From an uncultured Chloroflexia bacterium (GTDB taxonomy: Bacteria; Chloroflexota; Limnocylindria; Limnocylindrales; CSP1-4): a stretch of 64,000 nt of DNA. Below, in pieces: positions 1-64,000 of the stretch. The position numbers and the translations under genes are program-made. Under the pieces are notes generated by a model. The model was not told the origin of the DNA. It saw only the letters and a program-made list of their open reading frames with translations, and ran no database searches. The first letter of the stretch is position 1. Each line of letters opens with the position of its first letter. The stretch lies in NCBI GenBank assembly GCA_963749705.1, contig CAVVNQ010000011.1, forward strand, positions 32,001-96,000. Reading direction: 5' to 3'.

Positions 1-607
1 GCTCTCGCTCCGGTGCCTGCGTCACCCGCGCTCGCAGCGCCGACACCAGCTCGCGGTGCTGCCCCTGGTCCAGCCGAGCCTCGACGAGATCCTCCTCGAG
101 CAGCAGGCGCAGCTCGAGCAGCCGCTCCCGCTCGGATCGCACCGCATCGAGATCATCGAGCCCCTCCAGCGGTCGCCCGCGCACGAGCGCCAGCGCGGAC
201 GTCAGGAGCCCTTCCGCCATCGAAGGGTCTCCCTCCGAAAGGGCCAGGCGTGCCGCCTTTGCCAGCGCGTCCAGCCGATCGACGTCCACCTCCCCGGCGT
301 CCGCCGCCAGCCGATACCCGGCGGGCCCGCTCACGAGCGCCGAACCATCGGCGTCCGCGACCAGCTTCCGAAGCCGGGAGAGGTAGGTGCGCACGGTCTG
401 CACCGCGTTTGCGGGAGGCTCGCCGGGCCACAGCGCGTCCACGAGCGCGTCGGCGGAGACGAACTCGCCTCGGCGCACGAGGAGGACCGCCAACACCGCC
501 CTTTGCTGCGGCGACCCCAACGCGAGCGGACGGCCATCGCGCCATGCCGCAAGCGGGCCGAGCAACCCGAACCGGAGCCCCGTCGTCCGTCCGCGATCCT
601 GGTCCAT
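1..607 (-). CDS. SARP/AfsR-family transcriptional regulator (winged HTH + BTAD), runs off the left edge of the window
   Basis: Not in ORF track. Manual translation from ATG at 607: MDQDRGRTTGLRFGLLGPLAAWRDGRPLALGSPQQRAVLAVLLVRRGEFVSADALVDALWPGEPPANAVQTVRTYLSRLRK...GYRL...VDVDR...LALVRGRPL...ERERLLELRL, typical SARP N-terminus and BTAD start. Confidence 0.9.
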   Translation of the reverse strand, partial: MDQDRGRTTGLRFGLLGPLAAWRDGRPLALGSPQQRAVLAVLLVRRGEFVSADALVDALWPGEPPANAVQTVRTYLSRLRKLVADADGSALVSGPAGYRLAADAGEVDVDRLDALAKAARLALSEGDPSMAEGLLTSALALVRGRPLEGLDDLDAVRSERERLLELRLLLEEDLVEARLDQGQHRELVSALRARVTQAPERE

Positions 608-930
608 CAAGGTCGCCTCTCGACACTCCGCGCGATTGTCCTACGGAGTGCAATTCCTGACCAGCGGGGAGTTCCCGACCAGCGGGCAGACAGGGTGGCC
701 ATGCCCCGGCCCGCCGTCCGCCGGAGCGCGCGGATCGCGGACGCGGCCAGCACCGGGCTGGGCGCGGATGCGGCGCCACAGACCACGAAGTCGACGTTGT
801 CGGGCAGATTCAGGCCGTCTCGGCCCTCGATCTCGCCCCCGGACGGTGCCCGGTGGCGCATTAGCCCGACTTCGTGGCGCGCCAGCCAACATGGGTCGGC
901 CCGGCGGCTTGGACGCGCCCGGGGTGGAGC

Positions 931-1413
931 TCACATGGGACGCAGCTCGAACACGCGGCGGCCTTCCGCCATCTCCTCCGGACGGTTCACATCGACACCG
1001 TCGACGGCGCGGATGAACCAGACGCCGAACCGCATGCCGCGCGCGACGGGTCCCAGGACGTCGCGGAAGAACGCGACCCGCTCCGCGGGATCGAGCTCGG
1101 TCGCACGAACCTCCTCGGTCTCGCCGCGCACGGTGATCGTCGCGTGGCCGGCCGCCCGCAGGTTCCGCACCCAGTCCGTCTCGCCCCATGGAGACCAGAC
1201 CCAGCGCCGGTCACCGGTCTCGATGATCGCGAGGGGCGTGGAGCGCGGGAGGCCGCTTCGACGGCCGGGTACGGTGACGAGCGCGTTGGGGCCCATCGGC
1301 ATCCCGGCACCGAGCAGGCGCCTGGAGATCGGGTTGAGCAGCGGAAGAATCCGGGGCGGGCGGCCCGGCTCGTGAAGGCCGGTCGCTCGAGGGTCGGCTG
1401 TCGTGTGCGTCAT
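931..1413 (-). CDS. Deazaflavin (F420)-dependent nitroreductase-family oxidoreductase (DDN-like)
   Basis: Motifs LVTVPGRRSGLPRSTPL and DWVRNLRAAG; AAGGA RBS upstream of ATG. Confidence 0.85.
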   Translation of the reverse strand: MTHTTADPRATGLHEPGRPPRILPLLNPISRRLLGAGMPMGPNALVTVPGRRSGLPRSTPLAIIETGDRRWVWSPWGETDWVRNLRAAGHATITVRGETEEVRATELDPAERVAFFRDVLGPVARGMRFGVWFIRAVDGVDVNRPEEMAEGRRVFELRPM

Positions 1414-1447
1414 CGGTGATTTCCTTTCAGAATCAAGGTCTCAACAA

Positions 1448-1477
1448 GGTGAACCCGCGCAACAGCCCGATGTGACA
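1448..1477 (-). promoter_or_regulatory. Candidate ECF41-type promoter for the DDN gene
   Basis: TGTCACA on minus strand (1477-1471), the known ECF41 -35 motif, pointing at the oxidoreductase; the -10 match is imperfect. Confidence 0.45.
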
Positions 1478-1549
1478 ACGTGTCGCGCCGATGCCGGCGA
1501 CGGATGGATCGGCGGCCCGGCGGGCGATCCATGGTTGGATGTGAATGCG

Positions 1550-2446
1550 ATGACCGATCAGGACCTGCTGGCGCAGCAATTCGAGGCCAATCGCCCGCAC
1601 CTGCGAGCGGTTGCCTATCGCATGCTCGGTTCGCTGGCCGAGGCGGAGGACGCGGTGCAGGAGGCCTGGATCCGTCTCAGCCGGTCCGATACGAGCGAGG
1701 TCGAGAACCTGCGTGCCTGGCTGACCACCGTTGTCTCCCGGATATGCCTCAACCTCCTGCGCACCCGGCGGACCCACCCTGAGGCGCCAATCGAGACCCA
1801 CGTCGCCGATCCGATCGTGAGCCCCCCGTCGGGGATCGATCCCGAGCACGAGGCGCTGCTCGGCGACTCGGTCGGGCTTGCGATGCTGGCGGTCCTCGAC
1901 ACCCTGAACCCCGCGGAACGGGTGGCGTTCGTGCTCCACGACGTGTTCGGCGTCCCGTTCGAGGAGATCGCACCGATCGTCGGACGGTCGCCGGCGGCCG
2001 CCCGACAGCTCGCGAGCCGGGCCCGTCGCCGCGTTCGTGGGGCGCCGGTGCCCGACGCTGATCTCGGGGCGCAGTGGGCCGTGGTGGATGCGTTTCTCGC
2101 GGCGTCACGCGACGGCGACTTCGAGCGGCTTCTCGCGGTGCTCGATCCTGATGTCGTGCTTCGCTCCGACGGTGGCCTGGACCGACCGGGCCTGGCGTCG
2201 CTGCTGCGCGGCGCGGATGCCGTCGCCGCAGGCGCGATGTCCTTCCGGCGGCTGGCGGAGATGGCGACGCCGGTGCTGGTCAACGGCGTCGCGGGCGGCG
2301 TGGCGTGGACGCCGGACGGTCGCCCGTTCGCCGTCGGCTCGCTCACGGTCGCGGGCGGCCGGATCGTCTCGATCGACATCCTCGCCGACCCGGAACGGCT
2401 GAGCCGGCTCGATCTCACCGCGGTCGGGGAAAGAGCAAGCTTCTAG
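1550..2446 (+). CDS. ECF sigma-70 factor, ECF41/SigJ-like, with C-terminal SnoaL-like domain
   Basis: RPHLRAVAYRMLGSLAEAEDAVQEAW, AFVLHDVFG, RQLASRARRRV, C-terminal LDPDVVLRSDGG; start set at MTDQD. Confidence 0.9.
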   Translation: MTDQDLLAQQFEANRPHLRAVAYRMLGSLAEAEDAVQEAWIRLSRSDTSEVENLRAWLTTVVSRICLNLLRTRRTHPEAPIETHVADPIVSPPSGIDPEHEALLGDSVGLAMLAVLDTLNPAERVAFVLHDVFGVPFEEIAPIVGRSPAAARQLASRARRRVRGAPVPDADLGAQWAVVDAFLAASRDGDFERLLAVLDPDVVLRSDGGLDRPGLASLLRGADAVAAGAMSFRRLAEMATPVLVNGVAGGVAWTPDGRPFAVGSLTVAGGRIVSIDILADPERLSRLDLTAVGERASF

Positions 2447-3864
2447 CCGCGTTCCTCCGGCACGACCGCGGCGGGTGCGACGTTGTGGTTGACGTGGAAC
2501 GCGTTGTCGGGATCCCAGCTCCGCTTCAGCTCCGCGAGTCGACCGAGCTTCGCGTCACCGTAGATCAGGCGCGTGTGCTCGGGACCGGCGTCCGAGACCT
2601 CGTTGGCGTAGCGGCCGAGCGTTGCATCGGGCTCGACCACCGCCATCACCCGCCGGACCCACGCGCGATTCGCATCGTCGAGCGCCGGGTCCCTCCAGGA
2701 AGCGTCCGCGCTGAGGTCGAACACGGCCGCGCGACCCGCGTAGGCGGTCCCCTCCTCCGGGACCCGGCCGATCGCGCCACCAAGGGCCGTGATCGAGAAC
2801 GAGCCGTCGCCCGGGGCATCCGCCACCAGCTCCACCAGCTCATCGAGCGCCGCCGGCCGGATCCCGTCCGCGTTGCAGCCATCGATGAACGACCGATTCC
2901 CCCACGCGAACACGAGGTCGTGCGAGGTCTGGACCTCGAGGTACGGCTGGCTGCCGAGGGTGGAGGTGGCCGGCCTGGGGCCCGCGCGGAGTCCGGCGGT
3001 GTCCCGCTCGACGGCGTCTGCGGCGCCGCTGTGGTTGTAGGCGATGAACACGATCGGGCGGCCCCGGAGCTCCTCCGGATAGCCGTCGTCCGAACCCGCT
3101 CGGTCGATCCCGAAGATCACCGACACCGCGTCGGGCGCGTTCAATGCGTAGTCGCGGAACACCTCCCACACCTCGTGGACCTCGGTAGCCGGAAACACGA
3201 GGACGCCGCGATGGAGGTCGGGCCCGAACGGCTGGAGCCGGAGCTCGAAGGCGGTCGCGATCCCGAAGTTCCAGCCAGCGCCGCGCAGGCCCCAGAACAG
3301 GTCGGGCTCCTCCGTGTCCGAGGCGCGCACCAGCCGGCCATCGGCCGTGACCAGCTCGACGGCGGCGAGGTTGTCGATGGTCAGCCCGAAGTGGCGCTGC
3401 AACCGGCCGACGCCCCCGCCCAGCGTGAGCCCCGCGACCCCGGTGTGGCCGACGACGCCGACCGGGCACACGAGCCCGTGCGCCTGCGCCGCCACGTCGA
3501 GCTCGCCCAGGAGCGCTCCGCCGTTCGCCCGGGCGGTGCGAGATCGCGCGTCCACCTCCACGCCACGCATGGCCGACATGTCCACGACCAGGCCCCCTTC
3601 GCGGCCCGTGAACGCGGCCAGGCTGTGCCCGCCGGACCTGACCGCGATCTCGAGGCCCTCATCGCGACCGAAGCGAACCGCGGTCGCCACCTCCGTGGCG
3701 CTCGTCGGCCGGACGATGACCCCGGGCCGCCGATCGTGGAGCGCGTTCCACAGGCGTCTGGCGTCGTCGTACGCCGCGTCGGACGGCGTGACGATGTCGC
3801 CCCGGAACGAGCGGCGCAGCCGGTCGATCTCGCGGGCACCGAGCGGAGAGAACGCATCGACCAT
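2443..3864 (-). CDS. FAD-binding oxidoreductase (berberine-bridge/VAO family)
   Basis: RSGGHS covalent-FAD His motif, GLTLGGG, DLFWGLRGAG, C-terminal KRSWDPDNAFHVNHN. Confidence 0.9.
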   Translation of the reverse strand: MVDAFSPLGAREIDRLRRSFRGDIVTPSDAAYDDARRLWNALHDRRPGVIVRPTSATEVATAVRFGRDEGLEIAVRSGGHSLAAFTGREGGLVVDMSAMRGVEVDARSRTARANGGALLGELDVAAQAHGLVCPVGVVGHTGVAGLTLGGGVGRLQRHFGLTIDNLAAVELVTADGRLVRASDTEEPDLFWGLRGAGWNFGIATAFELRLQPFGPDLHRGVLVFPATEVHEVWEVFRDYALNAPDAVSVIFGIDRAGSDDGYPEELRGRPIVFIAYNHSGAADAVERDTAGLRAGPRPATSTLGSQPYLEVQTSHDLVFAWGNRSFIDGCNADGIRPAALDELVELVADAPGDGSFSITALGGAIGRVPEEGTAYAGRAAVFDLSADASWRDPALDDANRAWVRRVMAVVEPDATLGRYANEVSDAGPEHTRLIYGDAKLGRLAELKRSWDPDNAFHVNHNVAPAAVVPEERG

Positions 3865-4160
3865 CCGTTGAGGCTCCCTGCTGAGGACTCGATGTCGGCG
3901 TCGCGGCGGAGGTTCCGCCGGCTTTCGAAGTTTCGCCGGAGGTTGCGCCCGGCGCCGGCGCGATTGTGACCGACGACGAGGCGTTCGCGGGAGGTGGTGT
4001 CCCGCGCGTCGCCGTTGCTGCACCGCGTCGGGCCCGGGACCGTCGCCGGGCACGAGCGGGAGGATCCCGGGTACCCGTCAGCCTTCCGGGGTGGACGCCC
4101 GCGGATACGCTTGTGCCTGTCACGCCGAACCTCGGCCGTCCCCCACGCTGGTGAAGGATC

Positions 4161-5210
4161 GTGATCGCCCACAACCCGACATTCGACCCTGACGTCGCCG
4201 TCCGCGCCGCGGAGCTGCCGGGCATCCACGTCGACGGGCTGGTCAAGCGCTATCGCAAGGCCGACCGGAACGCCGTGGACGGCGTCGCCTTCGACGTCGC
4301 CGTGGGCGAGTTCTTCGCCCTGCTCGGGCCGAACGGCGCCGGCAAGACGACGACCCTGTCCATCCTGACCACGACCCTCGCGCCCACCTCCGGACGTGCG
4401 CTGGTCGATGGGCTGGACGTGGTCGCGGACGCGGCCGCCGTACGCCAGCGAGTGGGGATCATCTTCCAGAAGCCGAGCCTCGACCGGAACCTGACCGGCG
4501 AGGAGAACGTGCGCTTCCACGCGATCCTCTACGGGCTCTACCCGTACGCACCCGCCTACCGCCTGATGCCGTCCGCGTATCGCCGCCAGATCGATGACTG
4601 GGCCCAGCTGCTCGACATCGGACGGGACATCTTCCGGCCCGTCCGGACGTACTCGGGCGGGATGATCCGGAAGCTGGAGATCGTGCGCAGCCTCGTCCAT
4701 CGACCGCGGGTGCTGTTCCTCGACGAGCCGACCACCGGGCTCGACGCACCCAGCCGGCGCGCCCTGTGGAGCTACCTGCGGACCGTCCGCGCGGAGCACG
4801 GGACGACGATCGTGCTCACGTCCCACTATCTCGAGGAAGCCGAGCAGGCCGACCGGATCTGCGTCATCGATGCCGGCCGGATCGTCGCCATGGGCTCGCC
4901 CGCCGAGCTCACGGCGTCGCTCGCGAACGAGTACCTCCTGGTCGACGCCGACGATCGCCGCGGCCTGCGCGACGAGCTTGCGCAACTGGGGCACGCACCG
5001 TCCGGAGACGGTCCGTTCCGGATCGCCGTTGGCGCGCGCGAGGCGCACGGGGTCCTGCGATCCATCGACACGCCGCTGACCTCGATCCGGACCCACGCTC
5101 CGTCGCTCGAGGACGCGTACCTCGAGATCGTCAGCCGCGCGGAGCTGGGCCGCGAGGGCCTGGGCGAGGCACCGGTCGCGGCGTCGAATGGCGGGTCCGC
5201 CGATGGCTGA
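4161..5210 (+). CDS. ABC exporter ATP-binding subunit (DrrA-like)
   Basis: Walker A GPNGAGKTT, signature YSGGM, LFLDEPTTGLD, SHYLEEAE. Confidence 0.92.
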   Translation: MIAHNPTFDPDVAVRAAELPGIHVDGLVKRYRKADRNAVDGVAFDVAVGEFFALLGPNGAGKTTTLSILTTTLAPTSGRALVDGLDVVADAAAVRQRVGIIFQKPSLDRNLTGEENVRFHAILYGLYPYAPAYRLMPSAYRRQIDDWAQLLDIGRDIFRPVRTYSGGMIRKLEIVRSLVHRPRVLFLDEPTTGLDAPSRRALWSYLRTVRAEHGTTIVLTSHYLEEAEQADRICVIDAGRIVAMGSPAELTASLANEYLLVDADDRRGLRDELAQLGHAPSGDGPFRIAVGAREAHGVLRSIDTPLTSIRTHAPSLEDAYLEIVSRAELGREGLGEAPVAASNGGSADG

Positions 5211-6048
5211 GACGGCGCTTGCCCGCGATGCCGCGGCGCGCGTGGACACGCCGGCTCCCCGTCGGCTGCGATCGGAGCTGTCGGCGATCGCGGTGATCGC
5301 GCACCGCGACTTCGTGAAGCTGCTCCGCGACCGGCTCCGGCTGTTCTCGGAGCTCGCCTTCCCGCTGGTGCTGATCCTGCTGCTCGGGCCGGCGCTCCAG
5401 TCCGGGTTCGTGGCACCCGGCGGGCTCGACCTGACCTCGTTCGTGTTCAGCGGGGTGCTCGCCCAGACGATCTGGCAGTCGTCGGTGCTGGGACTGGTGT
5501 CCCTGATCGCGGACCGCGAGGAGGACTTCAGCCAGGAGATCTTCGTGTCGCCGGTGTCGCGGTACTCGATCGTGGCGGGCAAGATCATCGGCGAGTCGCT
5601 GGTGGCGCTCCCCACCGGCCTCGGGATCGTGATCGTCGGCCTCCTGATCGGGGTGCCGCTGTCGCCGCTGGTGCTGGTGGCATTGATCCCGGTCGCGCTC
5701 CTGGTCGCCCTGTTCGGCGGTGCGTTCGGGCTGCTGATCCTGTCGAACATCTCGAGCCAGCGCACGGCGAACCAGATCTTCCCGTTCGTCCTGCTGCCGC
5801 AGTTCTTCCTGGCCGGCGTGTTCAACCCCATCCACGAGCTGCCGACGCCGCTCGCGATCCTGTCGGCCCTGTCGCCGCTCCGCTATGCGGTGGAGCTGAC
5901 GCGGAACGTGATGTACGGCCTCCAGCCGGACATCCCGGCGCCTGACGCCACGCCCTTGGCGATCAACGCAGCCGTCATGGCCGGGCTGTTCCTCGTGTTC
6001 CTGGTCGTCGGCACGTTCCTGTTCGTCCGCGCCGAGCGCAACCGCTGA
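5203..6048 (+). CDS. ABC-2 type exporter permease (DrrB-like)
   Basis: About six hydrophobic segments, DREEDFSQEIFVSPVSR and PLRYAVE motifs; overlaps the ATPase stop. Confidence 0.9.
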   Translation: MAETALARDAAARVDTPAPRRLRSELSAIAVIAHRDFVKLLRDRLRLFSELAFPLVLILLLGPALQSGFVAPGGLDLTSFVFSGVLAQTIWQSSVLGLVSLIADREEDFSQEIFVSPVSRYSIVAGKIIGESLVALPTGLGIVIVGLLIGVPLSPLVLVALIPVALLVALFGGAFGLLILSNISSQRTANQIFPFVLLPQFFLAGVFNPIHELPTPLAILSALSPLRYAVELTRNVMYGLQPDIPAPDATPLAINAAVMAGLFLVFLVVGTFLFVRAERNR

Positions 6049-6128
6049 GGCCGGTCACTGGCGCTCGAGCAGACAGCCGCGACCCGCGGTGTGGCCGCCG
6101 GGCGACAGGCGAGACCGCATCGACGCGC

Positions 6129-8141
6129 TTACCCGCGCTTGGCCAGCGACGCAAGCCACGCATCGCGGTCGAGCGGGCTGGGACCCGACCGCTCGCGCGT
6201 TGGCGGGTTCTCGCCCACCGGCTGGAAGCCGTCGGGCCGCGTCTCCAGGATCCCCTCCCCCATCGACAGGCCGGGCAGCCGGCTCTGGAGGGTGCGCACG
6301 CCCGCAACGGGCATCACGGCATCGACCTTCGACACGCCATTCGCCGAGAACTGGCCGCGAACCCGACCGCCGAGCCGGCCGAGCATCGCGAGCACCCCGG
6401 GGGCGGTCGACGACGGGATCTCGAGCGCGAGGTCCGCCAGCGGTTCGCACACCCAGGTCCCGGCGCGCTCGAGCGCAGTGGCGAGGACGAGCTGGGTGAG
6501 GCGCCGGAAGTCGGCCGGCGACGTGACCGGTGACATGTAGCCGCTGTCGGTCATGGTGACCCGACAGTCGGTCACCTGCCAGCCGGCCAGGCCCTCGGCG
6601 AGCGCCTCACGGACGTATGCCGCCATCTGCGTGACGAAGGTCTCGACCGTGTGGAACAGGTAGAGCGGAACAAGGCGCGGCTCGACGGTGGCACGGAACT
6701 CGACCCCCGATCCCGGCGCCGCCGGCTCGATGCGCAGCGCAAGCGTGGCCGGGAACGGGTTGGTGCTCAGCGGTGAGCTTCGGCCGGTGATGTTCGTGTG
6801 CGTCTTCGCGTAGATGACCTCGTCGGCTTCCCCGACACCCGCGAGGCGCTCGATGCAGACCGTCGTCGTCTCGCGGAACTCGGCGGCGATGCCGTACTCG
6901 CGCGCCAGCGTTGCCCCGATGACCTCCTTCTGGACCTCGCCGTAGAGCGACACCGAGATCTCGTGCCGGTGGTCGTCCTGGCGGACGTCGATCAGCGGAT
7001 CCTGATCGGCGAGCTGCGCCAGGGCCGCGCGGAGGCTGCCTGCCTGGTCCGCCCGGATCGGGTACACGACGGCCTCCATGGCCGGCCTCGGGAAGCGCGT
7101 GCTGACGTCCTCGCCGGGCGGCGGCGTGCCGATCGCGTCGCCGACCCGGACCGTACCCAGGCCGCGGACCGCCGCCATCTCACCCGCCACCAGCACATCG
7201 CGCCGCGGGGCACCGACGGGGGCGAACACCCTGATCGAGGAGGGCTTCGCCTCGTCTCCGCCCCCGACGCGCACCCGCTTTCGCGGTCGGAGCGTGCCCG
7301 CGAACAGGCGGACGTAGGCAACGCGCTCGCCGGAGGCCGTTCGCTCGATCTTGAACACCCGGCCCGACACGTCGGCGGCCAGGTCACCGCCGTCGCCGGG
7401 GAGCAGCTCGTCCACCCCGGCGAGCAGGTCGTCGATCCCGACGCCCAGCACCGCCGATCCGAAGTACACCGGATGGACGTGGCCGCGCCGGGTCTGCGCG
7501 GCAAGCTGCGTGCGCAGGCGGGATGCCGACAGCGCGGCCTCGTCGCGGACATACGCGTGGAGGATCCCCTCGTCGTGCTCGGCCAGGATCTCCGCGACCC
7601 GCGCGATGTGGTCCGGGTCATCCGGTGCAAACGGGACGAACCGGGCCAGCCGGGAGCCGCCGCCCTGGACGATGCCCATCGGCACCATGCCGGGCGACAA
7701 CCGGCGGGCCATCGTCTCGACGACCCGGCCAGGGTCTGCGCCCGCACGGTCGATCTTGTTGACGAAGATCAGGGTCGGGACGTGGAGCCGCTGGAGCGCC
7801 CGGAACAGCAACGGTGTCTGCGGCTGGACGCCCTCGACCGCCGACACGACGAGCACTGCGCCGTCGAGGACGCCCAGGACCCGCTCGACCTCCGCGATGA
7901 AGTCGGGGTGACCGGGCGTGTCGACGAGGTTGACGGACAGGTCGCCGACCAGGAACGAGGCGACCGCGGACCGGATCGTGATCCCGCGTTCACGCTCGAG
8001 GTCGAGCGAGTCGGTCTGGGTGGTGCCGGCGTCGACGCTGCCGGCGCGATCGATGGCGCCGGCCGTGAACAGCAGGCGCTCGGTGAGGGTGGTCTTACCG
8101 GCGTCGACGTGTGCGAGGATGCCGAGGTTGAGCGTGCGCAT
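6129..8141 (-). CDS. TetM/TetO/OtrA-like translational GTPase (ribosomal protection family)
   Basis: AHVDAGKTT, ERERGITI, DTPGHPDF, NKID; domain IV loop GYMSPVTSPADFR; 670 aa. Confidence 0.88.
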   Translation of the reverse strand: MRTLNLGILAHVDAGKTTLTERLLFTAGAIDRAGSVDAGTTQTDSLDLERERGITIRSAVASFLVGDLSVNLVDTPGHPDFIAEVERVLGVLDGAVLVVSAVEGVQPQTPLLFRALQRLHVPTLIFVNKIDRAGADPGRVVETMARRLSPGMVPMGIVQGGGSRLARFVPFAPDDPDHIARVAEILAEHDEGILHAYVRDEAALSASRLRTQLAAQTRRGHVHPVYFGSAVLGVGIDDLLAGVDELLPGDGGDLAADVSGRVFKIERTASGERVAYVRLFAGTLRPRKRVRVGGGDEAKPSSIRVFAPVGAPRRDVLVAGEMAAVRGLGTVRVGDAIGTPPPGEDVSTRFPRPAMEAVVYPIRADQAGSLRAALAQLADQDPLIDVRQDDHRHEISVSLYGEVQKEVIGATLAREYGIAAEFRETTTVCIERLAGVGEADEVIYAKTHTNITGRSSPLSTNPFPATLALRIEPAAPGSGVEFRATVEPRLVPLYLFHTVETFVTQMAAYVREALAEGLAGWQVTDCRVTMTDSGYMSPVTSPADFRRLTQLVLATALERAGTWVCEPLADLALEIPSSTAPGVLAMLGRLGGRVRGQFSANGVSKVDAVMPVAGVRTLQSRLPGLSMGEGILETRPDGFQPVGENPPTRERSGPSPLDRDAWLASLAKRG

Positions 8142-8199
8142 GGGACCTCATGCCTTCCGAGGAGGTGATCACCTTCTGGCTGGACATGGGTGCTCCCAT
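8095..8199 (-). other. Candidate 34-aa upstream leader ORF overlapping the start of the RPP-like gene in another frame
   Basis: GAAGGAG Shine-Dalgarno then ATG at 8199; MGAPMSSQKVITSSEGMRSHAHAQPRHPRTRRRR-stop ending at 8095. Confidence 0.4.
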
Positions 8200-8309
8200 C
8201 TCGCTCCTTCCCTTCGGTACATCGCTGCCGTTGCCTGACCCGACTTTCGCATCCCGGGTCAAGCGGGCCCGCCCGTAGGGGCTAACCCCAACGGGCGCGG
8301 CGCGCGGGT

Positions 8310-9374
8310 TCAGTCGAATGCGCCTGCCATCACCAGGTCATGGACCATGTCGATGGGCTCCCACGCGCCGTCCTCGAGGTTGGACAGGACCACCGCGGTC
8401 AGGTCTCGGCCGGGATAGTGGCGGACCATGCCGCTGACGCCCGCGTTGATGCCCTCCTTTTCGAGGAACAGCACCGATCCGTCGGGTTCGACCCGGAACC
8501 ACGGCCCGTACCCGAACCGTTGCGTCCAGCCGTCACGCACTCGGTAGTCGACCTGGGGCGTGAGGAAGGCGACGGTCATCTCGGCCGAGAGGAGCCGGCC
8601 ATCGACGACGGCCCGGATAAACCGTTCGAGGTCGGACGCCGTGACGATCGCCCCGCCGTCGGGCGAGCCGATCGGCGGGAAGGAATAGATGTTGCGCCGC
8701 CAACCCTGCGCGGCGCCCGCGTCGTCGCGGATCGGATCGGCGCCCTCGGCGATGCGCTCGTTGACGTGGTCCATGCGGAAGAACCCGGCGTCCGCCATGT
8801 CGGCCCGGCCGAACACGTCCTGTTGGACGACGGCACGGTACGTCAGCCCGGTGGCCTTCTCGATCATCAGCCCGAGCAGCACGTACCCGCAGTTGTTGTA
8901 GCGACAGCCCATGCCGGGCGAGAAGTTGGGTGGGCGATGGACGAACTGCGGCAGGAAGTCCGCTGTCTCGCGGATCGCGTAGTTCGGGCGATCCCGGAAC
9001 AGGTCCTCATACAATTCGCCGGCCTCCTCGTCCGCGTCGTCGCCGATCCCGGACGTGTGCGTCAGGAGGTGTCGGACCGTCACCTCCGGGGCGATCGCGG
9101 TTCCCTCGAGCCCGAGATACCCCGTCGCGCTCGCATCCAGCGAGAACGACCCGGCATCGACCTGCTGGAGCGCCGCGACCGCCGTGAACAGCTTGGTGAT
9201 CGACGCCGTGTCGAACCGGGTCTCGAGCGTGTTCGGGATGCGCCATGCCCGGCTCGCCCACCCGTACGCACCGGCGAAACGATCCACACCGGACACGGTG
9301 ATGCGGACGACGCCCGAGAACTCGTCGGCGGCGGTCAGGTCGCGGAGATACCCGTCGAGGTCAGTCGTGGCCAT
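8310..9374 (-). CDS. Serine hydrolase, beta-lactamase/AmpC-like family
   Basis: SxxK (ASITK), LLTHTSG, YxN (YNN). Confidence 0.88.
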   Translation of the reverse strand: MATTDLDGYLRDLTAADEFSGVVRITVSGVDRFAGAYGWASRAWRIPNTLETRFDTASITKLFTAVAALQQVDAGSFSLDASATGYLGLEGTAIAPEVTVRHLLTHTSGIGDDADEEAGELYEDLFRDRPNYAIRETADFLPQFVHRPPNFSPGMGCRYNNCGYVLLGLMIEKATGLTYRAVVQQDVFGRADMADAGFFRMDHVNERIAEGADPIRDDAGAAQGWRRNIYSFPPIGSPDGGAIVTASDLERFIRAVVDGRLLSAEMTVAFLTPQVDYRVRDGWTQRFGYGPWFRVEPDGSVLFLEKEGINAGVSGMVRHYPGRDLTAVVLSNLEDGAWEPIDMVHDLVMAGAFD

Positions 9375-9435
9375 CGGCGCGAGTGTTCCATAGCGGGCTG
9401 AGGCGGGCAATGTGGATGGCGTGGCGACAAAGGTT

Positions 9436-9462
9436 GAACCCCGCGGGAAACTCAGGACTCAT
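9436..9462 (+). promoter_or_regulatory. Candidate autoregulatory ECF promoter GAACC-N18-TCAT
   Basis: Same motif and spacing occur upstream of the second ECF gene (13366-13392). Confidence 0.5.
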
Positions 9463-9500
9463 ACGGTCATGGCTACCAACTCGACGAGCCCGGGGACCTG

Positions 9501-10046
9501 ATGGAGCGGACCCTCGTGGCCAGGGCACAGCGCGGCGATGAGCATGCATTCGCCGAGCTCGCCTTCGCCATCGGCGATCGGCTCTACGCGGTTGCGCACC
9601 GGATCCTGCGTGACACCGACCTCGCCGAGGACGCCACCCAGCAGGCGATCGTCACCATCTGGCGGGAGCTGCCGGCCCTTCGGGACACGGACCGCTTCAT
9701 GGCCTGGGCGTACCGGCTGCTGGTCAACGCCTGCTACCGCGAGACCCGACGGTCCCGGCGGTTCCAGGCGGTCGTCCACCTCATCCACTCGGGCACGATT
9801 GCCGATGACCCTGCGTCTGCTGTCGCGAACCGGGACGAGCTGGAGCGAGCGTTCCGGCGCCTGTCGCCGGAGCACCGCACCGTGCTTGTGCTCCAGTACC
9901 ACCTGGGCTACTCGCTGGAGCAGATCGCAGACACCCTCGGGATCCCGGCCGGGACCGTCCGGTCGAGGATCCACCACGCGAAGCGACACATGCGCGCGGC
10001 GATCGACGCCGACGCGCGCCAGGCGGCCGGAGGCCGATCGGCATGA
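9501..10046 (+). CDS. ECF sigma-70 factor
   Basis: AEDATQQ, WAYRLLVNAC, region 4 EQIADTLGIPAGTVRSRIHH. Confidence 0.92.
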   Translation: MERTLVARAQRGDEHAFAELAFAIGDRLYAVAHRILRDTDLAEDATQQAIVTIWRELPALRDTDRFMAWAYRLLVNACYRETRRSRRFQAVVHLIHSGTIADDPASAVANRDELERAFRRLSPEHRTVLVLQYHLGYSLEQIADTLGIPAGTVRSRIHHAKRHMRAAIDADARQAAGGRSA

Positions 10047-10891
10047 GCGAACACGAGTTCGACCGCGTCCTCTCCTCCGTCGTCGATGACGGCCCGACCG
10101 AGGTACCCGATCGGGTCATCGAGGCCGCCCTGGCGACGATCCCCACAACCCTCCAGCGCGGCCCGGCTGCGCTCTCCTGGAGACGTCCCATGTTCAAACC
10201 GCTCGCCGCCGTCCTCGTGTCGGCCGCCATGCTCGCCGTTGCCGTCATCTACATCCAGCTGGGACCGAGAGGCAACGTTGCGACTCCGCCCAGCCCGTCC
10301 CCGACCCCGACGTCCTCGCCCACGGCGCCGACGTCGGCCATTGGCCCATACACGACCTCCACGTTCAGCCTGCCGATCACATTCCCGCTGCGCCAAGGTG
10401 GGGCTACCGGTTACCACGTCAAGGAGACGGCGACGGCCGTGACGATCATCCCGCCCGGGACAACGAGCGAACGGCTCGTGCTCATGCCACTCGATGGCAC
10501 GCGGGTCATCGGTGCGGCCGGGGCTGACGGTGCCGCGTTGCCTGACACGATCGTCCAGCTGCTCGACGAGCGCGCCGGGTTCATGGCGTCACGGCTCAAG
10601 GCGTTCGACGGCGATCGTGCCGCTTCGTATCCCTTCGCAGGCGTCGACGCGCCCGTTGTCGCGGTCGAAACCGACCCCCGAGAAGCGGTGCCGAATTCGC
10701 CAGTGCTGCGAACGGCTGCAGGGGCGACGGTCGACGTCGCCGACGTGCCGTCGACGATGTGGATCCTGCCGGCCGTCGGCTCGAACGCCGGTGACCTGAT
10801 CGCCGTCTACTACGGCTCGACCGGGGACTTTGGCAACTACGGGGCGACCCTGCTGACGCTGCTCGCGGAGATTCAGCCCGTCGGCAGCTGA
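10043..10891 (+). CDS. Putative membrane-anchored anti-sigma factor
   Basis: ATGA overlap with sigma gene; short N-terminal domain, single TM helix, Pro/Thr linker, extracytoplasmic domain. Confidence 0.7.
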   Translation: MSEHEFDRVLSSVVDDGPTEVPDRVIEAALATIPTTLQRGPAALSWRRPMFKPLAAVLVSAAMLAVAVIYIQLGPRGNVATPPSPSPTPTSSPTAPTSAIGPYTTSTFSLPITFPLRQGGATGYHVKETATAVTIIPPGTTSERLVLMPLDGTRVIGAAGADGAALPDTIVQLLDERAGFMASRLKAFDGDRAASYPFAGVDAPVVAVETDPREAVPNSPVLRTAAGATVDVADVPSTMWILPAVGSNAGDLIAVYYGSTGDFGNYGATLLTLLAEIQPVGS

Positions 10892-10974
10892 CGCACGACG
10901 AGCGGAGACGAAACGCGTCGCGGACCAAGCGCGTCGCGGACCCGGTTGCCTCGATGCCGCGATCTCAGGGCGGG

Positions 10975-12675
10975 CTACGCGCGCGGGTCCAGCGCTCCAA
11001 GCCGCTCGGTGAGTCGGAGATTCTCGCGATAGTCGATCGGCACCTCGACCAGCGCCGGGCCCTCGACAGCGAGGGCTTCGGCAAGCGAGGCCGCCAGCCC
11101 CGCCGATGAGTCCGGCCGGAACGCGGGGATCCCGAACGAGCCCGCCAGGGCCACGAAGTCCGGGTTGCCGAACGTGACCCCGAACCGGCGCCCGAACTCG
11201 TTGCGCTGCTTCCAGTCGATCAGCCCGTACCCGTCGTCGCGCCACACGACGACCGTGACCCTTGCCCGCAGCCGGACGGCGGTCTCGAGCTCCTGGACGT
11301 TCATCAGCAGGCCACCGTCCCCGCACAGCGCGACGACCCGTCGATCCGGGTGCACGAGCGCCGCCGCGATGGCGCCCGGCAGCGCGATCCCCATCGACGC
11401 GAAGCCGTTGCTGATGATCACGGTGTTGGGCTCATACGCCTGGTACAACCGCGCGACCCAGATCTTGTGCGCGCCCACGTCCGAGACCACGATGTCATGC
11501 GAACCGAGCGCGCGGCGCAGGTCGAGGATCGCCTTCTGCGGCTTCACCGTCGCCGAATCGTCGTGCTCGAACGTGCCGAGCTCCTGGAGCAGATGCTGCC
11601 GAAGGTCGGCGTCGATCAGCGTCCCCTGCGACGCATGCCGCATGGCGCCGCTTCGTCCGCTGATCCCCTGGGGCTCGACGGCCTCGAGCAGGCGGCGGAG
11701 CGATCCCTCGATGTCGCCGATCAGCTCCACCGACGGCCGGTACGACGCGTCGACCTCGGCAGGTTGAGTGTCGATATGGAGGATCTGTTTGGTGCCGTCC
11801 GGGTTCCAGCGGGAGGGACCGTACTCGACGAGGTCATAGCCGACGCAGATCACGAGGTCCGCGCGATCGAACCCCGACAGGACGTGGTCGCGCGCCTGGA
11901 GGCCCACGGCCATGAGCGAGAGGTGGGATCGGTCATCCATCGCGCCCTTGCCCATGAACGTCTCGGCGACCGGCACGTGCAGGCGTTCCGCGAAGGCCCG
12001 AAGGGCGTCGGAGGCCCGGCGCCGGAGGACGCCGTTCCCGGCCAGGACGATCGGGCGCGACGAGGATGCGATGAGCGCCGCGGCGTGGGCGATCGCCTCA
12101 TCGGTCGGCTCCGGAAAGTAGGCACGCGACGGGGTCAGCGGCTGGAGCCCCGGATCCACACGCGACGCCGCGATGTCCTCCGGGATCTCGACATGGGTTG
12201 GGCCCGGCTTCTCGAGGCGCGCGATCCGGAACGCCCTCGCGACGGTCTCCGGGATCGCATCGGCGCGCCCGATCCGGGTCGTCCACTTGGTCACCGGCTC
12301 GAGCATCCGCGGGATGTCGACCAGCTGGTGCGATTCCTTGTGGAGCTTGTCCGAGCCGGTCTGGCCCGTGAGCGCGACCATCGGAGCACGGTCGAGGTAT
12401 GCGTCCGCGATCCCGGTGACGAGGTTGGTGGCCCCCGGCCCGAGGGTGGCCATCGCGACCGCGCACTGCCCGGTCAGCCGCCCGTAGACGTCCGCCATGA
12501 ACGCGGCGCCCTGCTCGTGTCGCGTCGTGACGTGGCGCACCCGCTCGTCGTCCGCGAGGGCGTCGAGGATGTCCATCGTCTCCTCGCCGGGCACGGAGAA
12601 CACCCACTCGCAGCCCTCGGCCGCGAGACAGTCGACGAGGAGGCGCGATGCGGTGGGTCGCGAGTCGGGCGTCAT
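10975..12675 (-). CDS. Acetolactate synthase large subunit-like TPP enzyme
   Basis: TRHEQGAAFMA, TLGPGATN, GDGGLLMNVQELET TPP motif; no small subunit adjacent. Confidence 0.9.
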   Translation of the reverse strand: MTPDSRPTASRLLVDCLAAEGCEWVFSVPGEETMDILDALADDERVRHVTTRHEQGAAFMADVYGRLTGQCAVAMATLGPGATNLVTGIADAYLDRAPMVALTGQTGSDKLHKESHQLVDIPRMLEPVTKWTTRIGRADAIPETVARAFRIARLEKPGPTHVEIPEDIAASRVDPGLQPLTPSRAYFPEPTDEAIAHAAALIASSSRPIVLAGNGVLRRRASDALRAFAERLHVPVAETFMGKGAMDDRSHLSLMAVGLQARDHVLSGFDRADLVICVGYDLVEYGPSRWNPDGTKQILHIDTQPAEVDASYRPSVELIGDIEGSLRRLLEAVEPQGISGRSGAMRHASQGTLIDADLRQHLLQELGTFEHDDSATVKPQKAILDLRRALGSHDIVVSDVGAHKIWVARLYQAYEPNTVIISNGFASMGIALPGAIAAALVHPDRRVVALCGDGGLLMNVQELETAVRLRARVTVVVWRDDGYGLIDWKQRNEFGRRFGVTFGNPDFVALAGSFGIPAFRPDSSAGLAASLAEALAVEGPALVEVPIDYRENLRLTERLGALDPRA

Positions 12676-12767
12676 CGCGTTCAGTCTAGGCGCAGGGCCG
12701 GATCACGGGCCGACTGGCGGTAAGATCGGGTCACCACGCCGCGGTGCGTGCCAGGAGCCAACGAGCC

Positions 12768-13229
12768 GTGAGCGTCGTCCATCGCCCCAAGAACCAGCTG
12801 ATCCTGATCGCCGGCCTGGTCTGGTGTGCGGCGGGCGCGATGGTGTGCGTGATCGGGCTCCCCCTCGAGATCACGCTCGCGCCGGAGCACCTGGTCCTGC
12901 TGCCGCTCGCGGTCGCGATCTTCCTCGCCTTCTACTACCTCGTCTTCTCGCGCCTCGTGCGCAGGCACACCAGCCGGATCCGCGCGCGGGAGGAGGAACG
13001 CCTGCCGTTCTGGAACTTCCTCAACGCCTCGTCGTGGGCGGTGATGGCGGTGATGATGGCCGGTGGCATGGCGCTGCGCCTCTCGCACCTCATGCCCGAC
13101 TGGATGATCGCGTTCTTCTACAGCGGGCTGGGCATCGCCCTGTTCCTGTGCGGCGTCAGCTTCCTGGGCATCTTCGCCCGCAGGGAGGTCCTGATCCTCA
13201 CGCCAGAGACGCCCACCTCCGACCAGTAG
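12768..13229 (+). CDS. Hypothetical integral membrane protein (about 4 TM)
   Basis: Hydrophobic segments; AGGAG upstream of GTG 12768. Confidence 0.7.
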   Translation: MSVVHRPKNQLILIAGLVWCAAGAMVCVIGLPLEITLAPEHLVLLPLAVAIFLAFYYLVFSRLVRRHTSRIRAREEERLPFWNFLNASSWAVMAVMMAGGMALRLSHLMPDWMIAFFYSGLGIALFLCGVSFLGIFARREVLILTPETPTSDQ

Positions 13230-13365
13230 CACGGGCGACGTCCAGGCGATCACGGCAAGGCCGCCCGAGCTCCGCCAGCGCCGGCCCGGGGTGCGGCCGC
13301 GACCTGTGCCGGCACACCGGGCGGGCCATCTTCGCGACGATCCGACCCCCGTTTCGCGAAAGATC

Positions 13366-13392
13366 GAACCATCCGGCCCCCGCCCCGGTCAT
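13366..13392 (+). promoter_or_regulatory. Candidate autoregulatory ECF promoter GAACC-N18-TCAT, probably leaderless
   Basis: Identical architecture to 9436-9462; GTG start at 13400 lies 7 nt downstream. Confidence 0.5.
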
Positions 13393-13399
13393 CTAGGTT

Positions 13400-13975
13400 G
13401 TGATCGGGATCAATGTCCAGGCAGGGGGCACCGGGGTGGATGACATCCGCGGCAAGCTGAGCGGGTCCGCCGACGACCGAGCCGAGGCGTTCACGCGCCT
13501 GCTGGACGATGCCCTCGATCGCAGCTTCCGGCTCGCGGCCGTGATCCTCGGCGATCGCGACGACGCCGAGGATGCGGTCAGCGATGCCGCGCTCCGCGCG
13601 TGGCAGCACGTCGCCTCCCTCCGCGACCCCGAGAAGTTCCCGGCCTGGTTCTCGAGGATCCTGGTCAACGTCTGCAGGGACCGGCTTCACCAGCGGCATC
13701 GCCCCTCGATCGTCGCGTTCGCCACGCCGGCCATCGCCGATCCGTTTGCCGCATCCGTCGAGCGTGCCGCGCTCCGTGAGGCGCTGAGCGCGCTGACCCC
13801 CGAGCACCGGGCGGTCATTGCGCTCCACTACCTCGAGGGACTCACCGCCGAGCAGATCTCCGCCCAGCTTGACCTGCCCGTGGGCACGGTGAAGTCACGA
13901 CTGCACTACGGCCTGGCCGGGCTTCGGGCGGCCTATGAGGCGGCCGCTCGCGACCCGATGGGAGCGATCCGATGA
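13400..13975 (+). CDS. ECF sigma-70 factor
   Basis: DAEDAVSDA, WFSRILVNVCRD, LDLPVGTVKSRLHYG. Confidence 0.92.
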   Translation: MIGINVQAGGTGVDDIRGKLSGSADDRAEAFTRLLDDALDRSFRLAAVILGDRDDAEDAVSDAALRAWQHVASLRDPEKFPAWFSRILVNVCRDRLHQRHRPSIVAFATPAIADPFAASVERAALREALSALTPEHRAVIALHYLEGLTAEQISAQLDLPVGTVKSRLHYGLAGLRAAYEAAARDPMGAIR

Positions 13976-15549
13976 CCGACGAGCGCTTCGATCGCGACCT
14001 CACCGTCGTCCTGCGTGATCTCGCCGGCGACGGTGCCCCGGCATCCCTCCGGTACCGCCTGCGCGCGATCACCGACGCCCCGACGGCACGTCGGCGGTCG
14101 TGGTTCGCGCCGTTGCTCCAGCTCGCGGCGGCTGCGCTGGTCGTGGTTGCCGCGGCGGCCCTCGGCTGGACATTCCTCCAGGGTCCGATCGTGGGCGTCA
14201 AGCCGACGTCCTCGCCCGAGCCGACCTCGAGCGCCCCGGCGCAGACCGAGAGCCCGACGCCGAGCGAGAGCCCGAGCCCGAGCGACACCCCGAGCGAGTC
14301 ACCGGCGCCCAGATCCAACGGCTGGACCGGCCTCGTGTGGTCGGATCCGGTCGTGCCGGAGGTCCAGGATGGTCTCCGGATGGTGGACGTCGTCCCGTGG
14401 GGCGACGCCTACATCGCGGTCGGCGAAACGGGTGTCAACGACCCGCAGCGCAACCCGAAGGGTGCGTTCCTGACCTCACCTGACGCGCTCCACTGGACGG
14501 TCGTCCAGACCGTCGATCTCCTGCGGTCGGGTGAGTGGATGACCCACGTGTTCGTGGTCGGCGGGCAGCTGCTGGCCACCGCGGAGGGCGGCGGGGTGGA
14601 CTGCCCGGCCGACACGACCTGCGCGGAGCCCGACTTCTCGCCCGAGCTCTGGACCTCGACGGACGGCTCGCACTGGACACCCGTGGACAGCCCGAGCTGG
14701 CACGCTGCGTGGGCGAATGCCGGCGCCCCCATGTTCATGGTTGCAGGCGACGGCGGCATCATCGCGGTCGGCTACAAGGGCCAGGGCGTTGGCCAGCCGG
14801 GCCAGAAGCCGCCGCCGGCGGTCCCGGTCGTGTTCCATTCCAACGACGGTCTGACCTGGGAGCAGGCCGACCTGTCGCAGGGCTTCGACCATGCGGTGCT
14901 CCGGGATGCCGCCGCGTTCCGCAGTGGGTTCGTCATCGTCGGGCGGGACGGCGTGCGGGATCCCGCCACCGAGGTGGTGGACGGTCCCTACCCGCTGGGC
15001 CTGGGCCGGCCGGCCGCCTGGGTCTCCGCGGATGGGATCCACTGGGCCGCAGCACAGGTCGACGGGATCGAGATCGAAGGCGGGGAGCTGACCGAGGTCG
15101 CCGTCGGCGCCGATGGGCTGTTTGCGACCGGCGCCGGCTCGCCTGCCGCCGGTGACGCAACCCCGAGCGGCTGGGTCTCCGCCGACGGCGCGACGTGGCG
15201 CGTGGCCGGGCGGTTGGGCATCGATCTGCCGGCCATGGACCAGGGCATCAACCAGGTCCCCGCCATCGGCTCCACGATGCTCGCATCGGACGGCCGGAAC
15301 ATCGTCGTCCTCGACCGCGCGGCACCGGGTTCGGACACGATGGCGGCCTGGGTCTCAGCCGACGGCGCGACCTGGTCGCAGCCCTCCTTCACCGGGTCGT
15401 CGTCGCTGCCCAGCATCGGTCAGTACGGTCCGCAGGATGCGCAGGTCATGTACGTGACGGGTGCGGTGGTGCTCCCGGACCGCATCATGGTGTCCGGCTA
15501 CGGCAACGACACGTACGCGCTGTGGCTGGCAACGGCGGTCACGCCCTGA
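13972..15549 (+). CDS. Putative anti-sigma factor with extracellular Asp-box (BNR) beta-propeller
   Basis: ATGA overlap; single TM; Pro/Ser linker; six SxDxxxW boxes (TSPDALHW, TSTDGSHW, HSNDGLTW, VSADGIHW, VSADGATW twice). Confidence 0.75.
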   Translation: MTDERFDRDLTVVLRDLAGDGAPASLRYRLRAITDAPTARRRSWFAPLLQLAAAALVVVAAAALGWTFLQGPIVGVKPTSSPEPTSSAPAQTESPTPSESPSPSDTPSESPAPRSNGWTGLVWSDPVVPEVQDGLRMVDVVPWGDAYIAVGETGVNDPQRNPKGAFLTSPDALHWTVVQTVDLLRSGEWMTHVFVVGGQLLATAEGGGVDCPADTTCAEPDFSPELWTSTDGSHWTPVDSPSWHAAWANAGAPMFMVAGDGGIIAVGYKGQGVGQPGQKPPPAVPVVFHSNDGLTWEQADLSQGFDHAVLRDAAAFRSGFVIVGRDGVRDPATEVVDGPYPLGLGRPAAWVSADGIHWAAAQVDGIEIEGGELTEVAVGADGLFATGAGSPAAGDATPSGWVSADGATWRVAGRLGIDLPAMDQGINQVPAIGSTMLASDGRNIVVLDRAAPGSDTMAAWVSADGATWSQPSFTGSSSLPSIGQYGPQDAQVMYVTGAVVLPDRIMVSGYGNDTYALWLATAVTP

Positions 15550-15609
15550 TCCCTGCATCGGACCCGGTCGGCTGACCACGCAGCCGGAGCACATGCGACG
15601 ATCAGCGCC

Positions 15610-16506
15610 GTGCGCCGACTGCTCGTCGTCGATTTCGCCAACCTGGCCCACCGCGCGTACTTCGCGGGGCGCGGCAATCCGTCGTTCGCGCCCGACGGCC
15701 GCCCGGTGTTCCTGGTTCGCGCGTTCCTGCGCTTCGTCCTCACGCGGATCCGCGAGGAGCGGGCCAGCCACGTCGCGCTCGCGTTCGAGAGCACGACGGG
15801 CTCGAGGCGCCGCGACCTCCACCCGGACTACAAGCCGCGCAGGGCGGAGGAGCCGGACGATCTCGTCCCCCAGCTTCGCGATGCCAACATCGCAGCGGGC
15901 CGCATGGGCTGGGCGCGCTACCGGGCCGAGGGCTGGGAGGCGGACGACGCCATGGCCGGGATCGCCGACGCCGCGCTCGCCTCGGGCTTCGACGAGGTCC
16001 TGCTCCACACCGGAGACCACGACCTGCTGGGCATGGTCGGTGACCGCGTGGCGGTCCTGATCCCTCGTGCCGGTGGCGGCATTGACCGGTTCGAGCCCAC
16101 CGATGTCGAGGAGCGGAGCCCGTACCGCGTGCCTCCGGCGCAGGTGGCCGACGTGAAGGCGCTGATCGGCGACACGACCGACGGCTACGGAGGGGTGCGG
16201 GGCATCGGGCCGGCCGCGGGCCCGGACCTGGTGCGGCGGTTCGGGTCGGTCGCGGGGATCTACGAGCGGATCGACGAGGTCACGGCCGGGGGCGTGCGGA
16301 AGCGGCTGCTCGCCGGGCGCGAGGAGGCGTTCCGATGCCTGGATCTTGCGACCCTGCGTCGCGATGCGCCCCTGACGCCATCCTTCGATCCCGAGGCCGG
16401 CCGCGTGGGCGCGCACGACCGAGCGCGCGCGGCCGCGTGGCTCGCATCGATGGGCCTCGCGGACATGGTGCGGCTCGCCGAATCGACGGCATTGGAAGGC
16501 AGCTGA
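15610..16506 (+). CDS. Stand-alone 5'-3' exonuclease / flap endonuclease (Pol I N-terminal-like)
   Basis: DYKPRR, EADD, TGDHDL, GDTTDGYGGVRGIGP H3TH motif. Confidence 0.88.
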   Translation: MRRLLVVDFANLAHRAYFAGRGNPSFAPDGRPVFLVRAFLRFVLTRIREERASHVALAFESTTGSRRRDLHPDYKPRRAEEPDDLVPQLRDANIAAGRMGWARYRAEGWEADDAMAGIADAALASGFDEVLLHTGDHDLLGMVGDRVAVLIPRAGGGIDRFEPTDVEERSPYRVPPAQVADVKALIGDTTDGYGGVRGIGPAAGPDLVRRFGSVAGIYERIDEVTAGGVRKRLLAGREEAFRCLDLATLRRDAPLTPSFDPEAGRVGAHDRARAAAWLASMGLADMVRLAESTALEGS

Positions 16507-16556
16507 TCGACGCGCTAGAGTGCGGAAATTGCCAGACCCGCACCCGGAGGCGCCCC

Positions 16557-17138
16557 ATGGCCGAGGTCCTGCTGTTCCACCACGCCCAGGGATTGACGCC
16601 CGGTGTCCTGGCGTTTGCCGACGTGCTGCGAGCCGCGGGTCACACGGTGCACACGCCGGACCTGTTCGACGGACGGACGTTCGGGAGCATCGAGGAGGGC
16701 GTCGCCCACGCCAGCGAGATCGGGTTCGACAACGTCCGCGAGCGAGGCGTCCGCGCGGCCGACGACCTGCCCGCCGAGCTCGTGTATGCGGGGATGTCGT
16801 TGGGCGAGATGGTTGCCCAGAAGCTCGCCCAGACGCGGCCCGGCGCCCGCGGCGCGCTCCTCTTCTTCTCGTGCATCCCGATCAGCGGCGAGTGGGCGTT
16901 CGGGCCCTGGCCGGACGGCGTCCCGGTGCAGATCCACGGCATGGACGCGGATCCGATCTTCGTCGGCGAGGGCGACATCGAGGCCGCCCGCGAGATCGTG
17001 GACACGGTCGAGGACGCTGAGCTGTTCCTCTACCCCGGCGACCAGCACTACTTCGCCGACAGCTCGCTCCCCTCATATGACGCCGAGGCGACGGCGCTGC
17101 TCACCCAGCGCGTGCTCGAGTTCCTCGACCGCGTCTGA
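16557..17138 (+). CDS. Dienelactone hydrolase-family alpha/beta hydrolase
   Basis: LFHHAQG, GMSLG nucleophile elbow, YPGDQHYF. Confidence 0.85.
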   Translation: MAEVLLFHHAQGLTPGVLAFADVLRAAGHTVHTPDLFDGRTFGSIEEGVAHASEIGFDNVRERGVRAADDLPAELVYAGMSLGEMVAQKLAQTRPGARGALLFFSCIPISGEWAFGPWPDGVPVQIHGMDADPIFVGEGDIEAAREIVDTVEDAELFLYPGDQHYFADSSLPSYDAEATALLTQRVLEFLDRV

Positions 17139-17265
17139 CGGCCGACCGAGAATAGCGGCGCTGCAACTGGGCTCCGGGCAGGTCTGGCGCGTCCTGGCAC
17201 CACAATCTCAGTCCGATCACTCGGCTGCTAGGACCGATGCAAGGTCATCGCGGGACGATCACGCG

Positions 17266-17829
17266 ATGAACAGCCCGAATCGGCGGATCGGCGTCCTGCT
17301 GGCGGCTGCCATCGCCCTGCTCGCGATCTCCATACCGGTGCTTGCGGCGTCGCCGCGGCCGTCCGCCGCTCCGGACAATTCCGCCAAGCCGGAGAAGTCC
17401 GCCAAGCCGGAGAAGTCCGCCAAGCCGGAGAAGGGTCCCGAGGTCGAGATCACGCTCAAGGGCACCGTCCAGAAGTCGACCGATGCCAAGGGTCGCACAA
17501 CATTCACGATGACCGTGGACGGAAAGACCTGGTCCGTCTCGGCAGGACCGCCATGGTTCTGGGGCGACAACAATCCGCTGGCCGCATTCGTCGGCAAGTC
17601 GGTGACGATCGTCGGAACGACGCGATCCGGTGACACCGGGGTCGACGTCGAGACAGTGGACGGGAAGACGCTTCGCGCGGCGGGAAAACCACCGTGGGCA
17701 GGCGGGCCGTGGACGGTCGGTCCCAGCCACCCCGGATGGAAGTCCTGGATGGCCGGCGGCAAGCCCGGCCACGGCCACGGTCGAGACAACGCGCCCGGGC
17801 AGCTCAAGAAGGTGACCCCGACCTCCTGA
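17266..17829 (+). CDS. Secreted hypothetical protein
   Basis: Signal peptide; SAKPEK x3; GPPWF and GKPPWAGG motifs; C-terminal NAPGQLKK. Confidence 0.7.
   Translation: MNSPNRRIGVLLAAAIALLAISIPVLAASPRPSAAPDNSAKPEKSAKPEKSAKPEKGPEVEITLKGTVQKSTDAKGRTTFTMTVDGKTWSVSAGPPWFWGDNNPLAAFVGKSVTIVGTTRSGDTGVDVETVDGKTLRAAGKPPWAGGPWTVGPSHPGWKSWMAGGKPGHGHGRDNAPGQLKKVTPTS
17380..17433 (+). repeat. 18-nt tandem repeat x3 (TCCGCCAAGCCGGAGAAG) encoding SAKPEK
   Basis: Three exact copies read directly. Confidence 0.9.
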
Positions 17830-17853
17830 AACGGCCGCGCCCGGCGGAGGCTC

Positions 17854-18864
17854 TCATGCCACGGGCAAATCCTCCCGGTGGTGCGTAGCAGCCACCGCGC
17901 CCAGGTCGGCCGCATCGACCGCGTCCGCGGTGGTCTTCGCGGCCCGGACCCGCGTGACCGCCCGCAGGGTGGCCGTCCGGACGCCGCCCTCGCGTGCCGC
18001 CCGCTCCCCCACGACGGCCCCCGGCCCGATCTCGGCCACCTCGCGTCCATCCACCTCGACCACCAGGATGCCGTCGAGGATCAGGTAGACGTCGATGGCC
18101 ATCTCGCCCTGGGTGATCAGGGCATCGCCGGCATCCACCGTACGGATCTCAGGCTTCGTGCCGCCGTGCATGATCGCGCCCGACACCCGGCGCTCCATCG
18201 CGGACTCGACCGCGCTCACCACGGCAGGCAAATCGTAGGTGCCCCACGGCGTCTGGTCGCCGAACGAGTCGTTGAACCACTTCTTGAAGTCGACCAGGCC
18301 GGACTTCTGGACCAGCTCGCCCGCGTCGTCATACACCCAGTGGCGGGGAAACGGGCTGGCTCCGACGAGCCCGCGAGTGGCTGACCCATCGGCGTTGATG
18401 GTCAGCTCGAGCGTGGACCACGCGATCGAAGGCCAGAACTGGACGAACGGCTTGCGTGCGACCGGTCGCGGCGTTGGCAGCCCCATCCGCCCGCCGACCG
18501 TCTGGACGAAGCGCACGGACGTCGGACCGACCTCCGGCTCGTGCTGGATGTCGGGAAGGTGGACGGCCGGAAAGCGGATCGCCGCCGGGCCCACGCGCAC
18601 GGTGGTCGCGCCGATGTGTCCCTGGCCGAGGTAACCCTGGTCCACGATGCGCCCGTCCTCGACCTCGATGAACGCCCGGAGCTCGTTCGCCTCGCGGAAC
18701 CGATCCGTCCGGCGAAGGTCCTCGAGATCGACGATCCGTTCGGGCGGCGGCTGGTCGTAGTGCGTGATCCCCAGCTCGAACGGGACCTTGGGCGCGCCCG
18801 CGATGGCGTCGGAGGGGATCCACGACACGGCCGTGACGCTGGATTCGAATCGTTGTCGGCTCAT
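17854..18864 (-). CDS. Protein with uncharacterised N-terminal domain and C-terminal cyclic-nucleotide-binding domain
   Basis: LITQGE, VYLILDG, GAVVGERA and RTATLRA phosphate-binding cassette. Confidence 0.85.
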   Translation of the reverse strand: MSRQRFESSVTAVSWIPSDAIAGAPKVPFELGITHYDQPPPERIVDLEDLRRTDRFREANELRAFIEVEDGRIVDQGYLGQGHIGATTVRVGPAAIRFPAVHLPDIQHEPEVGPTSVRFVQTVGGRMGLPTPRPVARKPFVQFWPSIAWSTLELTINADGSATRGLVGASPFPRHWVYDDAGELVQKSGLVDFKKWFNDSFGDQTPWGTYDLPAVVSAVESAMERRVSGAIMHGGTKPEIRTVDAGDALITQGEMAIDVYLILDGILVVEVDGREVAEIGPGAVVGERAAREGGVRTATLRAVTRVRAAKTTADAVDAADLGAVAATHHREDLPVA

Positions 18865-19043
18865 CGGGGCACCTGTATGGCTGGACGCTGGCCCGCACAG
18901 CATGACGGGAGTCGCGGAATGCTGTCATGGGACCGGCGTCCCGACTCGACCGGGCGGCCGTGAGCATGGACCGGTCGCCGTCACGCGCCCCCGGCGCCCG
19001 GTTGCCGTGCCTCCGCGCCGAGGCAACCCCATACAATCCGCCG

Positions 19044-19803
19044 ATGGGCTTCGACGTCCCCGCCCAGGCCTACGAGCAGTACATGGGCGCCTGGTCGCGC
19101 CCGCTGTCGAGCCGCTTCGTGGAGGCGGCGGGTGTCGGCCGCGGCCAGCGCGTGCTGGACGTCGGGTGCGGGACGGGCGCGCTGACCGCCGCGCTCGTCG
19201 AGCGGCTGGGTGCGGGATCCGTGGCCGCCGTGGACCCGTCCGAGTCGTTCATCGCCGCCGTCCGCGACCGGCACCCGGGCGTCGACGTGCGCCTGGCTCG
19301 GGCCGAATCCATGCCGTTCGCCGACGCCACCTTCGATGCCTCGCTGGCCCAGCTGGTCGTCCACTTCATGGCCGACCCGATGATCGGCCTCCGGGAGATC
19401 GCCCGCGTCACCCGGACCGGCGGCACCGTGGCCGCCTGTGTGTGGGACTTCGAGGGTGGGCGTGGCCCGCTGGGACCATTCTGGGACGCCGCTCGGGCGC
19501 TCGACCCGGATGTCGAGGACGAATCACACCTCCCGGGCGCCCGCCGGGGGCACCTCGTCGAGCTGCTCGTCGCGGCCGGTCTCGCCGACGTCGTGGAATC
19601 CGCGCTGGAGGTCAACCGGTCGTTCACGAGCTTCGACGGTCTGGTGGGAGCCGTTCACGCGTGGTGTCGGGCCGGGCGGCGCGTATGTCGCCTCCCTCGC
19701 CCCGTCGAGGCAGGACGAGTTGCGTGACCGGTGCCGGTCGGAGCTGCCGTCCGGTCCGTTCGTGCTCTCGGCGCGCGCCTGGGCCGCCCGCGGCACCGTG
19801 TAG
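19044..19803 (+). pseudogene. Class I SAM-dependent methyltransferase, frameshifted near 19640
   Basis: VLDVGCGTG in frame 1; C-terminus WWEPFTRGVGPGGAY...ARAWAARG in another frame; one extra base at ttc gac ggt c tgg tgg. May be an assembly error. Confidence 0.8.
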
Positions 19804-19952
19804 CGCAGCCGGGCTCGTTCGAGTCAGGCGCATCGACCCATTTCGAACGGTACATGCGTACTTGCGCAACCACGCAATGTCCAGCTACCCTCAGCCGGCA
19901 AGCCGCCCGCCTGCCAGGCCGCGCGTGTCTGCTGCCGACGAGGATCAACACC

Positions 19953-20351
19953 GTGGAGATGACCATCGACTTTCCCGGAGGCGCCCGGGTCGACGCGCAC
20001 TTCGGCGGCTTCGTGGTGCCGACCGACCAGCCACCCATGGGTGGTGGTGACGGCTCGGCGCCGACCCCGTTCGCGACGTTCCTGTCGACGATCGGGACGT
20101 GTGCCGGGATCTACGTGCTCGGCTTCTGCCGTCAGCGCGGCATCTCGGCCGAAGGCATCCGGCTCGTCCAGCGGATGCAGGTCGATCCAGCGACGCGCCT
20201 GGTGAGCGACGTGCAGGTGACGATCGAGCTGCCCGCCGGATTCCCGGAGAAGTACGCGGACGCGGTCGTCCGGTCCGCCGAGCAATGCGCGGTCAAGAAG
20301 CACTTCGAGCGCCCGCCGGTGATCCGCGTCGACAGCGTGATCGCCGCCTGA
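19953..20351 (+). CDS. OsmC/Ohr-family protein
   Basis: TDQPPMGGGDGSAPTPF, TCAG and QCAV cysteines. Confidence 0.88.
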   Translation: MEMTIDFPGGARVDAHFGGFVVPTDQPPMGGGDGSAPTPFATFLSTIGTCAGIYVLGFCRQRGISAEGIRLVQRMQVDPATRLVSDVQVTIELPAGFPEKYADAVVRSAEQCAVKKHFERPPVIRVDSVIAA

Positions 20352-20406
20352 CGTCCGGCTGCCGGCGCGGTGCGCACGGGACGCCCTTTCCGCGCCGCGA
20401 CGCCGC

Positions 20407-21597
20407 TCAGATCCAGCCGCGCCTGCGGAACCACAGGAGCATCCCGCTCGCCAGCACCACGCAGGCCACCCAGAACAGCGGGTAGGCGATCGGCGAGCGG
20501 TTCTCCGGGATGGGCATGTTCATGCCGTAGACGCCCGCGAGGAAGGTGAGCGGGATGAAGATGGTGCCGATGATGGTGAGCACCTTGACCACGTCGTTGG
20601 TCCGATTGGAGACGACGGACACGTAGGTCTCGGCAAGCCCGCTCGCGATCTCGCGGTAGGACTCGACGAGGTCGATGATCTGGGCGCAATGGTCCTGGAC
20701 GTCGCGCAGGTACGTCTGCGCCGTCTCGGACAGACCTTCGTGCTTGTCGCGCTGGAGCTGCGCGATCATGTCGCGCATGGGCCATGCGGCGCGACGCACG
20801 AGGAGCAGCTCGCGCTTGATCCGGTGGATCTCCTCGAGCGTGCGATGGGTCGGGTTCTCGAGGACCTCCTCCTCGAGGTCCGTCAGCCGCTCCGAATACC
20901 CCTCGAGGACCGGGTAGTAGCGATCGACGATGCCGTCCAGGAGCGCGTACAGCAGGAAGCTCGCGTCGTTGGCCCGCAGCCGTGAGCCGGCGGTCCGGAT
21001 CCGCTGCCGGACCGCTTCCAGATCGTCGCGCCGGACGTCCTGGAAGGTGAGCAGCGTCGTGCGCCCCAGGAACAGGCTCACCTGGTCGCTCTGGAGATGC
21101 CCATCGCGCTGGTCGAGGGCTCGAGCGATGACGAACAGGCGTCCCGGCGTCCCCTCCGACTCCGGGTAGTCCTCTGCCTTGGCGCGCTCCAGCGGCTGGA
21201 GCATGTCCTCGATCGCCAGCGGGTGGATCTGGTACTTCTCGGCGAGCGCGCGCACGACCCCGAGATCCGACAACCCGTCGACGTTGACCCAGCGCACGTG
21301 CGACCACGCAGGGCGATGATCGGTCAGGAACGTCGGCATGTCGTCGATCTCGCGGACGTCGACCTGGTCGACGGCGTAGTCGCAGCAGGTGACCTTCGAC
21401 GGGGCCGAGGGGCTCGCCTCGATCGCCATCGCCGCCAGCTCCTCGACCTCGATCCCTCCGGCCGTCCCGGGTGGCGGCATCACGACCCGGGGCATGGCGA
21501 CGATCCCACGCGCGGCGCGCGCGGCAAGGTCCCGGACGAGGCGCACGGCAAGATCGGGGCCCGGAATGCCTGGACGCGGGGCGCTGGGATCGGTCAT
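20407..21597 (-). CDS. corA: CorA-family Mg2+/Co2+ transporter
   Basis: IHPLAIED, PLTFLAGVYGMN signature, two C-terminal TM helices. Confidence 0.92.
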   Translation of the reverse strand: MTDPSAPRPGIPGPDLAVRLVRDLAARAARGIVAMPRVVMPPPGTAGGIEVEELAAMAIEASPSAPSKVTCCDYAVDQVDVREIDDMPTFLTDHRPAWSHVRWVNVDGLSDLGVVRALAEKYQIHPLAIEDMLQPLERAKAEDYPESEGTPGRLFVIARALDQRDGHLQSDQVSLFLGRTTLLTFQDVRRDDLEAVRQRIRTAGSRLRANDASFLLYALLDGIVDRYYPVLEGYSERLTDLEEEVLENPTHRTLEEIHRIKRELLLVRRAAWPMRDMIAQLQRDKHEGLSETAQTYLRDVQDHCAQIIDLVESYREIASGLAETYVSVVSNRTNDVVKVLTIIGTIFIPLTFLAGVYGMNMPIPENRSPIAYPLFWVACVVLASGMLLWFRRRGWI

Positions 21598-21659
21598 CGG
21601 AAGGCCCTGGAACGTCGGAGGATGACGTCTACGCTGACCGTTCGCACTCTACCAGCGCC

Positions 21660-21910
21660 AAGAGGTTCGACCCGTCCCTGTCGATCATCGCCGAGGCCGA
21701 TGGCGAACCTGTCGGCGTCCTGCACGGATCCGAGCACGAGGAACGCGGGATCACGGGCGTCGATCGCCGCGCTCCGCCGGTGCTGCCTGTCGCGGGTGCG
21801 CCGCAACGTCGAATCGGAAGCCCGATCGTCGCCGCCTCCCTGGACCAACGGCTGGGGATGCGCTCCGTGAGCTCGTACGACCTGTGGAGCCTGCCGATCG
21901 AGGGCCGAAC
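21660..21910 (+). pseudogene. Possible degenerate GNAT acetyltransferase remnant
   Basis: Translation RFDPSLSIIAEADGEPVG...LDQRLGMRSVSSYDLWSL resembles the two ends of a GNAT domain; no start, middle decayed. Confidence 0.3.
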
Positions 21911-21914
21911 GCCC

Positions 21915-24164
21915 TCAGCGTCGTCCGGCGACGGGTCCCGCTGACAGCGCGTCCGGGAAGTTCATTCCGGTCGCGATGAACGCGACCGGCACCCCGGGAT
22001 CGAACGCGGCGGCGCTGATCACCGCGCTCGTGCCGTACCGATCGGAGCCCGCCAGCCGCGTCACGGGTGCGTACGTCGAGAGCCGCGACGCGACCGCATC
22101 CGACACCACCCCGGCGCCCCCGAGGATGAAGACCCGGCCCGGTCTGAGCCGGGCGATCTCGGTGGCGACGACGTCCGGGAGCGCGTCCCTCGCCGCGAGC
22201 AGGATCGGACCGCCAAGCGCGGTCGGGCCGGCCGACAGCGCGTCGGGGAAGTCGCGGCCCGTCGCGATGTACACGGCGTCGACGCCGGGCGAGAAGGCCG
22301 ACGCGCTGATCCTGGCGCTGGTCGCGTACCGGTCCGGTCCGGCGATGCGGGTGACCGGCGCATAGGTGGCAAGCGAGGCCTCGACCCCGGCCGACACGAC
22401 CGACGGGCCACCCAGGACCACGATCCGAGTGGGCGCGAGTCGCCGCAGCTCCGTTGCGATGACGGCGGGAACGGCATTCTGCCGGACGAGCAGGATCGGC
22501 CCGCCGGCGGCCGACGCCGCCGGACCGGCGGAGAGCGCATCCGGGAAGTCGCCGCCCGTGGCGATGAACACGACGGGAACGCCGGGCGCGAAGGTGGCAG
22601 CGCTGATCGCCGCGCTCGTCGCGTAGCGGTCGGAACCTGCGATCCGGGACGCGGGCGCAAACGCGGCGAGCTGGGCGCGAACCGCGTCCGACACCACGCC
22701 GGAGCCACCCAGGATCACGATCCTCCCCGGTTGCAGCCGCGCGAGCTCGGCCGCGACCGCAGTCGGGATGGCATTCCCGCCAACGAGCAGGATCGGTCCA
22801 TCCTCAGCGTCCGGTGTCGGGGTGGGCGTCGGCGTCGGGGTCGGCGTGGGCGCAGGACTCGGTGTGGGCGTGGGCGTCGGGGGCGGCGTTGGCGCAGGAC
22901 TCGGGGTGGGCGTCGGGGTCGGGGGCGGCGTGGGCGCAGGTTTCGGCGTCGGCGTGGGCGCCGGGGCGAATGTCGCTGCAACCGCCGCCGCGGCATCCAC
23001 GCGGCCCCAGCCGAAGCTGTCGTCGCGACCGGCGGCGCCGAGATCCACCGCCGTGGTGAGCAGCGCGGCATCGACCTGGTCGACCGTCTCATCCGGGTGC
23101 GCCGAGCGAACCAGCGCCGCCACCGCCGCGACGTGCGGCGTCGACATGCTCGTCCCGCTCATCCGGCCGTAGCCACCCGAGCTGAGCGTCGACAGGATCG
23201 ATACGCCGGGGGCCGCGATGTCCACGTACTGGTTGTGGACGCTGAACGACGCCTGTGCATCGCTGTTGTCGGTCGCCGCTACGCACAGCACGTGGTTGAA
23301 CGCACACGGGTAGCCGACGGTGCTGTCCCCCGTGTTGCCCGCGGCCGCCACCAGGGTGATCCCGGCCGCGAAGGCCGCATCGAACGTCGGTTGCAGCATC
23401 GCCGCGGACGAGGAGCTCATCGTTCCCGAGAGGCTCATGCTGATCACCTTCGCTCCGTGCGTCCGGGCATCGTCGATGCCATCGAGCAGCCAGCTGAACC
23501 AGCCCTGGCCGTTCAGGTCGAGGACCTTGACCGGCATCACGGTCACCCCGGGAGCGATCCCGGCGATCCCCTTCCCGTTGTCGGTGGCGGCGGCGATCTC
23601 CCCGATGACGTGCGTGCCATGGCCGTTGTCGTCGGCGGCATCCGAGGTTCCGTCGATCTCGTTCCACGGGCTCGTGACGTGGACAGCGGCGAGATCCTGG
23701 TGCGCCGCGTACATCCCGGTGTCGAGCACCGCCACGGTGACGCCCGCCCCGGTCGTCGTGGTCCAGGCCTCGGGCACGCCCATCAGCCGGAGATCCGCCT
23801 GGGACGGGCTGTAGTAGGGATCGTTGGGCGCTGCGTCCGCCGGCCATCCGGTGCCGGCAATCTCGACGTCGGGCACCACGGCCTCGACTCGTGGGTCAGA
23901 TCGCAGCCGCGCCGCCACCGTCGCAGACGCCGCGGGCGTCGTATCCACGACCGTCCGCCGGGGGTTCGCCGACCGATGGGTCTGCCCGGCCCCGGCGATC
24001 GCAGGGCCCGCGGGCGCGTCCGTCTTCCACAGCACGATGAGGCGGTGGGCGCCGGCCGCATCGGCTGCCACGGCGTGCGTGATCGGTCCGACGGACATCG
24101 AGAACGCGCTCACGACGAGCGCGACGACGAGCGTTGCGCCTGAGCGCGCGCGGACCGACTGCAA
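21915..24164 (-). CDS. Secreted S8 subtilase with Pro/Thr linker and cell-wall-binding-2 (CWB2) repeats
   Basis: Triad VAVLDTG / NGHGTHV / SGTSMS; GxDRY, DALS and PILL motifs each x3; start uncertain (TTG 24164 has GAGG upstream). Confidence 0.9.
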   Translation of the reverse strand: MQSVRARSGATLVVALVVSAFSMSVGPITHAVAADAAGAHRLIVLWKTDAPAGPAIAGAGQTHRSANPRRTVVDTTPAASATVAARLRSDPRVEAVVPDVEIAGTGWPADAAPNDPYYSPSQADLRLMGVPEAWTTTTGAGVTVAVLDTGMYAAHQDLAAVHVTSPWNEIDGTSDAADDNGHGTHVIGEIAAATDNGKGIAGIAPGVTVMPVKVLDLNGQGWFSWLLDGIDDARTHGAKVISMSLSGTMSSSSAAMLQPTFDAAFAAGITLVAAAGNTGDSTVGYPCAFNHVLCVAATDNSDAQASFSVHNQYVDIAAPGVSILSTLSSGGYGRMSGTSMSTPHVAAVAALVRSAHPDETVDQVDAALLTTAVDLGAAGRDDSFGWGRVDAAAAVAATFAPAPTPTPKPAPTPPPTPTPTPSPAPTPPPTPTPTPSPAPTPTPTPTPTPTPDAEDGPILLVGGNAIPTAVAAELARLQPGRIVILGGSGVVSDAVRAQLAAFAPASRIAGSDRYATSAAISAATFAPGVPVVFIATGGDFPDALSAGPAASAAGGPILLVRQNAVPAVIATELRRLAPTRIVVLGGPSVVSAGVEASLATYAPVTRIAGPDRYATSARISASAFSPGVDAVYIATGRDFPDALSAGPTALGGPILLAARDALPDVVATEIARLRPGRVFILGGAGVVSDAVASRLSTYAPVTRLAGSDRYGTSAVISAAAFDPGVPVAFIATGMNFPDALSAGPVAGRR
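22813..22965 (-). repeat. Low-complexity Pro-Thr linker repeat
   Basis: Repeated PTPTPTPSPAPTP coding units. Confidence 0.85.
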
Positions 24165-24328
24165 TCTGGCCTCGATGTCCCCGTCGTTCGTTCGGCGGCA
24201 TTGAACCGGTGCCGCCCTCCCGGACATCGGGCGCCGCGGTCCGATGCCACGGTCCCACGACGGGTGCTCGGAGGCGGGGGCTCGATGGTCCCTTCGCCCG
24301 ACGTGTTGGTACTCCCGCGACACCACCG

Positions 24329-24356
24329 TGTCCGTCCGGTCGTGCGCCGTTCGTTG
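24329..24356 (+). promoter_or_regulatory. Candidate ECF42-type promoter upstream of DGPF gene
   Basis: TGTCCG-N17-CGTTG resembles the TGTCG...CG(A/T)C motif known for ECF42-controlled DGPF genes. Confidence 0.35.
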
Positions 24357-24400
24357 TGAGGTGAGAGGCTGGACTGGCCAGCCGTCACGAGGAGCACCAC

Positions 24401-24763
24401 ATGCCGCGCTACATGCTGTCCATCCACACGGTCGATGACGAGCCCGGACCGCCGATGAGCGACGAACAGATGCAGCACTCCTGGCGGGACATCCAGGCCA
24501 TCGAGGCCGACATGCAGTCGAGCGGTACCTGGGTGTTCTCCGGTCGCCTCCACGCTGCGGAGACGGCCACGGTCGTGCGCGAGTCCGGCGGCGAGCTCCT
24601 GACGACGGACGGCCCGTTCGTCGAGTCCAAGGAGCACCTGGGCGGGTTCTACATCATCGAATCCGCAGATCTCGACGCGGCGCTCGGCTGGGCCGCACGC
24701 GTCATGCGCGCAACCTCGAGGCCGATCGAGGTCTGGCCGTTCGCGGACACGGCGGGCGGCTGA
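24401..24763 (+). CDS. YciI-family (DGPF) protein
   Basis: TTDGPFVESKEHLGGFYII; GAGGAG RBS. Confidence 0.92.
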   Translation: MPRYMLSIHTVDDEPGPPMSDEQMQHSWRDIQAIEADMQSSGTWVFSGRLHAAETATVVRESGGELLTTDGPFVESKEHLGGFYIIESADLDAALGWAARVMRATSRPIEVWPFADTAGG

Positions 24764-24945
24764 CCGCTTGCCACGGCGGGCGGCCGACCGCCGGGCGTCG
24801 TCGTGGACGGGCTGGTGAGCGGGCGCCTCCGGAAGGTGTCTGAACCGGCGCAGGGCGCGGCTCCCGGGCGGCCGGCATCGACGCATCTCGCCGGCTGACG
24901 ATCGGCGGCTCGCGGAAGTCGGCCGATCGTGCGATGATCATACGA

Positions 24946-25089
24946 GGCGCAGCCGGGCAGAGGACGCGTAAGGAAGCGTTGCCGGGCGGCACGGAACGGA
25001 TGCCCGCGATATCGCGGGCCGGCCGGTTGACCGCCACTGGCGCCCGATCACACGACGTGTGACCCATCTACAAGCGCCCGCCCTGCGCC
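24946..25089 (+). ncRNA. Candidate structured cis-regulatory leader upstream of DEAD-box helicase
   Basis: Closing stem GGCGCAG/CTGCGCC plus CGGGC/GCCCG; inner stems GGCGG/CCGCC, palindrome GCCCGCGATATCGCGGGC, TCACAC-GAC-GTGTGA. Confidence 0.55.
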
Positions 25090-25173
25090 GAGCCGCGAGA
25101 CCCGCCACGTCCCGCACCGCTCCACCGGGCATGCGAACCATCCATGGCGCCGCGGCGCCACCCGGGAGTCACC

Positions 25174-26334
25174 TTGACCTTCACCAACCTCGGCCTGTCG
25201 GCCAACCTCCTCGCCACCGTCGCGCGGGAGGGATACACCGAAGCCACCCCTGTCCAGGCGCAGGCCATCCCCCTCGTCCTCGCCGGCCGCGACGTGCTCG
25301 CAGCCGCCCAGACGGGCACCGGCAAGACGGCGGCCTTCACGCTGCCGATCCTCGAGCGCCTTGCAAAGCACGCGAGCTCCAGCCCCAGCCCCGCCCGCCA
25401 CCCGGTGCGGGCGCTCGTCCTCACCCCGACCCGCGAGCTCGCGATGCAGATCGACGAGAGCGTGCGGACGCTGGGCAAGGGCACCAACCTGCGGTCGACC
25501 GTCGTCTACGGCGGCGTCCAGCAGGGTCCCCAGGTCAAGGCCCTGTGGGCCGGCGTCGAGATCCTGGTCGCGACGCCGGGACGGCTGTTCGACCTGATCG
25601 GCCAGAAGGCCGTCAACCTCACCCAGGTCGAGGTGCTCGTCCTCGACGAAGCCGACCGGATGCTCGACATGGGCTTCATCGACGACGTCCGAAAGGCCGT
25701 CGCCCTGCTGCCGCGCGCGCGCCAGACGCTGCTGTTCTCGGCGACGTTCTCGGACGCGATCCGCAAGCTCGCCCGCGAGTTCCAGACGAACCCGGAGATC
25801 GTGCAGGTTGCCCCGCGCAACGCCACCGCCGACAACCTGACCCAGGTCCTCTACCCCGTCGATGCCGAGCGCAAGGCGGACCTGCTGCTCCACCTGGTGC
25901 GCCGGGACGGGATCGAGCAGGTGCTCGTGTTCACGCGCACCAAGATCGGTGCCACCCGCCTGGCGTCGTATCTCGACCGCCGGGGCGTTGCCGCGATCGC
26001 CATCCACTCGGATCGGACCCAGGGCGAGCGGACCCGTGCCCTTGCGGCGTTCAAGGCCGGTGAGGTGGTCGCGCTCGTCGCGACCGACGTGGCCTCGCGC
26101 GGGCTCGACATCGACACCCTCCCGCACGTCGTCAACTTCGACCTGCCGTTCGAGCCGCAGGACTACATCCACCGCATCGGCCGCACGGGCCGGGCAGGCG
26201 CCTCGGGCACCGCGATCTCGCTGGTGTCCCCGGGCGAGGTCGACGCGCTGCGCGGCATCCAGCGCCTGCTCAAGCGGGCCATCCCGTGCGAGGTCGTCGA
26301 GGCGTTCCTGCCGGCCGGAGCGTCCGCCGCGTAG
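25174..26334 (+). CDS. rhlE: DEAD-box RNA helicase, RhlE-like
   Basis: AQTGTGKT, PTRELA, TPGR, DEAD, SAT, HRIGRTGRAG; TTG start with GGAG upstream. Confidence 0.9.
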   Translation: MTFTNLGLSANLLATVAREGYTEATPVQAQAIPLVLAGRDVLAAAQTGTGKTAAFTLPILERLAKHASSSPSPARHPVRALVLTPTRELAMQIDESVRTLGKGTNLRSTVVYGGVQQGPQVKALWAGVEILVATPGRLFDLIGQKAVNLTQVEVLVLDEADRMLDMGFIDDVRKAVALLPRARQTLLFSATFSDAIRKLAREFQTNPEIVQVAPRNATADNLTQVLYPVDAERKADLLLHLVRRDGIEQVLVFTRTKIGATRLASYLDRRGVAAIAIHSDRTQGERTRALAAFKAGEVVALVATDVASRGLDIDTLPHVVNFDLPFEPQDYIHRIGRTGRAGASGTAISLVSPGEVDALRGIQRLLKRAIPCEVVEAFLPAGASAA

Positions 26335-26392
26335 GTTCGCTGCTGCGTGGCCCTGCCGTCCGGCGGCGGCCGGGCATACCGGCACCGGCTCG

Positions 26393-26936
26393 TCAGCCCG
26401 GGGCGCCGCCGAGCGACTTGACCATCACCTGGATCTCGAGATCCGCCCCCTGGCGAAGCGGATGCCGCCCGCCGGTGTCCACGTAGCCGAGACGTTCGTA
26501 CAGCGCGATCGCCCGCGTGTTGGTCGTCGTGACGCCAAGCCCGATCTGCGAATAGCCGGCCCCGCGCGCCCAGTCCTCGACCAGCGCGACGATCTCCGCC
26601 GAGACCCCAGAGCCGCGCAATGGCTGGATCGACCCACATCGCGTACAGGCCCGCCGCGCCATCGCCGTCCGGCGCCGGGCCCCCGGACGCCAGCCCCACC
26701 AGGCGACCCGCGAGCTCCGCGACGACGATGCCGCGATCCGCTCGCGACGCCCAATCCCTCCACGCATCGTCGTCTCGCGCCACCTCCTCGGCAAGCGTGG
26801 AGCCGAACGCATCCGGAGCATCGGCCAGCGCCCGCAGCCGGATGGCGCGCAACGCCGCCCACTCATCGGGCCTCAGGCGTCGGACGATGACCCTGTCGTC
26901 AGCCGACGGAATGCCCCCGGACGTCGCTGCGGTCAT
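26393..26936 (-). pseudogene. GNAT acetyltransferase, frameshifted near 26620
   Basis: LYAMWVDP in one frame continues as LRGSG...NTRAIALYERLGY in another; one extra base. May be an assembly error. Confidence 0.8.
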
Positions 26937-26972
26937 CTACGAAGCCCCAGACGCGATCCACCCCGGGGGCGC

Positions 26973-29900
26973 TCACGCCCCCGCATCAGCCAGGGATGCG
27001 GCGGGCACCCCGGCCTCCATGCGCTGCGCGAAGGACCTCGCAGCCGCAAGCGACACGATGTTGCCCTTGCGCTCGAACCGATCGGCCGCGAGCTCGGCCG
27101 TCGCGGACGCGTCGGACCGCCGGCCGCACAGCCAGTAGACCTCGGCAAGGCTCATCAGGGCGTTCCCCTGTGACTCGATGTCGTCCGACTCGCTGATCAG
27201 CCGCACGCTCTCGGTCGCCAGCGCCACGGCGTCCTCGAGCTCGCCCCGCCTGGCCAGGACCTTGGCCCGAACGTGGCGCCACAGGAACTGTGTCGACACG
27301 TCGTCGAGTGCCGCGCTCTCCTGGCTGAACGTCGTCATGGCCAGCGCTTCGTCGTAGCGACCCTGCCGGTACAGCGCCTCGGACAGCGACGCCGACGTCG
27401 TCGAGATGTACATCCGCTCGCCCATCGCGTTCAACGTCTCGTAGTCCCCGCGGAGCTCGCGCTCGGCGGCCACCGGATCCCCGGCGATCATCTCCACCCA
27501 CCCGGAATCGAGCGACGTGAGGGCGGCCAGGAGCCTGACGCCGAGCTCCTCGAGCGTCGCCCGGCTGCGCCCGTACAGGTCCCGGGCCCGGTCCGCGTGG
27601 CCCCGCATGGCCTCGAGGTGGGCGAGCACTGCCAGGATCAGGGACTCTGACTTCCGGTCACCCTCCGCCTGGACGAGCAGCTGCTCGCAGCGCTCGATCG
27701 CCAGGGGGACGGGCGTCTGTCCCAGCAGCGCGCACATGGCCAGCGAGGACCGCGAGCGGGTCTCGATCAGCCGATCCTCGGCGATGCGGGCGTGCTCGAT
27801 CGCCTTCTCTGCGGCTTCCTCCGCGAACACGTATCGCCCGATCCCGCCGCCGAGCACGGTCATCAGGCGCCAGGCGCGAGCCAGTCCTTCGTGGCTCCCG
27901 GTCGCCTCGAGGGTAGGCAGCAGGCCCCGGACCTTGGAGATGACGTCAGCCTCCCCGTCACCGGACCCAGCCTGGTAGAACTGGAGCTGCATCTGCATGA
28001 TCGCCGCGGTCGTCTCCATCGCGGCGTCCTCCAGGGCGGCTGCACCCGCCTTTGACGCGACGAGCAATTCGTCCGCCGCGGCGAAGTCTCCGACCTCCAT
28101 GAGGGCCTCGCCCGCATCCCGCAACAACCGCGGCCGCGTCGGGTGGTCGTCGGGCACGAGCCCGGCGGCTCGCCGCAGGAGGTTGGCTGCTGCCGGCATG
28201 TCGCCACGCGCCATCGCCCGTCGGCCCGCGGAGGCGAGGCGGCGCGACGCATCGATGCCAACGGCCACGCCGTGCTCGTCCAGCGGCCCGAGCTCGCCCC
28301 GGTACCGGTACGCCTGCTCCAGGTGCCAGCCCAGGATCTCCTCGAACTCAGTGGAACGGCCCGCCTCGGCGTTGACCCGATCCGCCCAGACGGCGAACCG
28401 CTCGTGGAAGATCGCCCGCGATCGCTTGAGCAGCCCCTGGTACGCGGCATCCTTGATGAGGATGTGCTGGAAGCGGTAGCTCGGATCCGTGGCCGAAGCC
28501 GCCTCACCCGCCTTGACGAGCTGCTTGGCGGCAAGCGAGGAGAGGTGGGTCATCAGGTCCGGCGTCACATCGTCCGGTGCGAGCTCCCCCACCGCAGCCG
28601 GCGCGAAGCTCAGACCGATCACCGAGGCCGGCTCGACGACCGAGCGCTCCACGGCCGGCAGCTGGTCGAGGCGAGACGCCAGCAGCGCGTGGATCGTGGG
28701 CGGGATCGAGATGTCGGACAGGTCGACCGTGGGCTGCCAGCGATCATCGGCGAACCGGAGCGATCCGTTGTCGATGAGCATCGACAACAGCTGCTCGACG
28801 AACAGCGGGTTCCCCTCCGCCGCGGCGACGACGCGCGCCCGGACGTCCTCCGCGAGGCCGGCCCGGCCGAGCAGGTTCTCCACGACCTGCCCGGCGTCGG
28901 CGTCGGACAGCGGCGCCAGCACGATCCGAGCCTGGTTGTCCGCCCCGGCCCAGTCCGCGTGGCGCTCGAGCAGCTCGTTGCGGGCGGTGCACAGGAGGAG
29001 CACGGACGCATCCCGGCTCGTCTCGGTCAGGTAGCCGATGAGGTCGAGGAAGGTCGCCTCGGCCCAGTGGATGTCATCGATATGCACCACGACCGGGCCG
29101 TCCTGCGCAAGGAGCTCGAAGAACCTCCGGATGCCCCAGAACAGCTCAGACACCGGGAACGGCGTGTCGACGAGCCCGACGGCCGCCGCAACCCGATCCG
29201 CAACGTCCGAGCTGTCCGGGCCGAGCAACGACGCGAGGCGCGTGCGTGCGCTCTCCGGGGGCTCCTCTTCCCGGATGCCCACGGCCTCGCGCACGACCTC
29301 GACGATCGGCCAGAACGTGATGCCGTCCCCGTAGGGCAGGCAGCGCCCGCGGATCACGCGCGCCCGGCCCTCGACCGAGTCGAGGAACTCCCTGGTGAGC
29401 CGGGTCTTGCCCACCCCTGCATCGCCGACGAGCGTGACCATGCGGGCACCTCGTTCACGCACGGAGCTTGCGAGCATGTCCTCGAGCTGGGCCATCTCTC
29501 GCTCACGACCAACCATCGGCGCGTCCTGGCGGCGAGCCACCGCGTCGCCGCTGCGGACCGCGAGCAGCCGATAGGCCGGGACGGGCTGCGCCTTGCCCTT
29601 GAGCGTGAGCGGCTCGACCGCCTCGACGTCGACCGCGTCGCGTACCAGCTGGTGGGTCAGGTCGCCGATCAGGACCTCGCGGACCGGCGCCGCCTGCTCG
29701 AGACGCGCGGCAACGTTCACGGCGTCGCCCGTGACCAGCCGCTGTCCCAGGCTGGCGTCGCCCGCTACGACCTCGCCGGTGTTGACGCCGATCGCCACGT
29801 CCAGCCGGATGCCACGCTCGGTCGCCAGTCGCTCCGCGAGGTCGGTCAGCCCGACCTTCATGTCGAGCGCTGATCGCACGGCCCGGAGGCCATCGTCCTC

Positions 29901-30899
29901 GTGCCGCACGGGCAGCCCGAACACGGCCATCACGGCGTCGCCGATGAACTTCTCGACCGTGCCGCCGTGCTTCTCCAGGACCCGGCGCGACTCCTCGAAG
30001 CCATCGGCCATCACGTCGCGGAGCGTCTCCGGGTCCAGGGGGGCGCCGTCGATCGTGGTCGCCTTGAGGTCCGAGAACACGATCGTGACCGTCTTGCGGC
30101 TCTCCTGCGCCCGCTGCCGGCCGGCGAGCCGGCTGCCGCACGACCCACACCAGGTGAAGTCATCGGGGTTCTCGTCACCGCAGTTCCGGCACACGCGCAA
30201 TTCGGGCCGGTCGGCCGACCCCTGTGCCTGCACCAGGATCGGGGAATCCGTGTTCACGCACAGCAGCCGATACGCAGGGACCGCCGTCGTCGCGCCCTTC
30301 GGCAGGACGGGATCGACGTCTTCCACCTCGACGTCGTTGCCGGCGGCGAGGAGCGTGGATTCGCCGATCAACACCTCGTCGACCGGCGCCGACTGCTCCA
30401 GCTTGTTGGCGAGCTGGACGACGTCGCCGGTCAGGATGTGCTCGCCGACGCTGGCCTCGCCGATCACGGCCTCGCCGGTCGCGATCCCGGTGCGGTTCGT
30501 CAACCGGACCGCCCACGTCCGCTGCAGCTGCTCGTTGAGGGCGGCCAGCGCCCGCTGGCTCTCGGCGGCGGCAGCGAGGGCGCGGAGCGCATCGCCCTCC
30601 CGCGGCAGGGGCAGGCCGAACACGGCCACGATGGCGTCGCCGATGATCTTCTCGATCGTGCCGTCGTACGACTCGAACACGGCGCGCATCTCGTCGAAGT
30701 AGAGGGTCAGGACCTCCCGCAGCGACTCCGGGTCCAACCGCTCGCCGAGCGCGGTGGAACCCTTGAGATCCGAGGTGACGATCGTGACCTGCCGCCGGAC
30801 CTCCCGGGGCGGCCGGTCCGGAGCCACCTGCGCCCGGCAGTACCCGCAGACGCGGTAGCGCGGGTCACTGGGCTGACCGCAGTCGGGACAGGGCACCAT
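26973..30899 (-). CDS. Class III nucleotide cyclase with two zinc-ribbon+cyclase modules, STAND/AAA ATPase and TPR-like C-terminus
   Basis: CPDCG/CGYC and CRNCG/CGSCG ribbons; SDLKGST-EKIIGD and SDLKATT-EKFIGD-VNVAARL cyclases; Walker A GDAGVGKT; Walker B HIDDIHW; GNPLFVEQ. Confidence 0.92.
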   Translation of the reverse strand: MVPCPDCGQPSDPRYRVCGYCRAQVAPDRPPREVRRQVTIVTSDLKGSTALGERLDPESLREVLTLYFDEMRAVFESYDGTIEKIIGDAIVAVFGLPLPREGDALRALAAAAESQRALAALNEQLQRTWAVRLTNRTGIATGEAVIGEASVGEHILTGDVVQLANKLEQSAPVDEVLIGESTLLAAGNDVEVEDVDPVLPKGATTAVPAYRLLCVNTDSPILVQAQGSADRPELRVCRNCGDENPDDFTWCGSCGSRLAGRQRAQESRKTVTIVFSDLKATTIDGAPLDPETLRDVMADGFEESRRVLEKHGGTVEKFIGDAVMAVFGLPVRHEDDGLRAVRSALDMKVGLTDLAERLATERGIRLDVAIGVNTGEVVAGDASLGQRLVTGDAVNVAARLEQAAPVREVLIGDLTHQLVRDAVDVEAVEPLTLKGKAQPVPAYRLLAVRSGDAVARRQDAPMVGREREMAQLEDMLASSVRERGARMVTLVGDAGVGKTRLTREFLDSVEGRARVIRGRCLPYGDGITFWPIVEVVREAVGIREEEPPESARTRLASLLGPDSSDVADRVAAAVGLVDTPFPVSELFWGIRRFFELLAQDGPVVVHIDDIHWAEATFLDLIGYLTETSRDASVLLLCTARNELLERHADWAGADNQARIVLAPLSDADAGQVVENLLGRAGLAEDVRARVVAAAEGNPLFVEQLLSMLIDNGSLRFADDRWQPTVDLSDISIPPTIHALLASRLDQLPAVERSVVEPASVIGLSFAPAAVGELAPDDVTPDLMTHLSSLAAKQLVKAGEAASATDPSYRFQHILIKDAAYQGLLKRSRAIFHERFAVWADRVNAEAGRSTEFEEILGWHLEQAYRYRGELGPLDEHGVAVGIDASRRLASAGRRAMARGDMPAAANLLRRAAGLVPDDHPTRPRLLRDAGEALMEVGDFAAADELLVASKAGAAALEDAAMETTAAIMQMQLQFYQAGSGDGEADVISKVRGLLPTLEATGSHEGLARAWRLMTVLGGGIGRYVFAEEAAEKAIEHARIAEDRLIETRSRSSLAMCALLGQTPVPLAIERCEQLLVQAEGDRKSESLILAVLAHLEAMRGHADRARDLYGRSRATLEELGVRLLAALTSLDSGWVEMIAGDPVAAERELRGDYETLNAMGERMYISTTSASLSEALYRQGRYDEALAMTTFSQESAALDDVSTQFLWRHVRAKVLARRGELEDAVALATESVRLISESDDIESQGNALMSLAEVYWLCGRRSDASATAELAADRFERKGNIVSLAAARSFAQRMEAGVPAASLADAGA

Positions 30900-30997
30900 C
30901 GGCGGAGTCTACGGCATGCGCTGCGGCGGCCGGTCTGCGCGAACAGGAGCAGACCCGACCGCCGCAGCGTCGATGTCTCGGCCATGGCCGCCGCGGG

Positions 30998-32464
30998 CTA
31001 CCGCAGGAACGGATCCCCGGCGCTGGACTGGACGGTCACCGTCAGGCCGCCATTGGCGTGGATCCGGCTATACACGCATGGGGCGTGGTCCGCGTACCCA
31101 CCCACGTCCTGGCAGTCGGGCAACAGCCCCGTGTACCAGGTTCCGCCCATGACATCCGAGACCCTCGAGTCCGGCTGCGCGGTGTCGAAGCCGGTCGTCA
31201 GGCTGGCCGGCGTCCACGCGACCGGGAACTGGTACGGCGCGCTGAAGCAGACCATGTAGTGCACGCCGAGGATCCCTGCGTTGCTCAGCAGCGCGTCCGG
31301 GATGAACAGCCCGGTCTCCTTGCTGCCCGAGGACGCCGCGTTGTACGTCGTCCAGGTCACCGAATTGGTGCCGGAGATCGCGCCAACACCACCGTATTTC
31401 GCAGCCAGGCAATCGAACGCGACGATGTTGAACGATGCGCCGATGGCGCCGGTGGTCGAGTCGGACGTCTGGTTCAGGGTCTGGCCGTTGGTCGATGCCA
31501 GCTGCAGGTCGCACGCGTCCGTGTCGCAGGTCGCCGCGGTGCCCCAGATCCGGAACTGGCCGGATGTCGCCGGGGTGATCGCGGGGTTCGATGGCGCCGT
31601 CGCCGTCAGGGTGAAGGCGCCGCCGACGTTGACGCTCGGCTGGAACGTCGCGGCCCCGGTGGCGGGATCCGTGCCCGTGGGTCCGCCGTTCGCAAGCGCC
31701 GGCGACCCGCCGGCTGCGTCCAGGTGGACCGTGTTGAGCGCCAGCTTCACGCCGGTTGCGAACGCTGCGGGTTGGTTGTTCGAGTCGAGGACCTGCACCG
31801 TGACGGCCTGGACGCCGGCGCCGCTGGGTGTCAGTGGCGTGTTCGTGATCGTCTGGCTCGCGCCGGCATCAGCCGGCTGGACGGAGAACGCGAGGTGGCA
31901 CGGGTCGGCGGCCGACACGGGCTGCGAGCCCGCCAGCGTCAGGTAGTTCGCACCGTTTCCGCTGCTCCACTGGTTGGCCTGCTGGGCGGTGAATGTCCAC
32001 TGCAGCGGGGTGCAGCCGGGTGCCTTGAGGTTGGCGATCTTGATCGTCGCGGACTCGTCCGGCTGGAGGTTGAGGCCCTGCACCTGGAGCATCGAGGGGT
32101 TCACGAGGCCGACCGTCGGGCTGCTGTTCGAATCCGTCGAGGTGACCGTGGCGTACGAACCGGCGACGCTCTCGAAGGTGAACCCGGGGGACGCGGAGAG
32201 GTCGATCTCGAGCGAGCCCAGCTGCTGCGTCTTCGTGGTGTCGGTAACCGTGATCGAAATCGACGTGTTCGAGCCAGCGAAGATCGTGTGCGGCGTCCCC
32301 GATACCGTGTACGGCTTGTTCGAGTTGGCGAGCACGTTCACGCTGAGCAGCGTGGCCAGCAGCGCCGCGGCCGTGGTAACCGCGACCAACCGTACCGGGG
32401 CTGACCGGCGCCCAAATCGGACCCTGGACGTACTGAGCTTCACCGTACCGCTCCTCTTTGCCAT
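30998..32464 (-). CDS. Secreted hypothetical Ser/Thr-rich beta-strand protein
   Basis: Signal-like AAALLATLLSVNVLA; paired cysteines; HLAFSVQP motif typical of Ig-like surface domains; start uncertain. Confidence 0.7.
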   Translation of the reverse strand: MAKRSGTVKLSTSRVRFGRRSAPVRLVAVTTAAALLATLLSVNVLANSNKPYTVSGTPHTIFAGSNTSISITVTDTTKTQQLGSLEIDLSASPGFTFESVAGSYATVTSTDSNSSPTVGLVNPSMLQVQGLNLQPDESATIKIANLKAPGCTPLQWTFTAQQANQWSSGNGANYLTLAGSQPVSAADPCHLAFSVQPADAGASQTITNTPLTPSGAGVQAVTVQVLDSNNQPAAFATGVKLALNTVHLDAAGGSPALANGGPTGTDPATGAATFQPSVNVGGAFTLTATAPSNPAITPATSGQFRIWGTAATCDTDACDLQLASTNGQTLNQTSDSTTGAIGASFNIVAFDCLAAKYGGVGAISGTNSVTWTTYNAASSGSKETGLFIPDALLSNAGILGVHYMVCFSAPYQFPVAWTPASLTTGFDTAQPDSRVSDVMGGTWYTGLLPDCQDVGGYADHAPCVYSRIHANGGLTVTVQSSAGDPFLR

Positions 32465-32537
32465 GTCTGGCACTACCGTCCCCGGGGTACTTTCGGCGTA
32501 CGCCGATGGCTGAGTCAACGTGTCGCGATCGGAAGCG

Positions 32538-32551
32538 TTGACAACTGTCAA
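32538..32551. promoter_or_regulatory. Perfect palindrome TTGACA-AC-TGTCAA, candidate operator
   Basis: Read directly in an AT-richer intergenic region upstream of the secreted protein. Confidence 0.4.
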
Positions 32552-32724
32552 GGGCCGAATGAGCCCCTGGTCCCGCGATCGTACAGGACTTCTGGCCCAT
32601 TGGTACACAAGTGTTTCGGATGCGTTGCAATCCGAGAAGACGCTTGCGGGAACCATGGTCCCGGCGGACCAAGGGCGTGCGTCGGGGCACTGCCGGTCAG
32701 CCGTCGGTCACCCGACGTCCGCCC

Positions 32725-33435
32725 TCAGCTGAGGTGCTTGAGCAGCGCCTCCGCGTGGCCCCGCAGATGGCGGCGCATCGCCTCGGCCGCGGCCTCGCCA
32801 TCGCCCCGGACGATCGCCTCGTAGACGGCGATGTGCGTCGAGCCGGGCTCCTGGTGCGTGTCGACCTGGGATGCCAGGCGGCTGGCGAGGTCGATCCGGC
32901 TGGCCGTGTCCTCGAACGCCTGCGCCAGGTACCGGTTCTGGGCCGCGAGCACGATGAGGTGGTGGAAGTCGGCCAGGCGCGAGTAGTGCCCATCATCGAC
33001 CGGGCGCGCGGACGGATCGATCGCCGCGGCGCGCATCCGCTCCAGGTCTGCGTCGGTACGCCGCTCGGCGGCCAGGCGGGCGCACGCGGTCTCGACCGCC
33101 TCGCGCAGCTCGAAGCTCTCCCGGACGTCACGGGCCGACAGCCGGGCGACGAAGGTGCCGCGCTTGGGGAAGATCTCGACCAGGCCCTCCTGGGCGAGCG
33201 CCTGGAGCGCCTCGCGGATCGGCGTGCGCGACGTCCGGAGCGCCTCCGCCCGCTCTGCCTCGGAGATGGCCGAGCCGGGCAGCAGGTCACCGGCCAGGAT
33301 GTCCCCCTTGATCGCATCGTAGGCGGCATCGCGGAGGCTGCGGGCCCTGCCCCCGCCACCGCCAGGACCGTCCGTCCCCGTCGACACCATGTCCCTGCCT
33401 TCGTCCGTCTGCCGCGCCGGTGCGCGCTCGTCCAT
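32725..33435 (-). CDS. GntR-family regulator (FCD domain)
   Basis: SRTPIREALQALAQEGLV, PKRGTFV, FHHLI, HIAVYEAI, MRRHL. Confidence 0.92.
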   Translation of the reverse strand: MDERAPARQTDEGRDMVSTGTDGPGGGGGRARSLRDAAYDAIKGDILAGDLLPGSAISEAERAEALRTSRTPIREALQALAQEGLVEIFPKRGTFVARLSARDVRESFELREAVETACARLAAERRTDADLERMRAAAIDPSARPVDDGHYSRLADFHHLIVLAAQNRYLAQAFEDTASRIDLASRLASQVDTHQEPGSTHIAVYEAIVRGDGEAAAEAMRRHLRGHAEALLKHLS

Positions 33436-33440
33436 CGTCC

Positions 33441-34274
33441 TCAGGCCGGCACACGGTCTGCGTCCGTGGCCCGCGCCGTCGGCACACAGTATGGCTTGCC
33501 GGAGATCGCATCGATGTTGACCTCGGCATGGACGCCGAACACCTCGACCAGCAGCTCACGGGTCAGGACCTCGGCCGGCGGTCCCTGGCGCCAGATCTCG
33601 CCCTTGCGCACCGCGACCATGTGATCGCTGTATCGCGCCGCCTGGTTGAGCTCGTGGAGCACCATCACGACGGTCATGCCCTGCCGCGCGTTGAGGTCGC
33701 GCAGCAGCTCCAGCACCTCGAGCTGGTGCCCGAGATCGAGGAACGTGGTGGGCTCATCGAGCAGCAGGATCGGCGTCTGCTGGGCGAGCGCCATCGCGAT
33801 CCACGCCCGCTGGCGCTCACCACCCGAGAGCGCGTCGAGCGGCCGGTCGGCGAACGCCTCGAGGTTCGTCTCGTGGAGCGCCCACTTCACGGCCTCGGCG
33901 TCGGCATTCGACCCGGCACCCAGGAACCCCTGGTGCGGATACCGTCCGTTCCACACCAGGCGCTCCACGGTGAGCCCCTCGGGCGACGACGGCCCCTGGG
34001 GCAGGACGGCGAGCCGGCGCGCGACCTCCTTGGTCGGCATCCGCGCGATCGCCTTCCCGTCGAGCAGGACCATGCCTCCCTTGGGCCGCAGCAGGCGTGC
34101 GGTGGCCCGCACGATCGTCGACTTGCCCGACCCGTTGGGGCCGACGACGGCGGTGACCCGCCCGATCGGGAACGTGAGGTCGAGGTCGGTCACCACGATG
34201 CGGCGGTCATAGCCGAGGGTCAGGTTCTCCGCACGAAGCTCTCGCGGCGGCGTGGGAGTGGAGGCGAGGCTCAT
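33441..34274 (-). CDS. Iron-siderophore/cobalamin-type ABC ATPase (FhuC/FecE-like)
   Basis: GPNGSGKST, LSGGERQRAWIAMALAQ, LLDEPTTFLD. Confidence 0.92.
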   Translation of the reverse strand: MSLASTPTPPRELRAENLTLGYDRRIVVTDLDLTFPIGRVTAVVGPNGSGKSTIVRATARLLRPKGGMVLLDGKAIARMPTKEVARRLAVLPQGPSSPEGLTVERLVWNGRYPHQGFLGAGSNADAEAVKWALHETNLEAFADRPLDALSGGERQRAWIAMALAQQTPILLLDEPTTFLDLGHQLEVLELLRDLNARQGMTVVMVLHELNQAARYSDHMVAVRKGEIWRQGPPAEVLTRELLVEVFGVHAEVNIDAISGKPYCVPTARATDADRVPA

Positions 34275-34285
34275 GGGGCTTCCTC

Positions 34286-35326
34286 TCAGACCGAGATCCG
34301 TGTCTTGCGACGCATGATGAGGTAGATGAAGTAGGGCGCCCCGATGAGGGCGGTGAGCAGCCCGGCGGGGAGCTCGCGCGACGGGATGATGGTACGGGCG
34401 ATGTCGTCGGCGACGAGCAGCAGCAGCGCCCCGGCAAGGGCCGACAGCGGCAGCACGAACCGGTGGTTGGCGCCGATCAGCAACCGGATCAGGTGCGGGA
34501 TCACGAGCCCGATGAAGGCGACGGTGCCGGCAACGGAGACCGCGCTCGCGGCGAGCGCGATGGCCACGGCGACCAGCGCGATCCGGGCGACCTCGACGCG
34601 CATGCCGAGGCCGGCGGCAACGCCATCGCCCAGCAGCAGCAGGTTGATCTTGTGCGCGAGCACCATCGCGGAGCCGATCCCGAGGACGGACCACGGCAGG
34701 ATGATCGCGAGGTCCTCCCAGCCGCGCCCGTACAGCGAGCCGGCCAGCCAGGTCAGGGCGACCTGGACGTTCGCATTCTCCACCTTGAGGGTGACGATCG
34801 CGGTCACGGCGGCCTGGAAGATCGCGGTCACGGCGATCCCGGTCAACGCCAGCCGTTCCGGCGCCACGCCGTTCTTCCAGGCGAGCAGGTACACGATCGT
34901 GCCGCTCGCCGTCCCACCCGCCAGCGCGGCGATGGGCAGGACGAAGCGCGGGACGTCGACGAACACCAGCACGATCAGGACGGCGACGAACCCGGCGCCC
35001 GCCGTGACCCCGACCAGGTCCGGGGACGCGAGCGCGTTGCGGGTGACGCCCTGGAGGATCGCCCCGGAGACCGCGAGCTGCGCCCCGACGAGCATCGCGA
35101 TGATGATCCTCGGCAGCCGCAGGTCGAACACGATCTTGCCGTGCAGGGTGCCCGTGCCCGAGAGCAGCGACGAGATGACGTCGACCGGCGAGATCGTCAC
35201 CTGGCCGATGCCCAGGCTCACGATCGCGAGCCCCAGGACGACCAGGGCGAGGCCGAGGACCCCCCACGGGGCCATGCTCCGTCGCCGGACCGTCGCGGCC
35301 GTCATCCGCTGCGCCTCGCCCGTCAT
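34286..35326 (-). CDS. FecCD-family ABC permease
   Basis: DLRLPR, QGVTRNALASPD, FIGLVIPH, GAPYF. Confidence 0.92.
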   Translation of the reverse strand: MTGEAQRMTAATVRRRSMAPWGVLGLALVVLGLAIVSLGIGQVTISPVDVISSLLSGTGTLHGKIVFDLRLPRIIIAMLVGAQLAVSGAILQGVTRNALASPDLVGVTAGAGFVAVLIVLVFVDVPRFVLPIAALAGGTASGTIVYLLAWKNGVAPERLALTGIAVTAIFQAAVTAIVTLKVENANVQVALTWLAGSLYGRGWEDLAIILPWSVLGIGSAMVLAHKINLLLLGDGVAAGLGMRVEVARIALVAVAIALAASAVSVAGTVAFIGLVIPHLIRLLIGANHRFVLPLSALAGALLLLVADDIARTIIPSRELPAGLLTALIGAPYFIYLIMRRKTRISV

Positions 35327-36369
35327 ACGTTGCGCCTCGCCAGGAACAGGAAGAAGGGTCCGCCGAGCAGCGCGATCAGGATGCCCACGGGGATCTCGAG
35401 GGGACGCTGCACGTTGCGCGCCGCGAGGTCCGCCCACACCACGAGCGCGGCACCGAACACGGCCGCGAGCGGGAGCACCCGCCGGTGGTCGACCCCGATC
35501 AGGAACCGTGCGACGTGCGGGCTCACCAGGCCGACGAAGCCGATGGGCCCGGCGACGGCAACCGCCGATGCGGCGAGCACGATGGCGATGACCATGAGCA
35601 TGGCCCGGGTCCGTCCGGTCGACAGGCCGAGCCCCCGGGCGACGTCCTCACCCAGCACCAGGATGTTGAGCTGGCGCGCGTACAGCCCAGCGAGCGTCGC
35701 CCCGACCAGGAACCAGGGGACGATCACCTCCACGTGCTGCCACGAGCGACCGGCAACGCCGCCCGCAAGCCAGAAGTACACCTGCCCGACGACGGAGTTG
35801 TTGAGGATCAGCAACCCGGTCGTCAACGACAGCAGCAGCGATGCCGTGGCAAACCCGGCAAGGGCGAGCCGGATCGGCGTCACAACGCTGCGCGTCGCGA
35901 GGCTGAACACGACGGCACCGCCGGCGCCGCCACCGATGAACGCGATGAACGGGGTCAGCCACAGCGGACGGCCGGGATCGATCACCAGGCTCGCCACCAC
36001 GGCGAGGCCGGCGCCCGCCGAGACACCGGTCAGCGACGGGGACGCCAGCGGATTGCGCGTGAGCGCCTGCATCACCGTCCCCGCGACGGCCAGGCTTGCG
36101 CCCACGAACGCGGCGACGAGCGCGCGTGGGAAGCGCAGCTCCCAGATGATGATCCGGTTCTGGCTCCCGTCATTGACCGTGAGCGCGCGAACGACCTGGT
36201 CGAGCGACATGTCCACGATCCCGAACCGGGTGTCGAACAGGATGCCGATGACCAGCACCACGACGCCGATCGCGATCAGCGCGCCGAACCGCCCGAGCGC
36301 AAGTGCGGCGGCCTTCTCGGGCCGCCGCACCGGTGCTCCCGGTCGTCCGACGTGCGTTGCCGAGCTCAT
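35323..36369 (-). CDS. FecCD-family ABC permease
   Basis: ELRFPR, QALTRNPLASP, FVGLVSPH, GGPFF. Confidence 0.92.
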   Translation of the reverse strand: MSSATHVGRPGAPVRRPEKAAALALGRFGALIAIGVVVLVIGILFDTRFGIVDMSLDQVVRALTVNDGSQNRIIIWELRFPRALVAAFVGASLAVAGTVMQALTRNPLASPSLTGVSAGAGLAVVASLVIDPGRPLWLTPFIAFIGGGAGGAVVFSLATRSVVTPIRLALAGFATASLLLSLTTGLLILNNSVVGQVYFWLAGGVAGRSWQHVEVIVPWFLVGATLAGLYARQLNILVLGEDVARGLGLSTGRTRAMLMVIAIVLAASAVAVAGPIGFVGLVSPHVARFLIGVDHRRVLPLAAVFGAALVVWADLAARNVQRPLEIPVGILIALLGGPFFLFLARRNV

Positions 36370-36396
36370 CGCCTTGCCGGGCGATCCGTCACCCGG

Positions 36397-37455
36397 CTAG
36401 TTGGGGAAGATCTCGGGGTACAGCGCGTGCCGGGCTTGCTCGAGGACGAGCTTGGCCGCCAGCGGGCCGCGGTCACGACTCCACAGGTCACGATCGAACA
36501 GGTACACGCGGTCGTTCTTGACCGCGTTGATCGACGCCCACGCCGGGTTGGCGGCGAGCGAGTCGATGAAGTCCTGCGTGCCGAGCACGAACAGCGTGTC
36601 CGGGTTGACCGAGACCAGCTTCTCCAGGCCAAGCTGCACGAGACCCAGGCTGGATGCCCGGTCGCCGTTGGTTCCCTCGAGGTCCGTGGGCGTCAGGTCC
36701 GACTGCTTGAGCGCGTAGTCCATGCCCAGCGCGGACACGGACGTCCCGATGAACGAGTTGTCGAGCCACATGCCAAGGATGCCGGGTTCGACGCCCGGGT
36801 ACACGATCGCCGTCGAGACCGACGGCTGCGCGCCGATCTTCGCCTGGGTGTCGGCGAGCTCGGCGTTGTAGGCATCGGTGTATGCCTGCGCGACGTCGGA
36901 CTTGCCGGTGATCTGGCCGATCAGCAGCAGCTGGTCGAACGCGTCCTTGACCGAGTTCGCCCGGATCTTGAGGATCGGCGCGCCCACGGTCTCCAGGGCG
37001 GTGTTGTCATTGGAGTTGTCCGAGATGATGAGGTCCGGGTTGAGGGCCACGACCTCCTCGAGGCTCGGCGGCTCGCCGAGGGCCTGCGCGTTGCTCCAGG
37101 TCACGCCCAGGTAGGGCGGCACAGGTCCGCCGTTCCGGCTCGAGAAGCCGACCGGCTCGACGCCCAGGGCCGCAAGCTCGTCCATGGGCTGGAAGCCCCA
37201 GGCATAGATCCGCTGGGGCGCCGCGTTGATGGTGACCGAACCGGAGCCGGCATCCACGGTCATCGGGAAGGTCGGCGCGGGCGCAGTCGTGGGTGCCGCA
37301 CTCTCGGGCGCCATCGAGGGCGCGGTGGTCGCGGGTACGGGGGTGGGTGTCGGGCTCGAGCTCGAGCAGGCCGCGACGAGCATTGCGGCGGCGGCCGCAA
37401 ATGCAAAGCCGCGTGCTGCTCGTCCTCGCTGACGCCTCGGTTCAGTCACGTGCAT
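36397..37455 (-). CDS. Siderophore-type ABC substrate-binding lipoprotein (FecB/FhuD-like)
   Basis: Lipobox VAAC; PQRI, PSLEEVVALNPDLII, WASINAVKNDRVY, WSRDRGP. Confidence 0.9.
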   Translation of the reverse strand: MHVTEPRRQRGRAARGFAFAAAAAMLVAACSSSSPTPTPVPATTAPSMAPESAAPTTAPAPTFPMTVDAGSGSVTINAAPQRIYAWGFQPMDELAALGVEPVGFSSRNGGPVPPYLGVTWSNAQALGEPPSLEEVVALNPDLIISDNSNDNTALETVGAPILKIRANSVKDAFDQLLLIGQITGKSDVAQAYTDAYNAELADTQAKIGAQPSVSTAIVYPGVEPGILGMWLDNSFIGTSVSALGMDYALKQSDLTPTDLEGTNGDRASSLGLVQLGLEKLVSVNPDTLFVLGTQDFIDSLAANPAWASINAVKNDRVYLFDRDLWSRDRGPLAAKLVLEQARHALYPEIFPN

Positions 37456-37530
37456 GGGTCCGCTCCTCCTGCGTGCTCTGCGCGGGTGACGCTGGTCTGT
37501 CGTTGGTCATCATCGGCTGGCCCCTTCCAG

Positions 37531-38679
37531 CTAGGCCATGGCCACTCCTGCCGGCTGGCCCAGCACCCGGCCGGATTCGATGTCGATCTCGATGAACTCG
37601 TGTCCGCACGGCGGGCCGGCGGCCACGGACATGACACCCGCCGTGAGATCCGTGATGACCGTCGCCACGGTCATCCAGCGCTCGTGCCGCGGCGCGTCCG
37701 GATCCGGATGGCTGCACAGTCCCCGCCCGTCGCCCAGGTGGTCGCGGAGGATCGCCGCCAGATCCGACCGGTCGATCCCGCCCGACGCTCGGGCGCGGTC
37801 CATCAGCCATGCTCCGCGTCCATAGCGGACGATCGAGTCGGCACTGGGCGCGTAGGTCGCGGCGAGCTCCGGCGGGATCTCCACCAGGTAGTGGTTGGTG
37901 TGGAACAGCCAGCCGTCGGTCGGGTACATCCAGCGGGTCGTTGCCGGCATCGTCTCGATATCGACCGCGAACCCGTCGCGATGCGTGATCAGCAGGTTGG
38001 TCGAGCCGGGTCGCGTGCCGGCGGTCGCCATCTCGACCGCCTCGGTGATGTTGCCGGACCGCAGGATCCGACGGCGCATGAACGTCGACGGCAGCGCCGA
38101 CGGGTCACGGAGCCGCGACGACAGCCCGTTCGCGTGGAGCGCGATCCCCGCGGTGTTGGCCCCATGGCGTCCGACCTGTCCGGCCTCGGCGATCATCAGC
38201 TGGCGAGGTCCATCCGTCGGGCGCAGGTGGACCAGCACGATCGTGTCGGCGATCTCCTCGAGGTAGTCCCAGTTCTGGCCGGTCAGCAGGTGGCCGTCGC
38301 GGCTGGCCTCGGGCATGACCGCGAAGCTGGTGCAGCCGTCGTTGGCGGCCTTGGCCTCGCGCTGGATCGCGGGCGGGACCACGAACATGCCGCGCGTGTT
38401 GAGGGCAAGGATCTCGCCGACGCTGAAGCCGCTCCCCTCCGCGATCCCTTCGATCTCGCTGACGATCTCGGGGTCGCGGCTGCGCCAGATCGACAGTCGC
38501 TGTGACACACCGTCGATGATCTGGCCGAACGTCGCCCCCATCGACGGGACGACCGCGTCCGCGTAGAACGCCAGCGAGCGGGCGATCCGCTCCTTCGCCT
38601 GGGCCCCGTACGAGAACCCCCGGGTGAAGGCATCGCCTTCGATGACGATCAGCGGGAACGGCGCGGTCGGCTCAGTCAT
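37531..38679 (-). CDS. Peptidase C45 / acyl-CoA:6-APA acyltransferase-family Ntn hydrolase
   Basis: EIEGIAEG, autoprocessing site DG/CTSF, GQNWD, HTNHY. Confidence 0.9.
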   Translation of the reverse strand: MTEPTAPFPLIVIEGDAFTRGFSYGAQAKERIARSLAFYADAVVPSMGATFGQIIDGVSQRLSIWRSRDPEIVSEIEGIAEGSGFSVGEILALNTRGMFVVPPAIQREAKAANDGCTSFAVMPEASRDGHLLTGQNWDYLEEIADTIVLVHLRPTDGPRQLMIAEAGQVGRHGANTAGIALHANGLSSRLRDPSALPSTFMRRRILRSGNITEAVEMATAGTRPGSTNLLITHRDGFAVDIETMPATTRWMYPTDGWLFHTNHYLVEIPPELAATYAPSADSIVRYGRGAWLMDRARASGGIDRSDLAAILRDHLGDGRGLCSHPDPDAPRHERWMTVATVITDLTAGVMSVAAGPPCGHEFIEIDIESGRVLGQPAGVAMA

Positions 38680-38685
38680 TCGGGG

Positions 38686-38731
38686 ACTCTAACATATCAG
38701 TCGTCGACTGCAAGGGTGGAAGTTGTCGACA
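38686..38731 (-). promoter_or_regulatory. Sigma70-type promoter with overlapping palindromic operators for the C45-ABC-GntR operon
   Basis: TTGCAG (38713-38708) N16 TAGAGT (38691-38686) with extended TGn; ATG 6 nt downstream; CAGTCG-N-CGACTG at 38698-38710 and TGTCGACA at 38724-38731. Confidence 0.6.
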
Positions 38732-38794
38732 TCGAGCTCGCGACATCACACCGGTGTCCGGGTCCCCCGCCGGCCTTCGGGGCCCCGGCGCCGG

Positions 38795-40198
38795 TCAGCG
38801 GCGGGCGATCGCGTCGACGGGAAACGCGCTCGACACCATCGCCGGTGCGACGACCGCGTCGATGAACGGGGCCTCGCCCTGCTCGCGCCGGGAGCCGACC
38901 GCCTCGATCGATCGGAACAGGTCCACCAGGCCGACCGTGAACCGGAACTGCGGTGCGGGCCCGACCACGCGGCCGCCGCGTACCCGCCGCGTCCCGTCGC
39001 GGGTCGTCCCGGTGACCAGTCCCTGGCGCGGCTGGACCACCCGGACGTAATCGACCCGCTCGATCACCAGGCCGTCGTCGAGGATCCCGAGGAGGTCATC
39101 TGGGTCATCGTCGCCCGCCGAGACGATCAGGTGCGACGGGCTCGGCCCGGACCCGAACCGCCAGCCCGGCGGCGCCGTGTGGCCGGTCGGATCCGTCCCC
39201 GCCAGGGTCGCCGTACGCACGTCGTGGACGACACCCACCGGGCGTCCGGCCTCGACCAGCGTGACGGCACGCTTCGGCCAGCCCGCGCAATCGAACGCGG
39301 CGGGCAGCCCGGCCGGATCGCGTGCATCGTCCCGGAACGTGATCAGTCCCGACAGCGTCGGGGCGGCATCCGAGCGGCCGGCCAACCCGCGAGGAGCCGT
39401 CGTCGTCGTCCCGAACGGGCCGACCGTGCCACCGGCACCGACGGCGCCCAGGCCGATGTAGGCAAGGGTCGCGGCCAGGGTGGCCACGGCCTGCGGCCCG
39501 AGTATCGCCCGCGCCGGACCGTCGGGCAGGTCCAGCAGCGGCCCGGCGGGGATGCCCTCGGCCGCCGCGGCACCGGCCTCCAGCGGGTCGATCCGGCCCC
39601 AGCAGGTGTCGATCCGGCGCACGAACGTCGAGCCGTGCTCGCCGGTCGCCACGACCTGGAGCGCCGCTCGCGACCGCTGCTCGGCGACCTCGAGGCCCGC
39701 GGTGTTGGCCACGATCGTGTCGGTGACGCGCGTCGAGATCGAGCCGCCGAGGCTGATCTCGTCCGGGATCCGCTCGGCCAGGACGCCGAACACGTGCGCC
39801 CGGTCCGCGGGCGACACGGCCAGCGTCTCGTCGCATGCAGCCGCCGGGCCGGGCGGGCGGGTCCACGGGGCCGGCATGGCTGCGGGGACACCCGCTGGCA
39901 GCAGGTCGAGGGCCGCCGCGAGCCGGTCGATCGTTGCCCGCACCCGGTCCCCGTCCGCCGTCTCGAGCAGGGCCCAGCCCTCCCGGTCGCCGCGGACGAG
40001 CCGGAGGCGAAGCAGCGCGCGCTCCTCGTCGTGCTGGTAGGTGATCTGCCGGTTGCCGAAGCGCAGCAGGCTCAGCCGCTCGCGGAGGAGCTCGATATGA
40101 GCGCCGTCCGCACGCGTCCGCGCGTGGCGCAGGTGCTCGCCCACGAGCTCGCGATCCTTGCCCGCTCCCCCACCATCGGATACCCGCACCTCGTCCAT
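38795..40198 (-). CDS. tldE: TldE/PmbA-family protein
   Basis: LLRFGNRQITYQH, GPQAVA, TGHT, TGTTRDG; lacks HExxxH; TGATG-coupled to tldD. Confidence 0.8.
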   Translation of the reverse strand: MDEVRVSDGGGAGKDRELVGEHLRHARTRADGAHIELLRERLSLLRFGNRQITYQHDEERALLRLRLVRGDREGWALLETADGDRVRATIDRLAAALDLLPAGVPAAMPAPWTRPPGPAAACDETLAVSPADRAHVFGVLAERIPDEISLGGSISTRVTDTIVANTAGLEVAEQRSRAALQVVATGEHGSTFVRRIDTCWGRIDPLEAGAAAAEGIPAGPLLDLPDGPARAILGPQAVATLAATLAYIGLGAVGAGGTVGPFGTTTTAPRGLAGRSDAAPTLSGLITFRDDARDPAGLPAAFDCAGWPKRAVTLVEAGRPVGVVHDVRTATLAGTDPTGHTAPPGWRFGSGPSPSHLIVSAGDDDPDDLLGILDDGLVIERVDYVRVVQPRQGLVTGTTRDGTRRVRGGRVVGPAPQFRFTVGLVDLFRSIEAVGSRREQGEAPFIDAVVAPAMVSSAFPVDAIARR

Positions 40199-41646
40199 CA
40201 GACGCCGACGCGCGCGTTCCGGAAGCGCGCCGGGACCGCGCCGTGACCGATGTGGGCGACCTGGAGCGGCTCGCCCTTGTTGCACGACGGGAGGCCCCAC
40301 TGGCGAAAGCTGGCCCGATCGCCGACGGCGTCGCAGCCGGCCCAGAACTCGAGCGTGTCGCCCTCGTAGGTGGGGTCCCTGAGCATCCGCCCCAACCGTC
40401 CGTCGCGGATCTCCCACGCGATCTCGGCGCCGAAGCGGAACGACCGGCGGCGGTCGTCGATGCTCAGGCTGCGGTTCATGTCGATCAGGATCCCGTCGCG
40501 CGTGGTTCCGATCATCTCGTCGAGCGGCGTGTCACCGGGCTCGATCGACACGTTGGTCATCCGGACGAGCGGGATCCGCCGCCATCCGTCGGCGCGCGCC
40601 GCGCCCGACGAGGGCTCGTCGAGCGACGCGGCCGACCCCCGCGAGGACAGGAACCCGACCACCATGCCGTCCTCGATGATCGTGGTCCGGGTTGCGGCGA
40701 CACCCTCGTCGTCCCAGGCAAACGAGCCGAGCGCACCCGGGCGGGTCGCGTCGGCGACGATCGTGACCAGCTCGGTCCCGAACCGCTGGCGCCCGCGCTC
40801 GGCGGGCAGCATGTACGTGCCACCGGCGGTGCTGTCCTCCGCCCCGAGCGTTCGGTCGAGCTCCGACGGGTGCCCGGCGGTCTCGTGGACGAGCTGCGCC
40901 ATCTGGCTCGCGCCGACGATGAGGGTGGTCGTCGCCGGCGGGCAGCGATCCGCCGACAGCAGCGCCGCCGCCTCCTCGCCCACGCGGGCAGCAGCCTCGA
41001 CCAGCCCCAGCGAGCGGACGTGCTCCCAGCCGGCATTGGCGAAGTCGCCCCGCTCCCCGATGATCGACCGGGGAACGCTCTGCGGATACGACCGGCGCTG
41101 GACATCGGTCTCGTTCCGGGCCGTCGCGAGCAGGCCGGCGCCGGTCTCCGTGATCACCTGCTCGATCCGGCTGCCCTCGGTGCTCGCGAACAGCTTCTCG
41201 TCCCGGTACGCGTCCGCCGATGCCTGGGCCGAGACGACCTCGGGGCCCGCAGCGCGCATGATCCGCGCGCTCTCGAGCAGGAGCTCGATTCGCTCGTCGA
41301 GGGGGACCTCGAACGGGTCCTGGATGCAGGGCGACGACCAGGTGCCCTCGACGACCGGTGCGGGCGCGAGCCGGGACCGTGGCCCGGATGCCGCACCGGC
41401 CTGGCCGACGGCGATCCTCACCAGCTCCGCCAGGCCATCGACATCGGTCCGCGTCGACGCCGCGAACCCCCACTGGCCGCCGACCAGGACGCGGAGCCCG
41501 ATCCCCTCGGTCTCCTCGAGGACGAGCTGCGCCACGCGATCGTTCTCGATATGGACGCCCTGGTGCCGCCGCCGGACGACCCGCACGTCCCCGTACTCGA
41601 CGCTCGAGGGGAGAAGCCCCAGGATGCGCTCGGCGAGGGCCCGCAC
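40198..41646 (-). CDS. tldD: TldD-family metalloprotease
   Basis: HETAGH zinc motif, WDDEGV, PLVRMTN, CNKGEP. Confidence 0.9.
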   Translation of the reverse strand: MRALAERILGLLPSSVEYGDVRVVRRRHQGVHIENDRVAQLVLEETEGIGLRVLVGGQWGFAASTRTDVDGLAELVRIAVGQAGAASGPRSRLAPAPVVEGTWSSPCIQDPFEVPLDERIELLLESARIMRAAGPEVVSAQASADAYRDEKLFASTEGSRIEQVITETGAGLLATARNETDVQRRSYPQSVPRSIIGERGDFANAGWEHVRSLGLVEAAARVGEEAAALLSADRCPPATTTLIVGASQMAQLVHETAGHPSELDRTLGAEDSTAGGTYMLPAERGRQRFGTELVTIVADATRPGALGSFAWDDEGVAATRTTIIEDGMVVGFLSSRGSAASLDEPSSGAARADGWRRIPLVRMTNVSIEPGDTPLDEMIGTTRDGILIDMNRSLSIDDRRRSFRFGAEIAWEIRDGRLGRMLRDPTYEGDTLEFWAGCDAVGDRASFRQWGLPSCNKGEPLQVAHIGHGAVPARFRNARVGV

Positions 41647-41655
41647 GGCCGGCGG

Positions 41656-41940
41656 TCAGTCCGCCGCGTCGCGGGCCAGGCCGGCGTGTGCCGGTGTCGG
41701 CGCCGCGTGGGTCTGGGCGGCGCGGCCGGCCCGGGCGATCGAACCGAGCAGGAACAGGGAGACCGCGGCGAACAGGACCACGCCCAGCGCGTCGACCGGC
41801 ACCGGCGTCTCGTTTGCGGCCAGCCATCCCGTCAGCACGAGCGCAAGCACGGCCCCGACTGCGACGAACCCGTCGTCGATCACCAGGCCGATCACCTGGT
41901 CGACGGTGCCGCGCAGGATCCCCGAGATCGAGATGTTCAT
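41656..41940 (-). CDS. Small two-TM membrane protein (GLVIDDG motif)
   Basis: TGATG-coupled to the upstream gene; two hydrophobic helices. Confidence 0.75.
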   Translation of the reverse strand: MNISISGILRGTVDQVIGLVIDDGFVAVGAVLALVLTGWLAANETPVPVDALGVVLFAAVSLFLLGSIARAGRAAQTHAAPTPAHAGLARDAAD

Positions 41941-42698
41941 CAGACGGCCCTCGACACGACCCGGCCACCGGGCACCATGATGTTGAGCATCCTCACGCCC
42001 GCAATCGACACCAGGACGAACGCGATGAAGATGACCGGCAGGGCCAGCGCATCGCCGGGCCACTCCACCCCCATCCCCTCGGCGGCCCAGAACACGCCGA
42101 ACGAGCAGAGCATCGCGCCGACGAAGTACTTGAGCGTGTTCTCCGGCACCCGGCTGAGCGGCTGGCGCACGATCGCGCCGATGATCGAGACCAGCACGAA
42201 TGCCGCGATGGCACCCAGCGTCGAGGCGAGCATGGCGTCGGTCCCCGACGCGCCCAGCGCGATCACGATGAAGGCGACCTCGAGACCCTCGAGCAGCATC
42301 GCCTTGTAGCTTGCGACGAACCCGATCCAGTCGAAGCGGTCCGACGACAGCCCCTGTGCCCGGAGATCGGCGACCTCGCGCTGGTAGATCGCCTCCTCGT
42401 CGTGGAGTGGCACGATGCCGGCGTACCGGAGGATCGCCTTGCGGATCCACTTGAGCCCGAACAGCAGGAGCAGCGACCCGACGAAGACCTGGAAGGCATG
42501 CTCGGGGATCACGTTGATCAGCGTCACGCCGAACACGCCGACGAGCGCACCCAGGGTCAGCAACGCGGCGCCCGCGCCGTATAGTGGCGCCCGCCAGCCG
42601 CGGGTCACACCAATGGCGAGGACGATCGTGTACGCCTCGACGAACTCCACGACCGATCCCATGAACGCCGGGACGGCCGCCACGACCATTGTCAGCAT
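41940..42698 (-). CDS. COG4280-like membrane protein, putative metal permease
   Basis: Duplicated ExxE motifs (VVEFVEA, LLEGLEVA), PLSRVPENTLK, about seven TM helices. Confidence 0.8.
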   Translation of the reverse strand: MLTMVVAAVPAFMGSVVEFVEAYTIVLAIGVTRGWRAPLYGAGAALLTLGALVGVFGVTLINVIPEHAFQVFVGSLLLLFGLKWIRKAILRYAGIVPLHDEEAIYQREVADLRAQGLSSDRFDWIGFVASYKAMLLEGLEVAFIVIALGASGTDAMLASTLGAIAAFVLVSIIGAIVRQPLSRVPENTLKYFVGAMLCSFGVFWAAEGMGVEWPGDALALPVIFIAFVLVSIAGVRMLNIMVPGGRVVSRAV

Positions 42699-42728
42699 AT
42701 GTAACACCTGCTACGTTGTACTCAATGC

Positions 42729-42758
42729 ACTCTAGGATCGCGGCAGGGCGCTTGTCAA
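42729..42758 (-). promoter_or_regulatory. Sigma70-type promoter for the COG4280-tldD-tldE operon
   Basis: TTGACA (42758-42753) N18 TAGAGT (42734-42729); imperfect inverted repeat TGTAAC-N4-GCTACG at 42700-42715 just before the start codon. Confidence 0.6.
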
Positions 42759-42810
42759 CCTGCATCGACGGGGCCGCCGGGCATCGGTCACGGCGCGGGA
42801 TTCGGGCGTC

Positions 42811-43530
42811 GTGACGAGGTCGCGGGACAAGGCGCCGACGTCGGGTGCGCCTGCCGACGCGTCCCCCTCCGCGGGCACGTCCACAGCCGCCGGCGCGTCC
42901 ACCGCCGTCACCGTGTCCGCCGATCCTGCCTGGACGCTCATCGTCTATCGGGTCCCGACGGACTCCTCGCGTGCCCGGGTCGCGATCTGGCGCGACCTGA
43001 AGCGGCTGGGTGGCCTGTACCTCCAGCAATGCGTGTGCATCGTCCCGCACACGACCGAGACCGCCCAGAGCATGACCGCGATCCAGGAACACATCGAGGA
43101 GCTGGGCGGCACGTCCAACGTGTTCGACGTGGCGATGAACGACCCGCAGCGCGACCAGCTGATCGCCGACTTCCGAGGTCTCGCCGGGCGGGACTACGCC
43201 GAGATCGTCGAGGAATGCCAGACGAAGTTCGTCAAGGAGATCGAGTTCGAGCGGTTCCGCTCCAACTTCACGTTCGAGGAGGTGGAGGAGATCCGCCACG
43301 ACCTCGAGAAGATCCGTCGCTGGTTCAGGCGAGCCAGCGCGCGGGACTGGTTCGGGGCCCCGGGTCGGGCCGAGGCGGAGACCTGGATCGAGCGATGCGC
43401 GGCGCTCCTCGACGCGTTCGAGGAGGACGTGTTCACCGTTACCTCGGGTGATGACGCGCCGCCACCGGCGGCGGCCGCGGCCGAGGCCCCGGCGACGAGA
43501 AGGTCAGCCGGCGCCGACGCCCAGGGCTAG
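42811..43530 (+). CDS. ChrB N-terminal-domain-like protein, putative transcription regulator
   Basis: WTLIVYRVP..SSRARVAIWRDLKRLGGLYLQQCVC, FTFEEVEE, RDWFG; divergent from the COG4280 operon; start uncertain. Confidence 0.75.
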   Translation: MTRSRDKAPTSGAPADASPSAGTSTAAGASTAVTVSADPAWTLIVYRVPTDSSRARVAIWRDLKRLGGLYLQQCVCIVPHTTETAQSMTAIQEHIEELGGTSNVFDVAMNDPQRDQLIADFRGLAGRDYAEIVEECQTKFVKEIEFERFRSNFTFEEVEEIRHDLEKIRRWFRRASARDWFGAPGRAEAETWIERCAALLDAFEEDVFTVTSGDDAPPPAAAAAEAPATRRSAGADAQG

Positions 43531-45564
43531 GTCGAGGAACGCGAGCTCGTCGGCGCGAGCGTCGATCAGCTTGCCGACCGGCGTGCCGGCACCATGGCCC
43601 GCGTCCGTGTCGATGCGGATGATGATCGGCCCGTCACCCGCCTGTGCCGCCTGGAGCGCCGCCCCGAACTTGAACGAGTGGCCGGGCACCACGCGGTCGT
43701 CGTGGTCGGCCGTGATCACCAGCGTCGCGGGATACCGCGTCCCTCGCCGGACGTTGTGCAACGGCGAGTACGACAGCAGCGTGCGGAACTGCTCTGGGTC
43801 CTCGGACGAGCCGTAGTCGCTCGTCCACGCCCAGCCGATGGTGAACCGGTGGAACCGCAGCATGTCCATCACGCCCACGCCGGCGATGGCCGCCCCGATC
43901 AGCTCCGGGTGCTGGGTCAGCGTCGCACCGACCAGCAGACCGCCGTTGGACCGGCCGCTGATGCCGATCCGATCCGGCCGCGTCCAGCCCGAGGCGACCA
44001 GCCACCGCAGGCACGCCGCGAAGTCGTCGAACACGTTCTGCTTGTTGTCCAGCCGCCCCGCGTCGTGCCAGGCACGGCCGTACTCTGAGCCCCCGCGGAG
44101 CGACGCCACGGCGAGCAGGCCACCACGCTCCATCCAGGCCAGCCACTCCGGCTTGAAGGTCGGGCCGATCGCGACCCGGAACCCGCCATAGCCGTAGAGC
44201 AGGGTGGGGACGTCACCGCTGGGCTCGACATCGCGGCGCCGGGTCAGGAACAGCGGGATCCGGGTGCCGTCATGCGAGGTGACGAAGACCTGCTCGCTGA
44301 TGAGATCACCGGGGTCCCAGGCGAGCCGCTGCCGTCCGACCTCGCGGACCGTGCCGTCGGCCATCCGCACCGCCAGCACGGACACCGGCGAGGTGAACGT
44401 CACAAACGTCAGGTACAGATCCTCGTCGTCGCGCCGCCCCGACAGGTCACCGATCATCCCGATCCCCGGCAGCTCGACGTCCGTCACCCGCGTGCCATCG
44501 AGCTCGTGGATGGCGAGCCGGTGGTGGGCATCGTGGAGGTACGCGACGGCCAGGCGGTTGCCCACGATCCGGGCGTGCGCGATCGCGTCGTCACCGGCCG
44601 CGATCACCTCGCGCGGGTGCGCGGGGTCGTCGATGTCCACCGCGATCACGCGACCCATCGGCGCATCGAGGTCGGTCGCGAGGTACAGGGTCCCATCGAT
44701 CGAGCCGATGTGGTCGTAGCCGGCATCGGCGGCGTCGAGCAACGGGCGGACGGTCGCCGCCTCGACACCGGCGGCCAGGTCGGCGACATAGACCCGCTTC
44801 TCCGGGTCCGTCCCGCGCGAGACCGTGATCACCAGCAGTCGGCCGCCGTCGGTCACCTCCGGGTTGAAGTTCCACTCCGGCTCGTGCGGGGTCGAGAACA
44901 CCAGGCGGTCCTCGGCGGGATCCGAACCCAGGCGGTGGTAGCGCAATTCCATGTCCAGGTTCGGCGCCGCATGCGCCGCATCCGGGGGCGGCGGCTGGAA
45001 CCGCCCGTAGAAGAAGCCCGCATCGTCGTGGGTCCAGGCCGCGGTCGTGAACTTGCACCACGGGATCCGGTCGGGCAGGGCCGCGCCGGTGTCGACGCGC
45101 CGCACCGTCCAGGTGTGCCAGTCGGAGCCGGCGTCGCTGATCGCACAGGCGATCACCAGCCCACCCTCGGCCACCACCGCGTCCGCCAGCGCCGTGGTGC
45201 CATCCGCGTTCAGGGTGTTGGGGTCGAGCAGCACGCGCCCGATCGCGTCCGGCGCGTCGCTCGTCCACAGGACATCCTGATCCTGGAGCCCGGTGTTCCG
45301 AAGCTGGAACCAGCGATCGGCGCGGTGCCACGGGGCGCCGGCACGAGGAACGTTCCACAGCTGCGCCAGGCGCTCGCGAATGGCGCGCCTGGTCGGAACC
45401 GCCCCGAGGACCTCCACGGCGAGCGCGTTCTGTGCCGCGATCCAGGAGCGGGTCGCAGCGGACCCGGCGTCCTCGAGTGGGCGGTACGGATCCGCGATCG
45501 GGGTGCCGTGATAGTCGTCGACCTGATCGGCGGTCGGGGCCGGGGGGTAGCGAAGCGTCGGCAT
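43504..45564 (-). CDS. Prolyl oligopeptidase (S9A)
   Basis: DPYRPLED, YGYGGF, GRSNGG, HDDRV, GHGAG. Confidence 0.95.
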   Translation of the reverse strand: MPTLRYPPAPTADQVDDYHGTPIADPYRPLEDAGSAATRSWIAAQNALAVEVLGAVPTRRAIRERLAQLWNVPRAGAPWHRADRWFQLRNTGLQDQDVLWTSDAPDAIGRVLLDPNTLNADGTTALADAVVAEGGLVIACAISDAGSDWHTWTVRRVDTGAALPDRIPWCKFTTAAWTHDDAGFFYGRFQPPPPDAAHAAPNLDMELRYHRLGSDPAEDRLVFSTPHEPEWNFNPEVTDGGRLLVITVSRGTDPEKRVYVADLAAGVEAATVRPLLDAADAGYDHIGSIDGTLYLATDLDAPMGRVIAVDIDDPAHPREVIAAGDDAIAHARIVGNRLAVAYLHDAHHRLAIHELDGTRVTDVELPGIGMIGDLSGRRDDEDLYLTFVTFTSPVSVLAVRMADGTVREVGRQRLAWDPGDLISEQVFVTSHDGTRIPLFLTRRRDVEPSGDVPTLLYGYGGFRVAIGPTFKPEWLAWMERGGLLAVASLRGGSEYGRAWHDAGRLDNKQNVFDDFAACLRWLVASGWTRPDRIGISGRSNGGLLVGATLTQHPELIGAAIAGVGVMDMLRFHRFTIGWAWTSDYGSSEDPEQFRTLLSYSPLHNVRRGTRYPATLVITADHDDRVVPGHSFKFGAALQAAQAGDGPIIIRIDTDAGHGAGTPVGKLIDARADELAFLDLALGVGAG

Positions 45565-45647
45565 CGGCTCATGCTACGGGTGGTGGCCCGGGCCGCGCTC
45601 GGGCATCATCTGTTGCCGGACGCCGCCCGGCGCCAAGAGGAGTCCCG

Positions 45648-46229
45648 ATGACCGAGCACGAGCACCACCACGAGCACCACCACACCGTGTCGTACCCGGA
45701 TGCCGTGGCGGAGCTCCGGGCCGACAAGGACGCGTTGTTCAAGGAGGCCGACGGGAGCCCGATCCCCGCGACCGAGCGCGATACGTTCGGCGGCCTCCCC
45801 TACTTCCCGATCGATGAGGACCTGCGGCTGGACCCGCTGCCCCTCGTCCCGTACACCGGCAGCGAACCCGTCAAGTTCGAGATCCCCACCTCCGACGGCC
45901 GGCTGCGGCCCGCCGAGCGCGCCGGGGTGTTCCGCTTCGCGCTCGGTGGGGTGGACTGCTCGCTGACCGCGTACCGGTTCGCCAACGACGCGAGCGACAC
46001 GCTGTTCGTCCCGTTCCTCGACGCGACCAGCGGGACCGAGACGTACGGTGCCGGTCGATATCTCGACCTCGAGGCCGAGGACGACGGGACGTACGTGCTC
46101 GACTTCAACCTCGCCTACCACCCGTCGTGCGTCTACGACCCGCGGTTCTCCTGCCCGCTCACCCCCGCCGAGAACCGGCTCTCGGTGCGGGTCGAAGCCG
46201 GCGAGCGGCTCGCGCCCGGGCACGCGTAG
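45648..46229 (+). CDS. DUF1684-family protein
   Basis: PFLDATSGTETYGAGRYL, LDFNLAYHPSCVY, CPLTPAENRL; His-rich N-terminus. Confidence 0.9.
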   Translation: MTEHEHHHEHHHTVSYPDAVAELRADKDALFKEADGSPIPATERDTFGGLPYFPIDEDLRLDPLPLVPYTGSEPVKFEIPTSDGRLRPAERAGVFRFALGGVDCSLTAYRFANDASDTLFVPFLDATSGTETYGAGRYLDLEAEDDGTYVLDFNLAYHPSCVYDPRFSCPLTPAENRLSVRVEAGERLAPGHA

Positions 46230-46347
46230 GGCGCGCTCCCGGGCTCAGCCCGGCGGGCGCTTCCCTGCGGAGGCTGGCCGTCGGGATCACCTGCCGCGCG
46301 GTGCGGCGTCTTCCGCCGCGCGGCATTTGGGTCGCGTTTGCGTCACC

Positions 46348-46486
46348 CAGCACCCACACGACTGCAAGGCCGCGTCGGTGATCCCCAGGGCACCAGATCA
46401 CGGACACCGAGCACTCACACGGCTGGATGAACCGATATTGCGCCCGGCAGCCGCCAACCTCGCTCCCATCAGCCGCCTGGGTGCTA
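46348..46486 (-). ncRNA. Structured non-coding element, resembles an IS110-family non-coding end (bridge-RNA-like), no transposase
   Basis: 17-nt closing stem (46486-46470 with 46364-46348; 16 pairs including G-U only on minus strand), 8-bp continuation, two branch hairpins; lies between convergent genes. Confidence 0.55.
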
Positions 46487-46524
46487 CCTGACACAAACGG
46501 GGGCTGGAAACGGACCGACGAGCA

Positions 46525-46603
46525 GCCGGGGCGAGGACCCAGGAGGCCGGGCGACGATGCGGGATGCCGGGGCGAGGACCCGGGAGGCCGGGCGAGGACC
46601 CGG
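46525..46603 (+). repeat. Imperfect 30-nt direct repeat x2 plus partial third copy
   Basis: GCCGGGGCGAGGACCC(A/G)GGAGGCCGGGCGA at 46525 and 46566. Confidence 0.75.
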
Positions 46604-46611
46604 CGATGCGG

Positions 46612-47559
46612 TCAGGCGCCGTCGACCATCGGCCGGCACTCGCCGATCCAGCGCTCGAGCGTCTCGGCGTCATACGGCGCGGCAAGCTCGGCGATGAACG
46701 TGTGGAACCCGAGCGCCTTGTACTCGCGCATCTGTCCGGCGATCTGCTCCGCCGTGCCCGGCCAGAACGTGTCGTCGTCCGCGATGTCGGACATCGGCGT
46801 CCGGTTGTGGGCCATCTGCGCCTGCAGCACCCGGCGCGCCTCCTCGGCGGTATCGCGGATGATCGGCTTGCAGCCGAGCGTCATCTCGATGGTCGCGACG
46901 TCCCGTCCGACCTCGTCGCAGTGGCGCTGCAGGACCTCGATCTTGTGCCGCATCACGTCGACCGGGCCCATCGCGTTCCACATGTCGGCGTACTTCGCGA
47001 CGGTCCGCAGCGTCTTCCGCTCGCCCGAGCCGCCGATCATCACCGGAAGATGGGGCTGGACCGGCGGCGGCAGCAGGCGCATCTCGTCGAGCGCGTACCG
47101 GCCACCCTCGGGTGAGGTCACGGCCTCACCATCGAGCAGCCCGCGGATCGCCCCGATCGACTCGTCGAACCAGTCGAGCCGCTGGCCGAACCCGGTGCCG
47201 AAGTCGATGCCCGCCGCCTGGTGCTCGAGGTCGAACCAGGCACCGCCCAGACCTGCGATCGCGCGCCCCTCGCTGATGTGATCGATCGTGGTCAGCATCT
47301 TGGCCACGAGGGCGGGGTTGCGGAACGGGTTGGCACCGACCAGCAGCCCGAGCCGGGCCCGGGACGTGACCTTCGCCCATGCCGCGAGGGTCGTGTATCC
47401 CTCGAAGATCGGCTGGTACGGGTCACCGAAGATCGCGTACAGGTGGTCCCACGCCCACAGGTGGTCGTAGCCGAGCTGGTCGACGCGGGTCGCGACGGCC
47501 TCCTGGTCGGCCCACGACGTCGCCTGGTTCCACAACAGCACGCCAAGTCGAGTGTCCAT
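46612..47559 (-). CDS. LLM-class (probably F420-dependent) oxidoreductase
   Basis: WAWDH, FRNPALVAK, GLGGAW, GGSGERKTLRTVAKYADMWN. Confidence 0.9.
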   Translation of the reverse strand: MDTRLGVLLWNQATSWADQEAVATRVDQLGYDHLWAWDHLYAIFGDPYQPIFEGYTTLAAWAKVTSRARLGLLVGANPFRNPALVAKMLTTIDHISEGRAIAGLGGAWFDLEHQAAGIDFGTGFGQRLDWFDESIGAIRGLLDGEAVTSPEGGRYALDEMRLLPPPVQPHLPVMIGGSGERKTLRTVAKYADMWNAMGPVDVMRHKIEVLQRHCDEVGRDVATIEMTLGCKPIIRDTAEEARRVLQAQMAHNRTPMSDIADDDTFWPGTAEQIAGQMREYKALGFHTFIAELAAPYDAETLERWIGECRPMVDGA

Positions 47560-47660
47560 GTGGTCGATCAGCCTCCGTGTCGTCGCCGTCCTGCTCGTCT
47601 CGCCTCCACCCTACAGGCTCGCGCCGTCCGACGCCGTCGCAGACGAGCGGTCGATCACCG

Positions 47661-47720
47661 CGCCGGGCAAGATGGACGAGGCGCATCCGCCGGGCAGGAT
47701 GGGCGAGGCGCATCCGCCGG
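47661..47720 (+). repeat. 27-nt tandem repeat x2.2
   Basis: CGCCGGGCA(A/G)GATGG(A/G)CGAGGCGCATC twice then CGCCGG. Confidence 0.8.
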
Positions 47721-47739
47721 CATCCGGGAGGCGCGATCC

Positions 47740-48183
47740 ATGACCTTCGATCTCGACCGGTTCGTCAACGCACAGCGAGGCACCTACGAGGGCGTGCTTG
47801 ACGAGCTGCAACGCGGGCACAAGACGGGGCACTGGATCTGGTTCATCTTTCCGCAGCTCGCCGGCCTCGGCAGGAGCGAGCTTTCGCGGTTCTACGCGAT
47901 CGCCTCCCTGGACGAGGCGCGCGCCTATCTCGCCGATCCGGTCCTCGGGGCACGCCTGCACGAGTGCGCGGCGCTCGTCCTCGCAACCCGCGAACGGACC
48001 GCCGAGCAGATCTTCGGATCGCTCGACGCGATGAAGGTTCGCTCCAGCATGACGCTGTTCCACCGGGCCGCTCCCCGCGACCCGCTGTTCGGCGCGGTGC
48101 TGGATCGCTGCTACGGCGGCAGGGCGGACGAGGCGACGGACACGCTGCTGGCCTCCTCCGAGCCCGGCGCAGCCGCCGGGTAA
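47740..48183 (+). CDS. DUF1810-family protein
   Basis: FDLDRFVNAQ, HWIWFIFPQ, SSMTLF. Confidence 0.92.
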   Translation: MTFDLDRFVNAQRGTYEGVLDELQRGHKTGHWIWFIFPQLAGLGRSELSRFYAIASLDEARAYLADPVLGARLHECAALVLATRERTAEQIFGSLDAMKVRSSMTLFHRAAPRDPLFGAVLDRCYGGRADEATDTLLASSEPGAAAG

Positions 48184-48210
48184 CGCGCCGGGTAACGCGC
48201 CGGGTAACGC
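48175..48210 (+). repeat. 12-nt tandem repeat x3 (GCCGGGTAACGC) spanning the DUF1810 stop codon
   Basis: Three exact copies. Confidence 0.9.
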
Positions 48211-48236
48211 GGCCGCCTCCCCCGACGGAACGCCGC

Positions 48237-48629
48237 TCAGCGTCCGGACAGAAGTCGCTGGAGGTTCCGGACGGTCTGGTCGAGCAGGCGCTCGATCTCC
48301 GCGCTGTCCGCGTCGTCGCGCACGTGGAGCCGCAGCGTCACCTGCGACGTGCTGCGCGTCCCCACGCTCACCGTCGCTGACCCGCCATAGTCGCGGTCGC
48401 CCATCCCCCACTCCACCCGCCGGGCTCCCGCATCCGCGAGGAACCGGGCCTCGCCGACCGGGCGGACCTCGGCGATATCGAGCTCGGCGTCCGGGTCACC
48501 GTCAACCGCGATGGCCTCGTCGAAGCGCATCGCCGTGACGTACTCGGGCACGCGACGCGGGTCGGACAGGAAGGCGAACGCCGCGTCCGCGCCGACCCCC
48601 ACCGTGGTGGTGCGCTCGAAGTCCGCCAT
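48237..48629 (-). CDS. SRPBCC/START-like protein
   Basis: AFAFLSDPRRVPEY, RRVEWG; GGAGG RBS. Confidence 0.75.
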   Translation of the reverse strand: MADFERTTTVGVGADAAFAFLSDPRRVPEYVTAMRFDEAIAVDGDPDAELDIAEVRPVGEARFLADAGARRVEWGMGDRDYGGSATVSVGTRSTSQVTLRLHVRDDADSAEIERLLDQTVRNLQRLLSGR

Positions 48630-48744
48630 GTCCGCCCTCCTGGTGATCGCGCCGGGCCGCCGTCCCCGACTCTATCCCGACCGCCCCGACCGCGCCGCGT
48701 GGCAGGCGGCGGGCGCACCGACGTCGGACGCTGCGGGTCCGCGG

Positions 48745-49368
48745 TCAGCCGGGCTCCTCCACCCGGAAGCCGATCGTCTCCGCGATGACCGTGGCCTGCT
48801 GGATGTCGATGGTGGCGCCCCGGATCTCGGCGTTGAGCGGATCGAGCGACGACAGGTCGCTGCCCCGCAGGTCCGTTCCCTCGAATGTGGCGCGATGAAG
48901 CCAGGCGCCCGACAGGTCGACGTCGCGAACGGTCGCGCCGTCCAGCCGCGCTCCGGTGAGATCGGCCTCGCGCATCCGGACACCCGTGAGCGACGCGCTG
49001 CCGAGGTCGGCGCCGGGCATTGCGACCATCGACCAGTCCCCCTCCTCGACGACGAGCAGCTCGTAGCTGCAGCGCTCGAACGTGCTGCCGACGAGCTTGC
49101 AGCGCGTGAACCGGGCGTTGAACAGGTTGCAGGCGACGAACGTGCAGCCGACGAACGCCGAGTCGATGAGGCTGGAGACGTTGAACCTGACCTCGCGGAA
49201 GGTGCACCCGGTGAACGATGCCGCTCGCATCACCAGGTCCGACAGGTCCGACCCGGAGAACAGCACCGACTCGTGCCTCGTGCCCGAGAACGTCGCATCC
49301 CCCCAGGTGGCGGCATCGAACGTGGACGTGATCGGCGCTGCCGGCACGGTCCGCCGTTGCGCGGCCAT
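48745..49368 (-). CDS. Pentapeptide-repeat protein (MfpA/Qnr-like fold)
   Basis: ADLTG, ARLDG, VDLSG, TDLRG, CKLVGSTF repeats. Confidence 0.88.
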   Translation of the reverse strand: MAAQRRTVPAAPITSTFDAATWGDATFSGTRHESVLFSGSDLSDLVMRAASFTGCTFREVRFNVSSLIDSAFVGCTFVACNLFNARFTRCKLVGSTFERCSYELLVVEEGDWSMVAMPGADLGSASLTGVRMREADLTGARLDGATVRDVDLSGAWLHRATFEGTDLRGSDLSSLDPLNAEIRGATIDIQQATVIAETIGFRVEEPG

Positions 49369-49423
49369 CAGCACCGGACCTCGTGGACGGCGACCCGACC
49401 CGCGGGTCCGGGGCCTGCGTGGG

Positions 49424-50113
49424 TCACAGCGTCGCCTCGATGACCGCCGCCAGCTCGGCCGGGCGGGTGAGGAACGGGGAGTGTCCGCCCGCGATCTCGA
49501 GTGCCTCGACGCCCAGCCGCTCACGCGCGGACGACCGCATCCACTCCGGGTTGATTGCCCGGTCATCGGCGCACGCGATCACGCGGCTGGGCACGGCGGG
49601 CCACGCCGCCAGCGGCGACGGCTCGTTCATCACGCGGTATGCCTGCGGCCGCAGTCGGTCGACCGCCCACGCGGCCAGCTCGGCGGGAACGTCGTCGAAG
49701 AACAGCTCGGTGGCCGTGCGCGGACCGACCATCCAAACGTCGTCCCCGAGATGCGTCCACTCCGGCGTCGTCGGCGGGACCCGCCCATCGATCGGCTCCC
49801 GGGCGCGCTGCTCGTTTGCGCTCAGCCCAGGCATGGGAAGGAACGACGCGAGGAACACCATCGCGTGGACCGGCTGGAGCTCCGCAACGAGCGGCAGGAC
49901 CAGCCCGGACATCGAGTGGCCAACGAGGACCGCTGGGTGATCGGCGCGCATGGCGTCGATCACCGCCCGGGCGTAGTCCGCCGCGCCGAGCGCCGGGTCC
50001 GATACGGGCAGCTCCGGGGTGATCACCCGGTGACCGAGCCGCTCCAGCTCGGGTCGCAGGAGGTCCCAGCACCAGGCGCCGTGGTACGACCCGTGGACGA
50101 GGACGATGTCCAT
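49424..50113 (-). CDS. Alpha/beta hydrolase (methylesterase-like)
   Basis: LVHGSYHGAWCW, GHSMSG, GGHSPF. Confidence 0.9.
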   Translation of the reverse strand: MDIVLVHGSYHGAWCWDLLRPELERLGHRVITPELPVSDPALGAADYARAVIDAMRADHPAVLVGHSMSGLVLPLVAELQPVHAMVFLASFLPMPGLSANEQRAREPIDGRVPPTTPEWTHLGDDVWMVGPRTATELFFDDVPAELAAWAVDRLRPQAYRVMNEPSPLAAWPAVPSRVIACADDRAINPEWMRSSARERLGVEALEIAGGHSPFLTRPAELAAVIEATL

Positions 50114-50312
50114 GGATGGCCTCCGTGTGAGCCGTTGCGGTTCCGGACCTTCGATCCGTGCAACCGGAGAGGAATCGTACGCGCTGGACCACGGCCGCGC
50201 GGCGCCGGGATCGTGGCGTCCCGGCGGCCGGAAGGTCGTGGCCCGGACACCGTCGCGGCGCTTCGAAGTCTGCGAAGATCCGGCGCGTGAGATGGAACGG
50301 GCGGTGGTTCGG

Positions 50313-51212
50313 ATGACCCGCCGCGGAGTCGCGCTGTTTGCCCTGATGTCGGTGATCTGGGGCATCCCATACCTGTTCATCCGGGTTGCCGTCGACGAGA
50401 TCTCGCCCGCGACGCTGGTCCTCGCGCGCACGGGGATCGCCAGCCTGATCCTGGTGCCAGTCGCGCTCGCGCGCATCGACCTCCGGGCGGTGCTCGCCCA
50501 CTGGCGCTGGGTCGCCGCGTTCGCGGTCGTCGAGATCGCCGTCCCCTGGGTGCTGCTCGGATCCGCGGAGCAGCAGATCTCGAGCTCGCTCGCCGGGCTG
50601 CTTGTCGCGGGCGTCCCGCTCGTGGGCGCCGCGATCGCGCTCACCACCGGCGGCGCCGACCGGATCGGCGGCAGGAGCCTGGTCGGGCTGCTGATCGGGC
50701 TGGCCGGCGTGGCCGCCATCGTCGGCGGCGACTTCGAGGCGTCCAACGCGACGGCCCTGCTCCAGGTCGGCGTCGTGGTCGTCGGGTACGCGGTCGGCCC
50801 CGCGATCCTCTCCCGGCGGCTCAACGGCGTGCCGTCCCTGGGCGTCATGGCCGTGTCGCTCGCCGCGTGTGCGGTCGTGTACGTCCCGATCGTGGCCGTC
50901 GACCCGCCGGTGACGATGCCCAGCGTCGACGTGATCGCATCGATCGTCGTGCTGGGCGTCCTGTGCACGGCCGTCGCGTTCATCCTGTTCGCGGCGCTGA
51001 TCGCGGAGATCGGGCCCGTCCGGGCCACCGTGATCACCTACGTCAACCCTGCCGTGGCGGCGCTGCTGGGCGTCCTCGTGCTCGACGAGACGTTCACGGT
51101 CCCCATGGCGCTCGGCTTCGCCCTGGTCATCCTGGGGTCCACGCTGGCCACCCGACGGTCGCCGGGCACCGCGATTTCGGACGCTCCGGAGGCCACGCTC
51201 GCCGGCCCCTAG
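50313..51212 (+). CDS. EamA/DMT-family transporter
   Basis: IWGIPYLFIRVA, ITYVNPAVA, about ten TM helices. Confidence 0.9.
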   Translation: MTRRGVALFALMSVIWGIPYLFIRVAVDEISPATLVLARTGIASLILVPVALARIDLRAVLAHWRWVAAFAVVEIAVPWVLLGSAEQQISSSLAGLLVAGVPLVGAAIALTTGGADRIGGRSLVGLLIGLAGVAAIVGGDFEASNATALLQVGVVVVGYAVGPAILSRRLNGVPSLGVMAVSLAACAVVYVPIVAVDPPVTMPSVDVIASIVVLGVLCTAVAFILFAALIAEIGPVRATVITYVNPAVAALLGVLVLDETFTVPMALGFALVILGSTLATRRSPGTAISDAPEATLAGP

Positions 51213-51363
51213 CGTCGCCATCCCGCACGCTGCCACCGTCCGAGTCGGGCCATCGGCGGTGCCAACGGCCTGCCGCAGACATGCGCGAGGACATGTTCCA
51301 TGCGTCTCCCGCCAGGCACGCTGCGCTGATGAGGCGTCCCACCAGCTCGCGGAGGTTCGCACG

Positions 51364-52033
51364 ATGACCACCCACCCGGTGCCCTTCGGTGTCGCGCGGC
51401 TCGCCGCGACCGGACGGACGCGGGCGTTCGACCTCGCCCTCGCGGGCTCGCTGCTCGCCGTGGCCGGCGGCGTGATCCTGATGGGGATCATCACCGCGGA
51501 GGCGCTCTACCCTGCCCCGTACGCCACGGGTGCCAACGAGATCAGCGACCTCGGTGGGACCCGTCCACCGGCCGGGATCGTCCTCCAGCCCTCGGCGGCG
51601 ATCTTCGACCTGTCGATGATCGTGGTCGGACTGCTGCTCGCGGCGAGCGCGGTCTTCGTCCATCGGGCGTACGGGTTCCGCTCGGTGTCGCTCCCCATCG
51701 GCGTGCTCGGCCTGGCCGCGCTCGGCGTCGGCATCTTCCCGGGCAACACCGGAGCGCCACACGCGATCTGCGCGATGGTCACGTTCGTTGCCGGTGGGAT
51801 CGCCGCCGTCACCTCCGCCCGCGTCGTGAGCGGGCCGTTCCGACCTGCTCGTGATCCTGCTGGGGACGATCACCCTGGGCGTCCTGCTCACCTACCTGTT
51901 CCTCGGCGACGCGCACCCGATGGCGTCACTGGGGGTGGGCGGGATCGAGCGCTGGATCGTCTACCCGGTGGTGATCTGGATCATCGCGTTCGGCGGCTAC
52001 CTGGCCGGACGCGAGCCTGTGGGCGAGGGGTGA
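51364..52033 (+). pseudogene. DUF998-like membrane protein, frameshifted near 51845
   Basis: NEISDLG and GVGIFP in frame 1; C-terminal LGVGGIERWIVYP in another frame. Confidence 0.75.
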
Positions 52034-52037
52034 CCGG

Positions 52038-52805
52038 TCACAGCACCCGGCCGTACTGGCGCGCGGGAAGGATCGTGTAACCGAGCGCCCGCCAGAACGC
52101 GACCGCGCCCTCGTTGTCGTCGAGGACGATGACGTTGACCTTGGGGCAGCCGAGGGCCCGCAGCCCGTCCTCGATCGCGGCGACGAGCTGTCGGGCGGTT
52201 CCTCGCCGCTGGTGATCCGGGTGGACCCCGACGTGGTAGATCCAGCCGCGCCGGCCATCCCAGCCGCCCAGCGCGGAGCCGACGATCGCGTCGTCGGCGG
52301 TCGCCACCAGCAGCAGCCCGGGGTTGCGCCGGGCCATGACCGCGAGCCCGGCATCGTCATCGCCCAGCGACCGGAGGTCCAGCAGGTCCCACAGCCCGCG
52401 GAGCGCCGGCCCGTCGGCGTCCTGCCATTCGCGGATCAGCACCGGCGGCTCGGGCGGCTCCGGCGGCTCGGGTTCGGGGGCCGGCTGGCCGGCGGGTGTC
52501 TCGTCGACGTCCGGCACGGCCGTCGCCGCCTCGCGCGGCGGCCTCGGCGGCAGGGCGGCCATCCTCGCGGCCAGGTCCGAGGTCGGAGCCGGCCCGCCAC
52601 GCGCGATCTCGGCGGCCTCCCGTGCCGCGACCAGCGTCGCAAACGGCCCTCGCACGAGCGGCATCCCCAGCTCGTTGACCTGCTCCGCGTCGGTGAGCAT
52701 CCAGCCGCCAGACGCCTGCTCGATGGCGAATCGCCCGTCACCCGTCGCATACAGGCCGGCCCCCTGTCGCTTGAAGGTCGCGGGTCCGACGGGCTGTCTC
52801 GGCAT
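52038..52805 (-). CDS. GNAT acetyltransferase (YpeA-like) with extra N-terminal domain
   Basis: GWDGRRGWIYHVGVHPDHQRRG, NEGAVAFWRALGY. Confidence 0.85.
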   Translation of the reverse strand: MPRQPVGPATFKRQGAGLYATGDGRFAIEQASGGWMLTDAEQVNELGMPLVRGPFATLVAAREAAEIARGGPAPTSDLAARMAALPPRPPREAATAVPDVDETPAGQPAPEPEPPEPPEPPVLIREWQDADGPALRGLWDLLDLRSLGDDDAGLAVMARRNPGLLLVATADDAIVGSALGGWDGRRGWIYHVGVHPDHQRRGTARQLVAAIEDGLRALGCPKVNVIVLDDNEGAVAFWRALGYTILPARQYGRVL

Positions 52806-52868
52806 GCGCCAATGATCGCCCGTCCGGCGTCGCGCGTCCCGGGCGTTCGCCGGCGGTACAGTCCGGCG

Positions 52869-53531
52869 ATGGCCTCATCGACCCGCGCCTTCGTCCTCCG
52901 CCACACGCGGCTGCGGCCCGTGCCCGGGCTCGAGGACGTCAGCCTTCACCTGGCCGACGAGGTGCTTCCGCTGTGGCGGGCCGCGCAGCTGGAGACCGGG
53001 GACGAGGATGCCGCCCTGCCCTACTGGGCATTCGCCTGGGCGGGCGGCCTTGCGATCGGGCGCTACCTGCGTGACCGTCCCGATGCCGTCGCCGGTCGAC
53101 GGGTGTTCGACCTCGCGTCCGGGTCGGGGCTGTGCGCGATCTCGGCGCTGCGGGCGGGCGCGCTCGAGGCAACGTGCGCCGACATCGATCCGTTCGCGGC
53201 GGCCGCCATCGCGCTCAATGCCCGCGCCGCCGGCCAGCGGGTCACGATCATTCACCGCGACGTGCTCGACGATGCCCCGCCCGAGGCCGACGTGATCCTC
53301 GCCGGCGACTGCTGGTACGACCCGCACCTCGCGGCCCGCGTCCTGCCGTGGCTGGTGCGGGCGCGCGCGCAGGGGATCGACGTCCTCGTCGGCGACCCCG
53401 GACGTCGATATCTGCCCACGGCCGATCTCGTCGAGCTTGCTCGCTACGAGGTGAGGACGACGACCGAGCTCGAGGACCTCGCACTCAAGGATGGGCGCGT
53501 GTACGGCCTCAGGCCCGCGGCCGGAGCCTGA
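52869..53531 (+). CDS. Protein methyltransferase (nicotinamide N-methylase / METTL20-like)
   Basis: PYWAFAWAGG, DLASGSG, VGDPGRRYLP. Confidence 0.88.
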   Translation: MASSTRAFVLRHTRLRPVPGLEDVSLHLADEVLPLWRAAQLETGDEDAALPYWAFAWAGGLAIGRYLRDRPDAVAGRRVFDLASGSGLCAISALRAGALEATCADIDPFAAAAIALNARAAGQRVTIIHRDVLDDAPPEADVILAGDCWYDPHLAARVLPWLVRARAQGIDVLVGDPGRRYLPTADLVELARYEVRTTTELEDLALKDGRVYGLRPAAGA

Positions 53532-53602
53532 CCCGCCGGACGCGCGGCTGCGGGGCGGGAGTCACCCGCCACCCTACTTGTGCGGGGTGCGATGATCCGC
53601 GC

Positions 53603-53806
53603 ATGGTCGAGTACGGACAGGGCGTCGGACAGGCGACGGGCGTCGGCGGTCAGGCAGGCGGGGGCGGCACGCAGGACCTCGGTGCCGGGGCTGCGGCGTT
53701 CGTCGACAACGCGATCCACACCGTGTCGGCGCTTCCCCCGGAGCAGCTGGTCCTGGTCCTGGTCGCGGTCCTGGCGGGCCTGATCATTCTTCGCCGGGCG
53801 TTCTGA
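53603..53806 (+). CDS. Small hypothetical membrane protein
   Basis: 67 aa; Gly-rich N-terminus, one C-terminal TM ending LRRAF. Confidence 0.6.
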   Translation: MVEYGQGVGQATGVGGQAGGGGTQDLGAGAAAFVDNAIHTVSALPPEQLVLVLVAVLAGLIILRRAF

Positions 53807-55115
53807 CGAGCGGGACCGCTCCCTCCTCCGGTTCGGCGAGCTGACCGACCTCCGCCGCCAGCGCCTCCGACACGCCGGGCGCGCCGATGGACGAGCTCGT
53901 CGCCTCGGGGCCCGCGTGCAGCGTGCGAACGCTCGGAATTGCCAGCATCGCGATCGTGATCGCGATGTTCAGGCCGCCGGCGATCAGCAGGCTCTCCCCC
54001 ACCCCGATCACCTCCGACAGCGGGCCGATCAGCGCGTAGCCGATGGGGTTGAGCGCGACGGATCCGAACCAGTCGAACGAGCTGATCCGCGAGATGGCGT
54101 GCTCCGGGATCTTCTCCTGGAGCGTCGAGAACCAGACGGCGTTGCCGATCGCAAAACCGCCGCCGCTGACGAACGCGGTCGCGGTGATCGCCCACAGCGG
54201 TGCGCCGGCGCCGAGCAGGAGCACCTGGAACCCCGCGGGCAGGACGAGCAGCAGCAGGGCGATCAGCGGTCGAGAGAACCGGACGCGGAGCGCGACCAGG
54301 CCCCCGAGCAACGACCCCGCCGACTGGACGGCCAGGATCGCGCCCCAGGCACCGGCCCCGCCCAGCTGTGTCTTGGCGACGAACGGACCGAGCACCAGCA
54401 GGGCCGGGAAGAAGGTGAGCTGGAACAGCGAGAACGAGGCCACGACGGCGACCAGCCAGGTCCGCGACGTGAACTCCTGCCATCCCTCGCGGAAGTCCGA
54501 GATCACGCTGCGCCCTGACACGCGCATGGTGCGCGGCAGGTCAACGCGCGCCAGCAGGATCGCGCTGACGGCGAACGTGAGGGCATCGGCACCCAGGGCC
54601 CAGGCCGGTGCGGCAGCCGCGACGATGATCGCCCCGATCGCGGGTCCCGCGATCGACGCCGTCGAGCCGGACAGGCCCAGCATCGCGTTGGCCTGCTGGA
54701 GCCGCGCGGGTCGAACCACCTGTGGCAGCAGCCCCTGGAATGCCGGCCGCCCGAACGCGTTGACGCCGCCGTAGACCACCTGGAGCAGCGCGACCGCGAG
54801 CAGCGAGGCGTTGCCCGTCAGCAGCAGGACGGCGGTCAATCCCTGCGCCACGCCGCGCAGGACGTCGGCGGAGACGAGGACGAGGTGCCGCGGCAGTCGG
54901 TCGCTCCAGACGCCGCCGAGCAGGAGCAGCACGACCAGCGGGATCTCGCGCGCCAGGATCACGAACCCGAGGTCCGCGGGGCCGCCGAAATCGAGCACGG
55001 CGAACGCCAGCGCGATGTTGGCCATCTGGCTGCCAAAGGTCGACACGGTGCGGGCGCCGAACAGCAGCCGGAACCGTCGCTCGCGCAGCGGGTCGAGCTC
55101 AGCGGGAAGGTGCAT
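53784..55115 (-). CDS. MFS transporter (DHA3-like)
   Basis: GVWSDRLPR motif A, LQQANA, about twelve TM helices. Confidence 0.9.
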   Translation of the reverse strand: MHLPAELDPLRERRFRLLFGARTVSTFGSQMANIALAFAVLDFGGPADLGFVILAREIPLVVLLLLGGVWSDRLPRHLVLVSADVLRGVAQGLTAVLLLTGNASLLAVALLQVVYGGVNAFGRPAFQGLLPQVVRPARLQQANAMLGLSGSTASIAGPAIGAIIVAAAAPAWALGADALTFAVSAILLARVDLPRTMRVSGRSVISDFREGWQEFTSRTWLVAVVASFSLFQLTFFPALLVLGPFVAKTQLGGAGAWGAILAVQSAGSLLGGLVALRVRFSRPLIALLLLVLPAGFQVLLLGAGAPLWAITATAFVSGGGFAIGNAVWFSTLQEKIPEHAISRISSFDWFGSVALNPIGYALIGPLSEVIGVGESLLIAGGLNIAITIAMLAIPSVRTLHAGPEATSSSIGAPGVSEALAAEVGQLAEPEEGAVPLVRTPGEE

Positions 55116-55310
55116 TCGGGGGACGGTACTACACGGGGGGTGCGTGTCCGGTCCACGGGCGGGCTCTGCCGTGGCCCGATCGACGGGCGCGTCGCTGACT
55201 GCCCGGCAGGCGCGTTTCGCCGGCGCGGCGTGCAGGCGGCCGCGCGGCCGTGCATCATCGCTGTCTGCACGCTCCAGGGCGCGATGCGCCCGCCAGCAGG
55301 GGGGCCTTCG

Positions 55311-57146
55311 ATGACGACTCCCGCGCCCGTCACGGTGTCACCCGAAGCGCGAACCTCCGGGCGTCGCCGGCCGGGGCGCACGCGGATCGCCGTGATGGGG
55401 ATCATCGGGGTCGTCGTGCTCGCCGCGGCCGGTCTGGTGATGTGGGACGCCGGCTACCAGGGCAGGGTCCTGCCGGGCGTCCGGGTCGGCACGGTGGACC
55501 TGTCCGGGCTCGACCGGGCGTCGGCGGCGCACGTGCTGGCAGCGGCGTACGACCTCGGGCAGGGACGCCTGATCCTGCACACGACGGCCGCGGGCAACAT
55601 CGAGATCCCGTATTCGAAGCTCGGCCGGGAGGCCGACATCGACGGCATGGTCGAGGATGCGCTCAACGCCGGACGAGCCGGGTCGGTCCTCGTCCGTGCC
55701 TGGGCGGAGGTGACGCAGGCGGTGCGCGGGACGACGCTCCAGCCCCGCCTGCGGCTCGACCACGCAACCCTTGCCGCGCCGATCTCCAGCGCGCTCCGGA
55801 CCCTGGACCAGCCACCGGTCGATGCCACGGTTGCGATCGGGCCGGACGGGTTCGTGAGCACCCCGGCCCGCTCTGGGCGGATCGCCGACCCGGCCCCGGT
55901 GATCACCGCGGCCATCGACAGCCTGGGCCGGATCGACGCCCCGGCGGAGGTCACCATCGCGGTCGGCCTGGGCATCGTGCCACCGGCCACCAGCGACTTT
56001 GCGGCAACCGTGGCGAGGGTCCGTGCCCGGCAGCTCATCGGCGACGTGACCGTGGTCTTCGGCAAGAGCTCATGGACGATCCCCGCCGCGACCGTCCGCA
56101 AGTGGGTGCGCTTCGTCGCAGGCCCCGGGGGGTCGGTATCACCCGCGGTCGACGCCACCCAGGTGAGCGGCGCCCTGGGAGCCGTCGGCAAGGGGGTGAA
56201 GCTCAAGCCCGCGTCCGCGACATTCCTGACCGCCAGGAGCGGCAAGGTCGTCGGTGTCGCGGCCGCCAGGAACGGCCGCCGCCTGGAGGTCGACGTCACG
56301 GTGGCCCGGATCGTCGACGAGCTCATGGCTCGCAGCCGCGGCCGACCGGCAGCCCCGGTGACGGCGATGACCGTGTCGGTCGCTCCCGACCTGACCACCG
56401 ATGCCGCGACACGGACCGCGCCCCTGATGACCAGGCTGGGCACCTGGACCACGTGGTTCCCCATCGGGAGCAGCAACTACTACGGCGCCAACATCTGGCT
56501 GCCCGCCCAGATCATCAACGGGACCGTCCTCGCACCCGGCCAGACGTTCGACTGGTGGCGCGCCGTGCTGCCCGTCAACACCGCCCGGGGGTTCGGTCCG
56601 GGCGGGGTGATCAAGACCAATCACACGGAGCCAACGGGCGCGCTCGGCGGCGGCATGTGCTCGAGCTCCACCACGCTGTTCAATGCGGCCCTCCGAGCCG
56701 GGCTCCGGATGGGCGCACGCTCCAACCATCGCTACTACATCTATCGCTACCCGGTGGGCCTCGACGCCACCGTCTCGATCATGGGCGGCGGCCGGCAGAC
56801 GATGAGCTTCACCAACGACACGGGCCACCCCATCCTGATCCGCGGGTTCAAGATTCGTGGATCCAACGGGCGCGGCTACGTTCGATACGAGATCTGGGGC
56901 ATCGCCGACGGGCGCCAGGTCACGATCGGGCGCCCGGTGATCACCAACGTCCGCAAGGCGACCACCCGGACCGTCCTCGTCAGCACCCTCCGGACGGGCG
57001 TGCGCAAGCAGACCGAGTACGCGTCGAACGGCATGGACGTGTCGGTGTCCCGGGTCGTCCGGGACGCCGCCGGCAAGGTCATCCACCACGACGTCTACCG
57101 CTCCCACTACGTCCTGTGGAACGGCCTGATCGAGGTTGGCGCGTAG
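55311..57146 (+). CDS. VanW-family protein with N-terminal TM and peptidoglycan-binding-like repeats (YoaR-like)
   Basis: LGGGMCSSSTTLFNA, RSNH, YPVGLDATV, FTNDTGHPILI. Confidence 0.88.
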   Translation: MTTPAPVTVSPEARTSGRRRPGRTRIAVMGIIGVVVLAAAGLVMWDAGYQGRVLPGVRVGTVDLSGLDRASAAHVLAAAYDLGQGRLILHTTAAGNIEIPYSKLGREADIDGMVEDALNAGRAGSVLVRAWAEVTQAVRGTTLQPRLRLDHATLAAPISSALRTLDQPPVDATVAIGPDGFVSTPARSGRIADPAPVITAAIDSLGRIDAPAEVTIAVGLGIVPPATSDFAATVARVRARQLIGDVTVVFGKSSWTIPAATVRKWVRFVAGPGGSVSPAVDATQVSGALGAVGKGVKLKPASATFLTARSGKVVGVAAARNGRRLEVDVTVARIVDELMARSRGRPAAPVTAMTVSVAPDLTTDAATRTAPLMTRLGTWTTWFPIGSSNYYGANIWLPAQIINGTVLAPGQTFDWWRAVLPVNTARGFGPGGVIKTNHTEPTGALGGGMCSSSTTLFNAALRAGLRMGARSNHRYYIYRYPVGLDATVSIMGGGRQTMSFTNDTGHPILIRGFKIRGSNGRGYVRYEIWGIADGRQVTIGRPVITNVRKATTRTVLVSTLRTGVRKQTEYASNGMDVSVSRVVRDAAGKVIHHDVYRSHYVLWNGLIEVGA

Positions 57147-57219
57147 CCCGACCGGCCCGCCGGTACCATCAGGGTCGTGACGCCGGGTCGCCCCGCCCGT
57201 CCGATAGCTGGAGGCCCAG

Positions 57220-58257
57220 ATGCGCTTTGGGTACGGGCTGCTCACCGCCCAGCACCATCCGTCCGATCCCCGACCGGTGGCCGAGCTGTATCGCGAGGCG
57301 ATCGAGTATGGCGTGCTGGCCGAGGCCGCCGGGTTTGACAGCGTCTGGACCAGCGAGCACCACTTCGTCGACGACGGCTACATGTCGGCGCAGCTGCCGG
57401 TCCTGGCGGCGATCGCGGCACGGACTGAACGGATCCGGCTGGGGACCGGCGTCCTGCTGGCACCCCTGTTCGATCCCCTGCGGCTCGCCGAGGATGCGGC
57501 GACCGTCGACCTGATCTCCGGCGGCCGGCTGATCCTCGGCCTGGCGATCGGATGGCGCGACGAGGAGTTCGAGGGGTTCGACACCTCCACGCGCTCGCGG
57601 GGTGCCCGCCTGGAGGCGACGATCGGCGTCCTGCGCCAGGCATGGGGCGACGGGCTGACCACCGGTGACGGCGTGACGTTCCGCTATCCGGCGCCGGGGC
57701 TCAACGTCACGCCCAAGCCGGTCCGCGGCGCGGCGACACCGATCTGGGTCGGCGCCGGAGCGGAGCCCGCCGTCCGACGCGCGGGGCGCATCGCCGACGG
57801 CTACCTGGGCAGTGGCGCATCGCCGGAGGCGCTCGCCGACCGTGCCCGCTGGGTCCGCGACGCGGCCGGAACGGCCGGCCGGGACCCGGACGCGATCGAG
57901 ATCGCCGTCCACCGGACGACCTTCGCCTGGCGCGATGGCGACGCATGGCAGCGCGTCGGCGATGCGGCCCGGTACATGAGCTGGAAGTACGCCGACATGG
58001 GAGCCGCGCGCGGCTCCACCCGTCGTTCCCTGCCGGACCCGGGCGACGCTCCCTCGCCCGACGACGTCCGGTCGCGGATGCTGGTCGGTTCGCCTGAGGC
58101 GGTCGCGGACGGCATTCGCGCCTACGCCGCCACGCTCGGCCCATCCGGTTCGTTCGTGTTCCGGACGCACTTCCCGGGGCTCGATCCGGGCGTGCAGCGC
58201 GAGGCATTCGATGTCCTCGTGGAGGACGTGATCCCGTTGCTCCGCGACGCGCGATAG
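57220..58257 (+). CDS. LLM-class flavin-dependent oxidoreductase
   Basis: WTSEHHF, LAEDAATVDLISGGRL, RRAGRIADG. Confidence 0.9.
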   Translation: MRFGYGLLTAQHHPSDPRPVAELYREAIEYGVLAEAAGFDSVWTSEHHFVDDGYMSAQLPVLAAIAARTERIRLGTGVLLAPLFDPLRLAEDAATVDLISGGRLILGLAIGWRDEEFEGFDTSTRSRGARLEATIGVLRQAWGDGLTTGDGVTFRYPAPGLNVTPKPVRGAATPIWVGAGAEPAVRRAGRIADGYLGSGASPEALADRARWVRDAAGTAGRDPDAIEIAVHRTTFAWRDGDAWQRVGDAARYMSWKYADMGAARGSTRRSLPDPGDAPSPDDVRSRMLVGSPEAVADGIRAYAATLGPSGSFVFRTHFPGLDPGVQREAFDVLVEDVIPLLRDAR

Positions 58258-58860
58258 GTGGGGCGCGTGCCCGATCGCGACCGGCGATGGGTCGCCCTGG
58301 TCCCATTCGCCATGATCGTCGTCCTGGCCGGCGCGATCGCGATCTCGGGCCGGCCGGACCCGGACGGGCAACCGGCGGGATCGCCCACGCCGGCCGGCTC
58401 ATCGCTCCTCCCTGGCCGATCCGTCGCGACGAACGCTCCGGGCGCCCCAGCGACACCCGGTCGATCGCACGGTCCCGACGAACAGGCGTTCGCGGACGCG
58501 TTCCTCGCCCTCGCCGACGAGCACAACCGGGCGTGCACCGAGATCCTGCTTGCCAACCCGCTTGCGGAGTTCGACCTCGTGGGTGCCCGCCTGACCGACC
58601 AGGTCATCGAGACGCGAAGCCGACTGGCCTCGCTGCCCAGGCTCGAGCTGACGAGCACGCTGGTCGGTGACCTGGACTCGGCGATCGCCGACACCATCGC
58701 CCTGCTGGAAGCCGTCGACCCGCACGGGCCACGGGTCGATCAGGCCACGGCGTACCAGGCCGCGCTCGACCACTGGGTCGCGCACGTCCTGCCGGTCGCA
58801 AACGAGATCCGGGCCGTGGTCGGGCTCCCGGACGCGACGACCGGCGACCTGCAGCTCTAG
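58258..58860 (+). CDS. Hypothetical membrane-anchored protein
   Basis: N-terminal TM, Pro-rich linker, helical C-terminus; abuts the upstream stop. Confidence 0.6.
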   Translation: MGRVPDRDRRWVALVPFAMIVVLAGAIAISGRPDPDGQPAGSPTPAGSSLLPGRSVATNAPGAPATPGRSHGPDEQAFADAFLALADEHNRACTEILLANPLAEFDLVGARLTDQVIETRSRLASLPRLELTSTLVGDLDSAIADTIALLEAVDPHGPRVDQATAYQAALDHWVAHVLPVANEIRAVVGLPDATTGDLQL

Positions 58861-58876
58861 CGCAGGTCGCCGGTCG
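58838..58876. terminator. 15-bp perfect hairpin between convergent genes
   Basis: CGACCGGCGACCTGC / GCAGGTCGCCGGTCG with 9-nt loop; no U-tract. Confidence 0.55.
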
Positions 58877-58995
58877 CTCTCCTCCACTTGCCGACGCCCG
58901 GACGAACCGGGGAGCCGGGAGGTCAGTGTGCGACACCCTCCGACGCCGGCCCCCCGTCAGCCGGAATGTCGGAGACGCTCATCGCCGGGTTGCGT

Positions 58996-60072
58996 CTACG
59001 GGACCAGGAGGTCGGTCATCCGGTGGACGTGCGCCTTGTCACAGGTCGCGCCCAGGCAGCCGAGGTGCCAGGCATCCTGGATGGTGCCCAGCAGCGAGTA
59101 GTGGTTGTAGGGCCGGCTGGACTGCCGCGCACCATCGTGGGTCGACGAGATCACGAGCGTGACGACGTGGCCGCCACCGGGGTTCGCGGTGCAGCAGCCA
59201 CTGGTGTCACCGAACCCGAAATCGCTCGAAGATCCGGTGTAGTCACTCTCGTCCCAGGTGACGAAGATGACCGAGTTCTGGCTCCACACGGGCGAGCTCA
59301 TGATCATCCCCACCGTGTCCGCGAGGAACGTATCCCCGGCCGCGACCAGGCCGTGGTTGAGCTCGCCTGCCGGCGGATAGCGGCAGTCCGTGTCGGCGCT
59401 GACGCCCGGGTCGATGTACCGCCCGTGCATGTCATGGCACTGGTCGGGGGCGATGAAGCTGTAGTTCGCAACGGTGCCGCTGGCGAGGTCCGTGGCCAGC
59501 TGTGAGAAGTCCACGACATTTGCCATCCGGGCCGCGTCGTTCTGCACGTCCAGGTACGAGACGAACGGGTTGTGCTTGCGCTCGTACAGGTCCTGATTGA
59601 TCGTGCCGGCTGCGCCGCACGAGTGGGCGAGCTTGTCGCCGTTGCACAGGTCCAGCGCCTGCTGGTAGTCGGTCCACGTCTTCCCGTGCGACTCGAGCTG
59701 GTCGACGATGTTCACCGCGTTGATGTTGACGTCGTTGTCATCGGCGACTCCATGGGTCGAGCCGGATGTCACCGCGACGTAGTTGGGCTGGCTCGGGTGC
59801 GTCACGCCGTAGTAGCTGCTCGCAAACCCGTACGTGCCGGCGGCCTGGTTGATCCACGGCGCGTCCGCCGTGTTCCCGATCAGGCTGTCGGAGCCGGTGT
59901 TCTCCATCATGATCACGAACACGTGATCGAAGTTCTGCCATGACTGGCTGTGCGCGCTCGACTGACCGTTCGCGGCCGAGACTGCGCCCGCCTGGGCGGC
60001 GAAGATCCCGGCGACGATCAGGGCAAGCGTGGTTCGCTTCCGAATCCCTGCACGACTGGTTCTGGGACGCAT
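58996..60072 (-). CDS. Secreted phosphoesterase (acid phosphatase / phospholipase C family)
   Basis: HVFVIMMEN, THPSQPNY, RKHNPF, CHDMHG, TWDE, YNHYSLL; signal peptide. Confidence 0.9.
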   Translation of the reverse strand: MRPRTSRAGIRKRTTLALIVAGIFAAQAGAVSAANGQSSAHSQSWQNFDHVFVIMMENTGSDSLIGNTADAPWINQAAGTYGFASSYYGVTHPSQPNYVAVTSGSTHGVADDNDVNINAVNIVDQLESHGKTWTDYQQALDLCNGDKLAHSCGAAGTINQDLYERKHNPFVSYLDVQNDAARMANVVDFSQLATDLASGTVANYSFIAPDQCHDMHGRYIDPGVSADTDCRYPPAGELNHGLVAAGDTFLADTVGMIMSSPVWSQNSVIFVTWDESDYTGSSSDFGFGDTSGCCTANPGGGHVVTLVISSTHDGARQSSRPYNHYSLLGTIQDAWHLGCLGATCDKAHVHRMTDLLVP

Positions 60073-60256
60073 GCGATTCCTCCTGGGGCCACCGGTTCGC
60101 GCTCATCCGTCGGTGGGGCTGGGGACGTGGGTGTCGATTGTCCCCTGAAGACCTGTCCGTCGTGGTTGCATATCCGCATCACCACCGATCGTGGGCCGAT
60201 CAGCGGAACGTTGCATCCGCCTTTCAGCGGTGCCAGGGCGCACCGCAAAACGCCGT

Positions 60257-62119
60257 TCAGCCGGCGAGATCGGCCCCGGCCAGCGTGGCCCGCCTCGGTT
60301 CGCCCGCCTCGACCGCGGGCGTCGCACGCTCCGTGAACTGGAGCCGGTACAGCCGCGCGTAGATCCCGTCACGGGTCATCAGCTCGTCGTGCGTGCCCAG
60401 CTCGGCCAGCCAGCCGTCGTCGAGGACGGCGATCCGGTGGGCGCCGCGGACCGTCGACAGCCGGTGGGCGATGATGATCGTCGTCCGGCCGGTCATCAGG
60501 TGGTCGAGCGCCTCCTGGACGAGGCGCTCCGATTCGTTGTCCAGCGAGCTCGTCGCCTCGTCCAGCAGCAGGATCGGCGGGTCCTTGAGGATCGCCCGGG
60601 CGATCGCGATCCGCTGGCGCTGACCCCCCGACAGCCGCGAGCCACGATCGCCGACGGGCGTCTCGTATCCCAGCTCCATCGCGCTGATGAAGTCGTGGGC
60701 GTTCGCGGCGCGCGCCGCCGCGCGAACCTCGTCATCGGACGCGTCCGGGCGTCCGTACCGGATGTTGTCGACGACCGAGCCGCCGAACAGGGTCGCCTCC
60801 TGCGGCACCAGCCCGATCTGGCTGCGCAGGCTGGCGGTGGTCACGTCCCGGACGTCATGCCCGTCGAGCCGGATCGTCCCCGAGCTCACGTCCCACAGTC
60901 GGGGCAGCAGGCCGACCAGCGTGGTCTTGCCCGACCCGGATGGCCCCACCAGCGCGACCACCTCGCCCGGGGCGATGTCGAGCGTGAGGTCGCGGATGAC
61001 GGCGCGGCTGCCGTCGTAGCTGAACGTCACGCCTTCGAGCGCGATCCGGCCCGCGACCGGCCCGATGGCTGTCGCATGCGGTGCGTCGACGATGGTCGGG
61101 ACGGTGTCGATGATCTCGAACACGCGCGCGACTGCGCCGGTTCCCTCCCGGAACTGTCCGTACAGGCTGGCGATCGTGGCCAGGCTGGCACCGATCGTGA
61201 CCCCGTAAAGCAGGAACCCCGTCAGCGTCCCGATCCCAAGGGTGCCCTCGATCACCCGGTGCCCCGTGAACCACAGCAGCACGGCGATCGCGCCGTAGCC
61301 CAGGAAGCCCATCAACCCGCCAAACCCGGCGCGCCACAGCGCCAGCCGCGAACCGGCCGCGACGACCCCGGTGAGGTCGGCCCGGTATCGCTCGACCTCC
61401 CACGTCTCGCGGACGTAGCTCTCGACGACGCGGATGCCGGACAACGCCTCCTCGGCGGTCGCCGTGCTCCGGGCGATCGCATCCTGAACCTCGGTGCTCA
61501 CCCGCTGGAGCGGGCGACCGAACACGAGCGCGACGAAGATCAGCGCCGGCGCGAGGACCAGCGCGATCGCGAGCAGCATCGGGCTGAGCGTGAACAGGAT
61601 CACGATCGCCCCGATCAGCCCGATCAGCGACGACAGGAGCGCCGTGGTCGTCTGGGTGAGCAGGGTCCGGATCAGCGTCACGTCGCTCGACAGCCGCGAG
61701 ACCAGCTCGCCCACCCGGTTGCGCGCGTGGAAGTCCAGCGACAGCGTGACCAGCCTCGCGAACAGCTCGCTGCGGAGCTGGGCGACCACCCGCTCCCCCA
61801 CCACGCCCAGCAGGTAGGACTGGATGAACCCGCCGAGCGACTGGGCGAGGAACAGGATGACCAGGCCGACCAGCAGCCGGTCGAGCCCCGCGGCGTCACC
61901 GCCGGCGATGACCGAGGTGACCAGCCCGGCGACGACCAGCGGCACCATGAGCGCGAGCCCGGATCCCAGCAGCAACCCGCCGATCGCCACCGAGAACGGG
62001 AGCAGGTGGGGACGCAGGTAGCCCAGCAGGCGGCGCCACGGCACGCCACCCAGGCCGCGGACGCGGCGCGCGACCTCGCCCGGTGAGGGCGGGACCGTGA
62101 CCGGGGCCAAGGGGTCCAT
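60257..62119 (-). CDS. Fused ABC exporter (MsbA-like TMD + NBD)
   Basis: GPSGSGKTT, LSGGQRQRIAIARA, LDEATSSLD. Confidence 0.93.
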   Translation of the reverse strand: MDPLAPVTVPPSPGEVARRVRGLGGVPWRRLLGYLRPHLLPFSVAIGGLLLGSGLALMVPLVVAGLVTSVIAGGDAAGLDRLLVGLVILFLAQSLGGFIQSYLLGVVGERVVAQLRSELFARLVTLSLDFHARNRVGELVSRLSSDVTLIRTLLTQTTTALLSSLIGLIGAIVILFTLSPMLLAIALVLAPALIFVALVFGRPLQRVSTEVQDAIARSTATAEEALSGIRVVESYVRETWEVERYRADLTGVVAAGSRLALWRAGFGGLMGFLGYGAIAVLLWFTGHRVIEGTLGIGTLTGFLLYGVTIGASLATIASLYGQFREGTGAVARVFEIIDTVPTIVDAPHATAIGPVAGRIALEGVTFSYDGSRAVIRDLTLDIAPGEVVALVGPSGSGKTTLVGLLPRLWDVSSGTIRLDGHDVRDVTTASLRSQIGLVPQEATLFGGSVVDNIRYGRPDASDDEVRAAARAANAHDFISAMELGYETPVGDRGSRLSGGQRQRIAIARAILKDPPILLLDEATSSLDNESERLVQEALDHLMTGRTTIIIAHRLSTVRGAHRIAVLDDGWLAELGTHDELMTRDGIYARLYRLQFTERATPAVEAGEPRRATLAGADLAG

Positions 62120-62191
62120 CGGTTGATCATGCCATGCAGCGAACCGGCCGAATGGGCCGAACGCCCCCTGCGGTCGGGCGGCGGTGGATCC

Positions 62192-62905
62192 CTAGCCCAG
62201 GGTCGCGAGGAACCGGAACACCGGGACCGCTGCCGCGAAGCCATCGGCCAGCAGGTCGGGCAGTCCCGGGTCGCACACCTCGGCATCCGCGAGCGGACGC
62301 CCGAAGACCACGTCCTTCCAGCGGAACAGGTCGGCCATCGGATGGTCCTTCGGAAAGCCGGGCGGGATGCGGCGCAGCGCCTCGTGACACCTGACCTCGC
62401 CGAACCAGGCGACGAAGCCCGGGTCCTCGAGCGCCGCTCGCACGCGCTCGGGCTCCACCACCAGGGCCTGTCGGAACGCTCCCAGGCGGTGCTTGTCGGG
62501 CCGCCACATGCCGCCGCCAACGAACATCTCGCCCGGCTGGAAATGGAAGTAGCCACCGCTCCCCCGCTCGGCGGGTGGCGCGGAGTCATCGCCCGCGCCG
62601 GCCTGCCCGAGCCACGCGAAGCTCGCCCCGACGCCGGTCTTGTACGGCGACTTGTCCCTGCTGAAGCGCGTGTCGCGGTAGATGCGGAACGGGGATCGCC
62701 TGGGATCCGCGTCGAGGGGGATCCCGCGCGCCGCGAGCCGCTCCGCGAGCGCCTCGATGAGGGCCGCCATGGGGTCCCGCAGCAGGCGCTCGTAATCGGC
62801 CTTGCGCGACTGGAACCACGCGCGGTCGTTGTTCTGGGCGAGGTCGGCCAGGAACTGGATGGCCTCCGGCGTGAAGCCCGCGAAGGGCGCCGCCGACCCG
62901 CTCAT
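62192..62905 (-). CDS. DUF2461-family protein
   Basis: NNDRAWF, FRIYRDTRFSRDKSPYKT. Confidence 0.92.
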   Translation of the reverse strand: MSGSAAPFAGFTPEAIQFLADLAQNNDRAWFQSRKADYERLLRDPMAALIEALAERLAARGIPLDADPRRSPFRIYRDTRFSRDKSPYKTGVGASFAWLGQAGAGDDSAPPAERGSGGYFHFQPGEMFVGGGMWRPDKHRLGAFRQALVVEPERVRAALEDPGFVAWFGEVRCHEALRRIPPGFPKDHPMADLFRWKDVVFGRPLADAEVCDPGLPDLLADGFAAAVPVFRFLATLG

Positions 62906-62939
62906 CGCGCCGGGCCCCGCGCGCGTCGGGCGGCGCCGG

Positions 62940-63461
62940 TCACGCCGGCCCGTCCGGGCGGTACGGTGCCTCGTCGTCGAGGGCACCCACGAACTCGGGC
63001 AGATCGGTGTGGCCGAGCTGCTGCCGGATCGCGAGGTTCTCGCCGGTGTGGAACCAGTAGTGGTAGATGGCGCGCTGGAGCATGTTGCCGACCGTGCGCC
63101 GCATGGTCCGGCCGTCGCGGACGGGGTGCTCCAGGAGCGCCCGCGTGGTCAGCGAATCGAGCCATGGATCGGCCGCAGCCGTGATCGCATGCCATGCGTC
63201 GAGGACGCGCGAGGGATCGGGGGTGGAACCGGGGGCGCCGTAGGAGAACTCGCGCTCGATGTCGGGAAACGGCGTCAGGCCCTGGGCCAGGGTCAGGAAC
63301 TGGCGCTGCTCGTGGGCGCCCAGATGCCCGATGTTCCAGCTCAGGCAGTTCATCGGCCCCAGGCGGATCCGGGCGTGCGCCTCCGGGACCTCGCGGATGC
63401 CGCGCTCGAACTCCGAGCGCGCGAAGCGCAGCTGGGCGACGAGCGGATGCGGTTCGGCCAT
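62940..63461 (-). CDS. DinB-family protein
   Basis: MNCLSWNIGHL, YHYWFHTGE His motifs. Confidence 0.85.
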   Translation of the reverse strand: MAEPHPLVAQLRFARSEFERGIREVPEAHARIRLGPMNCLSWNIGHLGAHEQRQFLTLAQGLTPFPDIEREFSYGAPGSTPDPSRVLDAWHAITAAADPWLDSLTTRALLEHPVRDGRTMRRTVGNMLQRAIYHYWFHTGENLAIRQQLGHTDLPEFVGALDDEAPYRPDGPA

Positions 63462-63541
63462 CGACGTCCTCGCTGCTGTGGCTCCGGGGCGTGGCGTCCA
63501 GTCTCCCATCCCTCCGAAGGTGCCGTCGAGCGGGCGCGATC

Positions 63542-64000
63542 TCAGCCGCCGGCGGCCGCGCCGGGTGCCCGGCCGGCCGCCCGTCGCGCAACCTCGATGA
63601 ACGGGCGCAGGCGGCTGGTGACCTCCATCTCCGTGCGCCGGAACGCGGCCAGCCGCTGCTCGTCCGTGCCCTCGACCTCGGACGGGTCGTCGAGCCCCCA
63701 GTGGAGCGTGTTGGTCGAGCCCGGGAACACGGGACACGTCTCCCGGGCTCGGTCGCAGACCGTGATCACGTAGTCGAACTGCTGGTCGAGGAACTCCGTG
63801 ATCACCTTGCTGCGGGCCGCCGACCAGTCGATCCCCTGCTCCGCCAGGACGCGGACCGCGAACGGGTTGACGCGGGTCGCCTCGGTCCCCGCCGAGCTCA
63901 CCTCGAAATCTGCGCCCCCATGGCGCTTGAGCAGCGCCTCGGCGATCTGGCTCCTCGCGGAGTTGTGGGTGCACACGAACAGCACGCGGATCGGGGCCAC
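63542..64000 (-). CDS. arsC: Arsenate reductase (LMW-PTP fold), possibly missing a few N-terminal codons at the window edge
   Basis: CTHNSARSQ P-loop, SAGT, TVCD...CPVFPG, HWGLDDP. Confidence 0.88.
   Translation of the reverse strand: MAPIRVLFVCTHNSARSQIAEALLKRHGGADFEVSSAGTEATRVNPFAVRVLAEQGIDWSAARSKVITEFLDQQFDYVITVCDRARETCPVFPGSTNTLHWGLDDPSEVEGTDEQRLAAFRRTEMEVTSRLRPFIEVARRAAGRAPGAAAGG

Follow-up and report, generated by a model that had tools for sequence, protein, structure and literature searches.

A candidate accessory island for iron-chelate uptake and processing pairs a C45 amidohydrolase with a FecCD-type importer in an uncultured Chloroflexia bacterium

In Staphylococcus aureus, staphyloferrin A is taken up by HtsABC, in which a class III binding lipoprotein, HtsA (3eiw, 3lhs, 3li2), serves a heterodimeric FecCD permease; the Hts system is iron-regulated and is not known to include a C45 enzyme or any other hydrolase. 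Fes, IroD/IroE and BesA are alpha/beta-hydrolase esterases that act on trilactone catecholates under Fur control. They follow the same logic as that proposed here, namely uptake of a ferric chelate by an ABC importer of the FecCD type and a cytoplasmic cut in the ligand's backbone, and this class of hydrolytic iron release from imported siderophores is summarised in PMC11800396. Self-cleaving Ntn hydrolases that cut siderophore amide bonds (PvdQ, the marinobactin acylases BntA/MhtA, and PdnM) are described in PMC13592322. These are periplasmic enzymes of the penicillin-acylase type, with signal peptides, with which the producer strips off fatty-acyl tails as its siderophore is matured or tailored. 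Isopenicillin N acyltransferase (IAT/PenDE; 2x1c, 2x1d) and insect Tan, the characterised members of the C45 family, both act on small aminoacyl amides, by cleavage or transfer, and are eukaryotic proteins without a link to a transporter. In the iaaA-gsiABCD cluster of Escherichia coli, the gene for an isoaspartyl peptidase, an Ntn hydrolase of another family than C45 and with a threonine nucleophile, precedes a Dpp-type glutathione importer, which differs in class from the importer considered here.

The locus that we compare with these systems lies in a 64,000-nt stretch of DNA (the window) from an uncultured Chloroflexia bacterium (GCA_963749705.1, contig CAVVNQ010000011.1, positions 32,001-96,000, forward strand). 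On the minus strand, genes for a C45 enzyme, a binding protein, two FecCD permeases, an ATPase and a GntR/FCD regulator follow one another in this order, with junctions of 75, 27, -4 (an ATGA overlap of the two permeases), 11 and 5 bases, so that C45 is the first gene and the binding-protein gene begins 75 bases further on (Table 1). The Pfam/NCBIfam calls for all six genes exceed curated cut-offs, and this operon (32725-38679) is the only two-permease FecCD system of the 88%-complete genome. The sequence-only reading had proposed exactly these six genes, with short or overlapping junctions, and all are present; the true unit, however, is bigger, and TldD/PmbA, the metal permease and ChrB_N had been overlooked. 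The enlarged block holds two neighbouring minus-strand transcription units, one with the OFeT_1-like permease, the 94-aa protein, TldD and PmbA and the other with C45, the binding protein, both FecCD permeases, the ATPase and GntR, plus the divergent ChrB_N gene. We regard it, at slightly below an even chance, as an accessory island for iron-chelate uptake and processing.

Table 1. Features of the block and its genes, with window coordinates and the evidence for each assignment
Feature	Coordinates	Strand	Evidence
Accessory block, GntR to ChrB_N, ~10.7 kb	32630-43337	.	genus DNA search
GntR-family regulator with FCD effector domain, 236 aa, final operon gene	32725-33435	-	GntR 62.8, FCD 77.3 bits
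ABC ATPase, 277 aa, FecE-like	33441-34274	-	ABC_tran 105.5 bits vs 25
FecCD permease 2, 346 aa, ATGA overlap with permease 1	34286-35326	-	FecCD 314.3 bits vs 26.5
FecCD permease 1, 348 aa	35323-36369	-	FecCD 316.4 bits vs 26.5
HtsA-like lipoprotein substrate-binding protein, 352 aa	36397-37455	-	Peripla_BP_2 86.5 bits vs 27.5
C45 Ntn amidohydrolase/acyltransferase proenzyme, 382 aa	37531-38679	-	NF040521 C45_proenzyme 234.3 bits vs 85
Putative C45 promoter and candidate GntR operator	38686-38731	-	read from sequence; function inferred
PmbA/TldE-type partner, 467 aa, ATG overlaps TldD stop by one base	38795-40198	-	PmbA_TldD_3rd 81.8 bits
TldD-type metallopeptidase, 482 aa	40198-41646	-	PmbA_TldD 1st, 2nd and 3rd domains; 3rd 130 bits
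Hydrophobic small membrane protein, 94 aa	41656-41940	-	start overlaps permease stop
OFeT_1/GDT1-type membrane protein, 255 aa, putative iron or divalent-metal permease	41940-42707	-	OFeT_1 36 bits vs 26.9
Promoter-like site TTGACA-18-TAGAGT before permease gene	42729-42758	-	10/12 positions match
ChrB_N-domain protein, 239 aa, divergent from permease operon	42811-43530	+	ChrB_N 112.5 bits vs 23

By sequence, the binding protein belongs to the HtsA branch of siderophore receptors. Its lipobox, LVAAC, is followed by a Pro/Thr/Ala-rich linker up to about residue 56. A profile of its family places HtsA at the top of the PDB matches (151 bits, E 4e-43), and its structural model matches 3li2, HtsA with staphyloferrin A (TMt 0.83), as well as Vibrio FecB (8y4v/8y4y, with citrate or ferric citrate) and YfiY (3tny, with schizokinen), yet the identity to HtsA over the fold alignment is 22-24%. 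Like HtsABC, the system combines a class III lipoprotein with a heterodimeric permease; unlike HtsABC, it encodes its own ATPase, for which the top NCBIfam model is FecE (310.3 bits, under the cut-off of 375). The base of the HtsA pocket carries a triad at positions 299/304/306 (PMC2966073), which aligns with R322, R327 and R329 of the window protein, invariant in 19 of 19 sequences. The HtsA ligand contacts R104 (now a two-residue deletion) and R126 (now Asn) of the N-lobe are not kept, and H209 aligns with Trp230; staphyloferrin A itself is therefore ruled out as the ligand. The second-best relative in both sequence and fold, FecB of Vibrio alginolyticus, for which our literature search found no paper, has kept just one residue of the triad, the final Arg (SLNRG where aligned). 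In two other C45-linked lineages, the binding proteins match HtsA at 195.7 and 197.5 bits and retain W-[SA]-[RK]-x-R-G; for the Kribbella-type C45-linked protein, FecB is the best match. A metal chelate as cargo, which had been proposed earlier, is supported by these sequence relationships, the nearest solved relatives all holding citrate-based ferric ligands, and the ligand could be plain ferric citrate, with no amide to cut.

The C45 enzyme, which also matches Pfam AAT (54.2 bits versus 23.2), carries no signal peptide or other export signal. Self-cleavage is predicted between Gly115 and Cys116, where the site is intact: both residues are invariant in 17/17 aligned C45 sequences, and a 19-sequence alignment shows C116 without exception and G115 conserved at 90% or more. 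The top fold match of the model (pLDDT 88, with residues 103-113 forming a disordered linker) is isopenicillin N acyltransferase 2x1c (TM 0.81/0.87). Family, fold and the Gly-Cys autoproteolytic site are thus shared with IAT and Tan, at 25-26% identity to IAT; the transporter link is not. The window's enzyme differs from the PvdQ group in being a cytoplasmic C45 enzyme whose gene accompanies an importer, the genome having yielded no siderophore synthetase, and from the Fes-type systems in being a cysteine Ntn amidohydrolase with a likely carboxylate ligand class and a GntR regulator. To our knowledge, no bacterial member of this C45 clade has a known substrate, and none was found in a literature search.

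We examined 129 fetched C45 loci and a tree of 127 C45 proteins, the latter from a quick search that gave long-branch warnings. C45 adjoins a FecCD-type importer, or the binding protein of one, in at least 12 of the 129 loci (L001, L002, L066, L081, L082, L083, L090, L091, L100, L104, L111 and L128), a count that overstates independence because these loci are related within lineages. The clade of the window's C45 (6 members, SH-aLRT 99) draws its members from two phyla, with the window's genus and an Acidimicrobiia genome among them, and from a marine contig of low GC. A check proposed by the sequence-only reading, whether C45 is linked to the transporter in relatives, comes out in favour of that reading: all five clade members with context are Fec-linked, the sixth being a 2.5 kb contig, and Fec-linked C45s occur at at least three further places on the tree. 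The linkage does not arise by chance. In 86 of the 129 loci, C45 is instead paired with a Dpp/Opp-type importer, mostly with an RpiR regulator and with no iron signature, indicating that C45 is a general partner that hydrolyses cargo amides rather than a siderophore-specific enzyme. RpiR is present in 80/86 Dpp-linked and 5/11 Fec-linked loci, and 44 positions set the window clade apart, at 42 of which the RpiR-type Fec-linked C45s resemble those of Dpp-linked loci. These RpiR-C45-Dpp relatives have an architecture like that of iaaA-gsiABCD, the top match of their binding proteins being GsiB (104.8 bits, below cut-off). Across the family, C45 is the first gene ahead of Dpp-type, FecCD-type, and SBP_bac_6 with MFS importers, as would be expected of an enzyme that processes cargo.

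The genes upstream of C45 recur with it mainly at Fec-linked loci. Within 7 kb of C45, an OFeT_1-like permease is found in 8/11 Fec-linked versus 1/86 Dpp-linked loci, a ChrB_N homologue in 6/11 versus 0/86 and TldD in 5/11 versus 1/86. The permease carries two ExxE-like motifs, VEFVE and LEGLE, and its nearest Atlas clusters score 0.97-0.98, with OFeT_1 in 82-89% of cluster members; the site before its gene is the only sigma-70-like one from a scan of 32400-43700. NCBIfam TldD models match the TldD protein under their cut-off, Pfam and NCBIfam profile searches gave no match for the 94-aa protein, whose position is occupied by a 72-aa ORF in L002 and L066, and ChrB_N is a possible regulator. 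Other iron-type neighbours of C45 are VIT1 in L002, a FieF/MamB-like CDF in L083 and a FetB-like protein with an ATPase in L111; together with the OFeT_1-like permease, these neighbours also speak for a metal chelate as cargo. An AcnA aconitase gene immediately upstream of C45 in L112 and an isocitrate/isopropylmalate-type dehydrogenase divergent to it in L100 hint at citrate; these are housekeeping genes at two loci only and may be chance neighbours.

A DNA search of the genus found the block in two further genomes, at 95% and 84% identity, so that it is rare and patchy (3/70 genomes). In genome G434, its flanks (window 27000-32629 and 43338-46231) lie only about 58 bases apart, and the junction retains the 3' end of ChrB_N and an inverted 57-base ChrB_N fragment, which indicates that the block was lost there. 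The 10.7 kb block comes and goes as a single indel unit.

The putative promoter of C45 comprises TGTCGACA (38731-38724), TTGCAG (38713-38708) and GTCGAC (38708-38703), followed by a 16-base spacer and TAGAGT (38691-38686). The ATG lies 6 bases past the -10 box, and the mRNA is therefore probably leaderless. A block ATGTCGAC...GTCGACGACTG(A/G)TATGTTA is conserved in L001, L081 and the 72%-identical L082 and is not kept in L002, L083 and L084. For the regulator, no NCBIfam equivalog exceeds its cut-off (top phnR_burk, 91.7 versus 271.5). The earlier statement that no Fur- or DtxR-like box is present is borne out: in 32600-43600, the closest approaches to IdeR/DtxR, Fur and Zur boxes still carry 5-7 mismatches, and sites of at least this quality occur elsewhere in the window; the consensus sequences come from other phyla and may miss iron control in Chloroflexota. 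An Rfam search of 30000-46000 gave no riboswitch or other family, only two chance miRNA matches (E 0.28 and 0.96). The FCD-GntR, a palindrome conserved at the promoter of C45 and the lack of recognisable iron boxes all fit the proposed substrate-type control.

The explanation that we favour, tentatively and somewhat short of even confidence, is the import of a citrate-based ferric chelate followed by a cytoplasmic cut of its amide bond by C45, under control of a substrate rather than an iron type. The lipoprotein would capture a ferric chelate of the alpha-hydroxycarboxylate class that other organisms produce, most likely an amide-linked, citrate-based one resembling staphyloferrin A, rhizoferrin or schizokinen, and the heterodimeric permease and ATPase would import it. 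Self-activated C45 would then hydrolyse an amide bond of the ligand through Cys116, lowering its denticity so that iron is released, with citrate and amine fragments becoming nutrients. The FCD-GntR would repress the leaderless promoter at GTCGAC palindromes until the ligand or its carboxylate product binds, a relief that would place control with the substrate and not with iron. The OFeT_1-like permease would handle the freed metal, as VIT1, CDF or FetB-like genes may in relatives.

Two alternatives seem to us unlikely, each to a similar degree. The FecCD-type importer might bring in a metal-free organic amide, such as a citryl-, beta-alanyl- or GABA-type amide or an unusual peptide, for C45 to split for carbon and nitrogen, the FecCD system simply replacing the Dpp-type importer of most C45 relatives. 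Both C45-associated regulator types (FCD-GntR and RpiR) are catabolic, no iron box was found, and GABA-transaminase-like, aldehyde dehydrogenase or Ser/Thr dehydratase genes stand beside C45 in some relatives; moreover, according to PMC11800396, desferrioxamines serve as a source of C and N through bacterial amidases that degrade them solely in the apo form. However, for each of the three C45-linked binding proteins tested, the nearest solved structures all hold ferric chelates, iron/metal permease and efflux genes accompany Fec-linked and not Dpp-linked loci (8/11 versus 1/86), and ligand catabolism and iron release can coexist. It is similarly doubtful that the operon is an ordinary importer of ferric citrate or a xenosiderophore, with the co-transcribed C45 acting on a non-cargo substrate, where it might trim peptides from TldD/PmbA or have an unrelated housekeeping role. 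This would suit the standing of Vibrio FecB, whose ferric citrate lacks an amide bond, among the best structural and sequence matches, the presence of TldD in 5 of 11 Fec-linked loci and the separate putative promoter of C45 straight after PmbA. Against it, C45 heads the importer operon, its family precedes three importer classes, and the link persists without TldD/PmbA in L002, L083 and L100.

Conjugates of siderophores and antibiotics can, once imported, be cleaved by peptidases of the cytoplasm, and this general precedent, together with the patchy distribution of the island, is what would favour a very improbable role of C45 in stripping an amide-linked moiety from a siderophore-linked compound, activating or detoxifying it; the island, however, has no resistance, immunity or biosynthetic genes, and the wider C45 family context is catabolic. 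Salvage of cobamides or haem, with C45 as a CbiZ-like corrinoid amidase or acting on a haem-derived product, is extremely improbable. FecCD-type importers also transport B12 and haem, and the sequence-only reading had listed cobamides as candidate ligands, but no cobalamin riboswitch or other Rfam family was detected in 30000-46000, BtuF is absent from the best 60 PDB matches, IsdE scores 52 bits versus 151 for HtsA, and a separate single-permease BtuCD/Hmu-like locus lies on another contig of the genome.

Searches of the 88%-complete genome for IucA/IucC (NIS synthetase) and for NRPS condensation domains gave no match, and no SIP reductase scored above cut-off, in agreement with the earlier statement on reductases and synthetases; we infer that an importer with no synthetase found fits piracy, the uptake of chelates of other organisms. 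The earlier proposal of metallophore catabolism holds in part: C45-importer linkage and a chelate-type cargo speak for it, whereas the C45 family is mostly found with Dpp/Opp importers, and cobamides are unlikely. The supposition that no such system had been described agrees with our literature search, which found no paper on the combination of C45, FecCD and GntR. The locus may represent a previously undescribed route by which bacteria free iron from, or feed on, the iron carriers of other microbes.

All six genes that the sequence-only reading had placed in one operon are real and lie on the minus strand at the positions it assigned to them, separated, in gene order from C45, by 75, 27, −4 (an ATGA overlap), 11 and 5 bases in a window of about 70% G+C. 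The domain assignments of all six pass the curated Pfam cut-offs, and the type II (FecCD/BtuCD-type) importer set is complete and contiguous, with two FecCD permeases, an ABC_tran ATPase and a Peripla_BP_2 protein in a single operon. No transporter part reaches an NCBIfam equivalog cut-off (best FecB-like match 95 bits vs 320; FecE 310.3 vs 375), so that the importer is not an orthologue of any named importer. The regulator has the layout of the FadR/FCD subfamily, with an N-terminal GntR winged helix and a C-terminal FCD domain. The unit is larger than the sequence-only reading had it, because further genes follow on the same strand upstream of C45, among which PmbA, TldD, a hydrophobic 94-aa protein and an OFeT_1-type gene overlap their neighbours or lie 9 bases from them. 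An alpha/beta-hydrolase esterase domain of the Fes/BesA/IroD kind was found in none of the 11 island genes.

Genes of the operon, the remainder of the island and its borders (window positions)
Feature	Position	Strand	Evidence or location
1308-aa protein	26973-30899	minus	zinc ribbon, adenylate/guanylate cyclase domain, AAA_16, TPR; adjoins island
552-aa Ser/Thr/Ala-rich protein	30998-32656	minus	N-terminal hydrophobic segment, no Pfam match; abuts left edge of island
GntR/FCD regulator	32725-33435	minus	GntR 62.8 bits (residues 35-96), FCD 77.3 bits (residues 106-225)
ABC ATPase (ABC_tran)	33441-34274	minus	105.5 bits
FecCD permease 2	34286-35326	minus	314.3 bits
FecCD permease 1	35323-36369	minus	316.4 bits
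Binding protein (Peripla_BP_2)	36397-37455	minus	86.5 bits
C45	37531-38679	minus	PF03417, NF040521 above cut-off
PmbA	38795-40198	minus	upstream of C45
TldD	40198-41646	minus	upstream of PmbA
Hydrophobic 94-aa protein	41656-41940	minus	upstream of TldD
OFeT_1/GDT1-type membrane protein, 255 aa	41940-42707	minus	upstream of 94-aa protein
ChrB_N-domain gene	42811-43530	divergent	ChrB_N domain
S9 prolyl oligopeptidase	43504-45564	minus	borders island

The first gene encodes a protein of 382 residues that matches NF040521 (C45_proenzyme) over positions 14-350 with 234.3 bits (cut-off 85) and PF03417 with 54.2 bits (cut-off 23.2). The predicted Gly-Cys autoproteolytic site, with its N-terminal Cys nucleophile, is G115/C116 (DGCTSF), which all 17 aligned sequences share; a second alignment (n=19) again has C116 throughout, with G115 conserved to at least 90%. 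The structural model (pLDDT 88, pTM 0.89) has an Ntn alpha-beta-beta-alpha fold like that of IAT, and its top Foldseek match is isopenicillin N acyltransferase (2x1c_A; E 5.5e-29, TM 0.81/0.87, rmsd 2.6), with acid ceramidase and NAAA next in rank. The linker ahead of the Cys (103-113) is disordered in this model, as for a proenzyme. The N-terminus, as read, has no hydrophobic stretch, and the enzyme is therefore predicted to be cytoplasmic. For the genome's third C45 gene, which lies on contig 4 (28% identity), tblastn showed no transporter context.

The neighbourhoods of C45 genes were surveyed in 129 loci, namely the best 80 of 372 relatives from species genomes and 49 from metagenomes, with classes assigned by tblastn, for which window proteins and those of three reference loci served as queries, and checked by scanning 127 proteins of 15 loci against Pfam. 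In at least 12 of these loci (L001, L002, L066, L081, L082, L083, L090, L091, L100, L104, L111 and L128), C45 adjoins a FecCD-type importer or, where the contig ends, its binding protein; L001 was not counted as independent because it is possibly a duplicate of a genus genome. The linkage that the sequence-only reading had seen in one operon therefore recurs in relatives, both in the clade of the window and in other lineages. Locus L082, with a C45 protein 72% identical to that of the window, repeats the order ChrB_N, permease, TldD, PmbA, C45, binding protein, two FecCD, ATPase and GntR, and L002, from an Acidimicrobiia genome, has C45, binding protein, two FecCD, ATPase and GntR/FCD, followed by VIT1 and an OFeT_1-like permease homologue. 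Directly upstream of C45, L002 (464-7851) also carries genes for DUF2397, DUF2398 and DUF2399/JetD_C proteins, along with a LacI regulator, the MazF toxin and an IS110-type transposase, so that its surroundings are mobile or rich in defence genes.

The relationships among these enzymes were examined in a tree of 127 proteins, from which matches shorter than 900 bases and reading frames of less than 300 aa or with an internal stop (L001 among them) were excluded; it comes from a quick IQ-TREE search under LG+G4 with SH-aLRT support only, is rooted on a 32%-identical paralogue and drew long-branch warnings. The C45 of the window groups with L081, L082, L002, L083 and L084 in a six-member clade (support 99), and all five members that have any context are FecCD-linked. 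The sister group comprises 119 rows, mostly associated with RpiR regulators and with Dpp-type importers, and FecCD-linked rows appear at no fewer than three further places inside it (L066/L090/L091, L100/L104 and the tandem pair of L111). Conserved residues at 44 positions set the window clade apart from the Dpp-linked enzymes, including four arginine gains at 61, 127, 159 and 207. Because both RpiR-type FecCD-linked groups have only two of these 44 (S35 and H172), no residue signature common to all FecCD-linked C45 lineages is seen, and the FecCD-linked forms show no convergent sequence signature.

The commonest neighbour is an importer of another class. In 86 of the 129 loci, C45 stands ahead of genes for an SBP_bac_5 binding protein, two BPD_transp_1 permeases and two oligo_HPY ATPases, with a divergent RpiR regulator (HTH_6 and SIS) upstream in 80 of the 86; the source organisms include Streptomyces, Nonomuraea, Nocardiopsis, Lentzea and Microbacterium. 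Examples of the module among L003-L080 are L028:6968-14549 and L017:7002-14155, and no published description of it was found. SBP_bac_6 and/or MFS genes stand beside C45 in four loci; in the scanned L035, L039 and L075 (Chloroflexota or Limnocylindria MAGs) an SBP_bac_6 gene adjoins C45, L035 and L039 further carry an MFS gene and two permeases, and a GABA-transaminase-like gene lies upstream in L035 and L075. Overall, at least 98 of the 129 loci have an importer after C45, and they come from Streptomyces, Nonomuraea, Kribbella, Chloroflexota and Acidimicrobiia. Such a regular position as first gene before importers of varying class is the hallmark of an enzyme acting on what is imported.

Two further features of the surveyed loci may be recorded here. 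Tandem pairs of C45 paralogues stand behind one RpiR gene in L073:1253-3573, L092, L101, L111:6916-9059, L094 and L120, with copies about 40% identical to the enzyme of the window and the two copies in different clades of the tree. At Kribbella-type loci, which were observed in one Kribbella MAG (L066) and in contigs from metagenomes, a threonine/serine dehydratase gene follows the importer ATPase directly (L066:13143-14189, L090:8736-9701; NF005292 373 bits vs 371), which suggests that a hydroxy-amino acid is released there.

The binding protein carries a lipobox (LVAAC) and, rich in Pro, Thr and Ala, a linker for which the model shows disorder (residues 1-56). It belongs to a narrow subfamily, with about 37 metagenome proteins at 47% identity or more, two Brevibacillus proteins at 37-38% and all others at or below 33%. 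With a profile of 19 members, the top match among all PDB sequences is HtsA, the staphyloferrin A receptor of Staphylococcus aureus (151 bits, E 4e-43), and with the AlphaFold model (pLDDT 85.6) HtsA entries occupy Foldseek ranks 1-5. The order of fold relatives is 3li2 (HtsA with staphyloferrin A, TM 0.83 on target), then 8y4v/8y4y, which by the PDB entry titles given in Foldseek are Vibrio alginolyticus FecB with citrate and with ferric citrate, then 3tny (YfiY with schizokinen), so that the ligands of the three best fold relatives are all citrate-based ferric complexes.

The base of the HtsA pocket is described as formed by three basic residues at positions 299, 304 and 306 (PMC2966073); one of PMC2966073 and PMC10553834 prints this triad as 'Lys' while naming three Arg, and the aligned HtsA sequence shows Arg. 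The HtsA segment DRDVWARSRG aligns with DRDLWSRDRG in the protein of the window, which keeps the pocket-base Arg triad, and all 19 subfamily members have the corresponding R322, R327 and R329. However, of the further contacts to staphyloferrin A described for HtsA, N-lobe Arg104 and Arg126 and His209 (PMC10553834), R104 lies in a two-residue insertion that the protein of the window lacks, whereas R126 and H209 correspond, by manual count on the alignment, to Asn and Trp230, and for this reason we do not file the binding protein as an HtsA orthologue. The comparison suggests that it works like an HtsA-type receptor for carboxylate chelates. Similarly, the binding proteins of L066 (about 26% identical to that of the window, the one pair measured) and L083 match HtsA with 195.7 and 197.5 bits and retain W-[SA]-[RK]-x-R-G. 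Judged by sequence, a receptor of the HtsA branch is used by each C45-linked FecCD system tested (window, L066 and L083).

The genes near FecCD-linked C45 differ from those near Dpp-linked C45. Within 7 kb, an OFeT_1-like permease is found in 8 of 11 FecCD-linked vs 1 of 86 Dpp-linked loci, ChrB_N in 6 of 11 vs none of 86, and TldD in 5 of 11 vs 1 of 86, counts that are not independent because the FecCD-linked loci represent only four or five lineages. The OFeT_1-like permease has two ExxE-like motifs (VEFVE and LEGLE), and its nearest Atlas clusters (score 0.97-0.98) carry OFeT_1 in 82-89% of their members. Other metal-transport genes beside FecCD-linked C45 are VIT1 in L002, a CDF protein of the FieF/MamB kind in L083, and, in L111, a FetB-like UPF0014 permease (TIGR00245 156 bits, below cut-off) with an ATPase. 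An AcnA aconitase (1159 bits) lies immediately upstream of C45 in L112 and an Iso_dh-family dehydrogenase divergent to it in L100; both belong to housekeeping families, so that the link to citrate is a hint only.

The operon is inherited as part of a block of about 10.7 kb. In a DNA search of the 70 genus genomes, two others carried the segment that starts a little below the GntR stop and runs past ChrB_N (95% and 84% identity). In a third genome of the genus, G434, the flanks (window up to 32629 and from 43338) are only about 58 bases apart, and the junction retains the 3' end of ChrB_N together with an inverted 57-base ChrB_N piece, remnants which indicate that G434 lost the block. In protein searches, a close C45 orthologue (at least 89% identity) occurs in 3 of the 70 genus genomes, that of the window included, and six others have only a 35-37% paralogue; the binding protein is found at E <= 1e-25 in two of 401 sampled phylum genomes, the window's own and one at 33% identity. 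Given this patchy spread, the island is a rare accessory block.

Several observations concern the copies and borders of the island. In the genome of the window, contig 15:468124-487350 (L135) is a second copy of window 26989-46231, about 19.2 kb with the whole island, 96% identical in DNA and with island proteins 98-100% identical, which may reflect either a genuine duplication or the binning of two strains into one assembly. The C45 frame is broken into two pieces in other island-bearing genomes (G463:C9:68017-69163, G438:C10:42446-43592 and L001:8001-9147), either as a frameshifted pseudogene or through an assembly error. G463 has about 600 bases in place of the 1308-aa protein gene and the next gene (window 26909-32721), and the S9 prolyl oligopeptidase is kept at 72-78% DNA identity in about 40 among the genus matches listed, with the island present or absent.

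The C45 start is preceded by TTGCAG, a 16-base spacer and TAGAGT, and the ATG follows 6 bases further on, so that the mRNA is probably leaderless. The palindrome TGTCGACA lies upstream of the −35 box, and GTCGAC overlaps the end of the latter; this promoter block is kept in L001, L081 and the far more distant L082, is absent outside that subclade, and fits the short GT..AC palindromes to which GntR/FCD proteins bind, making it a candidate operator. A separate TTGACA-18-TAGAGT site, the sole one reported by the promoter scan, stands before the permease operon, and no intrinsic terminator was found in 32400-43700. As the sequence-only reading had noted for Fur and DtxR, no metal box stands out: the best IdeR/DtxR, Fur and Zur candidates, scored against consensus sequences from other phyla, have 5-7 mismatches and none exceeds the window background. 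Rfam at E up to 1 over 30000-46000 returned just two chance miRNA matches. The genome encodes one DtxR-type and two Fur-type proteins. We infer that the operon is controlled by substrate rather than by iron.

The absence of siderophore reductase and synthetase noted for this stretch agrees with searches of the assembly (3.6 Mb, 22 contigs, 88% complete), which gave no IucA/IucC match, no NRPS condensation domain and no SIP reductase above cut-off. If the cargo is a siderophore, it would be made by another organism. The only FecCD genes are those of this operon, of its 96%-identical contig 15 copy and of a single-permease locus on contig 18 (126612-130550; L134, L136), where a lone permease is accompanied by an ATPase and a Peripla_BP_2 protein (111.5 bits), in a BtuCD/Hmu-like layout.

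The proposal of the sequence-only reading, that a chelate is imported and its amide bonds hydrolysed, is plausible in light of three independent lines, the receptor class, the metal-transport neighbours and the co-inheritance of the genes; C45, by contrast, is by itself no evidence for a metal chelate, because the class of importer beside it varies. In the best-supported account, a ferric carboxylate chelate of foreign origin would be captured by the HtsA-like lipoprotein and brought into the cytoplasm by the two FecCD permeases with their ATPase; there, self-activated C45 would cleave one of the ligand's amide bonds, and the ligand fragments would relieve repression by GntR. Release of iron and use of the ligand as food are each possible outcomes. 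One main rival takes the cargo to be a metal-free amide nutrient, as the catabolic regulators and the Dpp linkage of most of the C45 family would suggest; the receptor class and the metal-transport neighbours are the features that agree with a chelate instead.

The other main rival is a plain ferric-citrate importer, with C45 acting on something else: the binding protein matches Vibrio FecB, and ferric citrate has no amide bond. Salvage of cobamides, which the sequence-only reading had listed among candidate ligands, or of haem is unlikely; for cobamides, there is no Rfam match to a cobalamin riboswitch in 30000-46000 and no BtuF among the best 60 PDB matches of the binding-protein profile.

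Hydrolytic iron release is described for ester-linked siderophores, and amidases for apo-desferrioxamines used as nutrients (PMC11800396). The siderophore-acting Ntn hydrolases PvdQ, marinobactin acylases and PdnM are described as periplasmic, of penicillin-acylase type and from producers (PMC13592322). In line with the sequence-only reading, which knew of no described system with this combination, a full-text search, mostly at abstract level, found no published link of C45 enzymes to siderophores or FecCD importers. Inside cells, iron is known to leave carboxylate (NIS-type) siderophores mainly by reduction, and backbone hydrolysis is established for ester-linked catecholates. It is plausible that what is new here is the C45 enzyme family and the GntR type of regulator, in a role not described before, within the known scheme of import followed by hydrolytic chelate processing.

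Taken together, these results allow a broader model, which we advance tentatively and regard as rather doubtful in its entirety. Under this model, bacterial C45 Ntn hydrolases of the kind found in the window's clade would make up a large class, as yet uncharacterised, of cytoplasmic enzymes that hydrolyse cargo amides, each encoded by the first gene of an importer operon. The FecCD-linked branches would be the first amide-cleaving iron-release enzymes for citrate-amide (NIS-type) siderophores, controlled by ligand (through GntR or RpiR) and not by iron, and travelling with a dedicated metal permease in carriers that make no siderophore of their own. To our knowledge, genes for the degradation of siderophores in the environment are almost unknown. 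If true, a cytoplasmic amidase for an imported citrate-type chelate would represent a second hydrolytic route of iron release, would give bacterial C45 enzymes their first substrate class, and would matter for environmental siderophore turnover.
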